Part shown: piece by piece, positions 1 through 41,453 of the stretch
Numbering within the stretch: position 1 is the stretch's first letter
Layout of the letters: every line of letters begins with the position of its first letter
DNA from: Candidatus Dormiibacterota bacterium
Lineage (GTDB): Bacteria; Chloroflexota; Dormibacteria; Aeolococcales; Aeolococcaceae
Assembly: GCA_035948615.1 (NCBI GenBank)
Contig: DASZJB010000083.1
Location: 1 to 41,453 of the forward strand
DNA length: 41,453 bases
Direction of reading: 5' to 3'
Program-made: the position numbers and the translations under genes
The notes under the pieces: model-generated
Databases searched by the model: none
Seen by the model: the letters and a program-made list of their open reading frames with translations, nothing else
Told to the model about the DNA's origin: nothing

Positions 1-1
1 G

Positions 2-451
2 CTCACCGCGTCGGAGCTGGAGTCGTGGCTCTCCCTCGTGCGGCTGTGGATGTGGCTTCCCTGGTCGATCGATCAACAGCTCCGTCGTGATTCGAAGCTG
101 AGGATGGTTGAGTATCAGGTGCTCGCCATGCTGTCCGAGACACCGGACCGGACGATGCGCATGAGTGCGCTTGCGGAGGTCACCAACGCGTCCTTGTCGC
201 GGCTCTCACACGTGGTCGAGCGTCTCGAGCGGCGGGGTTTGGTCCGCCGGGAGCCGGATCGCACCGATGGGCGCTTCACCAAGGCCATCCTGACCGACAC
301 GGGCTACGAGATACTGGCCGCGGCGGCGCCCGGCCACGTGAGGCATCTTCGATCGCTCGTGATCGATGTGCTTTCGCCGGAGCAGCTGCGACGGCTCGGC
401 GATGACGCAGCCCAGATCGTGGCTCGCATCGACAGGCCAGGCGCCGGCTAG
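2..451 (+). CDS. MarR-family winged-helix transcriptional regulator, probably 5'-truncated by the window edge
   Basis: The frame is open from the window edge. The wHTH core VEYQVLAMLSETPDRTMRMSALAEVTNASLSRLSHVVERLERRGLVRREPDRTDGR is typical MarR. GTG 38 is a possible start but would remove the first MarR helix. Confidence 0.85.
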   Translation, partial: LTASELESWLSLVRLWMWLPWSIDQQLRRDSKLRMVEYQVLAMLSETPDRTMRMSALAEVTNASLSRLSHVVERLERRGLVRREPDRTDGRFTKAILTDTGYEILAAAAPGHVRHLRSLVIDVLSPEQLRRLGDDAAQIVARIDRPGAG

Positions 452-493
452 CCTGACGAGTGCTCGCGGTCAGTGCAAGAGGAGGTGTCCGCC

Positions 494-1792
494 ATGCACC
501 CGGGCGCTGAGAACTCCGGCGCGACCAGTTCCACGCTGACCCATCTCGAAGGTGCGCTGAGTCGGGTCTCATATCCAGCCGACGAGCTCGCCACCAGCGA
601 CCCGCTCGATGGGCGTCCGCTGCTTGCCCGCTACGACCTCGAGCGCGCCGCGATGACCCTGAGCGATCGGCAGCGAGGCGTGCGCGGGGCCATGCGCGGC
701 GTCTGGCGATGGCACGACGTGCTTCCGGTGCGTGACTGGTCGAACGTCGTAACGCTGGGGGAGGGCTCGACTCCACTGTTGGAGGCGTCGCGACTGGGCG
801 CCGCGTACGGGATCCGCCGGCTGCTCGTGAAAGCAGAGAGCCTGAACCCGACCGGATCCTTCAAGGCACGCGGTATGACCGCCGCTGTGAGCCGCGCGAG
901 GGAGCTGGGTGCCGCGAGCTTTGTGATGCCGTCGGCAGGGAATGCCGGTGGCGCGCTGGCCGCGTACGCCGGGGTCGCGGGCGTGCAGGCGACGGTGGTG
1001 ATGCCGAGCGACGCACCAGTGGTGAACCAGGTCGAAGTCGCGGCATGTGGCGCCGAGCTCATCCTCGTCGACGGCCTCATCTCGGACTGCGGCCGGTTGG
1101 CGGCGCGGATCGCCGAGCGCACCGGGGCATTCAATCTCAGCACGCTGAAAGAGCCCTATCGCATCGAGGGCAAGAAGACGATGGGGATCGAGCTTGCGGA
1201 GGACCTCGGCTGGTCGCTTCCCGATGTGATCGTCTACCCGATGGGTGGTGGAACCGGGCTCATCGGGATGTGGAAGGCCTTCGCAGAGCTGGAGGAGATG
1301 GGCCTGCTCGGTGTCGGACGGCCCCGGATGATCGGTGTGCAGGTCGAAGGGTGCGCGCCGTTGGTGCGCGCGTTTCTCGCTGGGAGGCAGTTCGCCGAGC
1401 CGACGGCGGACGCCACCACCGCGGCCGCGGGGTTGCGTGTGCCAAGCACCGTCGGCGACTTTCTCGTCCTCGAAGCGATCGGTGCGTCGGGTGGCACCGC
1501 GATCGCCGTGCCGGAGGCTGCGCTCGCCGAGACTCAGTCATTCGCGGCGCGTCATGGCGCCGGATTCCTGAGCCTGGAGTCGGCCGCGGCCTTCGCGGCG
1601 CTGCCGGAGCTTTGCAGTCGGCGCGAAGTCGAACCGGGCGAGACGGTGGTCGTGTTCGACACGGGTGCCGGGTTCAAATCGACGCTGCCGGAATTGCCGG
1701 CGCCAGTGCGGCGAACCGTCGGCGCGAACGATGCAGACTGGGAGTCGTTGCTCAGCAGTTACGCACCGGTGAGCGGGGGACGAGCTCCTTAG
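494..1792 (+). CDS. threonine-synthase-like fold-type II PLP-dependent enzyme
   Basis: It has the PLP-lysine motif NPTGSFKARG and the glycine loop YPMGGGTGLIG. AAGAGGAGG (477-485) lies 8 nt before ATG 494, which favours 494 over the track GTG at 473. Confidence 0.85.
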   Translation: MHPGAENSGATSSTLTHLEGALSRVSYPADELATSDPLDGRPLLARYDLERAAMTLSDRQRGVRGAMRGVWRWHDVLPVRDWSNVVTLGEGSTPLLEASRLGAAYGIRRLLVKAESLNPTGSFKARGMTAAVSRARELGAASFVMPSAGNAGGALAAYAGVAGVQATVVMPSDAPVVNQVEVAACGAELILVDGLISDCGRLAARIAERTGAFNLSTLKEPYRIEGKKTMGIELAEDLGWSLPDVIVYPMGGGTGLIGMWKAFAELEEMGLLGVGRPRMIGVQVEGCAPLVRAFLAGRQFAEPTADATTAAAGLRVPSTVGDFLVLEAIGASGGTAIAVPEAALAETQSFAARHGAGFLSLESAAAFAALPELCSRREVEPGETVVVFDTGAGFKSTLPELPAPVRRTVGANDADWESLLSSYAPVSGGRAP

Positions 1793-1838
1793 TCGGCGGC
1801 GAGAGCGCGCCCTGAATCCGCGACGAGCCGCACCCGAG

Positions 1839-2777
1839 CTAGGCCATCCTCGTCCAGGCGATGAGCTCGTCCGCCGCCATGGTGTTGATGACCATTTCGG
1901 CTGAAACATCGCAGGCGGTAGCGCGCTCGCATCCGCGCAGCTGCCACTCGAGCTGGCCCGGCGCGTGCGCGTCGGTGTCGACGGCGACCCGGCATCCGGC
2001 CTCGATCGCGAGCTTCAGCAAGCGCTTTGGGGGATCGAGCCGTTCCGGACGCGAATTGATCTCGACCGCGACCTGATGCTCGCGGCACGCCGCGAAGACG
2101 GCGTCCGCGTCGAACTCCGACTCAGGTCTCCCGCGGCCGACGACGATGCGCCCGGTGCAGTGACCGAGGACGTCCATGTGCGGGTTGCGGATGGCATTGA
2201 GCATCCGCGGTGTCATCTCCGCCTCCGGCATGCGCAGCTTCGAATGCACGCTGGCCACCACGACATCGAGCTCGCCGAGCAGGTCCGGCTCCTGATCGAG
2301 CGAGCCGTCTTCGAGGATGTCGACCTCGATGCCGGTGAGGATGCGAAACGGCGCGAGCCGCTCGTTGATGCCGCGCACCATATCGAGTTGTTCGCGGAGC
2401 CGCTCAGCGCTCAACCCGCGCGCCACGGTGAGGCGCGGTGAGTGATCGGTGAGGGCGACGTACTCGTGACCGAGGGCGATAGCGGTCCGAGCCATGTCCT
2501 CGATGGGGCTGCCGCCGTCCGACCAGTCCGAATGCACGTGGCAGTCACCGCGCAGCGCCTGGCGCAGCGCCAGCGCGTCAGCCGCAATGGGCGCGGCCTC
2601 CGTTTCGAGGCGTTGCAGGTACGCAGGTGTCGCTCCCGCCAGCGCCTCCTCGATGACCCGCGCGGTGACCGGCCCGATCCCCGCAAGACCGTGGAGTGTC
2701 CCGCGTCTGGTCCGTTCCTCGAGCTCCTCATCGGGAAGCGCACGAATCACGGCGGCCGCGTTGCGAAAGGCACGCAC
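1839..2777 (-). CDS. PHP-domain metal-dependent phosphoesterase with an N-terminal HhH-like region (PolX C-terminal-like)
   Basis: PHP His/Asp motifs are present: CHVHSDWSDG, LTDHS, ASVHS and DTDAH. The N-terminus reads YRVRAFRNAA...GIGPVTA. The only canonical start is GTG 2777, and the start is uncertain (see finding). Confidence 0.8.
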   Translation of the reverse strand: MRAFRNAAAVIRALPDEELEERTRRGTLHGLAGIGPVTARVIEEALAGATPAYLQRLETEAAPIAADALALRQALRGDCHVHSDWSDGGSPIEDMARTAIALGHEYVALTDHSPRLTVARGLSAERLREQLDMVRGINERLAPFRILTGIEVDILEDGSLDQEPDLLGELDVVVASVHSKLRMPEAEMTPRMLNAIRNPHMDVLGHCTGRIVVGRGRPESEFDADAVFAACREHQVAVEINSRPERLDPPKRLLKLAIEAGCRVAVDTDAHAPGQLEWQLRGCERATACDVSAEMVINTMAADELIAWTRMA

Positions 2778-2864
2778 GCGGTACGTGGGTTCGCGTTCGC
2801 GTTCGAGGATGTATGCAATGCGCTCGAGTGCTGCGGTGGCGTCGTGCCGGCTTGCGCCCAGGGG

Positions 2865-3002
2865 TCAATCTTCCTGGCCGGCGGCCGCGATCCGCTGCGC
2901 CTGTCCGCGACGCTGGGCACGCTTACCGTAAGCCATGGTGATTACGAGCGTAAGCGCGATGACGCCGAAGAGGAGCCGCGGCGAAACCAACTCGACGGTC
3001 AA
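2865..3002 (-). CDS. possible 45-aa single-TM small protein (TTG start; alternatives TTG 2990, ATG 2936)
   Basis: Hand translation gives (M)TVELVSPRLLFGVIALTLVITMAYGKRAQRRGQAQRIAAAGQED. This is a hydrophobic helix followed by a basic tail, with mostly G/C third positions. There is no clear SD. It is below the ORF-track size cutoff. Confidence 0.3.
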   Translation of the reverse strand: MTVELVSPRLLFGVIALTLVITMAYGKRAQRRGQAQRIAAAGQED

Positions 3003-3087
3003 GCTGATGAGTATGGTCTGAAATCGTCAGGCGGCGGATCCGTCCCGCTGCCGGTGTGGGCGCGTGTCTGAACTCGCCGCGACGCGA

Positions 3088-3116
3088 TTGTGTGCTTTTG
3101 GTAAACAAAGATTATT
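3088..3116 (+). promoter_or_regulatory. candidate sigma70-type promoter for the PKD protein gene
   Basis: TTGTGT (3088-3093), a 17-nt spacer, then ATTATT (3111-3116), in an unusually AT-rich patch about 75 nt upstream of ATG 3192. Confidence 0.25.
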
Positions 3117-3191
3117 GGGCCTTGCGATCGGCTCGACGCATCTGATCTAATTTGGCGTCCGGAAACCGACCCCCAGAGAGGAGGTGGCCAA

Positions 3192-4781
3192 ATGCGAGTT
3201 CATCGGCGTTGGAATTATCTGGTGGCCTTTGCCATGGCTGCGGTCGCACTGGGAGCGCTGGGCACCTCGACGGTGTCGGCTGCGTCCTCGTCGCCGTCCG
3301 CCGGTGGGAGCGCTACCGCGCACTCCAAGCATCCCGCCTCGATCGTTCCTCTCCGGAACAAGACCCCGTTCGACCAGGTTTTTACCAACATGGACTACAA
3401 CGGCGGTCCGGTCATGCCGTCGAGTACGGACTACATGCTGATGTGGAGCCCTGGCGGCCTCAGCGCGTACCCCGCCGGGTATGTATCCGGGCTGGAGCGG
3501 TACTTCAAGGACCTCGCCCACGATAGCGGCGGCGTCAAGAACACCGACTCGGTTTCAGCACAGTACGCCGACCTCACCGGCGCTTACTCGCGCTATGCGG
3601 TGACGTTCGGCGGGGTGCTGGTCGACAAACACCCCTATCCGACGACCGAGTGCCCGGTGAACGCCCCGGTCGTGGCCTGCATCACCGACCCCCAGATCCA
3701 GCAGGAGCTGGTGAACTTCGTCACCGGTAAGGGCCTCAAGGCCGATCTGACCCACGAATACTTCCTGCTCACGCCGCCCCACGTCGAAAGCTGCTTCACC
3801 AACGACCCCACGACCAACTTCGGCGGATGCTCGGCGGGCATCGTGCCCTTCACCCCCCTGGCCGCCTACTGCGCCTATCACCAGAACACGTCGCTCTCGC
3901 AATTCCTGATCTATGCCAACGATCCCTTCGTCCCGGGTAATCCTGCATGCGACGACGGGAACCATCCGAACGGCATTGCTGACGGCGAGCTCTCCGGCGG
4001 GCTGAGCCACGAGCACAACGAGTCGATTACGGATCCGATCCCGAACGACGCGTGGACCAACGGCGCCGGCGCGAATCATGGCGAGGAAGTCGGCGATCAG
4101 TGCGACGGCCAGATGGGGACCACGCTCGGGCACGCGCCCGACGGTGCCGCGTACAACCAGGTGATCAACGGTCATTTCTACTGGTACCAGGAGGAATGGA
4201 GCAACATCGGCCACTCCTGCATGCAGCGCCTCTCGCTGCCGGCCACCACGCCATCGGCGACGTTCAAGGTCAATAAGGGCTCTGGGCTCACGCTGAACTT
4301 CGATGCTTCGGGCTCGATCGGATCACCCGGCTTCGCGCTGTACGTGTGGCAGTTCAACGACGCATTCGGGGCTGAAACCATCGAGCAGTCGACTCCCAAG
4401 ATCTCGCACACGTTCCCGTCGGCCGGTTCCTACTCGATCGGCTTGACAGTCTTCGCCGTCGACGGCTCATCGGCAGGTACCGGCGCGATCGTCACCACCG
4501 GACACAGCGGGTTCACCAGGGGCTTCACCTTCTCACCGTCACACCCGAAATTTGGCCACACGGTCCACTTCAGCGGCCTGACGACGGTGAGTGCTCTGCC
4601 GGTGCTCACGTACTTCTGGGACTTCGGTGACGGCACGACCGCGTCGGGTGCCAGCCCCACGCACGCATACGCGGCACCGGGCACCTACAAGGTCACGCTC
4701 GTGATGTTCAGCGGCGTGGGATCGGCCTTCCCCGGCGCTGGAGCCGGCCCCATCGTCCAACGGACGATCACGGTCAAGTGA
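3192..4781 (+). CDS. secreted protein: signal peptide, Cys-rich uncharacterised domain, two C-terminal PKD domains
   Basis: GAGGAGG (3178-3184) lies 7 nt before the ATG. The signal peptide is LVAFAMAAVALGALGTSTVSAASS. There are 9 Cys in the middle domain and an SHEHNESITDP motif. PKD signatures are NFDASGS and YFWDFGDGTTASGASPTHAYAAPGTYKVTL. Confidence 0.9.
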   Translation: MRVHRRWNYLVAFAMAAVALGALGTSTVSAASSSPSAGGSATAHSKHPASIVPLRNKTPFDQVFTNMDYNGGPVMPSSTDYMLMWSPGGLSAYPAGYVSGLERYFKDLAHDSGGVKNTDSVSAQYADLTGAYSRYAVTFGGVLVDKHPYPTTECPVNAPVVACITDPQIQQELVNFVTGKGLKADLTHEYFLLTPPHVESCFTNDPTTNFGGCSAGIVPFTPLAAYCAYHQNTSLSQFLIYANDPFVPGNPACDDGNHPNGIADGELSGGLSHEHNESITDPIPNDAWTNGAGANHGEEVGDQCDGQMGTTLGHAPDGAAYNQVINGHFYWYQEEWSNIGHSCMQRLSLPATTPSATFKVNKGSGLTLNFDASGSIGSPGFALYVWQFNDAFGAETIEQSTPKISHTFPSAGSYSIGLTVFAVDGSSAGTGAIVTTGHSGFTRGFTFSPSHPKFGHTVHFSGLTTVSALPVLTYFWDFGDGTTASGASPTHAYAAPGTYKVTLVMFSGVGSAFPGAGAGPIVQRTITVK

Positions 4782-4797
4782 GTTAGTCGGCGGGCGG

Positions 4798-4833
4798 GTG
4801 ACCGCGGCGAGCTCGCAGCTCCGCCGCGGTCAC
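4798..4833. terminator. strong GC hairpin between convergent genes (possible bidirectional terminator)
   Basis: GTGACCGCGGCGAGC / loop TCGCA / GCTC(C)GCCGCGGTCAC gives a 15-bp stem with one bulged C. It starts 17 nt after the PKD stop codon. There is no U-tract. Confidence 0.6.
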
Positions 4834-4940
4834 GCCTCGCTGTCGGTTGACAAGCCCAGCGCGGGTTTACACGTTCCCGCCGGGTCGCACTCGCGTCGGT
4901 ATCCCGCCTCCCTCCGGCAACAACGCCGACGGTTAGATCC

Positions 4941-5801
4941 TCACGTGCCGAGACGACTCACGGCAGAGATGTCGAGGTCCGCTGACTCGCGCATGGCGTC
5001 GGCAAACAGCTCTCGAGCTTCGTGGGTCAATGGCGTGGGAACCCTCGCCTCGCCGTACGCACCCAGGCCAAGTTCAAGGTCCTTGAGGAGATCGCGGACC
5101 GCGAACATCGTCGGCGTGTGCTCGCCGTGCAGGAAGCCGCGTTCGCGGGCGGCAAGGCCAGGCGCGAAGCGAACCAGGATCGAAAAGATCTGTTCGCGGT
5201 CGAGGCCGATGGCCGTCCCGGCGGCGAGAAGCTCGGCCGCTGCCGCCGTGGTGATGCCCAACATGCTGTTGGCGATCAGTTTCATCCGTTGCGCGCTCGC
5301 CCGATCGCCGACGTAGCGGACTTCGCCCAGGTGTTCCAGAACCGGACGAGCCTGTGCGAGGTCGGCTGGATCGCCACCGGCGAGGATCAGCAGCTTTCCG
5401 CTCTCCACGGCAGGCACGCTGCCGACAACGGGCGCTTCGAGAAGCCGTGCGCCTCTGGCGTCGGCCTCACGCCCAAGCTCTTCCGCGATCTGCGGCCCCG
5501 CCGTGCTGGCTTCGACGAGCAGCTTGCCGGCGGCGGTGCGCAGCACGCCATTCTCGCCGAGGTAGACATCACGTATCGCGGCGTCGTTGGTCAGGCTGCT
5601 GATGACCACATCGGCTTCGCGGGCCGCCTCCGCGGGCGTGGACGCGACGCGACCCACGTGCAGCTCCTCTGCCCTTGCGGGCGTGCGATTCCACAGCGTC
5701 AGGTCGAAACCGGAGGATGCGAGGCGGCGTGCCATCGCCCCACCCATCTTGCCGGTTCCGAGGATCGCCACCGTCGTCACGTCTTTGTTCTGCGTGGTCA
5801 T
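4941..5801 (-). CDS. NAD(P)-dependent beta-hydroxyacid dehydrogenase (3-hydroxyisobutyrate / 6-phosphogluconate dehydrogenase-like)
   Basis: The Rossmann motif VAILGTGKMGGAMARRL is present. AGGAGG (complement of 5808-5813) lies 6 nt before ATG 5801, so the track start at 5837 is probably too long. Confidence 0.9.
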   Translation of the reverse strand: MTTQNKDVTTVAILGTGKMGGAMARRLASSGFDLTLWNRTPARAEELHVGRVASTPAEAAREADVVISSLTNDAAIRDVYLGENGVLRTAAGKLLVEASTAGPQIAEELGREADARGARLLEAPVVGSVPAVESGKLLILAGGDPADLAQARPVLEHLGEVRYVGDRASAQRMKLIANSMLGITTAAAAELLAAGTAIGLDREQIFSILVRFAPGLAARERGFLHGEHTPTMFAVRDLLKDLELGLGAYGEARVPTPLTHEARELFADAMRESADLDISAVSRLGT

Positions 5802-5883
5802 GACTCGCCTCCTAAATCGATCCTCACCGAGCCCCAAAGTACATCAGTTCCCGCCGTCCGCACGTCCCTCGAACGAAGCTCGG

Positions 5884-7005
5884 ATGATGGGGTTCATGGG
5901 CCGATCGCGACGTCGCATCTGGGGATTGCTGCTCCTCATCGTTGTCGCCCCCGTCGCCTACTACGCAGTCCAGGCGTTGCTCCATCCCGCTCTACCGAAC
6001 CCAGTGCATCTGCCAACCACGGCAGCCATCATCCCGCCGACAGCCGAGCCTCGAGGTCCAACACCGGCTGTGACCCTTGCGCCGCCGGTCCCCAGCCCGC
6101 GCGAGATGGACGAGATGGCGTTCGACACCGTGCACAACGATGTCGTCATGTACGGCGGCACCGGGTTTGGGAGCGGGGCACAGACTCCGTCTCGCCAAAC
6201 CTGGACGTTCGACGCAGGGGGCTGGCATCTGCGCCACCCGGTGACGAACCCCAACATTGATTGGGGATGGATGACCGAGGACCCGGTGAGCGGTTCCATC
6301 GTCCTGGCCGGGTTCGTCCCACCCAGCGACCAGGTCATCGAAACGTGGACGTGGGACGGGACGACATGGACGAACCGCGGCGACCTGCCGACAAGGACCC
6401 AACTTGTGGTTGGAATGGCGGCGCTCCCGGCGCTCGGGCAATTGCTGCTGGTGACGGCTCCAAGTAGCGCACAGCTCTCCACGGACGAAACCTGGACGTG
6501 GGAAGGATCGTCATGGCGCCCTGACGCACCGGTCATTTCGCTCCCGGTGGAGGGATCGACGCCGGTGCTGGTGTCGGATCCGGCGCATCGGCGAGTGGTC
6601 GCCGTGTTCACCGGGACCGCGAACAGCCGCGCAGAGACCTGGACGTGGAACGGGTCCAACTGGTCACAACTGGCCGCGAATGAGGTTGCACCATTCGACC
6701 CGATCACGGCGGCGATGGCGGCCGATCCGCGAACCGGCGACGTCCTGATGTACATCGGCGAGGGTGACGCCCGAGTGGGGTCAACATGGGCCCTGGGCGG
6801 CGCTACGTGGAGCGAAGTCGACGGAGCCTCACCCGCTGTTGACACCGACTATCACGGTGCCTGGCTGCTGACTGATCCGGATATCGGCCGCGTGGTGATG
6901 ATCGGCAACGCGGGTCGCCCGAATACGTTGAACGTTCTCTGGGTGTTCACCGGGAGGCGGTGGACGGCAGAACGCCCCTCCGTACTTACGGCGCCGACAG
7001 GTTGA
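5884..7005 (+). CDS. membrane-anchored Kelch-like beta-propeller protein
   Basis: There is an N-terminal TM, IWGLLLLIVVAPVAYYAV. Six blade-like repeats are visible: QTWTFDAGGW, ETWTWDGTTW, ETWTWEGSSW, ETWTWNGSNW, STWALGGATW and VLWVFTGRRW. The track ORF part at 5587-5883 is antisense to the dehydrogenase and was ignored. Confidence 0.85.
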   Translation: MMGFMGRSRRRIWGLLLLIVVAPVAYYAVQALLHPALPNPVHLPTTAAIIPPTAEPRGPTPAVTLAPPVPSPREMDEMAFDTVHNDVVMYGGTGFGSGAQTPSRQTWTFDAGGWHLRHPVTNPNIDWGWMTEDPVSGSIVLAGFVPPSDQVIETWTWDGTTWTNRGDLPTRTQLVVGMAALPALGQLLLVTAPSSAQLSTDETWTWEGSSWRPDAPVISLPVEGSTPVLVSDPAHRRVVAVFTGTANSRAETWTWNGSNWSQLAANEVAPFDPITAAMAADPRTGDVLMYIGEGDARVGSTWALGGATWSEVDGASPAVDTDYHGAWLLTDPDIGRVVMIGNAGRPNTLNVLWVFTGRRWTAERPSVLTAPTG

Positions 7006-7258
7006 TCCGCTCGTTGTCGACCTGAGGAGCCGCTTGACGCGGCTCCGGCCCATGTGTGCGACGCCGGCAGATCGTGTGACGGATGTGATCGGCCCCGCTC
7101 AGGACGGACGCCTTCGCGCAGTGCGCCGCCTCGGGGAAGTCACCATGCGCAGAGATTGGGCGGTAGTGGCGGCAGCCGGCCACGGTCTCTTCGGAGTACG
7201 GGCATAACCCAGAGGCCGCTGCCCCTTCATCAGGAGGGAGTCTGTTCCCCATTGCCAC
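6986..7258 (-). CDS. doubtful small Cys/His-rich ORF in a long convergent spacer
   Basis: This is a 90-aa track ORF. The central part, CPYSEETVAGCRHYRPISAHGDFPEAAHCAKASVLSGADHIRHTIC, has mostly G/C third positions. There is no SD, no recognisable family, and its tail overlaps the Kelch gene end. Confidence 0.2.
   Translation of the reverse strand: MAMGNRLPPDEGAAASGLCPYSEETVAGCRHYRPISAHGDFPEAAHCAKASVLSGADHIRHTICRRRTHGPEPRQAAPQVDNERINLSAP
7026..7046 (+). terminator. hairpin downstream of the Kelch-like gene
   Basis: GGAGCCGC / TTGAC / GCGGCTCC is a perfect 8-bp stem, 21 nt after the stop at 7005. There is no U-tract. Confidence 0.45.
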
Positions 7259-7346
7259 TCAATCCTGGACAGAGTGGCCGCGCGCGACCAGTGCCTTTGG
7301 TCCTCAATTCGGGAGTGGGCGCCGGGCCGCTGCTTTCTCGGCGCGG

Positions 7347-7697
7347 TCAACCGGTCGCGACCGCCCGGAACGCGAACAGGAGGGTCACCACAGCCCCGCC
7401 CGCCAACCACACGTACTGCTCGCGACCCCCCAGCTTCCCCCCGAACCACATGGCGAGCGGCAGCGTGATCAGCGTTGCCGCACCGTAGAACCAGTGGAGG
7501 AGCTGATGGGGGCGGTTGCCAGTAGCGACCAGCACCAACCCGATCACGACCTGGAGGGCCACCAACGCGATCGTCGCGCGGAGATACAGGCGTACCGCGG
7601 GCAGAATCCGTGGGCGGAGCAGGCTTGCGAGCGCGGCGACCGCGCCAACCGCGGCGACGACCGTCAGTACGAGACCGTACCGATCATGGATCAGCAC
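7347..7697 (-). CDS. hypothetical 4-TM membrane protein
   Basis: It is a 116-aa ORF with a GTG start, four hydrophobic segments and a coding-like third-position bias. No family was recognised. Confidence 0.7.
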   Translation of the reverse strand: MLIHDRYGLVLTVVAAVGAVAALASLLRPRILPAVRLYLRATIALVALQVVIGLVLVATGNRPHQLLHWFYGAATLITLPLAMWFGGKLGGREQYVWLAGGAVVTLLFAFRAVATG

Positions 7698-7889
7698 GAT
7701 CGCTATGGTAGGTGCATCAACACGCGGCGATCGCTCGGGAACGACATAACAACCTGGGAGGGTGGGTCATTGGTCACAACCCCGAGTGCCGCACGTCACG
7801 CGAATCCAGCGACGTCCGCCCCTTCCGCGGACTGCGTTTGATCGCCCACGCTCCGGCCTGACACTCCACACAACACACGGAGGCTGCCA

Positions 7890-8039
7890 ATGGACGCGCC
7901 TGCTCCATACATCCACTGGGGCTTCATCCTTATCTCGCTGCCGAATTTCGTCCTCATCTGCGTGATGGTGCTGCTCTTCGTGCTCGCGCTCGTCGCGCCG
8001 TTCCCGTCGCATGGGCCAAAGGGACCCCGCGATGAGTGA
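7890..8039 (+). CDS. 49-aa single-TM peptide, first gene of the cytochrome b operon
   Basis: Hand translation gives MDAPAPYIHWGFILISLPNFVLICVMVLLFVLALVAPFPSHGPKGPRDE. GGAGG (7879-7883) lies 6 nt before the ATG. Its stop overlaps the cytochrome b ATG 8032 (ATGAGTGA). It is below the ORF-track cutoff. Confidence 0.6.
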   Translation: MDAPAPYIHWGFILISLPNFVLICVMVLLFVLALVAPFPSHGPKGPRDE

Positions 8040-8709
8040 CGAGAGAGCGCCCGTCACCATCGACCCATCGGCCCCGGCTGCACAGCCCGTGGTCGACGAT
8101 GCGACGGGTTGGACAGCATCTGTGCGGCGCCGTGTGGAGAAGACGCTGCCGATCACCGAGTTGCTTCCGACGAAGCAGCCTGCCTACATCGGTTCGTGGG
8201 TCTACGTCTTCGGCGTCGTCACCATCGCCGCGCTGTTCTGGTTGGTGATCAGCGGCGTGGTGCTCGCATTCTTCGGATCCGCATGGTGGCATGTGTCGTC
8301 CGTCGGTCACTTCTTCAACAGCATCCACTTCTGGTCCGTCCAGATGTTCTTCATCTTCATGGTGCTTCACCTCTGGGGTCAGTTCTGGGGAGCGGGCTGG
8401 CGTGACGGGAGGGCCAAGACCTGGATGGTCGGTGTCGTGATCTTCTCGATCAGCGTCGGCACCGCGTTCACCGGATACGTAGTCCAGCAGAACTTCGACT
8501 CGCAGTGGATCGCCATCAACGCCAAGGACGCGATCAACTCGACGGGGTTCGGCGGACTGTTCAACGCACTCAACTTCGGTCAGATGTACGGGCTGCACGT
8601 GATGCTGTTCCCGATCGGCGTGACCCTCCTGGTGGTGCTGCACATCATTCAAGTGCGCGCCAAGGGTGTCGTACGGCCGATCGACGATCCGTTCCAGGTG
8701 ACGCCGTGA
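8032..8709 (+). CDS. di-heme cytochrome b, N-terminal (b6-like, four-helix) type
   Basis: There are two His pairs with canonical spacing: H-x13-H in SIHFWSVQMFFIFMVLH and H-x14-H in GLHVMLFPIGVTLLVVLH. An in-frame ATG at 8011 is an alternative start. 8032 has AAGGGA 7 nt upstream and overlaps the upstream stop codon. Confidence 0.9.
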   Translation: MSDERAPVTIDPSAPAAQPVVDDATGWTASVRRRVEKTLPITELLPTKQPAYIGSWVYVFGVVTIAALFWLVISGVVLAFFGSAWWHVSSVGHFFNSIHFWSVQMFFIFMVLHLWGQFWGAGWRDGRAKTWMVGVVIFSISVGTAFTGYVVQQNFDSQWIAINAKDAINSTGFGGLFNALNFGQMYGLHVMLFPIGVTLLVVLHIIQVRAKGVVRPIDDPFQVTP

Positions 8710-9710
8710 AGGCGTCCAAGGTCGACAAGCAGACCTACTACCGCGGGGTCCGGATGATCCCCTATGACCTCCTCAAGGAGGTCACGATCGCGATGGTCGC
8801 TGTCCTGGGCGTGGTGCTGATCCTTTCAGCCGTGCTGTCCTCGCCCGACGTGCCCTCGGTCACGTTGCAGACCTGGTCGAAGGCGAACCCCATCGACTTC
8901 CTCACCACCGCCTCAGGCGAGCTTTCCGGTTCCACCGTCGTGGCCGGCTACGGACCGCCGTACAACTCCGGGACCGGCTCGGTGCAGAGCTGGGGGCCGC
9001 TGGAGCCCCAGCAGTGGGCCGGTGTGCACGTCCCCATCGACGCACCCAACGACTTCGTGCTCCAGCCCCTCACCCAGGCCACCGCCGGGGATGCCGAACT
9101 CGCCGCTGCATTGACGGCATACCAGGCGGCACCGAGCGACCAGCAGCAGAAGTGGCTCACGAGTTACACGACCGCACTCGGCACGGCGACGCTGGCGTCG
9201 GACGGCACCGTGACCGTTCCCTCTGGAGACTTCGGGCCGGTGACGGTGCTCATGAACCGCATGCTCACGCTGGCCAGGTCCGGCGGCCTGGATGCCCTCC
9301 TCCTGACCAGCGACCACTTTTATCAGACTGACTTCTCGCGGGCGCTGTTGTTCCTGGATGACGGTGGCTACATTGCCGATCTGGCAACGCAGCAGAAGCT
9401 CATCGGCAGTGACTGGGGCGTGATGAACGAGACAGGCCGCTATCCGGGCTCGGCATGGCTCTGGCTTTACACCATGTGGTATCAGATCCCGCCGTTCAAC
9501 TCATCGACCGGATTTCTGGGCATCAGCGCCGCCAACACCGACCTTGCCGTGGTTGGCGTGATGCTCCTGCTGACGGCGCTGCTCTTTCTGGTCCCCTTCA
9601 TTCCCGGCCTGCGTGACATCCCGCGTTGGATCCCGATTCACAAGCTGATCTGGCGCCGTCACTACGCGGAGATGCGCCGAACCGGTGCCACAAACACCAT
9701 GCAGCAGTAG
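8706..9710 (+). CDS. membrane protein: N-terminal TM, ~260-aa extracytoplasmic domain, C-terminal segment resembling the cytochrome b C-terminal / subunit IV ef-loop plus helix
   Basis: GTG 8706 overlaps the cytochrome b TGA (GTGA). TM1 is VTIAMVAVLGVVLILSAVL. The C-terminal WLYTMWYQIPPFN...LAVVGVMLLLTALLFLVPFIPGL loosely parallels PEWYFL.PF...G.....L.LLP. The track ORF part at 5'-side coordinates 8505-8705 was ignored. Confidence 0.85.
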   Translation: MKASKVDKQTYYRGVRMIPYDLLKEVTIAMVAVLGVVLILSAVLSSPDVPSVTLQTWSKANPIDFLTTASGELSGSTVVAGYGPPYNSGTGSVQSWGPLEPQQWAGVHVPIDAPNDFVLQPLTQATAGDAELAAALTAYQAAPSDQQQKWLTSYTTALGTATLASDGTVTVPSGDFGPVTVLMNRMLTLARSGGLDALLLTSDHFYQTDFSRALLFLDDGGYIADLATQQKLIGSDWGVMNETGRYPGSAWLWLYTMWYQIPPFNSSTGFLGISAANTDLAVVGVMLLLTALLFLVPFIPGLRDIPRWIPIHKLIWRRHYAEMRRTGATNTMQQ

Positions 9711-10135
9711 AGGATCACAGCGATGGCGACGTGCATGGCCATCAAGACGGCGACTGCGTCCGCGGGCTGACCGCGGACGAGCAGCCATGCGTCTGGTAGG
9801 AACAGCGCCATGCTCGCCAGGACCATAAGGCATCCATACAGCGCGCGAGGCGCGGAACTGATGCGCGTGAGCACGGGCCAGCCTGCGGCACCGCCGAGGA
9901 CGCCGATGATCGTGAGCTTCGCGTAGTCGTCGAACCGGAAATGCTCGTATCCCGCGGTCCCCGGAAAGATGCGCGTGCCGATGGCGACGAGGATCGCGTC
10001 GGCGGCCAGAGACGCGAGCATGACGATCATGGTTGCGACCGCCAGCCGCATTGGCGTCGGTTGGCGGTGAGACGGCGCCCAATCCAAGCGAGCCATTGCC
10101 AGGGTGCGGTCGATCAACGGAATCTCTGCCCTCAC
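9662..10135 (-). CDS. hypothetical 4-TM membrane protein, apparently leaderless (GTG 10135; alternative ATG 10096)
   Basis: Hydrophobic segments include LAVATMIVMLASLAADAILVAI, LTIIGVLGGAAGWPVL, LYGCLMVLASMALF and VAVLMAMHVAIAVILYCCMVFV. TACGCT lies 6 nt upstream of GTG 10135. The track start at 10291 would overlap the response-regulator gene. Confidence 0.75.
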   Translation of the reverse strand: MRAEIPLIDRTLAMARLDWAPSHRQPTPMRLAVATMIVMLASLAADAILVAIGTRIFPGTAGYEHFRFDDYAKLTIIGVLGGAAGWPVLTRISSAPRALYGCLMVLASMALFLPDAWLLVRGQPADAVAVLMAMHVAIAVILYCCMVFVAPVRRISA

Positions 10136-10141
10136 AGCAGC

Positions 10142-10176
10142 AGCGTATCGTGGGCTCCCTTGCGGAACGGTGAAGG
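10142..10176 (-). promoter_or_regulatory. promoter core: 19-nt motif CCTTCACCGTTCCGCAAGG, N10, TACGCT, N6, GTG start
   Basis: Read on the minus strand, the motif is at 10176-10158, the -10-like TACGCT at 10147-10142, and the start codon at 10135-10133. The same architecture is present at 14952-14909. Confidence 0.5.
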
Positions 10177-10239
10177 TGTGGTCTTCGAGTAGGCTCAATT
10201 CGCGTGCACCAGTCTCAACATTCCCCATGACGCCCTGCC

Positions 10240-10914
10240 ATGCATGTCCTGGTCGCTGAAGACGACGCGAAGCTGCTCGAGGTCCTTGCACGAGGGCTGC
10301 GTTCAGCCGGCTACACGGTCGATGTCGCCGCTCGGGGGGATGAGGCGCTCGCCCTGCTCCTGCTGAACAGCTATGCGGCAGCCGTTGTCGACTGGCGAAT
10401 GCCGGTCATGGATGGCATCGACGTTGTCACCGCCATCCGCTCGCGGAGCATGTCCACCCCGGTGCTCATGCTCACCGCCCGCGACACCCCGTCGGACCGT
10501 ATTCATGGGCTCGACGCCGGGTGCGACGACTACATGGTCAAACCGTTTGATTTTCAGGAGATGCTTGCCCGTCTCCGCGCCCTGATGCGACGCCCGTCGG
10601 CGACGCTCGGTGTGCGCCTTCGTGCCGGTGGGCTGAGCATCGATCCAGCGGAGCGACAAGCGTCAGTGAACGGCACGGCGCTGGCGCTCACGCCAACTGA
10701 ATATGCGATCGTCGAGCTGCTGGTGCGCCGGAGTCCCGCGGTGGTGAGCCGCGAAACCATTGCAAACCACGCATGGACTGATGCCCTCGACCCGATTGCG
10801 TCCAACAGCATCGACGTCCACGTCACGAGGCTGCGCGCCAAACTGGTTGGTGCGGGTCTCAGGCTGGAAGCGGTTCGGAGCGTGGGCTACCGGCTGGTGG
10901 AGCGGGAGTCGTGA
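10240..10914 (+). CDS. OmpR/PhoB-family response regulator
   Basis: The receiver domain reads MHVLVAEDD...VVDWRMPVMDG...LMLTA...KPF. The winged-helix output reads LTPTEYAIVELL...VDVHVTRLRAKL...VRSVGYRL. Confidence 0.95.
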   Translation: MHVLVAEDDAKLLEVLARGLRSAGYTVDVAARGDEALALLLLNSYAAAVVDWRMPVMDGIDVVTAIRSRSMSTPVLMLTARDTPSDRIHGLDAGCDDYMVKPFDFQEMLARLRALMRRPSATLGVRLRAGGLSIDPAERQASVNGTALALTPTEYAIVELLVRRSPAVVSRETIANHAWTDALDPIASNSIDVHVTRLRAKLVGAGLRLEAVRSVGYRLVERES

Positions 10915-12134
10915 GCACGCGACTCAGCAGACATGCCCTGCGAGTCGCGCTCATCACAACAGCGGTTGTCGCCGGAGTGATGGTCGCGCTCTGCATCGCG
11001 ATCGACGTGATCGTTGCCCAGACACTGCGCTCGTCCGCCACCAGTCGCCTCACCACCGAACTCACACAATTGTCACAACGTCGCGGTGGACCGATCCTGG
11101 TGGAGCCGGACGTCGATGATCCCGTGCTGGTCTGGGAAGTGAACACCGCCGGCGCGATCGTCTCGTCGACAGCGGGAGCGCCGGTCCTCCCGCCGGGCGA
11201 GTTCGCCGCAGCCTCGCCCTCGGAGACGCAGATTGACGGAGCCGACGTCCTCGTGGCCGGTGTTGGCATTCCCACCGGCAGGCTCATCGGCGCCGTGAGC
11301 CTGGGTAATGAGTCGAAGGCGCTCACGACCCTGACGATCACCGAGGCCATCGTCGTGCCAACACTCCTCGTCCTCGTGTTCGGGGGTGCGTTTGTGGTCG
11401 GGCGGCAGACGGCGGGACCGATCGAACGAGCGCGCCGGCGTCAACTCGAATTCACCGCTGACGCCTCGCACGAGCTGCGCACGCCTCTCGCGGTGATCGA
11501 GGCGGAGACGACGCTTGCGCTGGCGGCTCCCGAACGTACTGGCTCTGATGACGCCACGCTCCGCCGCGTTGCAGACGAGACGCACAGGATGCGCGCCATT
11601 GTCGAGGATCTTCTCTGGCTCGCTCGCTTCGACGCGCTGCCCCCGGATCCGGTCACGGAGCCCGTCGATCTCATCACGGCTGCGGAGGTTGGCGTTCAAC
11701 GGTTCATATCCATCGCCGCTCAGGCGCGGTTGCGTCTCCAGAACGGCAGTGATGGAGCGGCGCTCGCACTGGTCGACGCCCCCGCGGACTGGATCGATCG
11801 ACTCATCGGCGTGCTACTCGACAACGCATGCCGGTATACCCCGGCGAACGGAACGGTGAGCGTCGTGGCATCGCGTGACCGCGATCACGTGCGCCTGACC
11901 GTGAGCGACACCGGTCCGGGCATTCCGCTGGAACGGCGTGCGCGCATCTTCGAGCGGTTTCGCCGCGGGACGAGCGACGGCGGCGGAGCAGGACTCGGCC
12001 TCGCGATCGGTAACGCCATTGTCGAAGCGACCAAGGGTCGCTGGCAGATCGCCGACGTTCCGGGTGGCGGAATCTCAGTCGGAGTCGTCTGGGCGCACTC
12101 GCGCACCCGGCTCGTCGACGGATTCCACCCATAG
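10911..12134 (+). CDS. sensor histidine kinase (two TM, ~110-aa extracytoplasmic loop, HisKA + HATPase)
   Basis: The GTG start overlaps the regulator stop (GTGA). The H-box is FTADASHELRTPL. The N and G boxes are LLDNACRYTP, DTGPGIP and GGAGLGLAI. Confidence 0.95.
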   Translation: MSTRLSRHALRVALITTAVVAGVMVALCIAIDVIVAQTLRSSATSRLTTELTQLSQRRGGPILVEPDVDDPVLVWEVNTAGAIVSSTAGAPVLPPGEFAAASPSETQIDGADVLVAGVGIPTGRLIGAVSLGNESKALTTLTITEAIVVPTLLVLVFGGAFVVGRQTAGPIERARRRQLEFTADASHELRTPLAVIEAETTLALAAPERTGSDDATLRRVADETHRMRAIVEDLLWLARFDALPPDPVTEPVDLITAAEVGVQRFISIAAQARLRLQNGSDGAALALVDAPADWIDRLIGVLLDNACRYTPANGTVSVVASRDRDHVRLTVSDTGPGIPLERRARIFERFRRGTSDGGGAGLGLAIGNAIVEATKGRWQIADVPGGGISVGVVWAHSRTRLVDGFHP

Positions 12135-12314
12135 GGCGGCCCTGGGACAGTCGGCTATTGCTCGACGGGCGTGCTCGAGCACGTCATCGGGGAGCGCTCG
12201 CTGATCGATGACGGGATACCCCCAGTCGTCCATCCGGATGCGCTCCGGGAACAGCTCGCCACACATGCCGTGAGCCTTGCACTTGATCGGATCGACGCGC
12301 AGTCGAACCCTCAC
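12075..12314 (-). CDS. small single-cluster ferredoxin (CxxHxxC...CP type)
   Basis: Hand-trimmed from the track ORF 12075..12761, giving VRVRLRVDPIKCKAHGMCGELFPE...RRAIADCPRAAL. GTG 12314 overlaps the NuoF-like TGA (GTGA). The 3' tail overlaps the kinase gene by 60 nt. Confidence 0.8.
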   Translation of the reverse strand: MRVRLRVDPIKCKAHGMCGELFPERIRMDDWGYPVIDQRALPDDVLEHARRAIADCPRAALWVESVDEPGARVRPDDSD

Positions 12315-13597
12315 CACCAACCGGCCTCTGTCGCGGGCACGGGCAGCAGCGGTCGCTGACCTGAATACCTGCACGGACCGCTCTTGAGGTGATGGCGAAG
12401 ATCCGCAGCAAAGACCTCCATCGCGCTGGAGAGGAAGAGCATCGCCCCATCCGGATGCCTGCAGGCGCCCCGGCCCCGGACGTCGTGCGACCAGCGGACG
12501 AGGAGGTCGAGCGCAGCGGGGCGGGCGCGGCCGGTTGCCACCTTGTGGAACGTCTCGGCAATTGCCGGAAGGCCGACATGGCAAGGTCCGCACTGGCCCG
12601 CGGTCTGGCTGGCGAGAAACGTGAGCACTCGATCCGTCTCGCTGATCCCGCACGTCGTTGCCGTTGCGACCACGAGCACGCCGGTCCCCAACGAAACGCC
12701 GACGGATTGCAGGGAATGGGCGTCGATCGTCTTGCTCCAGATGCGATCCGCCGCAACCCATCGGCCGAAATAGCCACCGAGCAGCACCGTCGCCGGCTGG
12801 CCGTCGACACCGCCGGCCCGGTCAACGATGGCACCAACGGTGGTGTCGCACGTCGCCTCGAGGACACCCGGAGTTCGCACTGCCCCACTGACCGTCAACA
12901 GTGCGGTCCCAGGCGATCGCGGCGTACCCACCGATCGAAACCACGGTGCACCGAAGCGGGCGATGAGCGCTGCATGGGCGAGCGTCTCCACGTTTTGGAC
13001 AAGGGTCGGCAGGTGATCGACACCGCTTTGAAACGGACGGGGAGGGACAATCTTCGGCTTGGCGAGATGGCCGGAGACGCGCGCGACCAAGGCTGTCTCC
13101 TCTCCGGCGACGTACCGGTTCGGCCCGACCAGCACCTCGATGAATCGATCGCTGTCGTCACGCCGCCTGCGCTCCCTGATCGCCGCGCTCAGCGCTGCCT
13201 CCACGTCGCTGTGGGACTTCGTCGTGTAGATGACCACCCGTCGAGCACCGACCGTCTCCGCTGCGTGCTCGAGGCCGTCAAGCACAAGGTGAGGCCGGTA
13301 GGTCACCAGGAAGCGATCCTTGAAGCTCGCGGGTTCGCACTCGGCGGCGTTGGCGACCACGACCGCGTCGCCACCGCGCTTTGTGTGTTCCTTGACCGCC
13401 CGCCACTTGCGGCCCGTCGGAAAGTCGGCCCCGCCCCGCCCGCACAGTCCGCTGGCGTCGAGGGCATCGAGCAGTGCATTCGACTCGGGTTGCGGACGCG
13501 GGCCGAAGCTGGCGAGGTGCGCGTCCAGGTCCTCCGGAACCGGACGCGGCGGGAGCAGACGATGGGCGGGGTTGCCGGCGTCGATCGAGACACTCAC
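12311..13597 (-). CDS. NuoF-like (complex I 51-kDa family) FMN/NADH-binding iron-sulfur flavoprotein
   Basis: It carries GLCGRGGADFPTGRKW and NAAECEPASFKDR (51K domain), and C-terminal TAGQCGPCHVG ... GRGACRHPDG (Fe-S region). GTG 13597 overlaps the upstream gene stop (GTGA). Confidence 0.9.
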   Translation of the reverse strand: MSVSIDAGNPAHRLLPPRPVPEDLDAHLASFGPRPQPESNALLDALDASGLCGRGGADFPTGRKWRAVKEHTKRGGDAVVVANAAECEPASFKDRFLVTYRPHLVLDGLEHAAETVGARRVVIYTTKSHSDVEAALSAAIRERRRRDDSDRFIEVLVGPNRYVAGEETALVARVSGHLAKPKIVPPRPFQSGVDHLPTLVQNVETLAHAALIARFGAPWFRSVGTPRSPGTALLTVSGAVRTPGVLEATCDTTVGAIVDRAGGVDGQPATVLLGGYFGRWVAADRIWSKTIDAHSLQSVGVSLGTGVLVVATATTCGISETDRVLTFLASQTAGQCGPCHVGLPAIAETFHKVATGRARPAALDLLVRWSHDVRGRGACRHPDGAMLFLSSAMEVFAADLRHHLKSGPCRYSGQRPLLPVPATEAGWW

Positions 13598-14613
13598 GCG
13601 GTTGCCTTCTGCGTCGTGAGCGTTCCGCCAATCGCGCCGTTGCCCTGGTTCACGATCTGGATCGCGGCGAGCACGCCGCCGCACCGGGCAGTGACCGAGG
13701 TGTTGCCGATCGTCGCCGGCGCCTGGCAGACGTCTCCACCCGATCGGGTGACCGTGAGCGTCCCGCTGCCGTCGGCATTGGCAACGATCACGAGTTGGAG
13801 CGCGCGGTCACGAGTGTCGGTGAGAGTGGCGGTCGCATGGGTGGGCGAACTCACCAAGGTACCGATGAGTGGATCATTCAGACCGGCTGCGAGGTGCGTC
13901 ACCGGAACGGGCGCAGTTGTGGGCCCAGCCCCAGAGCGTGCCAGCAGATCCGCCGGAGTGCCGGCTGCCTTGGCCCAGCCATGCTCCAGCGGCCCCACCG
14001 CCATCCACAGGATCAACGCACCGATCGAGGCGACGCTGCCGGCAATGCCCAGGAAGCGGAGGGCGGTGAACCTCGGCCCGGCGTGGGCAAGGCGCCAAAC
14101 AAGCGCGGCGATAACGGCCCCCACGCACACGGCGACCAGACCCAGCGCCCAGAGCGACTTGGTGTCCGTCCCCGTTCCCAGGCCGTGGATCACGCCGACC
14201 GGCCAGCTGGCGTACGCGAAGAGGTGCACTCCCCGCCACGTCCGCCAGCCGAGGCGGTGCCGTACGAGGCTCGTCGCAGTGATCGCAATCAGCAACTCGA
14301 ACCCGACCACCCCGAGACCGAGCCACAGAGGGCGGTACGACGCGATGAAGGGCACGAACGCATCGAGGAACGTGAGCTTCGCGAATGGGTCGATGATCGA
14401 CGTGAGGATGTGAATGACCAGAAACAACCCAACCAGCAGTGAGACGTTGCGATGCAACGACTGGACGACGAATCTCGGCCACTCGGGGCGGCTCTCACGC
14501 GACGACGTCAATACCCCCAGGACAACGCTCGCGCTCAGGAGGATGAGGGCGGTATAGCCGCTGGCGCGGGTGGCGTACCACATCGGGGTGGGGCCGGCGA
14601 GTGCCGCTAGCAA
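13594..14613 (-). CDS. ferric-reductase-domain (NOX/FRE/MsrQ-like) bis-heme membrane protein with an extra C-terminal domain
   Basis: The His pairs are H-x13-H (SLHRNVSLLVGLFLVIH) and H-x12-H (GVHLFAYASWPVGVIH), within 6-7 TM segments. The C-terminal ~130 aa are beta-rich and unassigned. The start is TTG 14613 or ATG 14583. Confidence 0.85.
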   Translation of the reverse strand: MLAALAGPTPMWYATRASGYTALILLSASVVLGVLTSSRESRPEWPRFVVQSLHRNVSLLVGLFLVIHILTSIIDPFAKLTFLDAFVPFIASYRPLWLGLGVVGFELLIAITATSLVRHRLGWRTWRGVHLFAYASWPVGVIHGLGTGTDTKSLWALGLVAVCVGAVIAALVWRLAHAGPRFTALRFLGIAGSVASIGALILWMAVGPLEHGWAKAAGTPADLLARSGAGPTTAPVPVTHLAAGLNDPLIGTLVSSPTHATATLTDTRDRALQLVIVANADGSGTLTVTRSGGDVCQAPATIGNTSVTARCGGVLAAIQIVNQGNGAIGGTLTTQKATA

Positions 14614-14626
14614 CGGACGGCCCCGG

Positions 14627-14911
14627 TCAGGATCCGCCGGAGACTGTCACGGGCGCACCGTAGCCGTACTGCGGCGCTTGGATCGGTGCGCTGATGCCCG
14701 GTTGCGTGACGCCGCCGTTGTCGGTGACGCCTGGCTGGGTGGCCGGCGTCGTGGTGATCGTGTGGCCGGGGAGGCTCGTCGCCGCCACGAGCGCGAAGAC
14801 CGCAGTGAACGCCGTCGCCCCGGCCGCTGTGTAGATGGTCAACCTGCGCGCGCGGGCCAGGCCGAGGTCCCTTCGAAGGCGGGCGGAATCCAACTGCGAC
14901 TGTCGCGGCAT
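14627..14911 (-). CDS. 94-aa single-TM protein with a Pro/Thr/Gly-rich extracytoplasmic tail, apparently leaderless
   Basis: It has a basic N-terminus, the TM TAAGATAFTAVFALVAATSL, then TTTPATQPGVTDNGGVTQPGISAPIQAPQYGYGAP. TAGGCT lies 6 nt upstream of ATG 14911. Confidence 0.65.
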   Translation of the reverse strand: MPRQSQLDSARLRRDLGLARARRLTIYTAAGATAFTAVFALVAATSLPGHTITTTPATQPGVTDNGGVTQPGISAPIQAPQYGYGAPVTVSGGS

Positions 14912-14917
14912 GAGCAG

Positions 14918-14952
14918 AGCCTACTCGGCACTGCCTTGCGGGACGGTGAAGG
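14918..14952 (-). promoter_or_regulatory. promoter core: 19-nt motif CCTTCACCGTCCCGCAAGG, N10, TAGGCT, N6, ATG start
   Basis: Read on the minus strand, the motif is at 14952-14934, the -10-like TAGGCT at 14923-14918, and the ATG at 14911-14909. It matches the 10158-10176 copy at 18 of 19 positions, with identical spacing. Confidence 0.5.
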
Positions 14953-14979
14953 CCAGCTCCAACACGCGAGGGATCGGCA

Positions 14980-16362
14980 TCACGGCACCGAGAGCACGCG
15001 CTCCCGGGTGAGTGGTTGCAGGGTCGGGGCGTCTGCCCGCTCCACCGGCTGCCGCAGCGCGATGGTCAGCGTCACCAGCATCGCCGAGGCCGAAATCGCC
15101 GGGAGGGACGTCACCTGGGTGAGCAGCCACCACCAGCCGGTGTGACTGAGTGCGACCAGCTGTGCCGAGGACGACACGTTGGCAATCAGCACCGGCGCGA
15201 GGACCGCGATCGCGACCACGAACGTCGCCGTCGACACCGTCAGCGCACGTGATCGCCACGCCCGGTCCGACGCCATGAGTCCCACCGCTGCGAACACGAT
15301 GATGATCGCGGTCACATAGTGCGCGTACCAGGTGATCGTGCTGGCGAGCAGCATGAAGAGCGTACCGGCGGCGAACTCGGCGCCGCTGACTGCTCGGTTT
15401 CGAGTCCCAGGGCCGACGGCGAAAAACAGCAGGCCAAGCATGACGATGAGGACCGCATAGGTCACCAGGCTGATCATCAGCGAACCCGATTGCGGGATCA
15501 GGACGGCGTGTCCAAAGAGACGGCTCGCCACTCCGCTGATCGACTGGTTGTACAGCCACCCGTCCTGCGCGGAGAGCACGGGGAGCACGCGGGTCACGTA
15601 CTCATGCAGTGTTGCGGTTCCGAACGCGGCGACGCCGAGTGCGAGTCCGGCAGCGACCGTGACGGCACATGCCGCAGCCGCCCGCCACCACCGGCGACGA
15701 ATGATCAGGACAACCAGGACAATCGGTGCGAGCTTGATGGAGGCCGCGATGCCGATCAGCACGCCGAACCGCGTCCGGTGCTCGTGGGTCCACGCATGGA
15801 GCGCGAGGGCGAGCAACAGGAAGATCACCGGATTCATCTGACCGTGCCAGTAGTTGTACGTGGCCGCCGAGAACAGGAACGTGACCAGCGCGCTGATCTC
15901 GAGACGCGGCCACCCTCGAGGCAACAGCGCGTAGGCGGCAACGCCTGTGGCTGCGGCGGTACAGGCGATGGTCAGCCACAGCCAGAGCGTGGCAGCGGCA
16001 GCCGCCGGAACCCAGGCGAGCGGCTGAACGAGGAAGGCGACGACCGGTGGGTAGTCGAATCCACTCAGCGCCACGTTGGGTCGCTGATGGATGAATTGCG
16101 CGTACAGGTCCGTGTGACTGGCGACGGCATGGGCGGCGGCCAGGTACGCGCCGAAATCCTCAAATTCGCCGGCGAAGGTGCCCCTGATGGGCGCGATCAC
16201 AAAGGTGATCACGCCCGCTATCACCGAGGCAATCGCGGCGGCACGGAGCACGAGCAGTCCCAGTGCGCGGGCGCGGGCATCTGGACGAAACCGGCGGTGG
16301 GTTCCGGCGGGGCTGCCCGTGCCGGGCAGGCTGAGGTGGCCTGGGTCGATAACCTCCGCCAT
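14980..16362 (-). CDS. GT-C polyprenol-phosphate-dependent glycosyltransferase, GT87/DUF2029-like (mannosyltransferase-like)
   Basis: It is a polytopic membrane protein. FEDFGAYLAAAHAV...DLY, YPPVVAFL and IKLAPIVLV resemble PimE/GT87-type proteins. It was trimmed to ATG 16362 because the track N-terminus (to 16746) is Arg-rich and antisense to the neighbouring gene. Confidence 0.8.
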   Translation of the reverse strand: MAEVIDPGHLSLPGTGSPAGTHRRFRPDARARALGLLVLRAAAIASVIAGVITFVIAPIRGTFAGEFEDFGAYLAAAHAVASHTDLYAQFIHQRPNVALSGFDYPPVVAFLVQPLAWVPAAAAATLWLWLTIACTAAATGVAAYALLPRGWPRLEISALVTFLFSAATYNYWHGQMNPVIFLLLALALHAWTHEHRTRFGVLIGIAASIKLAPIVLVVLIIRRRWWRAAAACAVTVAAGLALGVAAFGTATLHEYVTRVLPVLSAQDGWLYNQSISGVASRLFGHAVLIPQSGSLMISLVTYAVLIVMLGLLFFAVGPGTRNRAVSGAEFAAGTLFMLLASTITWYAHYVTAIIIVFAAVGLMASDRAWRSRALTVSTATFVVAIAVLAPVLIANVSSSAQLVALSHTGWWWLLTQVTSLPAISASAMLVTLTIALRQPVERADAPTLQPLTRERVLSVP

Positions 16363-16490
16363 CAACGGTCGAGTTTGATCGGGGTGCGGGGTGCCGGACG
16401 CCCTGGGTTGCCAAACCGTTACCCGGGTCGCCCAATGTCGTAGGCCCATGTAAAGATGCACCCCATGCGTCGTGGCCCCAGGATGACGCC

Positions 16491-18047
16491 GTGGTGAGCC
16501 GGCGACCGTGGTGGCACAACCGATTCGCCTATGGTGTGAGCGCCTTGGGGGCCGTCGTCGCCGTCCTCTACCTCTACAGAATCGGCAGCGATCCGCCCGG
16601 GCTCTACGCGGATGAGGCCAGCATTGGCTATAACGCCTGGACCATCGCGCACTTCGGGACCGACCAGTACGGCAACCACTTCCCGTTGTTCTTCGTGGAC
16701 TTCGGAGACTACAAGGGTCCGGTTGCGACCTATCTTGTAGCGCCACTCACATGGATCTTCTCGAGCGGCGCTGCAGTCGTGCGTCTGCCGAGTGTCGTGG
16801 CGGGCATCGCCATCTCCATGGTGGCCGGGCGAATCGCATTCGTGCGCACCCACTCCTTGCTGATCACACTCGTGACCATCTCGTTCACGGCAGTGCAGCC
16901 GTGGATCTTCCTCCAGAGCCATACGATGCTCGAGGGAAACGTCCTCATGGTGCTCTGCGTGATGTGCGCTTGCTGGTGCGTCGCAGAAGCCGATGTCGAC
17001 GGAGCATCAGCGAGATGGTGGACCGGCGCCGGCGTGGCTCTGGCGATCTGCATCTACACGTACTCGATCGGCCGGCTGCTTGCTCTGTTGGTCGCAGGGG
17101 TTGTTGTGCTGAGCTACGCTCGAGTTGGTCGAGACAAGCTGCTTCGATTCCTGTTCCCGATCGCCGCCGCATACGTGGTCCTGGGGATCTGGTCGTTCGA
17201 GAACCCCGGAGCGCTGCTCGGGCGCTTCCAGAGCGTAGGTCTTTTCGCCAACCATCCGTCAATCGTCAGCGCCGCGGTGACGTTTGCCGGCAACTACCTG
17301 AGCTATTTCAGCCCCAACTTTCTCGTCCTCCACGGTGACGGGAACCTCCGACAGACCACTGGATTCGGCGGCGTTCTGGTTGACGCCACCATCCCTCTCA
17401 TGATCATCGGCGCCGGCTGGCTCGTCGCGACTCGACGAACGGCGTACGCGCGGTTCGTCATGCTCGGTGCGCTGGTCGCTCCCATACCCGCCGCGCTGAC
17501 GCTCTTCGCACCGCACGCGCTGCGTGGCGCCGGACTGTTCCCCTTCCTCCTCCTCATGATGGTGGAAGGCACGTCCTGGGTGTGGAGGCAGTTGCGGACG
17601 CACAGCCTGGTCGCCATCGCGCTCGCCGCCATCGTGCTCGCCAGCGCCACGCCGTACTTTGTCGATTTCTTCGGCGGCTACCCAGCCCGCGCCGAGGTTG
17701 AATTCGAAGCCGGCGAAGGACCGGCGCTGGCGATGGCGTACACCGACGCTGCTGCCGGGGGGCACCGTCTGCTTCTCTCCGCGGCGCTCAACCAACCGAT
17801 CGTGCAACTGATGTACACGCTTGGTGCGCCCCCACCCCAGAGTGACTTTCTGCGTCGGGCTCGGATCACCGAGGTCAGCACGCTGGCGCAGCTCGATACC
17901 GCAGACCCTGGGGATGTGCTCGTCATCGGTCCCGGCGACACTCCGCCGCCACGCGCCCATCTCCTCTTCGTGGTCAACGGCGGACGGATCGTCCGCGCGC
18001 CCACGACCGTGTCCAGCCTTGATCTCCTCCGCGTCTACCAGGACTGA
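16491..18047 (+). CDS. GT-C glycosyltransferase, GT39/ArnT-PMT-like
   Basis: The first-loop acidic motif YADEASIGYNAW is present. There are about 11 TM segments followed by a C-terminal soluble domain. It is divergent from the GT87-like gene. Confidence 0.8.
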   Translation: MVSRRPWWHNRFAYGVSALGAVVAVLYLYRIGSDPPGLYADEASIGYNAWTIAHFGTDQYGNHFPLFFVDFGDYKGPVATYLVAPLTWIFSSGAAVVRLPSVVAGIAISMVAGRIAFVRTHSLLITLVTISFTAVQPWIFLQSHTMLEGNVLMVLCVMCACWCVAEADVDGASARWWTGAGVALAICIYTYSIGRLLALLVAGVVVLSYARVGRDKLLRFLFPIAAAYVVLGIWSFENPGALLGRFQSVGLFANHPSIVSAAVTFAGNYLSYFSPNFLVLHGDGNLRQTTGFGGVLVDATIPLMIIGAGWLVATRRTAYARFVMLGALVAPIPAALTLFAPHALRGAGLFPFLLLMMVEGTSWVWRQLRTHSLVAIALAAIVLASATPYFVDFFGGYPARAEVEFEAGEGPALAMAYTDAAAGGHRLLLSAALNQPIVQLMYTLGAPPPQSDFLRRARITEVSTLAQLDTADPGDVLVIGPGDTPPPRAHLLFVVNGGRIVRAPTTVSSLDLLRVYQD

Positions 18048-18087
18048 CGGCTGCCGCTCGACCCCCCGCGACTACGATGATTCCTCG

Positions 18088-19074
18088 ATGCGAGCAATGA
18101 TCCTCGACGCGCCCCGCGGAGCCCTCCACGAGGACGCCGTCGCCACGCCTGAGCCCGGCCCGGGAGAGGTGCTGGTCAGGGTCGGCGCGTGCGGCCTCTG
18201 CCGTACCGACCTCCACGTGGTAGACGGCGAGCTGACCCATCCGAAGCTGCCGCTGATCCCCGGTCACCAGATTGTCGGGGAGGTCGTCGAGGCCGGTACT
18301 GAAGTGGAGGCGGTCCACGTCGGAGACCGTGTCGGCATCCCCTGGCTCGGCTGGACGTGCGGGGAGTGCAGGTACTGCACGACCGGCCGCGAGAATCTCT
18401 GCGACAGCGCGCGATTCACGGGCTATGACATCGATGGTGGCTATGCCGAGTACACCGTCGCCGACGCGCGCTTCTGCTTTCCCGTGGACCGCTTCTTCAG
18501 CGACATAGAGGCTGCGCCGCTGCTCTGCGCGGGACTGATCGGATATCGCTCGCTCCGAGCAGCCGGAGACGGCGAGCGCCTCGGCCTGTACGGCTTCGGC
18601 GCGTCGGCACACATCGTCGCGCAGGTGGCGCGCCATCAGGGGCGGCGGGTGTTCGCGATCACACGACCCGGCGACACGGCGAGCCAGGAGTTCGCGATGC
18701 GGCTGGGTGCGGTGTGGGCTGGCGACACCGACCACGCGCCGCCCGAGGAGCTGGACGCGGCGATCATCTTCGCGCCGGTCGGAGCCCTGGTACCGCTCGC
18801 ACTCGGCGCTGTCGGAAAAGGCGGCACGGTGGTGTGCGCTGGAATCCACATGAGCGACATTCCATCGTTTCCCTATGATCTGCTGTGGGGAGAGCGCACG
18901 CTTCGCTCCGTGGCCAATCTGACCCGGCGCGACGGCACGGAGTTTCTCGCGCTCGCACATCGCATTCCGGTGCACGCTGAGGTTGAGACGTTGCCCCTCG
19001 CCCAGGCGAATGACGCGCTCACCCGGCTCCGTGACGGCAGGGTGCAGGGGGCTCTGGTCTTGACGGTCACATGA
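18088..19074 (+). CDS. zinc-dependent alcohol dehydrogenase (MDR family)
   Basis: Motifs present are GACGLCRTDLH, PGHQIVGEV, the structural Zn site CGECRYCTTGRENLC, and the Rossmann GLYGFGASAH. The start is ATG 18088 or 18097. The track extension to 17821 overlaps the previous gene. Confidence 0.9.
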   Translation: MRAMILDAPRGALHEDAVATPEPGPGEVLVRVGACGLCRTDLHVVDGELTHPKLPLIPGHQIVGEVVEAGTEVEAVHVGDRVGIPWLGWTCGECRYCTTGRENLCDSARFTGYDIDGGYAEYTVADARFCFPVDRFFSDIEAAPLLCAGLIGYRSLRAAGDGERLGLYGFGASAHIVAQVARHQGRRVFAITRPGDTASQEFAMRLGAVWAGDTDHAPPEELDAAIIFAPVGALVPLALGAVGKGGTVVCAGIHMSDIPSFPYDLLWGERTLRSVANLTRRDGTEFLALAHRIPVHAEVETLPLAQANDALTRLRDGRVQGALVLTVT

Positions 19075-21176
19075 ATCACACCACGTTGAACGATTCGAAC
19101 TTCCCCCGACAGCAGGCCCGGACTCGGCGCTTCAGTCTCGGGGTGCCACGAGACTTCGCCATCGCACCCGACGGAGGACGTGTGTTCTTCCTCCGCACCC
19201 GAAGTGGAAGCGATCCGGCCACGTGTCTGTGGCAACTCGACGTGCACACCAACACCGAGACTCTCGTTGTCGATCCGATGACGCTGGAGCGCGATGGCGG
19301 AGTCGAGGTCCCCGCGGAGGAGCGGATGCGCCGCGAACGCGCGCGCGAATCCTCCGGTGGGATCGTGCGGTTCTCCGTCGACCGCGACGCGACGCGTGCG
19401 GTGTTCGACCTCGGCGGCAGGATCTACGTCGTCGACCTGATCGCGGGACGTGTCACGGAGCTTCCGACCAACGGCAGCGCGATCGATCCGCGCCTGGATC
19501 CAACCGGTTCCGTGGTTGCATACGTGGAATCCGGAGCACTCCGGACGGTCCGCGTCGACGCTGGCGACGATCGCGTGCTGCTCAGCCCCGAGCATTCGGA
19601 CATCACCTACGGCCTTGCTGAGTTTGTGGCCGCCGAGGAGATGGATCGCTACAACGGGTACTGGTGGTCTCCCGATGGCTCGCGGTTGCTTGTGGCGCGT
19701 GTCGATGTGTCGCGCGTCCGCCGCTGGTACATCGCCGATCCGTCCAATCCCGAACGTCCCGCAGTCGCCGTCGCCTATCCGGCCGCGGGCACGGAGAACG
19801 CGGAGGTCACGCTCTTCCTCGCCGACCTCGACGGAGCGCCGCCGGTCGAGGTGCGCTGGGACCGAGGCCACTTTGAGTATGTGATCACCGCGAACTGGTC
19901 GGATCACGGGCTGCTCGTCGTCGTGCAGAGCCGCGATCAGCGCACCATCCGGATTCTCGACGTTGACACCTCGACCGGCGCGACATCGGTCCTACGCGAG
20001 GACACGGACGAGGCATGGGTCGACATCGTCGACGGCGTCCCGGCGAGGCTGGCGGACGGCACGCTGGTGTGGACCACGGATCGCGACGGCGCAAAGCGGC
20101 TCGTCATCGGCGACGACACTGTCACCGGGACGAAGCTCGAGGTGCGCGATGTTCTCGACGTCGACGGCGATATCGTCGTCTTCAGGGCATCGACAACGCC
20201 GGCCGAGGTGGGTGTCTACACGTGGTCACCCACCGGCGGCATCAGCGAGATGCGAACCGACGGCGTCAAGCCGGGCGTATGGCGGGCGCGTCGATGCGGC
20301 GGCACGACCGTGCTGACGTCGCGCGACCTTGAGCGCACCGGACCTCAGATCACGGTGCACCGTGAAGGAAGGCAGGTGGCCACGATCGAGTCGGTTGCGG
20401 AGACACCGGCGATCAACGTCATCGTTCGCCTGGTGACGCTGGGTGAACGCGCACTCCGCGCGGCCGTGATCTTCCCGACGGGCCACGAGCCGGGCAGCAG
20501 AAAGCTGCCGGTCCTGCTCGACCCCTATGGTGGTCCCGGGTTCCAGAAGGTCACCGCGTCGGCCGGTGCGTACCTGGCGTCGCAGTGGTTCGCGGATCAA
20601 GGCTTCGCGGTGCTTGTGGTCGACGGCAGGGGCACCCCTGGGGGCGATCATTCCTGGTCCCGCTCGATACGCGGCGATGTGGCGGGGCCTCCGCTCGAAG
20701 ATCAGGTCGATGGATTGCATGCCGCCGCGGCGATGTGGCCTGATTTCGACCTCTCGCGAGTGGCCATCCGCGGCTGGTCGTTCGGAGGATTCCTGGCGGC
20801 ACTTGCAGTGTTGCGCCGCCCCGACGTCTTTCATGTTGCAGTCGCGGGGGCACCGGTCACCGACCAGCGCCTCTACGACACGCACTACACGGAGCGATAC
20901 CTCGGGCACCCGGACCACGAGCCCGCGAACTACGCGAGGAGCTCACTGATCGCCGACGCGGGCCGCCTCACCCGCCCGCTGATGCTCATCCACGGACTCA
21001 GCGATGACAACGTCGTGGTTGCACATACGCTCCGCCTCTCCGCTGCCCTACTCGCCGCCGGACGGGAGCACACCGTGATCCCGATCACCGGGGCCACGCA
21101 CATGGCGAACGACCAGTCGGTCGCCGAGAATCTTCTGCTCCTCGAGCTCGAGTTCATGCGTCGCGCGCTGGCATGA
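19071..21176 (+). CDS. S9B dipeptidyl-peptidase IV-like serine peptidase
   Basis: The start is an ATGA overlap with the ADH stop. It has an N-terminal DPP-IV-type propeller region. The catalytic triad context is GWSFGG, HGLSDDNV and GATHM. Confidence 0.9.
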   Translation: MNHTTLNDSNFPRQQARTRRFSLGVPRDFAIAPDGGRVFFLRTRSGSDPATCLWQLDVHTNTETLVVDPMTLERDGGVEVPAEERMRRERARESSGGIVRFSVDRDATRAVFDLGGRIYVVDLIAGRVTELPTNGSAIDPRLDPTGSVVAYVESGALRTVRVDAGDDRVLLSPEHSDITYGLAEFVAAEEMDRYNGYWWSPDGSRLLVARVDVSRVRRWYIADPSNPERPAVAVAYPAAGTENAEVTLFLADLDGAPPVEVRWDRGHFEYVITANWSDHGLLVVVQSRDQRTIRILDVDTSTGATSVLREDTDEAWVDIVDGVPARLADGTLVWTTDRDGAKRLVIGDDTVTGTKLEVRDVLDVDGDIVVFRASTTPAEVGVYTWSPTGGISEMRTDGVKPGVWRARRCGGTTVLTSRDLERTGPQITVHREGRQVATIESVAETPAINVIVRLVTLGERALRAAVIFPTGHEPGSRKLPVLLDPYGGPGFQKVTASAGAYLASQWFADQGFAVLVVDGRGTPGGDHSWSRSIRGDVAGPPLEDQVDGLHAAAAMWPDFDLSRVAIRGWSFGGFLAALAVLRRPDVFHVAVAGAPVTDQRLYDTHYTERYLGHPDHEPANYARSSLIADAGRLTRPLMLIHGLSDDNVVVAHTLRLSAALLAAGREHTVIPITGATHMANDQSVAENLLLLELEFMRRALA

Positions 21177-21196
21177 CCTGACGGCGTGGAGACGGC

Positions 21197-22036
21197 TCAG
21201 GGGATCGCGATCAGGGCGATCGCAACCACAGCGAGTGCCGCGCCGACTGCCTGCAGGGGCGTCATCCGTTCATGGGTGAAGACGCGAGCACAGATCACGG
21301 TGAACGCCGGGTAGAACGAGGTGAGCAGGGCCGTCACCGAGAGCAGTCCGGTATGCGTCGCGTACAGGTACAGCACCACACCGGTGCCGTCGAAGACCCC
21401 GCCGATCGCGATGATCCGGAGAACACTCCGCCGGATCAGGGGGGATGTCCTCGTTATTGCGGCTGTGAGCAGCGCGGCTGACGCCGAGCCGAAGCGGCCG
21501 CTCACGAACGCGGTCACACCCGCGTGGCTGGCGGCGTGGAACAGGATGAAGAACAGGCCGAAGGAGACTCCGGCCAGCAGTGCGAGCGCCACGCCCAGTC
21601 GGGCGTTGCGCACCCCTTCGCGCCCCGGGCCGTTGATGAACACCAGCGCGGCGAGGCCGACGGCGATACCCCCCACCTGCCAGGGCTCGAGATGGTCGCC
21701 ACCGATCAGTCCCACGGCAACCGGCAGGGCGGCGGCAACGAACCCGGTGATCGGCGCCACCACACCGATCAGGTTCAGCGACATCGCGCGATAGAAGGCC
21801 ACCAGCCCGAGTCCGCCGACGGCGCCGCCGGCGTATCCCTGGAGCGCGGCCTGCGCATCCCAGCCGTGTGGCAGCAGCGCGAACGCGAGCGGCACCGCCA
21901 CCAGGCCCACCGACTCGACCGCGACGGCCACGCTCGCTGCGCTGCTTCTCCTGCCCGCAAAGCCTCCGGTGAAATCGGCGACCCCCAGAGTCACCGCGGA
22001 AGCCATGGCCGTCAGCGGCGAAAGGGGAAGGGTCAT
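21197..22036 (-). CDS. EamA/DMT-superfamily transporter
   Basis: It is a 279-aa protein with ten hydrophobic segments arranged as two 5-TM halves. Confidence 0.85.
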   Translation of the reverse strand: MTLPLSPLTAMASAVTLGVADFTGGFAGRRSSAASVAVAVESVGLVAVPLAFALLPHGWDAQAALQGYAGGAVGGLGLVAFYRAMSLNLIGVVAPITGFVAAALPVAVGLIGGDHLEPWQVGGIAVGLAALVFINGPGREGVRNARLGVALALLAGVSFGLFFILFHAASHAGVTAFVSGRFGSASAALLTAAITRTSPLIRRSVLRIIAIGGVFDGTGVVLYLYATHTGLLSVTALLTSFYPAFTVICARVFTHERMTPLQAVGAALAVVAIALIAIP

Positions 22037-22144
22037 GGCGGTATCTCACCGCATCAACGGGCCGCTTGCGGAGCCCATCGCCACTGATCGATACTTCCGG
22101 CCGCACGCCGCCGCTTGGGCGGTCCTGGACTGAGGAGGCGGCTG

Positions 22145-23740
22145 ATGAGTGGCGACACCGTGGTCACGACGCCAGATGCGGTAGACGCCGACGCCGCCCA
22201 GCTTGCGAAGTTCGGATACGGACAGGAGTTGCGACGCGTCCTCAACCTGTTCGAGAACTTCGCGGTCGCCTTCTGCTACATCTCGCCGGTCGTCGGGATC
22301 TATTCGCTGTTCGTCCTTGGCGTCGGCAGCGGGGGACCGCAGTACATCTGGCTGCTCCCGGTCGTTGTGCTCGGTCAGCTCTTCGTGGCGCTTGTCTTTG
22401 CCGAGCTGGGGAGCCACTACCCGATAGCGGGAGCGTTGTTCCAGTGGGGCAAGAACCTCATCGGTCCGAACTACGGCTGGTGGGTGGGATGGATGTACGG
22501 CTGGGCGCTGATCATGACGGTCGCCTCCGTGGACACGGGACTCATCATCTACGCGGGGCCGCTCATCAACAACATCTTCCACACCAACATCAACCCCGCG
22601 GATCCGAATCAGATCCTCATCGGCACCGTGCTGCTCATCATCGTCCAGCTGGCATTCAACGTCGGCGGCGTCAACTTCCTTGGGCGCATCTCCCAGATTG
22701 GTGTCTACTTCGAGATCATCGGCACCTTCGGTATCGCCATCATGCTGGCGATCGCGGGGTTCCACCACGGTCTCGATTATCTGTTCACCTCACAGGGAGC
22801 CGAGAACGCGGCGACCAGTCCCCTCGGCGTGAACTTCGGCGGGAACTGGTTGCTGGGCGCGGCCTTCGTCGCCATCCTGGCGCACGTGTACATCTTCTAC
22901 GGCTTCGAGTCCGCAGGGGACGTTGCCGAGGAGGTGGTTCAGGCGTCGAAGCGCGTACCGCGAGCGATCATCTCGTCGCTCCTCACTGCGGGAGTCACGA
23001 GCTTCGTGCTGGTCGGTGCGCTGCTGCTCGCCATCCCGGCGGGGGCGAAGGGGCTCAGCAACACCGTGGCCGGCGGCGTGCCGTTCCTGATCAGCTCGAA
23101 CGTCTCCAGCACCGTGATCCAGGACCTCGCGCTCTTTGTCGTGTGCTTCGCCTTCTTCAGCTGTGGACTCGCCATCCAGGCAGCCGCGGCACGGCTCATC
23201 TACTCGTACAGCCGCGATCGCGCGCTGCCTGCAAGCCGCAGCCTGTCGCGGGTATCGCCTCGGTTTCGCACTCCTGTGAACGCGCTCCTGGTGGCGGCGA
23301 TCATCCCCGCGCTCTTCGCGGCGCTCGCGCGCTTCACCCCGTCAACCCCCATCGTGATCGGGTTCATCACCATCCCGGCAAAGGTGAACGCGCTCTTCCT
23401 GCTCGTCTCGTTCGCCGTATCGGGGATCTACCTCTCCTTCCTCCTGGTGGTCGTCGCCGCGTTCATCGCTCGCCTCCGCGGATGGAGGGCTCAGGGCGCC
23501 TTCCGGCTCGGTGCATGGGGGCTGCCGGTGATCGTGCTCGGGGGCCTGTGGCTGGTGGCGATGCTGGTGAACATCCTCATCCCTTCGGGCATCGCGAGCC
23601 CGAGAGCGACGCTCTTCAACTACGACTGGATCACGCTCGTCATCGTGGTGATCATCGTCGCCCTCGGTGCCGTGTACACGCTGCTCGCGCGTCCCGCGCG
23701 GCGAATCGCACGGTCGGCATCCACGGACACGAGTCCTTAG
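22145..23740 (+). CDS. APC-superfamily amino acid / polyamine permease
   Basis: GAGGAGG (22132-22138) lies 6 nt before ATG 22145. There are about 12 TM segments, and FAELGSHYPIAGALFQW is typical of amino acid permeases. Confidence 0.9.
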   Translation: MSGDTVVTTPDAVDADAAQLAKFGYGQELRRVLNLFENFAVAFCYISPVVGIYSLFVLGVGSGGPQYIWLLPVVVLGQLFVALVFAELGSHYPIAGALFQWGKNLIGPNYGWWVGWMYGWALIMTVASVDTGLIIYAGPLINNIFHTNINPADPNQILIGTVLLIIVQLAFNVGGVNFLGRISQIGVYFEIIGTFGIAIMLAIAGFHHGLDYLFTSQGAENAATSPLGVNFGGNWLLGAAFVAILAHVYIFYGFESAGDVAEEVVQASKRVPRAIISSLLTAGVTSFVLVGALLLAIPAGAKGLSNTVAGGVPFLISSNVSSTVIQDLALFVVCFAFFSCGLAIQAAAARLIYSYSRDRALPASRSLSRVSPRFRTPVNALLVAAIIPALFAALARFTPSTPIVIGFITIPAKVNALFLLVSFAVSGIYLSFLLVVVAAFIARLRGWRAQGAFRLGAWGLPVIVLGGLWLVAMLVNILIPSGIASPRATLFNYDWITLVIVVIIVALGAVYTLLARPARRIARSASTDTSP

Positions 23741-23768
23741 CCAGAACGCTCCCAGGGTCGGGGAGCCC

Positions 23769-26246
23769 TCAGGCAATCGCCTCCTGCACCGACGGCGTCG
23801 AGCTGATCACGGAGAGCTTCACCTGATCACGGCCACCGCGCTTGGCCTGATACATGGCGATATCAGCGGCTCGGACAAGATCCTCGAGACGCGACCCCTG
23901 CTCCGGGAAGCTTGCGATCCCGATCGATGCGGTGACGTGGTCGATTCCCGTGCAGGCGGCCGGAATCGGGACGTTGCGCAGCGCTCGCCGAAGGTCGCCC
24001 GCGACGCGTTCAGCGCCCGACGCCTCGGCATCTCTGAGCACGAGGATGAACTCCTCGCCACCAAGACGCACCGCGGCGTCGCCGGCACGGGTGATGCGCC
24101 GCAATTCGGTTGCGACACGCTGGAGCACGGCATCGCCGGCCGCGTGACCGCCGCTGTCGTTGATGCTCTTGAAATGATCGAGGTCGACCAGGACCACGCT
24201 CAACGGCATGCCCCGACGCCGGGAGTCGGCGAGCTCGAGCTCACCCGCCTCGCGGAGCCAGCGGCTGTTGTACAGGCCGGTGAGGCCGTCGGTCGTCGCG
24301 CGTCGCGCGAGCTCCTGATACAGCTGGGCGTTGTGCCACGCCATCGCCGCCGTGTGCCCGAACAGCGTGGCCGTCTCGAGGTCCTCATCGGTGAAGCGAT
24401 TGAGACCCATACGCCTGCAATTGAGCATGCCGAGCTTGTGGTCGCCGGCCATGAGTGGGATCAGCAGCAGGGACTCGTGTTCGAACGGCGTGTTGGGCAC
24501 GGCGGCTGCCGCCGGGTGCGCGCCCGCATTGCCGAGATTCTGCGGTGTCCCTAACGCAAAAGCCCAGCCATTGACACCGACGGAGAGCGAGAACACGTCG
24601 GCCATGATCTCCGCGGATTGACGCCCGGTCGCGAACGCCGCGCTGAATCGATGGTGGTTGTGGTCAGCCTCGTAGATCGACAGGTCGTCGACCGGAACGA
24701 CGCGTTGCAGCTGCTCGGCGATTGCCGCGAGGATGCGTTGCGGATCATGCTCCGCCTGTAGCGCGAGCGCCGCGCGGCTCAGCGCGTGGGGGAGGCTCTC
24801 CGGCACCGGCAGCGCGGGGTGTGGCCGCCGCCGCGGCGCTTCGTGACTCGGTGCCGCGGGCTCGACCGACGCCGGGAAGCACTCGACTCGGCGGCCCGCA
24901 AACCACGCGGGCTGCACGAGGGTCGCGCCCTGGACCGCCGGCTCACCGAGTATCACGGGCTCGCAGAGCACGTTGCCCTGTCCGAATTGCACCCCGAGAT
25001 CCATGAGGCAGCGCAGGTCCGACTCGGTCTCGATCCCCTCGGCGATGATCCGCGCGTCGATGTGCGTACCGAACGAGAGCATCGACACCACAAGGGCGCG
25101 TCGTGAATCGCTGGAGTGCACTCCCCGGATCAGGTCGCGATCGATCTTGATGAAGTCCGGGCGCACCTCGGCGATGACGAGCATGCTCGCGTGCCCGGCG
25201 CCCGCGTCGTCGATGGCGATCCGGAACCCGCGGGCGCGGAGGTCGGCCACCACGCGGCGAAGGCGGGCGACGTTGGGCACCGGCACACGCTCGCTCACCT
25301 CGAGAACGATGTGCTCGGGGAGCACCCCGGCGTCGTCCGCGAACTGAGCCAGACGCACCGCAGCGTTTGGCTGCGAGAGCGTCGACAGCATCACGTTGAG
25401 GAACAGGGTGGCGGGCATGGTGTGGACGCTCCCCTCAAGGCCCGCACGGATGCATGCCTCGTCGAGGTCCTTCTCCAGTGCGCCCCCCGCGGCGTCGAAG
25501 AGAGCGCTCGGCACCTGCGGGCCCGCGCCGGGATTGATGCGGCAGAGCGACTCGTACCCCAGGGTGACCCCGTCGAGCAGGCGAATGATCGGCTGCATCG
25601 CCGGACGGATGCCGCCGGACTCGATCAGTCCGCGGACGAGGTCGGGCATCGTTCCGGGGACGTCCGCGGACACCGGCTCCGGGACGACACCGCCACCGAG
25701 GCGCCGCCAGGCAGGTCCGAGCTGGGCGGCGACCACCTGCAGGAAGGGCAGCGCATCGATGCTCACCTGATCGCTCCGCCAGGTGACCAGCACGCCGAGC
25801 AGGTCGTCGCCTCGCTCCACCGGCACCGCGGTGAAGGGTCCGTCGCCGATCTCACTCCGCAGCGCCGCCCGCTCGGCGGCCGAGAGATGCGGGACCAGGC
25901 TCATGAACGACGTTGAGAGGTCCGGACTGGTGGCCGGCGCTCGCCGGGTGGCGGCCGCGTGGACGCACGGGATCGCGCTGGTGCGCAGGTGCAGGCTGGT
26001 GAGCGGCTGCCCCAGGATGGTCTCGACTCGGGCGATCGACTCGGTCTCGATCGAATCGGCGAGCAGCCTGATCCGATCCCCGTCGAGCTCGGCGAGGTAG
26101 CTTCGGAACCCGAGATCGCGGAGGCAGCCGCCGGTCAACTCGAGGAGCTCGTCCCGCGACTCTGCGCGCGCGATGCTCCGGCTCAATTGGGACAGCGTGC
26201 GCAACGCTCGCCGCGACGAGTAAGCGTGAACCTTCTCCAGTTGCAT
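23769..26246 (-). CDS. c-di-GMP turnover protein, GAF-like / EAL / GAF / GGDEF
   Basis: The EAL residues look intact: GYESL, EVSERV, IAIDDAGAGHASM, KIDRD, IAEGIETE and QGN. The GGDEF domain has the RAGD I-site five residues before GGEEF. Confidence 0.95.
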   Translation of the reverse strand: MQLEKVHAYSSRRALRTLSQLSRSIARAESRDELLELTGGCLRDLGFRSYLAELDGDRIRLLADSIETESIARVETILGQPLTSLHLRTSAIPCVHAAATRRAPATSPDLSTSFMSLVPHLSAAERAALRSEIGDGPFTAVPVERGDDLLGVLVTWRSDQVSIDALPFLQVVAAQLGPAWRRLGGGVVPEPVSADVPGTMPDLVRGLIESGGIRPAMQPIIRLLDGVTLGYESLCRINPGAGPQVPSALFDAAGGALEKDLDEACIRAGLEGSVHTMPATLFLNVMLSTLSQPNAAVRLAQFADDAGVLPEHIVLEVSERVPVPNVARLRRVVADLRARGFRIAIDDAGAGHASMLVIAEVRPDFIKIDRDLIRGVHSSDSRRALVVSMLSFGTHIDARIIAEGIETESDLRCLMDLGVQFGQGNVLCEPVILGEPAVQGATLVQPAWFAGRRVECFPASVEPAAPSHEAPRRRPHPALPVPESLPHALSRAALALQAEHDPQRILAAIAEQLQRVVPVDDLSIYEADHNHHRFSAAFATGRQSAEIMADVFSLSVGVNGWAFALGTPQNLGNAGAHPAAAAVPNTPFEHESLLLIPLMAGDHKLGMLNCRRMGLNRFTDEDLETATLFGHTAAMAWHNAQLYQELARRATTDGLTGLYNSRWLREAGELELADSRRRGMPLSVVLVDLDHFKSINDSGGHAAGDAVLQRVATELRRITRAGDAAVRLGGEEFILVLRDAEASGAERVAGDLRRALRNVPIPAACTGIDHVTASIGIASFPEQGSRLEDLVRAADIAMYQAKRGGRDQVKLSVISSTPSVQEAIA

Positions 26247-26471
26247 TTCGTCGCAGGATCGGATGCGCCGCCAGCGGAGCCGATGACGACGTTGTCGCAG
26301 GGCACCATCAATGGGTGTCCGAGTTGTGGGACCACCCCATGTGCGAACTCAGGCAGCCATTACCGCGCCTCGCGTTACTAGCCCGTCACCGCTTGGGATG
26401 GCGCTGCGTCGCAGTGGTCTTAAGACAATGGCTCCACCGTCAAAAGGGGCACTGTCCCGAGGAGGATTGTC

Positions 26472-26606
26472 ATGGGTAGGCTGAACCGCTGGGTCAGGCT
26501 GGGGGTTGTCATCGTGGTCGCGAGTCTCTCGCTGGGGACCGCGACGATCGCCGCGTCAGCATCGACGTCGAGCACGACCCCGTTACCGCAGGTGCACGTG
26601 CACTGA
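26472..26606 (+). CDS. 44-aa secreted peptide precursor
   Basis: Hand translation gives MGRLNRWVRLGVVIVVASLSLGTATIAASASTSSTTPLPQVHVH. GAGGAGG (26459-26465) lies 6 nt before the ATG. It has a basic n-region, a hydrophobic core and an A-x-A site. Most third positions are G/C. It is below the ORF-track cutoff. Confidence 0.6.
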   Translation: MGRLNRWVRLGVVIVVASLSLGTATIAASASTSSTTPLPQVHVH

Positions 26607-26618
26607 GAGCCGAGTCGA

Positions 26619-26820
26619 ACGAAGGGGTGTCGCCGCTGAACCGCGAGCGCCCCTGGTGAAATCGGAGCGAGTGGTGGACGCCGTCGACACGCCGGCCGGC
26701 AGGCGTCCCGCTCCTCCGTTGGACGGGAACCGAGCGCTGGGGTATCCCGGGATGGTCGAGCGGTGCCGACGGTCGGCGGATGGGCGACACCGATTCGTGG
26801 GACGCTCGGTGCGAAGGTGT
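26619..26820 (+). promoter_or_regulatory. candidate structured leader RNA with alternative pairings upstream of the second GGDEF gene
   Basis: Segment B (26783-26798) pairs with A (26619-26634; 9 bp, a 2x2 loop, then 5 bp) or with the near-copy C (26812-26820; 5 bp, a bulge, then 4 bp). An internal stem-loop pairs 26664-26682 with 26702-14. I could not assign a class. Confidence 0.3.
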
Positions 26821-26861
26821 GACGTGGAGTACGGGGGAACGGTGCCGATCAGAGAACCAAT

Positions 26862-28721
26862 GTGGGGGACAGCTTGAAATCCGCAGTCATGGGCAGCGCA
26901 GGAACCGGTCCGGCCGTGAAGCCGGTGGGGCCGGGAGTGGCGTTGCAACCGGTGATCGACCTCATCGACCGCGTCGACCTGGGGTATGAGGCGCTGCCAC
27001 GCCCCCTGGACTCCGCGCCCGGTGCGGTGATCGCAGCGGCCCTGAAGCTCGCCCAGCACACCGGCCCGGCGGTCCTGCTGATCCCGCTTCACCGGGACGT
27101 GATCACCGCGAAGGACTTTGATCTCGCGTCGCTGGCGCGGCGCCACGCTGTGAATCCCGGTGAGCTTGCCTGGATCGTCCAGAGCGAGACCGAGGCCGGC
27201 CTCGACGACGTGGGCCTTCGCCGTCTCCAGTCACTTCGCGACCTCGGGTTCCTGCTGGCGGTTGACGGTGTGCTCTCGCCGATCCTCGGCCAGAGGCTGA
27301 TCGCCGATCTCCGACCCGACTTCGTCTTCCTCGACGAGTCGGTGCCGGCCCGGCTGCACGAGAATGAGGTGGCAAAAGCCCACCTTGCGGCGGCCGTGGT
27401 GTACGTCGCCCGGCTGGGAGGCCGGATCGTCGCCCGCGGCATCGACACCAAGGCAACGGCCACGGCGATGGCCGAGCTTGGCGTCCAGTACGGGGTCGGT
27501 CCCCACCTGGCCCACCCGCTGGTCGTCGATGCCGAGATCGCCGAGCCCATGGATGAGGTGATCCCGGTGGCGTGGTTCCAGCGCCGCGAGGTCCGAGTCT
27601 TCCGGGAACGTGGCGACACGCTGAGCGCACCGATCGAGATGACGCCGCTGCCACTGCCTGGCGCCACCACGCTCGACGATCGGAGCTTCGCCCGGTTCCT
27701 GGTTGACGCCGCCCGCACCCTGCAGGCGGAACACGATCCCGAGCGGATTCTCGAGATCGCCGCGGAGCGGCTCGGCCAGGTGATGGCGTTCGATCGGCTC
27801 GCGATCTTCGAGGCGGACTGGGAGCGGCATCGCTTCCGGCCGCGTGTCCTCGCCGGTCCCGGCACCGAGGGGTTCCTCGCGATGGAGGTGACCTTGAACG
27901 ACGGCATCACCGGGTGGGCGTTTGGGCGCGGTCAGCCGTACCGCTGCGGTGATACCGACTCGCACCCGGCCGCGTCCACCATCCCGGGCACCGCGCGCGA
28001 GCCCGAGTCGCTGATCGCGATCCCGCTGGTTGCCGGTGACCAGCGCCTCGGTGTGCTCGACGTCTGGCGCGACAGCCTGGACGCCTTCACCGAGGAAGAC
28101 CTCGAGCGCTGTGCCTTGCTCGGATTCATCACCGCGGCGGCGTGGAGCAACGCTCAGATGTACGGCGAGCTGGAGCGACGCGCGCTGACCGATGCGCTGA
28201 CCGGGCTGTTCAACATTCGCTGGTGGCGGGACATGGGCCCGCGGGTCATGGCTCAGAGCCTCCGCACCGGGGCCGGCGTCGGCATCCTCCTCATGGACCT
28301 CGATCACTTCAAGCAGGTCAACGACAGTGCCGGTCACGCCGCCGGTGACTCGGTGTTGCGTGCGGTTGCGCGCGCGATCCGTCGCGTGGTGCGTGACAGC
28401 GACTACGCGGTGCGCTACGGCGGCGAGGAATTCCTCATCGTGCTGACCAACTCGACCGTCGACGGCGCGATGCGCGTGGCTCAGGCGCTGCAGAGCGCAG
28501 TTGCCGAGTTGCGGGCTCCCACGTCGGAGATCGAGCGGGTCACGGCATCGATCGGTGTCGCCGTCTTTCCCGACCACGGGCTCGAGCTCGACGATGTTGT
28601 TGCGGCGGCAGACCTCGCCATGTATCAGGCCAAGCGCGATGGCCGAGATCGCATTGCGGTCGCTCCCATCTCGATGCGCGAGCTGTCGGACGACGATCTG
28701 TCAGGCGACCGGCTTTCCTGA
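26862..28721 (+). CDS. paralog: degenerate EAL / GAF / GGDEF diguanylate cyclase
   Basis: The EAL-like region keeps GYEAL, but it reads LLAVDGV, FLDES and ARGIDT where DDxGxG, KxD and EGxE are expected. The GAF region parallels the neighbour (LQAEHDPERIL...). The GGDEF domain has the RDSD I-site before GGEEF. The start is GTG 26862 or ATG 26889. Confidence 0.9.
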   Translation: MGDSLKSAVMGSAGTGPAVKPVGPGVALQPVIDLIDRVDLGYEALPRPLDSAPGAVIAAALKLAQHTGPAVLLIPLHRDVITAKDFDLASLARRHAVNPGELAWIVQSETEAGLDDVGLRRLQSLRDLGFLLAVDGVLSPILGQRLIADLRPDFVFLDESVPARLHENEVAKAHLAAAVVYVARLGGRIVARGIDTKATATAMAELGVQYGVGPHLAHPLVVDAEIAEPMDEVIPVAWFQRREVRVFRERGDTLSAPIEMTPLPLPGATTLDDRSFARFLVDAARTLQAEHDPERILEIAAERLGQVMAFDRLAIFEADWERHRFRPRVLAGPGTEGFLAMEVTLNDGITGWAFGRGQPYRCGDTDSHPAASTIPGTAREPESLIAIPLVAGDQRLGVLDVWRDSLDAFTEEDLERCALLGFITAAAWSNAQMYGELERRALTDALTGLFNIRWWRDMGPRVMAQSLRTGAGVGILLMDLDHFKQVNDSAGHAAGDSVLRAVARAIRRVVRDSDYAVRYGGEEFLIVLTNSTVDGAMRVAQALQSAVAELRAPTSEIERVTASIGVAVFPDHGLELDDVVAAADLAMYQAKRDGRDRIAVAPISMRELSDDDLSGDRLS

Positions 28722-29909
28722 GGGAGCTATTCCGAGGGCGTCACTCCATTTGACTCGGCCACCCACGCGGAGCACCGAGTTGCGATAGATGCGCCCGGCG
28801 AGCGCAGCGAGGCCGGCGATCGTAGCGATCACGAGGACGACGCTGATCGCGACCTCCCAGAAGGGCGCAACCCCCGCCGCGATGCGCACCGGCATGATCA
28901 CCGGCGAGAGCATCGGGATGAACGAGAGCACCGTGGTCCCCGTGCCCCCAGGATCGGGTGCGGCGACCGTGATCGCCAGTATCCACGCGGCGACCAGCAC
29001 GCCAATGACGGGCAACGCCACGCTGGACACTTCTTCCTGGCGCGATACCATCGAGCCCGCAGCCGCAAACAGCAACGAATACATCAGGTAGCCCAGCACG
29101 AACCACACCATGCCGCTGATGACCACGTCGACACTGAGCGTTGGGATCGACACCAGCTTGGTGGCACTGGCGAGCACCAGGGCGACCCCCGCGACGAGCA
29201 CGACCTGCACCAGGGCGACCAGGCCGATGCCCGTGATCTTGCCTAACATCAGCTGCCACGGTCGGACCGTCGCGAGCAGGATCTCGACGATGCGATTCGA
29301 CTTCTCTTCGATCACTCCGGCCGCGACGAACTGCCCGTAGGCGAGCAGGGTGACGTAGAGCGTTCCCGCGACGAGGAGGCCGATGACGATCTGCTCGATG
29401 CGCCCAGCGTTGACGGGCGAGAGCTCATTGATGCCCACCGAGAAGTTGAGCTGGCCCAAGAGGTCGCTCGGAGCAAGGCCGTGCTGTGTCAGGTATTCCG
29501 TCAGCACCTGCTGGCGTGTCTGGTCGTTGAGCACCGTCTGCAGCGTCGGGTCCACCGTCGTCTGAACGAATACGGTGGTACCGGCTCCGGATCCGCTGAC
29601 CAGTGCGCTCAGAACGCCGCTCTGCACATCCGCCTTACCGGCCGCTAGCGACGTGTATGGGTGAACGGTGATCGTGACGCCGGCACCCGCCGCCTCGGCG
29701 CGCACCGGCGCCGAGATCGACTGCGCCGTCCCAACGAATCCCACATCGAGCGACGTCGTGGTCGATTGGTTGAACACATACGCCTGGAGCAGGATGTAAG
29801 CGCCGATCCCGATGAGTACGAGCACCGTCGAGATCGCAAAGACCCGCGTTCGAATGCGCGTCATGAACTCACGCGCGGCGATCACGCGGATCAACGTCTG
29901 GCTACTCAT
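28701..29909 (-). CDS. ABC-2 type exporter permease with a large first extracytoplasmic loop
   Basis: There is one N-terminal TM, a ~150-aa loop, then five C-terminal TM segments. ATG 29909 overlaps the ATPase stop (ATGAGTAG). Confidence 0.85.
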   Translation of the reverse strand: MSSQTLIRVIAAREFMTRIRTRVFAISTVLVLIGIGAYILLQAYVFNQSTTTSLDVGFVGTAQSISAPVRAEAAGAGVTITVHPYTSLAAGKADVQSGVLSALVSGSGAGTTVFVQTTVDPTLQTVLNDQTRQQVLTEYLTQHGLAPSDLLGQLNFSVGINELSPVNAGRIEQIVIGLLVAGTLYVTLLAYGQFVAAGVIEEKSNRIVEILLATVRPWQLMLGKITGIGLVALVQVVLVAGVALVLASATKLVSIPTLSVDVVISGMVWFVLGYLMYSLLFAAAGSMVSRQEEVSSVALPVIGVLVAAWILAITVAAPDPGGTGTTVLSFIPMLSPVIMPVRIAAGVAPFWEVAISVVLVIATIAGLAALAGRIYRNSVLRVGGRVKWSDALGIAPSGKPVA

Positions 29910-30804
29910 CGACCGCTTTCCCACTCATGACGTCTCGGAACAATTGGGTCAACGCCGGTCGATCGCGACGGAACTCGTGCACCGGGCCGGTGGCGAGCGC
30001 CGTCCGGAGCACCGCTTGCTCATCTGCACCGTCGTCGAGTTGGAGCAACCAGCGCGAGCCGTCCTGTTCGACAAGTGACGTCCCGGCGACGTGGTCATAC
30101 CAGCCTGCGGCCGCGGAGGGGGCGTCCACCCAGAAGCGCAGCGGACCGCGGTCGGTGAGTTCGGTGACGGTCCCGAGGGCAACCATCTGGCCGTGATTGA
30201 TGATCCCCACGCGGTCGCAGACCCTTTCGACGATGTCGAGCTGGTGGCTCGAGAGCACGACGGGTTTACCCGCATCGGCTTCCGCTCGCACGATCTCGGT
30301 CATCGCATCGACGGCGACTGGGTCGAGTCCTGCGAACGGCTCGTCGAGGACGAGCAAGTCCGGCGAGAACACCAGCGCCGCGGCAAGCTGCACGCGTTGC
30401 TGGTTGCCGTGGCTCAGGCTCTGGAGCTGGCTCTTCGCGCGATCGGCGAGTCCGAGCCGCTCGAGCAACGTGGTCGACGCCTCGCGCGCGGCCTTGCGGT
30501 TGAGCCCGTGCAGCTGCCCGAAGTACACAAGCTGCGCGATAACGGTCATCTTCGGATAGAGCCCGCGATCCTCCGGGATGTAGCCGATGCGCCGCCGGGT
30601 CTCGAACGTGATCGGCGATCCGTCCCAGATCACGCTTCCGGAGTCGGCCTCGAGCACACCGAGCACCACTCGCATCGTGGTGGTTTTGCCGGCGCCATTT
30701 GCGCCGACGAATCCGAAGATCTCACCCGGCGTGACGTTGAAGCTGAGGTCGTGGAGCGCCTCGAGAGCGCCGTAGCGCTTGGTCAGGTGACTAAGCTCCA
30801 GCAT
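29902..30804 (-). CDS. ABC transporter ATP-binding protein
   Basis: It has Walker A GANGAGKTT, signature LSHGNQQR and Walker B LLVLDEP. It was trimmed to ATG 30804 (MLELSHLTKRYG). Confidence 0.9.
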   Translation of the reverse strand: MLELSHLTKRYGALEALHDLSFNVTPGEIFGFVGANGAGKTTTMRVVLGVLEADSGSVIWDGSPITFETRRRIGYIPEDRGLYPKMTVIAQLVYFGQLHGLNRKAAREASTTLLERLGLADRAKSQLQSLSHGNQQRVQLAAALVFSPDLLVLDEPFAGLDPVAVDAMTEIVRAEADAGKPVVLSSHQLDIVERVCDRVGIINHGQMVALGTVTELTDRGPLRFWVDAPSAAAGWYDHVAGTSLVEQDGSRWLLQLDDGADEQAVLRTALATGPVHEFRRDRPALTQLFRDVMSGKAVDE

Positions 30805-30808
30805 CGTC

Positions 30809-31576
30809 GTGGATTCTCGCGGATTTGCCCCGCGCCTGCTCCGCAAGGTGCCCGAGGTCACTCCCGGCTTCTGGGTGACCAAGGTGCTGACCACCGGGAT
30901 GGGTGAGGCGACCTCGGATACGCTGGTCCGTCAGATCAGTCCGGTGCTCGCCGTCGCCCTGGGTTTTGTCGGACTTGTCGTCGCGCTGGCGCTGCAGTTT
31001 GCCGCGCCGCGATACCGCCCATGGATCTACTGGCTGGCCGTGGTCATGGTCGCCGTCTTCGGGACCATGGCCGCCGACGTCCTGCACATCCAGCTGGGAG
31101 TTCCGTATTTCGCCTCGAGCATTCTGTTTGCGGTGGGGCTCGCAGCCGTGTTCGCCGTGTGGTACTCCACCGAGCACACGCTCTCGATCCACTCGATCAA
31201 CACGCGGCGACGCGAGACCTTCTACTGGCTCGCGGTGATGGCGACCTTTGCCCTCGGCACCGCCACCGGGGACATGACGGCAACGACCTTCCACCTCGGA
31301 TACTTCGTCTCCGGGGTGGTGTTCACGGTCCTGATCGCGATCCCGGCGGTGGCCCACCGGTGGTTCGGGATGAACGCGATCTTCGCCTTCTGGTTCGCAT
31401 ACATCCTCACCCGGCCGCTCGGCGCGTCGTACGCCGACTGGGTTGGTGTGTCACACGCCCGCGGCGGTCTCAACTGGGGCTCGGGCAGCGTCAGCATCGG
31501 CATGACGGCACTGATCGTCATCGCGGTCGCGACGCTTGCAGCAACCCGAGAGGGCGCGCCCGACGATCAGCCCTAG
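30809..31576 (+). CDS. hypothetical polytopic membrane protein with a duplicated T-G-(E/D) motif (COG4705-like)
   Basis: FWVTKVLTTGMGEATSD and ALGTATGDMTA are repeat motifs, and there are about 8 TM segments. The start is GTG 30809 or in-frame GTG 30848. Confidence 0.75.
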   Translation: MDSRGFAPRLLRKVPEVTPGFWVTKVLTTGMGEATSDTLVRQISPVLAVALGFVGLVVALALQFAAPRYRPWIYWLAVVMVAVFGTMAADVLHIQLGVPYFASSILFAVGLAAVFAVWYSTEHTLSIHSINTRRRETFYWLAVMATFALGTATGDMTATTFHLGYFVSGVVFTVLIAIPAVAHRWFGMNAIFAFWFAYILTRPLGASYADWVGVSHARGGLNWGSGSVSIGMTALIVIAVATLAATREGAPDDQP

Positions 31577-33837
31577 CGCGGCGACGTCGTCTGGAGTGGT
31601 GGTGCGGGTGCCTGCGGCGTGAACGCGGCGATGTCGACGGGCTCGCCCTGACGCCAGAGTGTGGACGGCCACCAGTTCCTGCGTCCCAGCAAGACCACGA
31701 TTGCGGGAACCAGGATGGTGCGCACCACGAAGGTATCCATGACCACACCGAAGGCGACGCCGTAGCCGATCTGCTGGATTTGCGATCCTCCCGACGCGCC
31801 ACCGCCGGCGAAGGCGAGCACCGCGAAGGTGCCGCCGAGGATGAGTCCGGCGGTCGTCACCGTTGTGCCGGTGGCGCCGATCGCCTTGCGCACTGCGTCG
31901 CGCGTGCGCAGGTGATGCGACTCCTCGCGTATTCGCGTCATCACGAGCACGTTGTAGTCGGATCCCAGCGCCATGAGGAACACGAACATCAGGAACGGAA
32001 GCACGAAGTTGATGCCGCTCTGGCCACCGAAGTGGACGAAGATCAACGCCGTCAAACCCAGCGCGGCGAGATAGGAGAGCAGCACGCTCGTGACCAGGTA
32101 GAGCGGAGCCACGAGGCTGCGCATGACGATCGCGAGCAGGATCGCGATCAGCACCGCGACCACCGGAATGATGTGCCACAGGTCGGACGACGAGAGCTTG
32201 TTCACGTCGTACGCGAACGGCTGAATGCCGAAGACGCCCTGCGCCGTGGTATGCACCGCCGCGCCGGCGCGGTCCGCGAGCACCCGCAGCGCCGGCACCT
32301 GGGAGATGGGCGTCGCGGCACCGCCATGCTCGACGCCGATGTACTGTGCGGTCCGCCCGTCGGGGCTGACGAAACGCGCCAGGGCCGCAGCGGCCAGGGT
32401 GTTGCCACCCGCGTGCACCGCGATCAACTGCGAGGGGGTCAGTGCCTGACCCGAGAATGCCAGTGGCCCTTCGACAGTGGCGAACCCGGCGCCCGATTGC
32501 AGGGTTGTCTGGATCGTCTGGAGGTCGTCCGCGTGTGACCATATCGGGGTCGCGAACTTGAAGAGGAACTCGGTCGCATTCAGGTTCGCGCTTCCGTAGT
32601 GCGCGGAAATCAGTGCGTCACCGGCAGCGGAATCGGTCCCGGTCGGCGCTGACTGATCGGCGAAGCCGGCGGTGGTGGTGCCGACCTGTCCGAGTGCGAT
32701 CGCGCCGAAGATGATCGCGCCGGCGATCGCGACCGGCATCGGGCGTCGCACCACCACGCCGGCGATGCGTCCGTAGATGTTCGCTCGCGGGTTCTCGTCC
32801 AGCCGCGCTTTCGAGGGCCAGAACACGGCGCGACCGAAGATCGCCAGCAGCGCGGGAAGGAGCGTCAATCCGGCGATGAGCATCAGTGCGATGCCGAGCG
32901 CCAGCGCGGGACCGAGTGACTGGTAGAAGTTGAACTGCGCGATGATCAGCGACATCAGCGCGGCCATGACGATGAGCGCGCTGAAGGTGATCGACTCGCC
33001 GACCGTCGCAACCGCGCGCCGGACCGCATCCTTTGGTTCGAGACCCCTTCTCAACTCCTCCCGCACGCGGAACACGAGGAACAGGCCGTAGTCGGTGCCG
33101 GCACCGAGCACCAGGACGATGAGGATGAACTGTGTGATCGCTGAAACCTGCACACCAAGGTGGGTCGCGCCGGCGATGACCGGACTGGCAAGGGCGAGCA
33201 CCAGAGCCGCCGGGAGGAGCGTCACCAGCGGGGCGAGCAGTGCGCGGAACGCGAGGAGCAGCAGGACGATGATGAAGAGGAACGAGAACTTCTGCACGTC
33301 TCCCTGCGAGCTCTTCGACTGGCTCTGCTGATCGACGAACCCCGGGATGGTTCCCGTGAGGTGGAACTGCACTCCTGACGAGTCGCCGGGAAACGTCGCG
33401 CGGATGTTCGCCACCAGCGATACCGCATCGCTCCCCGCGCTGAAGGGGGGAAGGTTGGTGACCACCTGCGCCTGTTCGGCGTGCTTGTCGGGCGACAACC
33501 CGAAATCCTGCACGCGAATGACCTTGGAAAGGCCGCGGACCCTGGTCTCGATGCTGCTGATCTGCTGAAGGTCCGCGGCCGTGAGCACGCCATCGGCGCG
33601 TGCGGCGATCAGCGTCGCGACCCCGTGCTTGGAGTCCTGGAACGGCTGCGCCAGGTTCTCGGCCTGAACCGACGGCGAGCTCGCCGGCAGGAAGCTGCTT
33701 TGGGAGTCCTTGGCCACGTCGGACAGTCCGGGAAAGACCTTGACGGAGACGATCGTTATCAGCACCCACCCGATCAGGACGGGCCAGCGGTACCGAACCG
33801 AGAAACTCCCGATCGCGGCGAATAGCCGGCTGGTCAT
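31573..33837 (-). CDS. MMPL-family (RND superfamily) transporter
   Basis: The 12-TM/two-loop layout is present. The N-terminus SVRYRWPVLIGWVLITIVSV and duplicated halves are typical of MMPL proteins. It was trimmed to ATG 33837. Confidence 0.9.
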   Translation of the reverse strand: MTSRLFAAIGSFSVRYRWPVLIGWVLITIVSVKVFPGLSDVAKDSQSSFLPASSPSVQAENLAQPFQDSKHGVATLIAARADGVLTAADLQQISSIETRVRGLSKVIRVQDFGLSPDKHAEQAQVVTNLPPFSAGSDAVSLVANIRATFPGDSSGVQFHLTGTIPGFVDQQSQSKSSQGDVQKFSFLFIIVLLLLAFRALLAPLVTLLPAALVLALASPVIAGATHLGVQVSAITQFILIVLVLGAGTDYGLFLVFRVREELRRGLEPKDAVRRAVATVGESITFSALIVMAALMSLIIAQFNFYQSLGPALALGIALMLIAGLTLLPALLAIFGRAVFWPSKARLDENPRANIYGRIAGVVVRRPMPVAIAGAIIFGAIALGQVGTTTAGFADQSAPTGTDSAAGDALISAHYGSANLNATEFLFKFATPIWSHADDLQTIQTTLQSGAGFATVEGPLAFSGQALTPSQLIAVHAGGNTLAAAALARFVSPDGRTAQYIGVEHGGAATPISQVPALRVLADRAGAAVHTTAQGVFGIQPFAYDVNKLSSSDLWHIIPVVAVLIAILLAIVMRSLVAPLYLVTSVLLSYLAALGLTALIFVHFGGQSGINFVLPFLMFVFLMALGSDYNVLVMTRIREESHHLRTRDAVRKAIGATGTTVTTAGLILGGTFAVLAFAGGGASGGSQIQQIGYGVAFGVVMDTFVVRTILVPAIVVLLGRRNWWPSTLWRQGEPVDIAAFTPQAPAPPLQTTSPR

Positions 33838-33870
33838 GCGCCCACCGCGCGAGGCTCCTTCACGCCCCGG

Positions 33871-33902
33871 ATAGTACACGCCATAAAGTTTTCGGGCGTT
33901 CC
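33871..33902 (-). promoter_or_regulatory. candidate ECF-type promoter upstream of the MMPL gene
   Basis: The minus strand reads GGAAC (33902-33898), N17, then CGTGTACTAT (33880-33871), in a conspicuous AT-rich patch. Confidence 0.25.
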
Positions 33903-33919
33903 AGACCGGTTACGAGAGA

Positions 33920-35332
33920 TCAGGAGTCGAAGCCGAGCCCCGCGAGGTCGAGCGCCCTGAGCCAGAGATTGCGATGTCCACCGCTTCGGTCGGCGCGATC
34001 CAGCGACCAGCGTGTGAGCTGGACCACTCCGTAGCGGAGCGGCTCCGGGGGGAACGGTATCGGGCGGGTACGGACCAGGCGCAGCGCCGTGCGCTCGGTG
34101 CGTCTGCCCTCGAGCAGGTCGAGCATGACCTGAGCGCCAAAGCGAGACGCGCCCACCCCCAGACCCGTGTACCCGAGGGCGTAGGCGACCCGCCGATGGT
34201 GGCTCGTTCCCCAGAAGACGCAGAAGCGGCTGCACGTGTCGATCGCGCCGCCCCAGCGATGCGTGAAGCGCACATCCGCGAGCTGTGGGAACGTCGCAAA
34301 GAAATGGTCGGCGAGCTTGTCGAAGGTCTTGGCACGCTGCTCGAGCTCGACGTCGACACGGTTGCCGAAGTGGTAGATGGCATCGTAGCCGCCCCAGAGG
34401 ATTCGCGAGTCCGCCGTGAGCCGGTAGTAGTGGAACTGATTCCCGCTGTCGCTGATCCCCTGGCGATTCCTCCATCCGATGGAGGAGACCTGCGCGGATG
34501 TGAGTGGCTCGGTGACGAGCACGTAGTCGTACACGGGAAGGATGAAGGGACGAACGCGTGCCAGCAGTGGGCGATCGGCGTTGGTGGCAAGCGCGACGCG
34601 CCGGGCGGCGACGCTGCCGCGGACGGTCGTCAGCCGCATGCGCTCTCCGTTCGGGGTGAGTCGCAGAACGGCGGTGTTCTCGTGGAATCGCACCCCTGCG
34701 TCAAGGCATGCCTGACGCAGGCCCCAGGCCAGCTTCGCCGGATTGACGATCGCGGTCCGATCGTGGACACGTAATCCGCCTCGGTACGACGGCGACGCGA
34801 CCTCCGCGCGCATGGCGTCGGAGTCGAGCGCGTCAACGCGATAGCCGTGCGCGCGCATCGCCTCGGCAACCTCGACGAGCTCGGTGTACTGCCACGCCGC
34901 GGTGGCTACGTCGAGCATGCCGGTTCGCTCGAAATCGCAGTCGATGCCACGGTCGCGCAGCGTCATCTCGATGGCATCGAGGTTCTCGACACCGAGCCGT
35001 TCCAGGAGGTCGAGCTCGGTGGGAAACCTGCTGAGGCCGTTGGCGAAACCGTGGGTCAGGCTCGCGTCGCAGAAACCCCCGTTGCGGCCGGACGCGGCCG
35101 CCGCGACGCGGCGTGCTTCGAGAACGACGACATCGAGCGACGGGTTCCGTTCCCGGGCGAGCAACGCCGTCCACAGACCGGTGAACCCTCCGCCGACGAC
35201 CACGAGGTCGCACTCTATGTGTCCTTCGAGGCGTGGCTCCGGCTCCGGCGCCCCCTGGGCATCGACCCAGAACACGGCCGGCGCGGCATCGCGAAGCGCA
35301 GGGTGGCGCGGCGCATTGTTCACGAACGGCAT
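33920..35332 (-). CDS. FAD-dependent oxidoreductase (DAO family)
   Basis: It has the dinucleotide fold DLVVVGGGFTGLWTALLLA-type (CDLVVVGGGFTGLWTALLARE) and SGRNGG. It was trimmed to ATG 35332. The upstream part of the 764-aa track ORF overlaps the real out-of-frame membrane gene. Confidence 0.9.
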   Translation of the reverse strand: MPFVNNAPRHPALRDAAPAVFWVDAQGAPEPEPRLEGHIECDLVVVGGGFTGLWTALLARERNPSLDVVVLEARRVAAAASGRNGGFCDASLTHGFANGLSRFPTELDLLERLGVENLDAIEMTLRDRGIDCDFERTGMLDVATAAWQYTELVEVAEAMRAHGYRVDALDSDAMRAEVASPSYRGGLRVHDRTAIVNPAKLAWGLRQACLDAGVRFHENTAVLRLTPNGERMRLTTVRGSVAARRVALATNADRPLLARVRPFILPVYDYVLVTEPLTSAQVSSIGWRNRQGISDSGNQFHYYRLTADSRILWGGYDAIYHFGNRVDVELEQRAKTFDKLADHFFATFPQLADVRFTHRWGGAIDTCSRFCVFWGTSHHRRVAYALGYTGLGVGASRFGAQVMLDLLEGRRTERTALRLVRTRPIPFPPEPLRYGVVQLTRWSLDRADRSGGHRNLWLRALDLAGLGFDS

Positions 35333-35373
35333 CTTCCCAGAGCACCACGCGCGCGCATGTGCCGACCTGCCGG

Positions 35374-36888
35374 CTACCGGATTCCCGCTGCGGCGAGGGC
35401 CGTGTTCTTTACCATGATCACCGCGAGTCCGTCGTCGTAGACCTTCGTCCACTGCGGGTCGACCTCGAGCGCCAGCACCGCAGGAGCGCCCGGCACGTCG
35501 ATGACGTAGTCGATCCCCCACTCGGCGAAGATCTGCTGCCAGTCCGCATTGCCGGTTTCCACGTCGATCACCTGCTGCATCACCTTGGTGCCGAGCAACG
35601 TCGCTTCTCCGAACGAGAAGACCCGGCGGTTGGGGTCGGGATAGAAGCGGCTGATGAGATATCCGCCCCAGCCGTACTGATCGAACATGCGGGTTCCCAC
35701 CGTCGGATGCGCCGCCAGCCAGTCTGACGCGCCCACCGGGAAGTTGGCCGCGGTGGCGCGCGCTTGATTGGACAGTGTCGAGTGCACGAAGTACCCGGTG
35801 CCCAGAGCGGCGATGACAAGGATCGCGGCCGCACCGGCGAGCAGGTCCCTGGAACGTGGCACGACCCACGCGCGCACCCGCGCCGCCGGCGCCATCCGCT
35901 CCCAGCCGGCGGAGAACGACCAGATCAGCAAAGGCGTTTCCGCCGCGATGAAGAGCGCCGCGTGACGCACCGCGGACAGCGCCAGGTAGGAGACGGCGAC
36001 GGTCAGGCACACCTCCCACAAGGACGGCCGGCGCAAGACGAATGCGACCGGCACGAGCAGCAGCATCGCCTCGAAGCCGCGCTGCTCGAGAACATGGAAG
36101 TTCGGTGATTGCCACTCGGCGATGAAGTTCTGCTGCACCGCCGAGAATTGCGGTTGGATGACGTAGCTGTAGAGATGGATCCCATTGGGATTCACGAACG
36201 CTGCGACGACGCATGCGACGAACACCAGCAGCAGGTTCCGGGTCCTTCGCTTGTGCTCATCGCCGTCAACGCGGCGCACCCAGTGCACGGCTTCGACGAA
36301 CGCTGCGACACCCACCGGCACCAGGCCAAAGAGGAAGCCACCGTGGAGGTTGGCCCACGCGATCATCACCAACGGCAGCCAGTAGATCGCGCGCGATCTC
36401 CCGCGCAGGTACCGATCCAACCAGAGCAGCTCCAGGCCGGTCAGCGCGAAGGTGATCATCTGGGGGCGGGGTCCCCATACCGCGGCGCCCGCCAGACCGG
36501 CGACGCCGATCACGATAGCGGCGATGACCGGATTGGCGTTCTCGAGCCTGACCCGCCGCCAGATGAGCAGGAAACCGACAAACGTCACCGCACCGAATGC
36601 GACTGACACGAGCGTCAGCCCGCCGAGCTTGAAGATGAGGTACGCGATGACCTCGGTTGTGTACTCGGGGTCGACCCACTGCTTGCCGGCCACCGTGAAC
36701 GTGAACAGGTCATGGGAGACAATCTGATGGTGATCGACCATCCACTGGCCGGTGACGAGGTGCCAGAAGATGTCCGGATCACCACCGCGCCGTACGAGCA
36801 CGCAGAGGATCACGACAAACGCGGCGACCACCAGGAGCTGCCCGGACGTGATGCGTCGTAGGCGATGAGTCAGGGCGGCGGACATCAC
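35374..36888 (-). CDS. large polytopic membrane protein, GT-C-glycosyltransferase-like, with a C-terminal extracytoplasmic domain
   Basis: It has about 12 TM segments and the acidic first-loop motif GGDPDIFWHLVTGQW...DLFTFT...WVDPEY. The family assignment is tentative. Confidence 0.8.
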   Translation of the reverse strand: MMSAALTHRLRRITSGQLLVVAAFVVILCVLVRRGGDPDIFWHLVTGQWMVDHHQIVSHDLFTFTVAGKQWVDPEYTTEVIAYLIFKLGGLTLVSVAFGAVTFVGFLLIWRRVRLENANPVIAAIVIGVAGLAGAAVWGPRPQMITFALTGLELLWLDRYLRGRSRAIYWLPLVMIAWANLHGGFLFGLVPVGVAAFVEAVHWVRRVDGDEHKRRTRNLLLVFVACVVAAFVNPNGIHLYSYVIQPQFSAVQQNFIAEWQSPNFHVLEQRGFEAMLLLVPVAFVLRRPSLWEVCLTVAVSYLALSAVRHAALFIAAETPLLIWSFSAGWERMAPAARVRAWVVPRSRDLLAGAAAILVIAALGTGYFVHSTLSNQARATAANFPVGASDWLAAHPTVGTRMFDQYGWGGYLISRFYPDPNRRVFSFGEATLLGTKVMQQVIDVETGNADWQQIFAEWGIDYVIDVPGAPAVLALEVDPQWTKVYDDGLAVIMVKNTALAAAGIR

Positions 36889-36970
36889 GCCGAAGGGTAC
36901 TCAGTGCCGCGGCCAGCGCGACCCCAGGCTCAGCTGTCACAAATCCGTCGCTCGCGGTGCTTCACATGAT

Positions 36971-37543
36971 GTGGTCAAGTCCTCCGCCCTCCAGGCTCTC
37001 GGAAGTCAGCGTTTGAGCGACCTCTCCCGTCCGACACCCGAGGTGGGCGTGACGCCGACGAGCTTCGACCGGCTGTTCGACGAGGAATACGCCCGGGTCG
37101 CGGCGATCGCACGGCGCGTGCTCGGCGATCCCGCGGCGGCTGAGGATGTCGCCCAGGAGGTCTTCCTGGATCTCCACCGGCGATTCGGCGACAACCCTGG
37201 TGCCAAGGCGCCGGCGTGGGCGCGGACCGCCGCAGCACACACGGCGCTCAACCTGATCCGGACCAACCGGCGCCGCGCCGTTCGCGAGGAGCGGTTTGCC
37301 CCCACTCCCAGCCTCTCGAACGACCCGGAGGCCTCGGTTGAGGCGGCCGAGACCACCCGGGCGGTCCGGGCGGCCCTTGGCAGGATCCCGAGACGCCAGG
37401 CAACGGTCCTGGCGCTCCGGTACAGCGGTTTGAGCTACGCCGAGATCGCGTCGTCGCTCGGGATCGGGGTGAACGCGGTGGGAACGAGACTTCGGCGCGC
37501 AGAGGCGCGCCTTCGCAAGGAGGTTGGCGATGCATCCGTCTGA
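36971..37543 (+). CDS. ECF-type sigma-70 family sigma factor
   Basis: Region 2 reads AEDVAQEVFLDLHRRF. Region 4 reads LPRRQ-like IPRRQATVLALRYSGLSYAEIASSLGIGVNAVGTRLRRA. The start is uncertain; in-frame GTGs lie further downstream. Confidence 0.9.
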   Translation: MVKSSALQALGSQRLSDLSRPTPEVGVTPTSFDRLFDEEYARVAAIARRVLGDPAAAEDVAQEVFLDLHRRFGDNPGAKAPAWARTAAAHTALNLIRTNRRRAVREERFAPTPSLSNDPEASVEAAETTRAVRAALGRIPRRQATVLALRYSGLSYAEIASSLGIGVNAVGTRLRRAEARLRKEVGDASV

Positions 37544-38645
37544 CGGCACCCTGCGCCGCTCCCTCGACGAACCGGTCGCGGTCGATCCGGCGCGTCGGGA
37601 GCACATCGCACGCTGCGCCCGCTGCGCCGAGCGCGTTCAGCGCATGGGCGCGGACGCCACATGGGTCCAGGCGATGCTGACTTCGTCCGATCGTGCCGTC
37701 GATGTGCCTTCGGCTCGCGCCCGGCTTGCGGGAACCGAGATCGCGACCCCCGAAGGTGTTCGGGCGCGTGGGTCCACGGGCCGCCTGCGCTCTCGGAACA
37801 CGTTGGCGCGCCGGGTGATGGCCGGGGTCGCGGTGGCCGGCGTGGCCAGCGTGGTGCTGGTGGCGACCGGAGGAGCCCAGGACTTCCTCAGTCTGTTCCA
37901 GCCTTCGCAACTGGCCCCGGTCCCGGTGACCGCTGCGGACGTCCGTTCCCTCGCCGGGCTTGCCAGCTACGGGACGGTGACCGGCGGCTCGTCGATCGCG
38001 TTTCTCCCCGAACCGGACGCCGCCGCGGCCGGCGCTGCTGCCGGTCTTGCCGCCCCGGTGGTCGCGGAGCTGCCCGCGGGGACGCCGGCGCCGAAGTACG
38101 CCGTGGTCTCGGGTGGGGTCGTCACCTTCACCTTCAACGCCGACCTCGCGAGGACGGCGGCTGCCCGGGCCGGTGGGCAGCTGCCGGCGATGCCCTCCGG
38201 GCTCGACGGCAGCATGCTGTCGGTGTCGATCGCGCCCGCGGTGGTGGTCTCGTACGGCGTCGACCCCGCCGCGTTACTCAATGGTGAGGGCGTGCCTTCC
38301 GGGATTGCGTTCATCGTCGTGGACACCCGGACCCCGACCGTGTCCTCGACCGGCGTGACCGCCCGGCAGCTCGAGGACTACCTGCTCTCCGTGCCCGGCA
38401 TCCCGACGGGCGTGGCCTCGGAGATCCGAGCCATCGGCAACCCCAGCCAGACCATCGCCGTCCCGATCCCGGTCGATCTTGCCACCGGCTCGTCGGTCAC
38501 CATCAACGGCGCCCGCGGACTCCTGATCGGCGACTCGACGGGGCTGGGCAGCGCGGTCGTGTGGCAACACAATGGCGTCGTGTACGCGGTCGCCGGAACG
38601 TTGACCACCAACCAGGTGCTGGGCATCGCCCGATCGACGCATTGA
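37530..38645 (+). CDS. zf-HC2 anti-sigma factor with one TM and a ~230-aa extracytoplasmic domain
   Basis: AAGGAGG (37517-37523) lies 6 nt before ATG 37530. It overlaps the sigma gene by 14 nt. The H-x3-C-x2-C motif is in HIARCARCAERV, and the TM is VMAGVAVAGVASVVLVATGG. Confidence 0.8.
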   Translation: MHPSDGTLRRSLDEPVAVDPARREHIARCARCAERVQRMGADATWVQAMLTSSDRAVDVPSARARLAGTEIATPEGVRARGSTGRLRSRNTLARRVMAGVAVAGVASVVLVATGGAQDFLSLFQPSQLAPVPVTAADVRSLAGLASYGTVTGGSSIAFLPEPDAAAAGAAAGLAAPVVAELPAGTPAPKYAVVSGGVVTFTFNADLARTAAARAGGQLPAMPSGLDGSMLSVSIAPAVVVSYGVDPAALLNGEGVPSGIAFIVVDTRTPTVSSTGVTARQLEDYLLSVPGIPTGVASEIRAIGNPSQTIAVPIPVDLATGSSVTINGARGLLIGDSTGLGSAVVWQHNGVVYAVAGTLTTNQVLGIARSTH

Positions 38646-38692
38646 AGTCTGCCGCCCCCGCCCTGCCTCCGGCGTCCGAGGACGGGGCGGCG

Positions 38693-39598
38693 GTGCGGAC
38701 CCTCGAGCTCACCAAACATTACGGGGCGGCCGTCGCGCTGTCCGGCCTCACCATGGTGGTGCCCCGAGGAGAGGTGTTCGGGTTCCTTGGACCGAACGGG
38801 AGCGGCAAGACGACGGCGGTCAAGCTGCTCCTCGGCCTCAGCCGCCCCACGGGCGGCGAGGCGTGGGTGCTCGGTCGTCCGGCGGGCGATCGCCAGACCC
38901 GCAGCAGGGTCGGGTACCTCCCCGAGCTGTTCCGCTACCAGGGGTGGCTCAGCGCGGCCGAGGTGCTCGGGCTCCACTGCCGGCTCGCGGGAGTCGCCCG
39001 GGGCGAGTGGCCGGCGCAGATCTCCGGGGCGCTGACCACGGTCGGGCTCGCCGGGCACGCCCACGCCAAGGTCGAGACCTTCTCCAAAGGGATGCAGCAG
39101 CGTCTCGGGCTCGGAGTCGCGCTCCTCGGCCACCCCGAGCTGGTGATCCTCGACGAGCCGACCTCCGCCCTCGACCCCGTTGGACGGGCGGACACGCGGA
39201 CGATCATCCGCCACCTTCGGGATCGTGGATGCGCCGTGTTTCTCAACTCGCATCTCCTCGGTGAGGTGGAGCAGATCTGCGATCGCGCCGCGGTCGTCTC
39301 GGACGGCCGGGTGCTGGCCATCGGGGGCCTCGATGAGCTCCTCGGCAGCGGCGGCGTGCGCATCCGGCTCACCGGGTTGAGCGAGGCGGGGCGTGCCGCG
39401 CTAGCCCGCCGAGGTGGACTCTCCGAGCACGAAGGCTGGTTCATCGTCAACGGCGTCGAGTCCGAGGCGGTGCCCGAGCTGATCGCCGACCTGGTTGCGA
39501 GCGGCGCCAGGGTGTACGCGGTGGAACCGGTGCGCCAGACACTCGAGGAACGGTTCCTGGCCCTGATCGAGGCCGAGCAGGCGCGATGGCTGCGCTGA
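38693..39598 (+). CDS. ABC transporter ATP-binding protein
   Basis: It has Walker A GPNGSGKTT, signature FSKGMQQR and Walker B LVILDEP. The start is GTG 38693, or TTG 38642, which overlaps the anti-sigma stop (TTGA). Confidence 0.9.
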   Translation: MRTLELTKHYGAAVALSGLTMVVPRGEVFGFLGPNGSGKTTAVKLLLGLSRPTGGEAWVLGRPAGDRQTRSRVGYLPELFRYQGWLSAAEVLGLHCRLAGVARGEWPAQISGALTTVGLAGHAHAKVETFSKGMQQRLGLGVALLGHPELVILDEPTSALDPVGRADTRTIIRHLRDRGCAVFLNSHLLGEVEQICDRAAVVSDGRVLAIGGLDELLGSGGVRIRLTGLSEAGRAALARRGGLSEHEGWFIVNGVESEAVPELIADLVASGARVYAVEPVRQTLEERFLALIEAEQARWLR

Positions 39599-40443
39599 CC
39601 ATCGCGCGGCTCACGATTCGCGAGGCCGCGCGGCGAAAGCTGCTGCTGGCGCTGGCGATCCTCACTGTGATCGTCATCGGTCTGACGGGGTGGGGGTTTC
39701 AGCACCTGACCACGCTCACCAATCCGGATGGGACGCGTATCGCCGCCAGCGAGCTCCGCCTCGCGACGTCGCAGGTGCTGGTCCTCGTGGAGTTCATGTT
39801 CAGTGGCGTGCTCGCGCTCAGCGCCGTCGTGGTCGCGTCCCCGGCGATCTCGAGCGAGCTCGAGTCCGGCGTCGCGCTCTCGATGCTCGCGCGCCCGGTG
39901 AGCAGGTACGAGGTGGTGCTCGGAAAATGGCTCGGCCTTGCCGGGCTCATCGTCGTCTACGTCGCCGCCACGACAACCCTGGAACTGGTGGTGGTGGGGC
40001 TCACCACCGGGTACGTCCCACCGGGGCCGGTCGGACTGGCCGCGTACCTGAGCGGGGAGGGGATCGTGGTGATGTCGCTCGCGCTGATGATCAGCACCCG
40101 GCTCTCCGGGATGACCGCCGGCGTGATCAGCCTCGTCCTGTTCTTCCTCGCCTGGATCGGTGGCGTTGCCGGCGCGATCGGTGACGTGTTCGGCAGCTCC
40201 GCGATCAAGAACGCCGGCACCATCAGTCAGCTGCTCCTGCCGACCGACGCCATGTGGCGTGGGTCCGTGTACGAGCTCGAGCCCGTGCTGTACCGGGACG
40301 TGCTCGGGGCGACCACCGAGCGTGCGGGCAATCCCTTCTTCGTGCAATCGCCGCCATCGATGGGATTCCTGGCGTGGACGGTGTGCTGGGTTGTGCTGAT
40401 CGTGGGGCTCGCCGTCTGGAGCCTCCACCGGCGCGAGGTCTGA
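39586..40443 (+). CDS. ABC-2 family permease
   Basis: It has six hydrophobic segments. The ATG overlaps the ATPase gene by 13 nt. Confidence 0.85.
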   Translation: MAALTIARLTIREAARRKLLLALAILTVIVIGLTGWGFQHLTTLTNPDGTRIAASELRLATSQVLVLVEFMFSGVLALSAVVVASPAISSELESGVALSMLARPVSRYEVVLGKWLGLAGLIVVYVAATTTLELVVVGLTTGYVPPGPVGLAAYLSGEGIVVMSLALMISTRLSGMTAGVISLVLFFLAWIGGVAGAIGDVFGSSAIKNAGTISQLLLPTDAMWRGSVYELEPVLYRDVLGATTERAGNPFFVQSPPSMGFLAWTVCWVVLIVGLAVWSLHRREV

Positions 40444-40517
40444 CCCGGAGCCTCTTTCGCTGACCAGGGCCGGTTGGCTATCCTGCGGCGGCGATCGTCT
40501 TTGAGGCAGGGGGATGT

Positions 40518-41453
40518 GTGACTGACCGGTACCCGGTTCCAATGCATAGCCGGCGCTCGGCCCGGACTCCGCTCACCTCGGGCCTGCGTCGCCTGTTCGC
40601 GCTCCACGAAACCGCGCAGGCTCGTGGACTTCCCGTCGACCGGCTGCTCGAGGAGCTGGAAAACCGCACGGCGGCGGAGCGAAGCGTCTCTCGCCGGCGC
40701 TTCCTCGGCGGTGCAGCCGTCGTCGGCGCCGGGCTCGCACTCGGACCGGCGACGACCCGCGCGCTTGCGGCCGCGCGGCGTGCGTCGTCAGGGCAGGAGC
40801 CGAGCATCGCCGTGGTTGGGGCGGGGCTGGCCGGCCTGCGCTGCAGCCACATCCTCTGGACACGTCATCACATTCGATCAACCCTCTACGAAGGGCATCC
40901 ACAGCGAATCGGCGGCCGCTGCTGGTCGCTGCGCGACTACTTCTCCGACGGACTCATCACCGAGCACGGGGGTGCGTTCATCGATTCGAACCAGTACGCG
41001 GCGCTCCATCTTGCCGCGGAGCTCGGGCTTCAACTCGAGGACTACAACGGCGGAGAGCTGATCGGACTGCCGGAGGTGTACTGGTTCAACGGCGGGTACT
41101 ACACGTACGCCGAAGCGAGCGCGGATTGGGAGGCCTTCGGCTACAAGGCGTTCCACGCCGCGGTCAGCGAGTCGAACACGGCTTCCGGGCTCGCGCGTCT
41201 CGACAGGCTTTCCGCACCGGAATGGCTGGACAGCACGCCCATCGGTACCTCATCACGGTTCGGCAAGCTCATGCTCGCCAACACGGTCTCCGAGAACGGC
41301 GGCGATCCCGGTGACCAGTCAGCCCTCGACCTGATCGGTCTGACCGGCGTCAATCCACGCTCATCGCTCGATCCGCTGCCCGGTTACGACGAGAAGTGGC
41401 ACATCGTCGGTGGCAACGATCAGCTCGTGCACGGCATGGCAGCGCAGTTGCCG
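40518..41453 (+). CDS. Tat-signal flavin amine oxidase / FAD-dependent oxidoreductase, 3'-truncated by the window
   Basis: It is not in the ORF track because there is no stop before the window end. Hand translation shows the twin-arginine motif SRRRFLGGAAVVGAGLAL, the FAD fold IAVVGAGLAGL, and EHGGAFIDS and HIVGGNDQL, which are typical of amine oxidases. The start is GTG 40518 or ATG 40542. Confidence 0.85.
   Translation, partial: MTDRYPVPMHSRRSARTPLTSGLRRLFALHETAQARGLPVDRLLEELENRTAAERSVSRRRFLGGAAVVGAGLALGPATTRALAAARRASSGQEPSIAVVGAGLAGLRCSHILWTRHHIRSTLYEGHPQRIGGRCWSLRDYFSDGLITEHGGAFIDSNQYAALHLAAELGLQLEDYNGGELIGLPEVYWFNGGYYTYAEASADWEAFGYKAFHAAVSESNTASGLARLDRLSAPEWLDSTPIGTSSRFGKLMLANTVSENGGDPGDQSALDLIGLTGVNPRSSLDPLPGYDEKWHIVGGNDQLVHGMAAQLP

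Follow-up and report, generated by a model that had tools for sequence, protein, structure and literature searches.

A candidate electron-export chain ending on a tethered flavin, encoded by a conserved gene cluster of Candidatus Dormibacterota and its relatives

Four packed minus-strand genes in a 41,453-nt stretch of Candidatus Dormibacterota DNA (the whole stretch analysed, referred to below as the window) encode a 94-aa small protein, a ferric-reductase-domain (FRD) membrane protein, a NuoF-like flavoprotein and a ferredoxin. We hold with moderate confidence that these proteins form a dedicated chain that would carry electrons out of the cell from cytoplasmic NAD(P)H and would end on a tethered flavin. 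In this chain, the FMN of the NuoF-like protein would take a hydride from NAD(P)H, and its N3-type Fe-S cluster would pass single electrons to the small [3Fe-4S] ferredoxin. The ferredoxin would reduce the inner heme (H54/H130) of the FRD protein, from which the electron would cross to the outer heme (H68/H143). The outer heme would then hand it to an FMN, joined by ApbE through a phosphoester linkage to the C-terminal Ser of the 94-aa protein, whose disordered, membrane-anchored tail of about 50 aa would hold the flavin at its tip. This flavin would reduce an envelope or extracellular acceptor; Fe(III) or another metal is our most likely guess, and oxygen or an oxidized envelope component are possible alternatives. 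The preliminary description of this DNA proposed a path from NADH through FMN, Fe-S, ferredoxin and two b hemes to the outer face, which fits the domains and the synteny and missed the flavin carrier. It is the motif of the small protein, together with the ApbE gene placed between the small-protein and FRD genes in relatives, that makes a covalent flavin the most likely end of the chain.

The gene cluster and its electron-transfer proteins

The cluster comprises the following features.
14627..14911, minus strand: 94-aa small protein, predicted flavinylated terminal carrier; the tail ends VSGGS-stop
13594..14613, minus strand: 339-aa ferric-reductase-domain bis-heme membrane protein (PF01794, residue invariance, AlphaFold2 models)
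12311..13597, minus strand: 428-aa NuoF-like flavoprotein (Pfam, NCBIfam score, NDUFV1 alignment, columns over 79 orthologues)
12075..12314, minus strand: 79-aa single-cluster ferredoxin (C12-x2-H15-x2-C18 ... C56-P57; Fer4_15)

All four ORFs are present in the packing first described, and the sequence reads as reported at the GTGA start/stop overlaps (13594-13597 and 12311-12314) and at the 13-nt gap (14614-14626). The suggested taxon, Actinobacteria, has to be replaced by Candidatus Dormibacterota; the host, a member of the phylum Dormibacterota, lives in soil. When the 20 neighbouring ORFs lying from 473 to 30894 were scanned with Pfam, they yielded no NuoE/NuoG, hydrogenase, formate dehydrogenase or MsrP, as had been stated for the window, and no ApbE.

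The FRD protein matches Ferric_reduct (PF01794) with 35.5 bits against a curated cut-off of 28 (E 1.2e-8), which confirms its place in the ferric-reductase family. Its two His pairs, described earlier as H-x13-H and H-x12-H, are invariant in 81 homologues (H54/H68 with 13 residues between them and H130/H143 with 12), and H119 is not conserved in this set. These residues are putative heme ligands, with H54 and H130 predicted on the inner side and H68 and H143 on the outer side. The AlphaFold2 model has six TM helices, which puts an earlier count of six to seven at the lower number, and a C-terminal eight-strand beta domain (pLDDT about 89). The best Foldseek matches are SpNOX (8qta/8qt6) and STEAP1/2; for the beta domain, E 0.02 is the limit that no PDB match improves on. 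Pfam detects no fused FNR-like FAD-binding/NAD(P)H-binding dehydrogenase domain, and the C-terminus is all-beta. A conserved GPLxHGWAKAAGTP follows TM6, and C296 and C311 are invariant in the beta domain. The C-terminal part of about 130 aa, previously left unassigned, is thus a separate domain as proposed, now predicted to be extracytoplasmic and found to be lineage-specific: the 193-aa Streptomyces FRD protein lacks it and ends with a positively charged tail after TM5. From the charge distribution, loops 38-46, 117-126 and 175-186 are predicted inside, and the N-terminus, the segment after TM6 and the beta domain outside. The gene could start at TTG 14613 or ATG 14583; the conservation of residues 1-10 among relatives speaks for the upstream TTG. 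Source annotations name the FRD homologues MsrQ/YedZ, and these names are automatic.

The NuoF-like protein was described as being of the complex-I 51-kDa type, and its Pfam matches to Complex1_51K (E 2.5e-38) and NADH_4Fe-4S (E 8e-18) bear this out; SLBB falls just below its cut-off. It keeps the FMN loop GRGGADFPTGRKW and GEETAL, and it aligns with bovine NDUFV1 at about E 6e-50. Its score against the NCBIfam nuoF model TIGR01959 is 229.5 bits, far below the cut-off of 558.65, and the scanned ORFs contain no NuoE; identity as a NuoF equivalog was therefore rejected. In 72 of the 79 orthologues Ala replaces the first Cys of the N3 CxxCxxC; C336, C339 and C379 are retained, and the family has a further conserved cysteine of its own, C409. 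Since one canonical N3 cysteine is absent, the Fe-S cluster may be altered. The ferredoxin, recognized earlier by its CxxHxxC, matches Fer4_15 (Pfam, E 3.7e-9), and each of its motif residues (C12, H15, C18 and C56-P57) is kept in 73-79 of 79 orthologues. By likeness of this motif to actinobacterial ferredoxins, we take its cluster to be of the [3Fe-4S] type.

In 77 of 79 species-level loci from Dormibacterota, Chloroflexota and Actinomycetota, the FRD, NuoF-like and ferredoxin genes stand side by side and point the same way, and the other two loci lie on contigs that end early. The same cluster is present in three cultured Streptomyces genomes, and more than 100 close relatives of the NuoF-like protein occur in Streptomyces. 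As the co-directional packing is kept across three phyla, the concern that the genes might not be syntenic in relatives falls away. A second concern was that the NuoF-like gene might regularly belong to a hydrogenase or formate dehydrogenase locus; in every locus not cut short it sits between the FRD and ferredoxin genes, and it is not a member of a hydrogenase, formate dehydrogenase or complex I locus. No conserved terminal reductase or acceptor-related gene was found in the cluster across the related loci.

The small protein and its linkage to ApbE

The 94-aa protein begins with an Arg-rich N-terminus (two RR pairs), continues with a single hydrophobic segment rich in Ala/Gly/Thr and closes with a tail of about 48 aa rich in Pro/Thr/Gly/Gln; it matches no Pfam or NCBIfam family. 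The tails in orthologous loci are low-complexity linkers of 32–128 aa. In all 76 loci with enough upstream DNA (the other three of the 79 are cut off upstream), the small protein lies upstream of the ApbE or FRD gene and ends exactly in [VIT][ST]G[GA][ST]-stop, a type of terminus found in just 5 other ORFs out of 6591. This terminus resembles the ApbE flavinylation motif and is a predicted site of modification. Its third position is mostly G, such that SGGS predominates over the canonical SGA[ST]; the Streptomyces small proteins end in D-x-T-S-G-A-S, in agreement with the extended form of the canonical motif. The FRD, NuoF-like and ferredoxin proteins have no such conserved motif. To our knowledge, flavinylation of a protein at its C-terminal residue is without precedent. 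That the small protein is a bystander is at odds with its conservation in three phyla, always with the ApbE-type motif at the stop codon.

An ApbE gene (PF02424, E 4.5e-47) lies directly upstream of the FRD gene in 38 of the 79 loci, and an ApbE is also linked in Streptomyces; in these orthologous clusters it is placed between the small-protein and FRD genes. The other 41 loci have no ApbE within 6 kb of the operon, and tblastn with five ApbE queries found none in the whole window. In the clade of the window the enzyme would have to come from a gene at another genomic site. An unlinked ApbE of the same subfamily occurs on another Dormibacteria contig, where the third gene upstream of it is a partial Oxidored_molyb gene. 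The terminal [ST]G[GA][ST]-stop is retained in every ApbE-less locus, while the rest of the tail diverges freely, which argues for continued selection on the modification site.

The foremost alternative, in line with the path first described, dispenses with a flavin carrier: the outer heme would deliver electrons directly to an acceptor, soluble or bound, the 94-aa protein would be a structural or assembly subunit, and its C-terminus would be unmodified in the clade of the window. It gains from the missing ApbE in the window and near the operon in the 41 loci, from the closeness of the TM fold to SpNOX and from the established direct reduction of substrates at the outer heme of NOX, FRE and STEAP. 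However, the motif persists in every ApbE-less locus despite the diverging tail, ApbE is interposed between the small-protein and FRD genes in 38 loci, and Dormibacteria do possess an unlinked ApbE of the same subfamily. We therefore consider direct delivery unlikely.

Comparison with known systems

Meheust et al. (2021; eLife, PMC8238504) defined 'MsrQ-like' flavinylation clusters as a bioinformatic class and proposed such an electron-export pathway for them; one sentence of that paper notes 31 clusters with a NuoF-like (PF10589) protein. The linkage to ApbE and the terminal motif mark the present system, as judged from its sequences, as a variant of these flavinylation-associated electron-export systems. 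The earlier statement that no characterized system has this composition is thus correct as to experimental characterization and is qualified by those 31 clusters. Both share a PF01794 bis-heme protein with ApbE, a flavinylated extracytosolic partner (here predicted) and a presumed NAD(P)H donor. The partner here differs in lacking FMN_bind, DUF2271 and DUF3570 and in carrying its motif at the stop codon of a disordered tail. Moreover, the ApbE lacks a signal peptide, a ferredoxin is always the third component on the cytoplasmic side, and the clade of the window has no linked ApbE. By the definition of Meheust et al., a PF01794 gene lies at most five genes from an ApbE, FMN_bind, DUF2271 or DUF3570 gene; proximity to ApbE is found in 38 of 79 loci and in Streptomyces and not in the window, with no ApbE in 41 kb. 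The definition also places a signal peptide or lipidation site on one of the flavinylation genes, and none was seen on the linked ApbE sequences read by eye. As the pipeline demanded a signal peptide in a target gene, most clusters of the present type would have been excluded. In the literature searched, we found no report of a flavinylation site at the extreme C-terminus outside a recognized domain, as is putatively present here, or of an ApbE in such a system that, like the predicted proteins here, lacks a signal peptide. The last carrier of this chain is probably a flavin bound at the C-terminal residue of a small, flexible, anchored protein, and no carrier of this kind appears in the same literature.

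With the NOX/FRE enzymes (SpNOX, PDB 8qt6/8qq7), the system has in common the TM fold, the four His residues with 13/12 spacing and a predicted route from cytoplasmic pyridine nucleotide to the outside. In contrast to these enzymes, there is no fused FNR-type domain, and reduction would fall to a separate complex-I-type FMN/Fe-S protein and a ferredoxin. Helix h1 is also absent, so the FRD N-terminus is predicted outside, and an extra TM6 and the beta domain are present in the lineage of the window. The NuoF-like protein shares the Complex1_51K, SLBB and NADH_4Fe-4S architecture and the conserved FMN/NADH loops with NuoF/NDUFV1 and their hydrogenase and formate dehydrogenase relatives; it differs from NuoF/NDUFV1 in having no NuoE/NuoG partner, Ala in place of the first N3 Cys and a new conserved C-terminal Cys. 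In Listeria flavin-based extracellular electron transfer (Ndh2, EetA/B, FmnB = ApbE, PplA), NADH electrons likewise reach a covalently flavinylated membrane-tethered surface protein and then extracellular acceptors such as Fe(III). However, the membrane step there is the quinone pool and EetA/B with no heme protein, PplA is a lipoprotein with folded FMN_bind domains, and FmnB is extracytosolic.

In E. coli MsrPQ with Fre, a periplasmic methionine sulfoxide reductase system, an FRD-family heme protein also relays cytoplasmic or membrane electrons to the periplasmic side, where MsrQ feeds MsrP. MsrQ has fewer heme ligands, whereas all four NOX-type His residues are present here. Instead of a small-molecule or mineral acceptor, the FRD protein might similarly supply an extracytoplasmic repair or respiratory enzyme encoded elsewhere, such as an MsrP-type molybdoenzyme, as the MsrQ/YedZ names of its homologues and the partial Oxidored_molyb gene near the unlinked ApbE would allow. 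Those names are automatic, however, and neither the scanned ORFs of the window nor five Pfam-annotated related clusters contain an MsrP-type gene. The donor is also different: MsrQ draws on quinol or Fre and not on a dedicated, operon-encoded NuoF-like protein and ferredoxin. Such a supply role seems rather improbable.

Promoter elements, export and topology

Three further features lie upstream of the operon and of a neighbouring gene, and a two-component system lies between them.
14934..14951, minus strand: CTTCACCGTCCCGCAAGG, a conserved 18-bp element lying across the -35 region of the operon promoter
14918..14923, minus strand: -10-like TANNNT hexamer TAGGCT, 6 nt before ATG, read from the sequence
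10158-10175, within 10133..10175, minus strand: another copy of the 18-bp element; TACGCT comes 10 nt further on, and GTG 10135 after 6 nt more
10240..12134, plus strand: OmpR/PhoB-type response regulator (10240-10914) and histidine kinase (10911-12134), from Pfam and NCBIfam

The two exact copies of the element in the window compare with 0.16 expected by chance, and the element occurs at the equal relative position in 33 Dormibacterota loci. A sigma-70 consensus scan gave no match, and the spacing of element, 10 nt, TANNNT, 6-7 nt and start codon recurs across most Dormibacterota loci. This recurrence, with TAGGCT only 6 nt before the ATG, suggests that the operon transcript is plausibly leaderless. 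The second copy precedes a gene for a DUF6069 membrane protein (9662-10135; a weak Pfam match, E 1.6e-4), in the intergenic region common with the response-regulator gene. In the window, and likewise in 29 related loci, the operon and the DUF6069 gene are each preceded by the element, with identical spacing downstream of it. The two-component genes are convergent with the operon, the 3' end of the kinase gene overlapping that of the ferredoxin gene by 60 nt, and about 60 of the 79 loci, in three phyla and in varying arrangements, have an OmpR-type regulator, a kinase or both in the flanking DNA that was retrieved. The element is a probable operator of the adjacent response regulator, and through it this system would probably switch on both the operon and the DUF6069 gene. 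A putative operator so shared beside a two-component system was not reported in the literature searched.

The nearest models to the two-component proteins are PmrA, CopR and RppA, which are metal- or envelope-responsive, and all score below cut-off. They bear on the idea that the chain generates extracellular superoxide or H2O2 from O2, as NADPH oxidases do, for signalling, competition or the oxidative breakdown of organic matter or minerals. Both the spacing of the hemes and the fold resemble those of NOX, reduced flavins are known to react readily with O2, and the soil hosts are taken as largely aerobic. Even so, no gene of the cluster points to the handling of reactive oxygen species, and control by such a two-component system fits a metal or envelope role at least equally, so we regard this function as improbable.

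The flavin-carrier reading itself meets an objection in the linked ApbE. None of the linked ApbE proteins carries a signal peptide (sequences read by eye), each starts with the ApbE domain, and in one locus (L052) a leader would not fit even into the maximal ORF; a signal-less ApbE, beside a tail predicted outside, weighs against this reading. So do the missing ApbE in the window and near 41 of the operons, the prevalence of SGGS at the terminus, the lack of precedent for a flavinylated last residue, the absence of a conserved reductase or acceptor gene and the missing N3 cysteine of the NuoF-like protein. We propose that flavinylation probably takes place in the cytoplasm before the tail is exported. 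An RR pair lies at most 16 aa from the hydrophobic segment in 60 of 73 small proteins, and no Pfam or NCBIfam family, Tat-signal models included, matches these proteins even at permissive E-values, which also speaks against the reading; Tat can carry small unstructured hydrophilic chains. The fuller picture, in which FMN is ester-linked to the last residue of a disordered anchored polypeptide, itself devoid of any flavin-binding domain, by a cytoplasmic signal-less ApbE, the product is exported perhaps by Tat and a two-component system acts as the switch, is put forward tentatively. If true, it would add a new class of ApbE substrate and a new route for electrons out of the cell, and a flavin on a flexible line of 30-130 residues would reach acceptors up to several nanometres from the membrane.

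An inverted small protein, with a cytoplasmic tail whose FMN would link the NuoF-like protein and ferredoxin to the inner heme in place of the FAD of NOX, would suit the signal-less ApbE and the several Arg/Lys after the hydrophobic segment in Solirubrobacterales, but it is very improbable, given that positive charge is greater on the N-terminal flank in nearly every lineage, the NuoF-like protein already has its own FMN, tails of the Pro/Ser/Thr/Gly-rich or acidic Ser-rich kind are usual for linkers outside the cytoplasm, and one Streptomyces homologue has a lipobox-like LAATAGC.

Operon composition and relation to known systems

Direct reading of the window places four open reading frames on the minus strand at 12075–14911, with the coordinates of the preliminary description, and both GTGA overlaps of stop and start codons were likewise borne out, as was the gap of 13 nt.

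Genes of the operon and their profile matches
14627–14911, minus strand: 94-aa small protein; no Pfam or NCBIfam match
13594–14613, minus strand: 339-aa ferric-reductase-domain membrane protein (FRD); Ferric_reduct (PF01794), above threshold
12311–13597, minus strand: 428-aa NuoF-like protein; Complex1_51K, SLBB and NADH_4Fe-4S (Pfam)
12075–12314, minus strand: 79-aa ferredoxin; Fer4_15 (Pfam)

Profile searches thus put the membrane protein in Ferric_reduct and its partners in Complex1_51K/SLBB/NADH_4Fe-4S and Fer4_15, as had been anticipated, and the electron path proposed earlier, from NADH through FMN, Fe–S, ferredoxin and two b hemes to the outer face of the membrane, is a reasonable one. 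The nearest FRD homologues are from Candidatus Dormibacterota MAGs, with identity up to 98%; therefore, the organism is not an actinobacterium, and the actinobacterial origin assumed at first is not borne out.

The operon is best classed within the MsrQ-like flavinylation-associated electron-export systems, as a variant. These were defined by Meheust et al. (2021; PMC8238504) and comprise 1797 clusters, mostly actinobacterial, which usually carry a fused NAD-binding domain and in 31 cases a NuoF-like protein. Compared with these systems, the donor module here is the NuoF-like protein with a [3Fe-4S] ferredoxin, the likely flavin carrier is a small protein that has no domain and bears its motif at the C-terminus, the flavin transferase ApbE is signal-less, and there is a dedicated putative two-component operator. 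On the donor side, a NOX/FRE heme module would run on a complex-I-type flavoprotein and ferredoxin instead of a fused FNR domain. The 2021 survey pipeline demanded a signal peptide (PMC8238504), a requirement that would exclude most of the clusters analysed here. Experimental work on a cluster of this type was not found in the literature, only two bioinformatic papers from the Light lab. Dormibacterota are an uncultured soil phylum, to which the operon would add a regulated export route for reducing power. Iron acquisition, mineral respiration, envelope repair and ROS production all depend on electron transfer outside the cytosol. Mainly by analogy, metal reduction would be the favoured role.

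With each GTDB species represented by one genome, a scan recovered 79 loci, which belong to Dormibacterota, Chloroflexota and Actinomycetota (Solirubrobacterales, Streptosporangiaceae and Acidimicrobiia). The FRD gene is followed by the NuoF-like gene in 78 of the 79 loci, and the NuoF-like gene by the ferredoxin gene in 77; the loci that break this order are contigs ending early. The three genes are therefore syntenic in 77/79 loci, which bears out conservation of the neighbourhood in relatives. In none of these genomes does the NuoF-like gene belong to a locus for hydrogenase, formate dehydrogenase or complex I, so neither a loss of synteny nor membership of such a locus speaks against the preliminary description. 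Single-linkage clustering of six-frame ORFs was abandoned for the neighbourhoods because spurious high-GC ORFs dominated, and targeted tblastn was used instead. An exhaustive profile-free search returned 420 representative FRD clusters at E ≤ 1e-30. Three cultured Streptomyces, namely S. phaeochromogenes, S. graminofaciens and strain NPDC101225, carry the cluster between proS and rimP–nusA, and its presence in cultured strains opens it to direct testing. Close NuoF-like relatives are widespread in this genus, with more than 100 protein clusters at ≥74% identity.

The FRD membrane protein and its donor module

The two His pairs of FRD described earlier, H54/H68 with 13 residues between them (H-x13-H) and H130/H143 with 12 (H-x12-H), are invariant in 81 homologues, among which H119 varies. 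The AlphaFold2 model shows six transmembrane helices, with the His pairs on helices 2 and 4; of the six or seven helices first proposed, six thus stands and seven does not. The top PDB matches of the fold are the NADPH oxidase of Streptococcus pneumoniae and STEAP1/2. Compared with NOX, FRD lacks helix h1 and has an added sixth helix. Loops 38–46, 117–126 and 175–186 carry a net positive charge, and the N-terminus, loops 75–94 and 147–153 and the segment after TM6 are neutral. This distribution argues for a predicted topology in which the N-terminus and everything beyond TM6 would lie outside the cytoplasm. The Streptomyces orthologue, with 193 aa, five helices and a positively charged tail at its end, is consistent with this charge-based topology.

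Beyond TM6, an invariant motif (GPLxHGWAKAAGTP) is found, and the model contains an eight-stranded β domain (pLDDT 88.6) with two invariant Cys residues on adjacent strands. The β domain is lineage-specific and has no convincing PDB relative (E ≥ 0.02, TM ≤ 0.43); galectin, CYTH, FABP and TbpB-like barrels were rejected as its fold, since they are weak PDB matches only, at E ≥ 0.02. Among metagenome proteins, P0201 joins a six-helix FRD to a full NuoF-like protein and has no β domain; it was left out as evidence of interaction, and if genuine, this fusion would be at odds with the predicted FRD topology. Three further apparent fusions, P0229 and P0233 (ApbE with FRD) and P0130 (FRD with part of the NuoF-like protein), were dismissed as assembly or frameshift artefacts, since their sequences show internal deletions or Arg-rich segments read out of frame.

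The alignment of the NuoF-like protein with NDUFV1 spans its full length (E ~6e-50), and both FMN loop and GEETAL segment are retained; its score is far under the NuoF equivalog cut-off of NCBIfam. In the CxxCxxC motif of cluster N3, the first Cys is replaced by Ala in 72 of the 79 orthologues. C336, C339 and C379 are conserved, together with an extra C-terminal Cys, C409, and we infer that the fourth N3 ligand may have been relocated. The ferredoxin conserves its CxxHxxC...CP motif, which we take to be of the actinobacterial [3Fe-4S] type.

The small protein as candidate flavin carrier

On a Solirubrobacterales chromosome, ApbE (FAD:protein FMN transferase; E 4.5e-47) is encoded immediately upstream of FRD. 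The same arrangement occurs in 38 of the 79 loci, including three from Dormibacterota and both from Chloroflexota, and in further clusters outside these 38. A small ORF lies upstream of ApbE, or of FRD where there is no ApbE, in 76/79 loci, and in the remaining three the contigs stop short upstream of its position. Its product is built like the 94-aa protein of the window, with an Arg-rich N-terminus, a single Ala/Gly-rich hydrophobic segment and a low-complexity tail of 32–128 residues, 80% of which are Ser, Gly, Pro, Ala, Thr or Gln. The C-terminus is exactly [VIT][ST]G[GA][ST]-stop in 76 of the 79 loci (VSGGS in 42, ISGGS in 12, TSGAS in 6, VTGAT in 1), an ending shared by only five of ~6500 other ORFs in the same loci; the Streptomyces small proteins end in D-x-T-S-G-A-S. 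The target motif of ApbE is [S/T]GA[S/T] (Meheust et al., 2021; PMC8238504). Since FRD, the NuoF-like protein and the ferredoxin contain no conserved motif of the ApbE type, the small protein would be the sole plausible substrate for ApbE among the cluster's products. Profile searches found no FMN_bind or other known domain in it.

Flavinylation of the tail would mean that a protein can be an ApbE substrate without having a folded flavin-binding domain. Some ApbE substrates are still unidentified according to Meheust et al. (2021; PMC8238504), and the present system would explain some of those ApbE genes that stayed 'orphan' in that survey. A 2024 follow-up discusses FMN_red proteins whose unstructured C-terminal extensions carry flavinylation motifs; there, the motif adjoins a folded flavin site.

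The tail is predicted to lie outside the cytoplasm, because the N-terminal flank is the more positive one in almost every lineage and a lipobox-like sequence occurs in one Streptomyces homologue. Where ApbE is linked, it lacks a signal peptide: in one locus (L052) its ORF cannot be extended upstream and the protein starts directly with strand one of the ApbE domain, and the best 120 ApbE relatives have 292–347 aa. Flavinylation in the cytoplasm, followed by export, would be the simplest reconciliation of a signal-less ApbE with an outside tail. Twin Arg residues directly before the weakly hydrophobic segment in 60 of 73 small proteins suggest export by Tat, a conjecture that no Tat model matches; Tat-signal and FMN_bind models gave zero matches on eight small proteins.

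In the window and its closest relatives (L001–L024 and others), the small gene sits right next to FRD, and ApbE is missing from this position. No ApbE was found within 6 kb of the operon in these relatives or anywhere in the 41-kb window, and comparison of the best 120 ApbE homologues with the contigs of this clade gave no match among the matches listed. The terminal motif is nevertheless fully conserved in this clade, while the tail diverges. An unlinked ApbE of the same subfamily occurs on another Dormibacteria contig, and we infer that an ApbE is encoded elsewhere in the genomes of the window's clade. The unlinked ApbE (L084; Candidatus Dormibacteria contig JBOHUE010000150.1, 1–5357) is signal-less and has no FRD gene nearby; it adjoins a YceI-like gene and lies downstream of a partial Oxidored_molyb gene, a GAF histidine kinase gene and a CheR-PAS gene, which may be another flavinylation context. 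In S. graminofaciens AP018448 (L083, 2400–2835), the small gene (2470–2835, plus strand, ending in ATSGAS) is absent from the public gene calls, which list an antisense ORF of 139 aa instead; thus, the family is likely under-annotated.

Regulation and neighbouring genes

An OmpR-type response regulator and/or histidine kinase flanks ~60 of the 79 loci; the pair is convergent and downstream in Dormibacterota and Chloroflexota, and co-directional and upstream in Solirubrobacterales. PmrA, CopR and RppA types are its nearest NCBIfam models and were rejected as assignments, all scoring far below cut-off. An 18-bp element, CTTCACCGTYCCGCAAGG, has two exact copies in the window, against 0.16 expected by chance.

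Copies of the 18-bp element
14934–14951, minus strand: before the small gene; followed by 10 nt, TAGGCT, 6 nt and ATG
10158–10175, minus strand: before the DUF6069 gene; followed by 10 nt, TACGCT, 6 nt and GTG

The second copy lies in the intergenic region common to the DUF6069 membrane-protein and regulator genes, and its element–TANNNT–start spacing indicates that the true start of the DUF6069 gene is probably GTG 10135. Both copies recur, with unchanged placement, in 29 Dormibacterota loci. This recurrence and the like spacing point to a small regulon with leaderless transcripts, putatively under the adjacent regulator. A scan for the sigma-70 consensus found no promoter.

At 12075–12134, the 3' ends of the histidine kinase gene (plus strand, ending at 12134) and the ferredoxin gene (minus strand, ending at 12075) overlap by 60 nt, so that the last 20 codons of each lie on opposite strands of the same DNA. 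At 8011–9710 (plus strand), a cytochrome b/b6-like gene (8011–8709), for which ExtP is the nearest NCBIfam model at a score under its cut-off, precedes a conserved ~336-aa ORF that matches no family. In the closest Dormibacterota loci, these two genes keep their synteny with the DUF6069 gene and the two-component system. Elsewhere in the window, two divergent paralogous EAL-GAF-GGDEF genes (cyclic-di-GMP turnover) lie side by side at 23769–26246 (minus strand) and 26862–28721 (plus strand). Lastly, a GT87 glycosyltransferase gene (14980–16746, minus strand) is divergent from a large membrane-protein ORF (16491–18047, plus strand) with no Pfam match and a faint resemblance to ArnT only; because the maximal ORFs overlap by ~250 nt, the real start of one or both must lie further inside.
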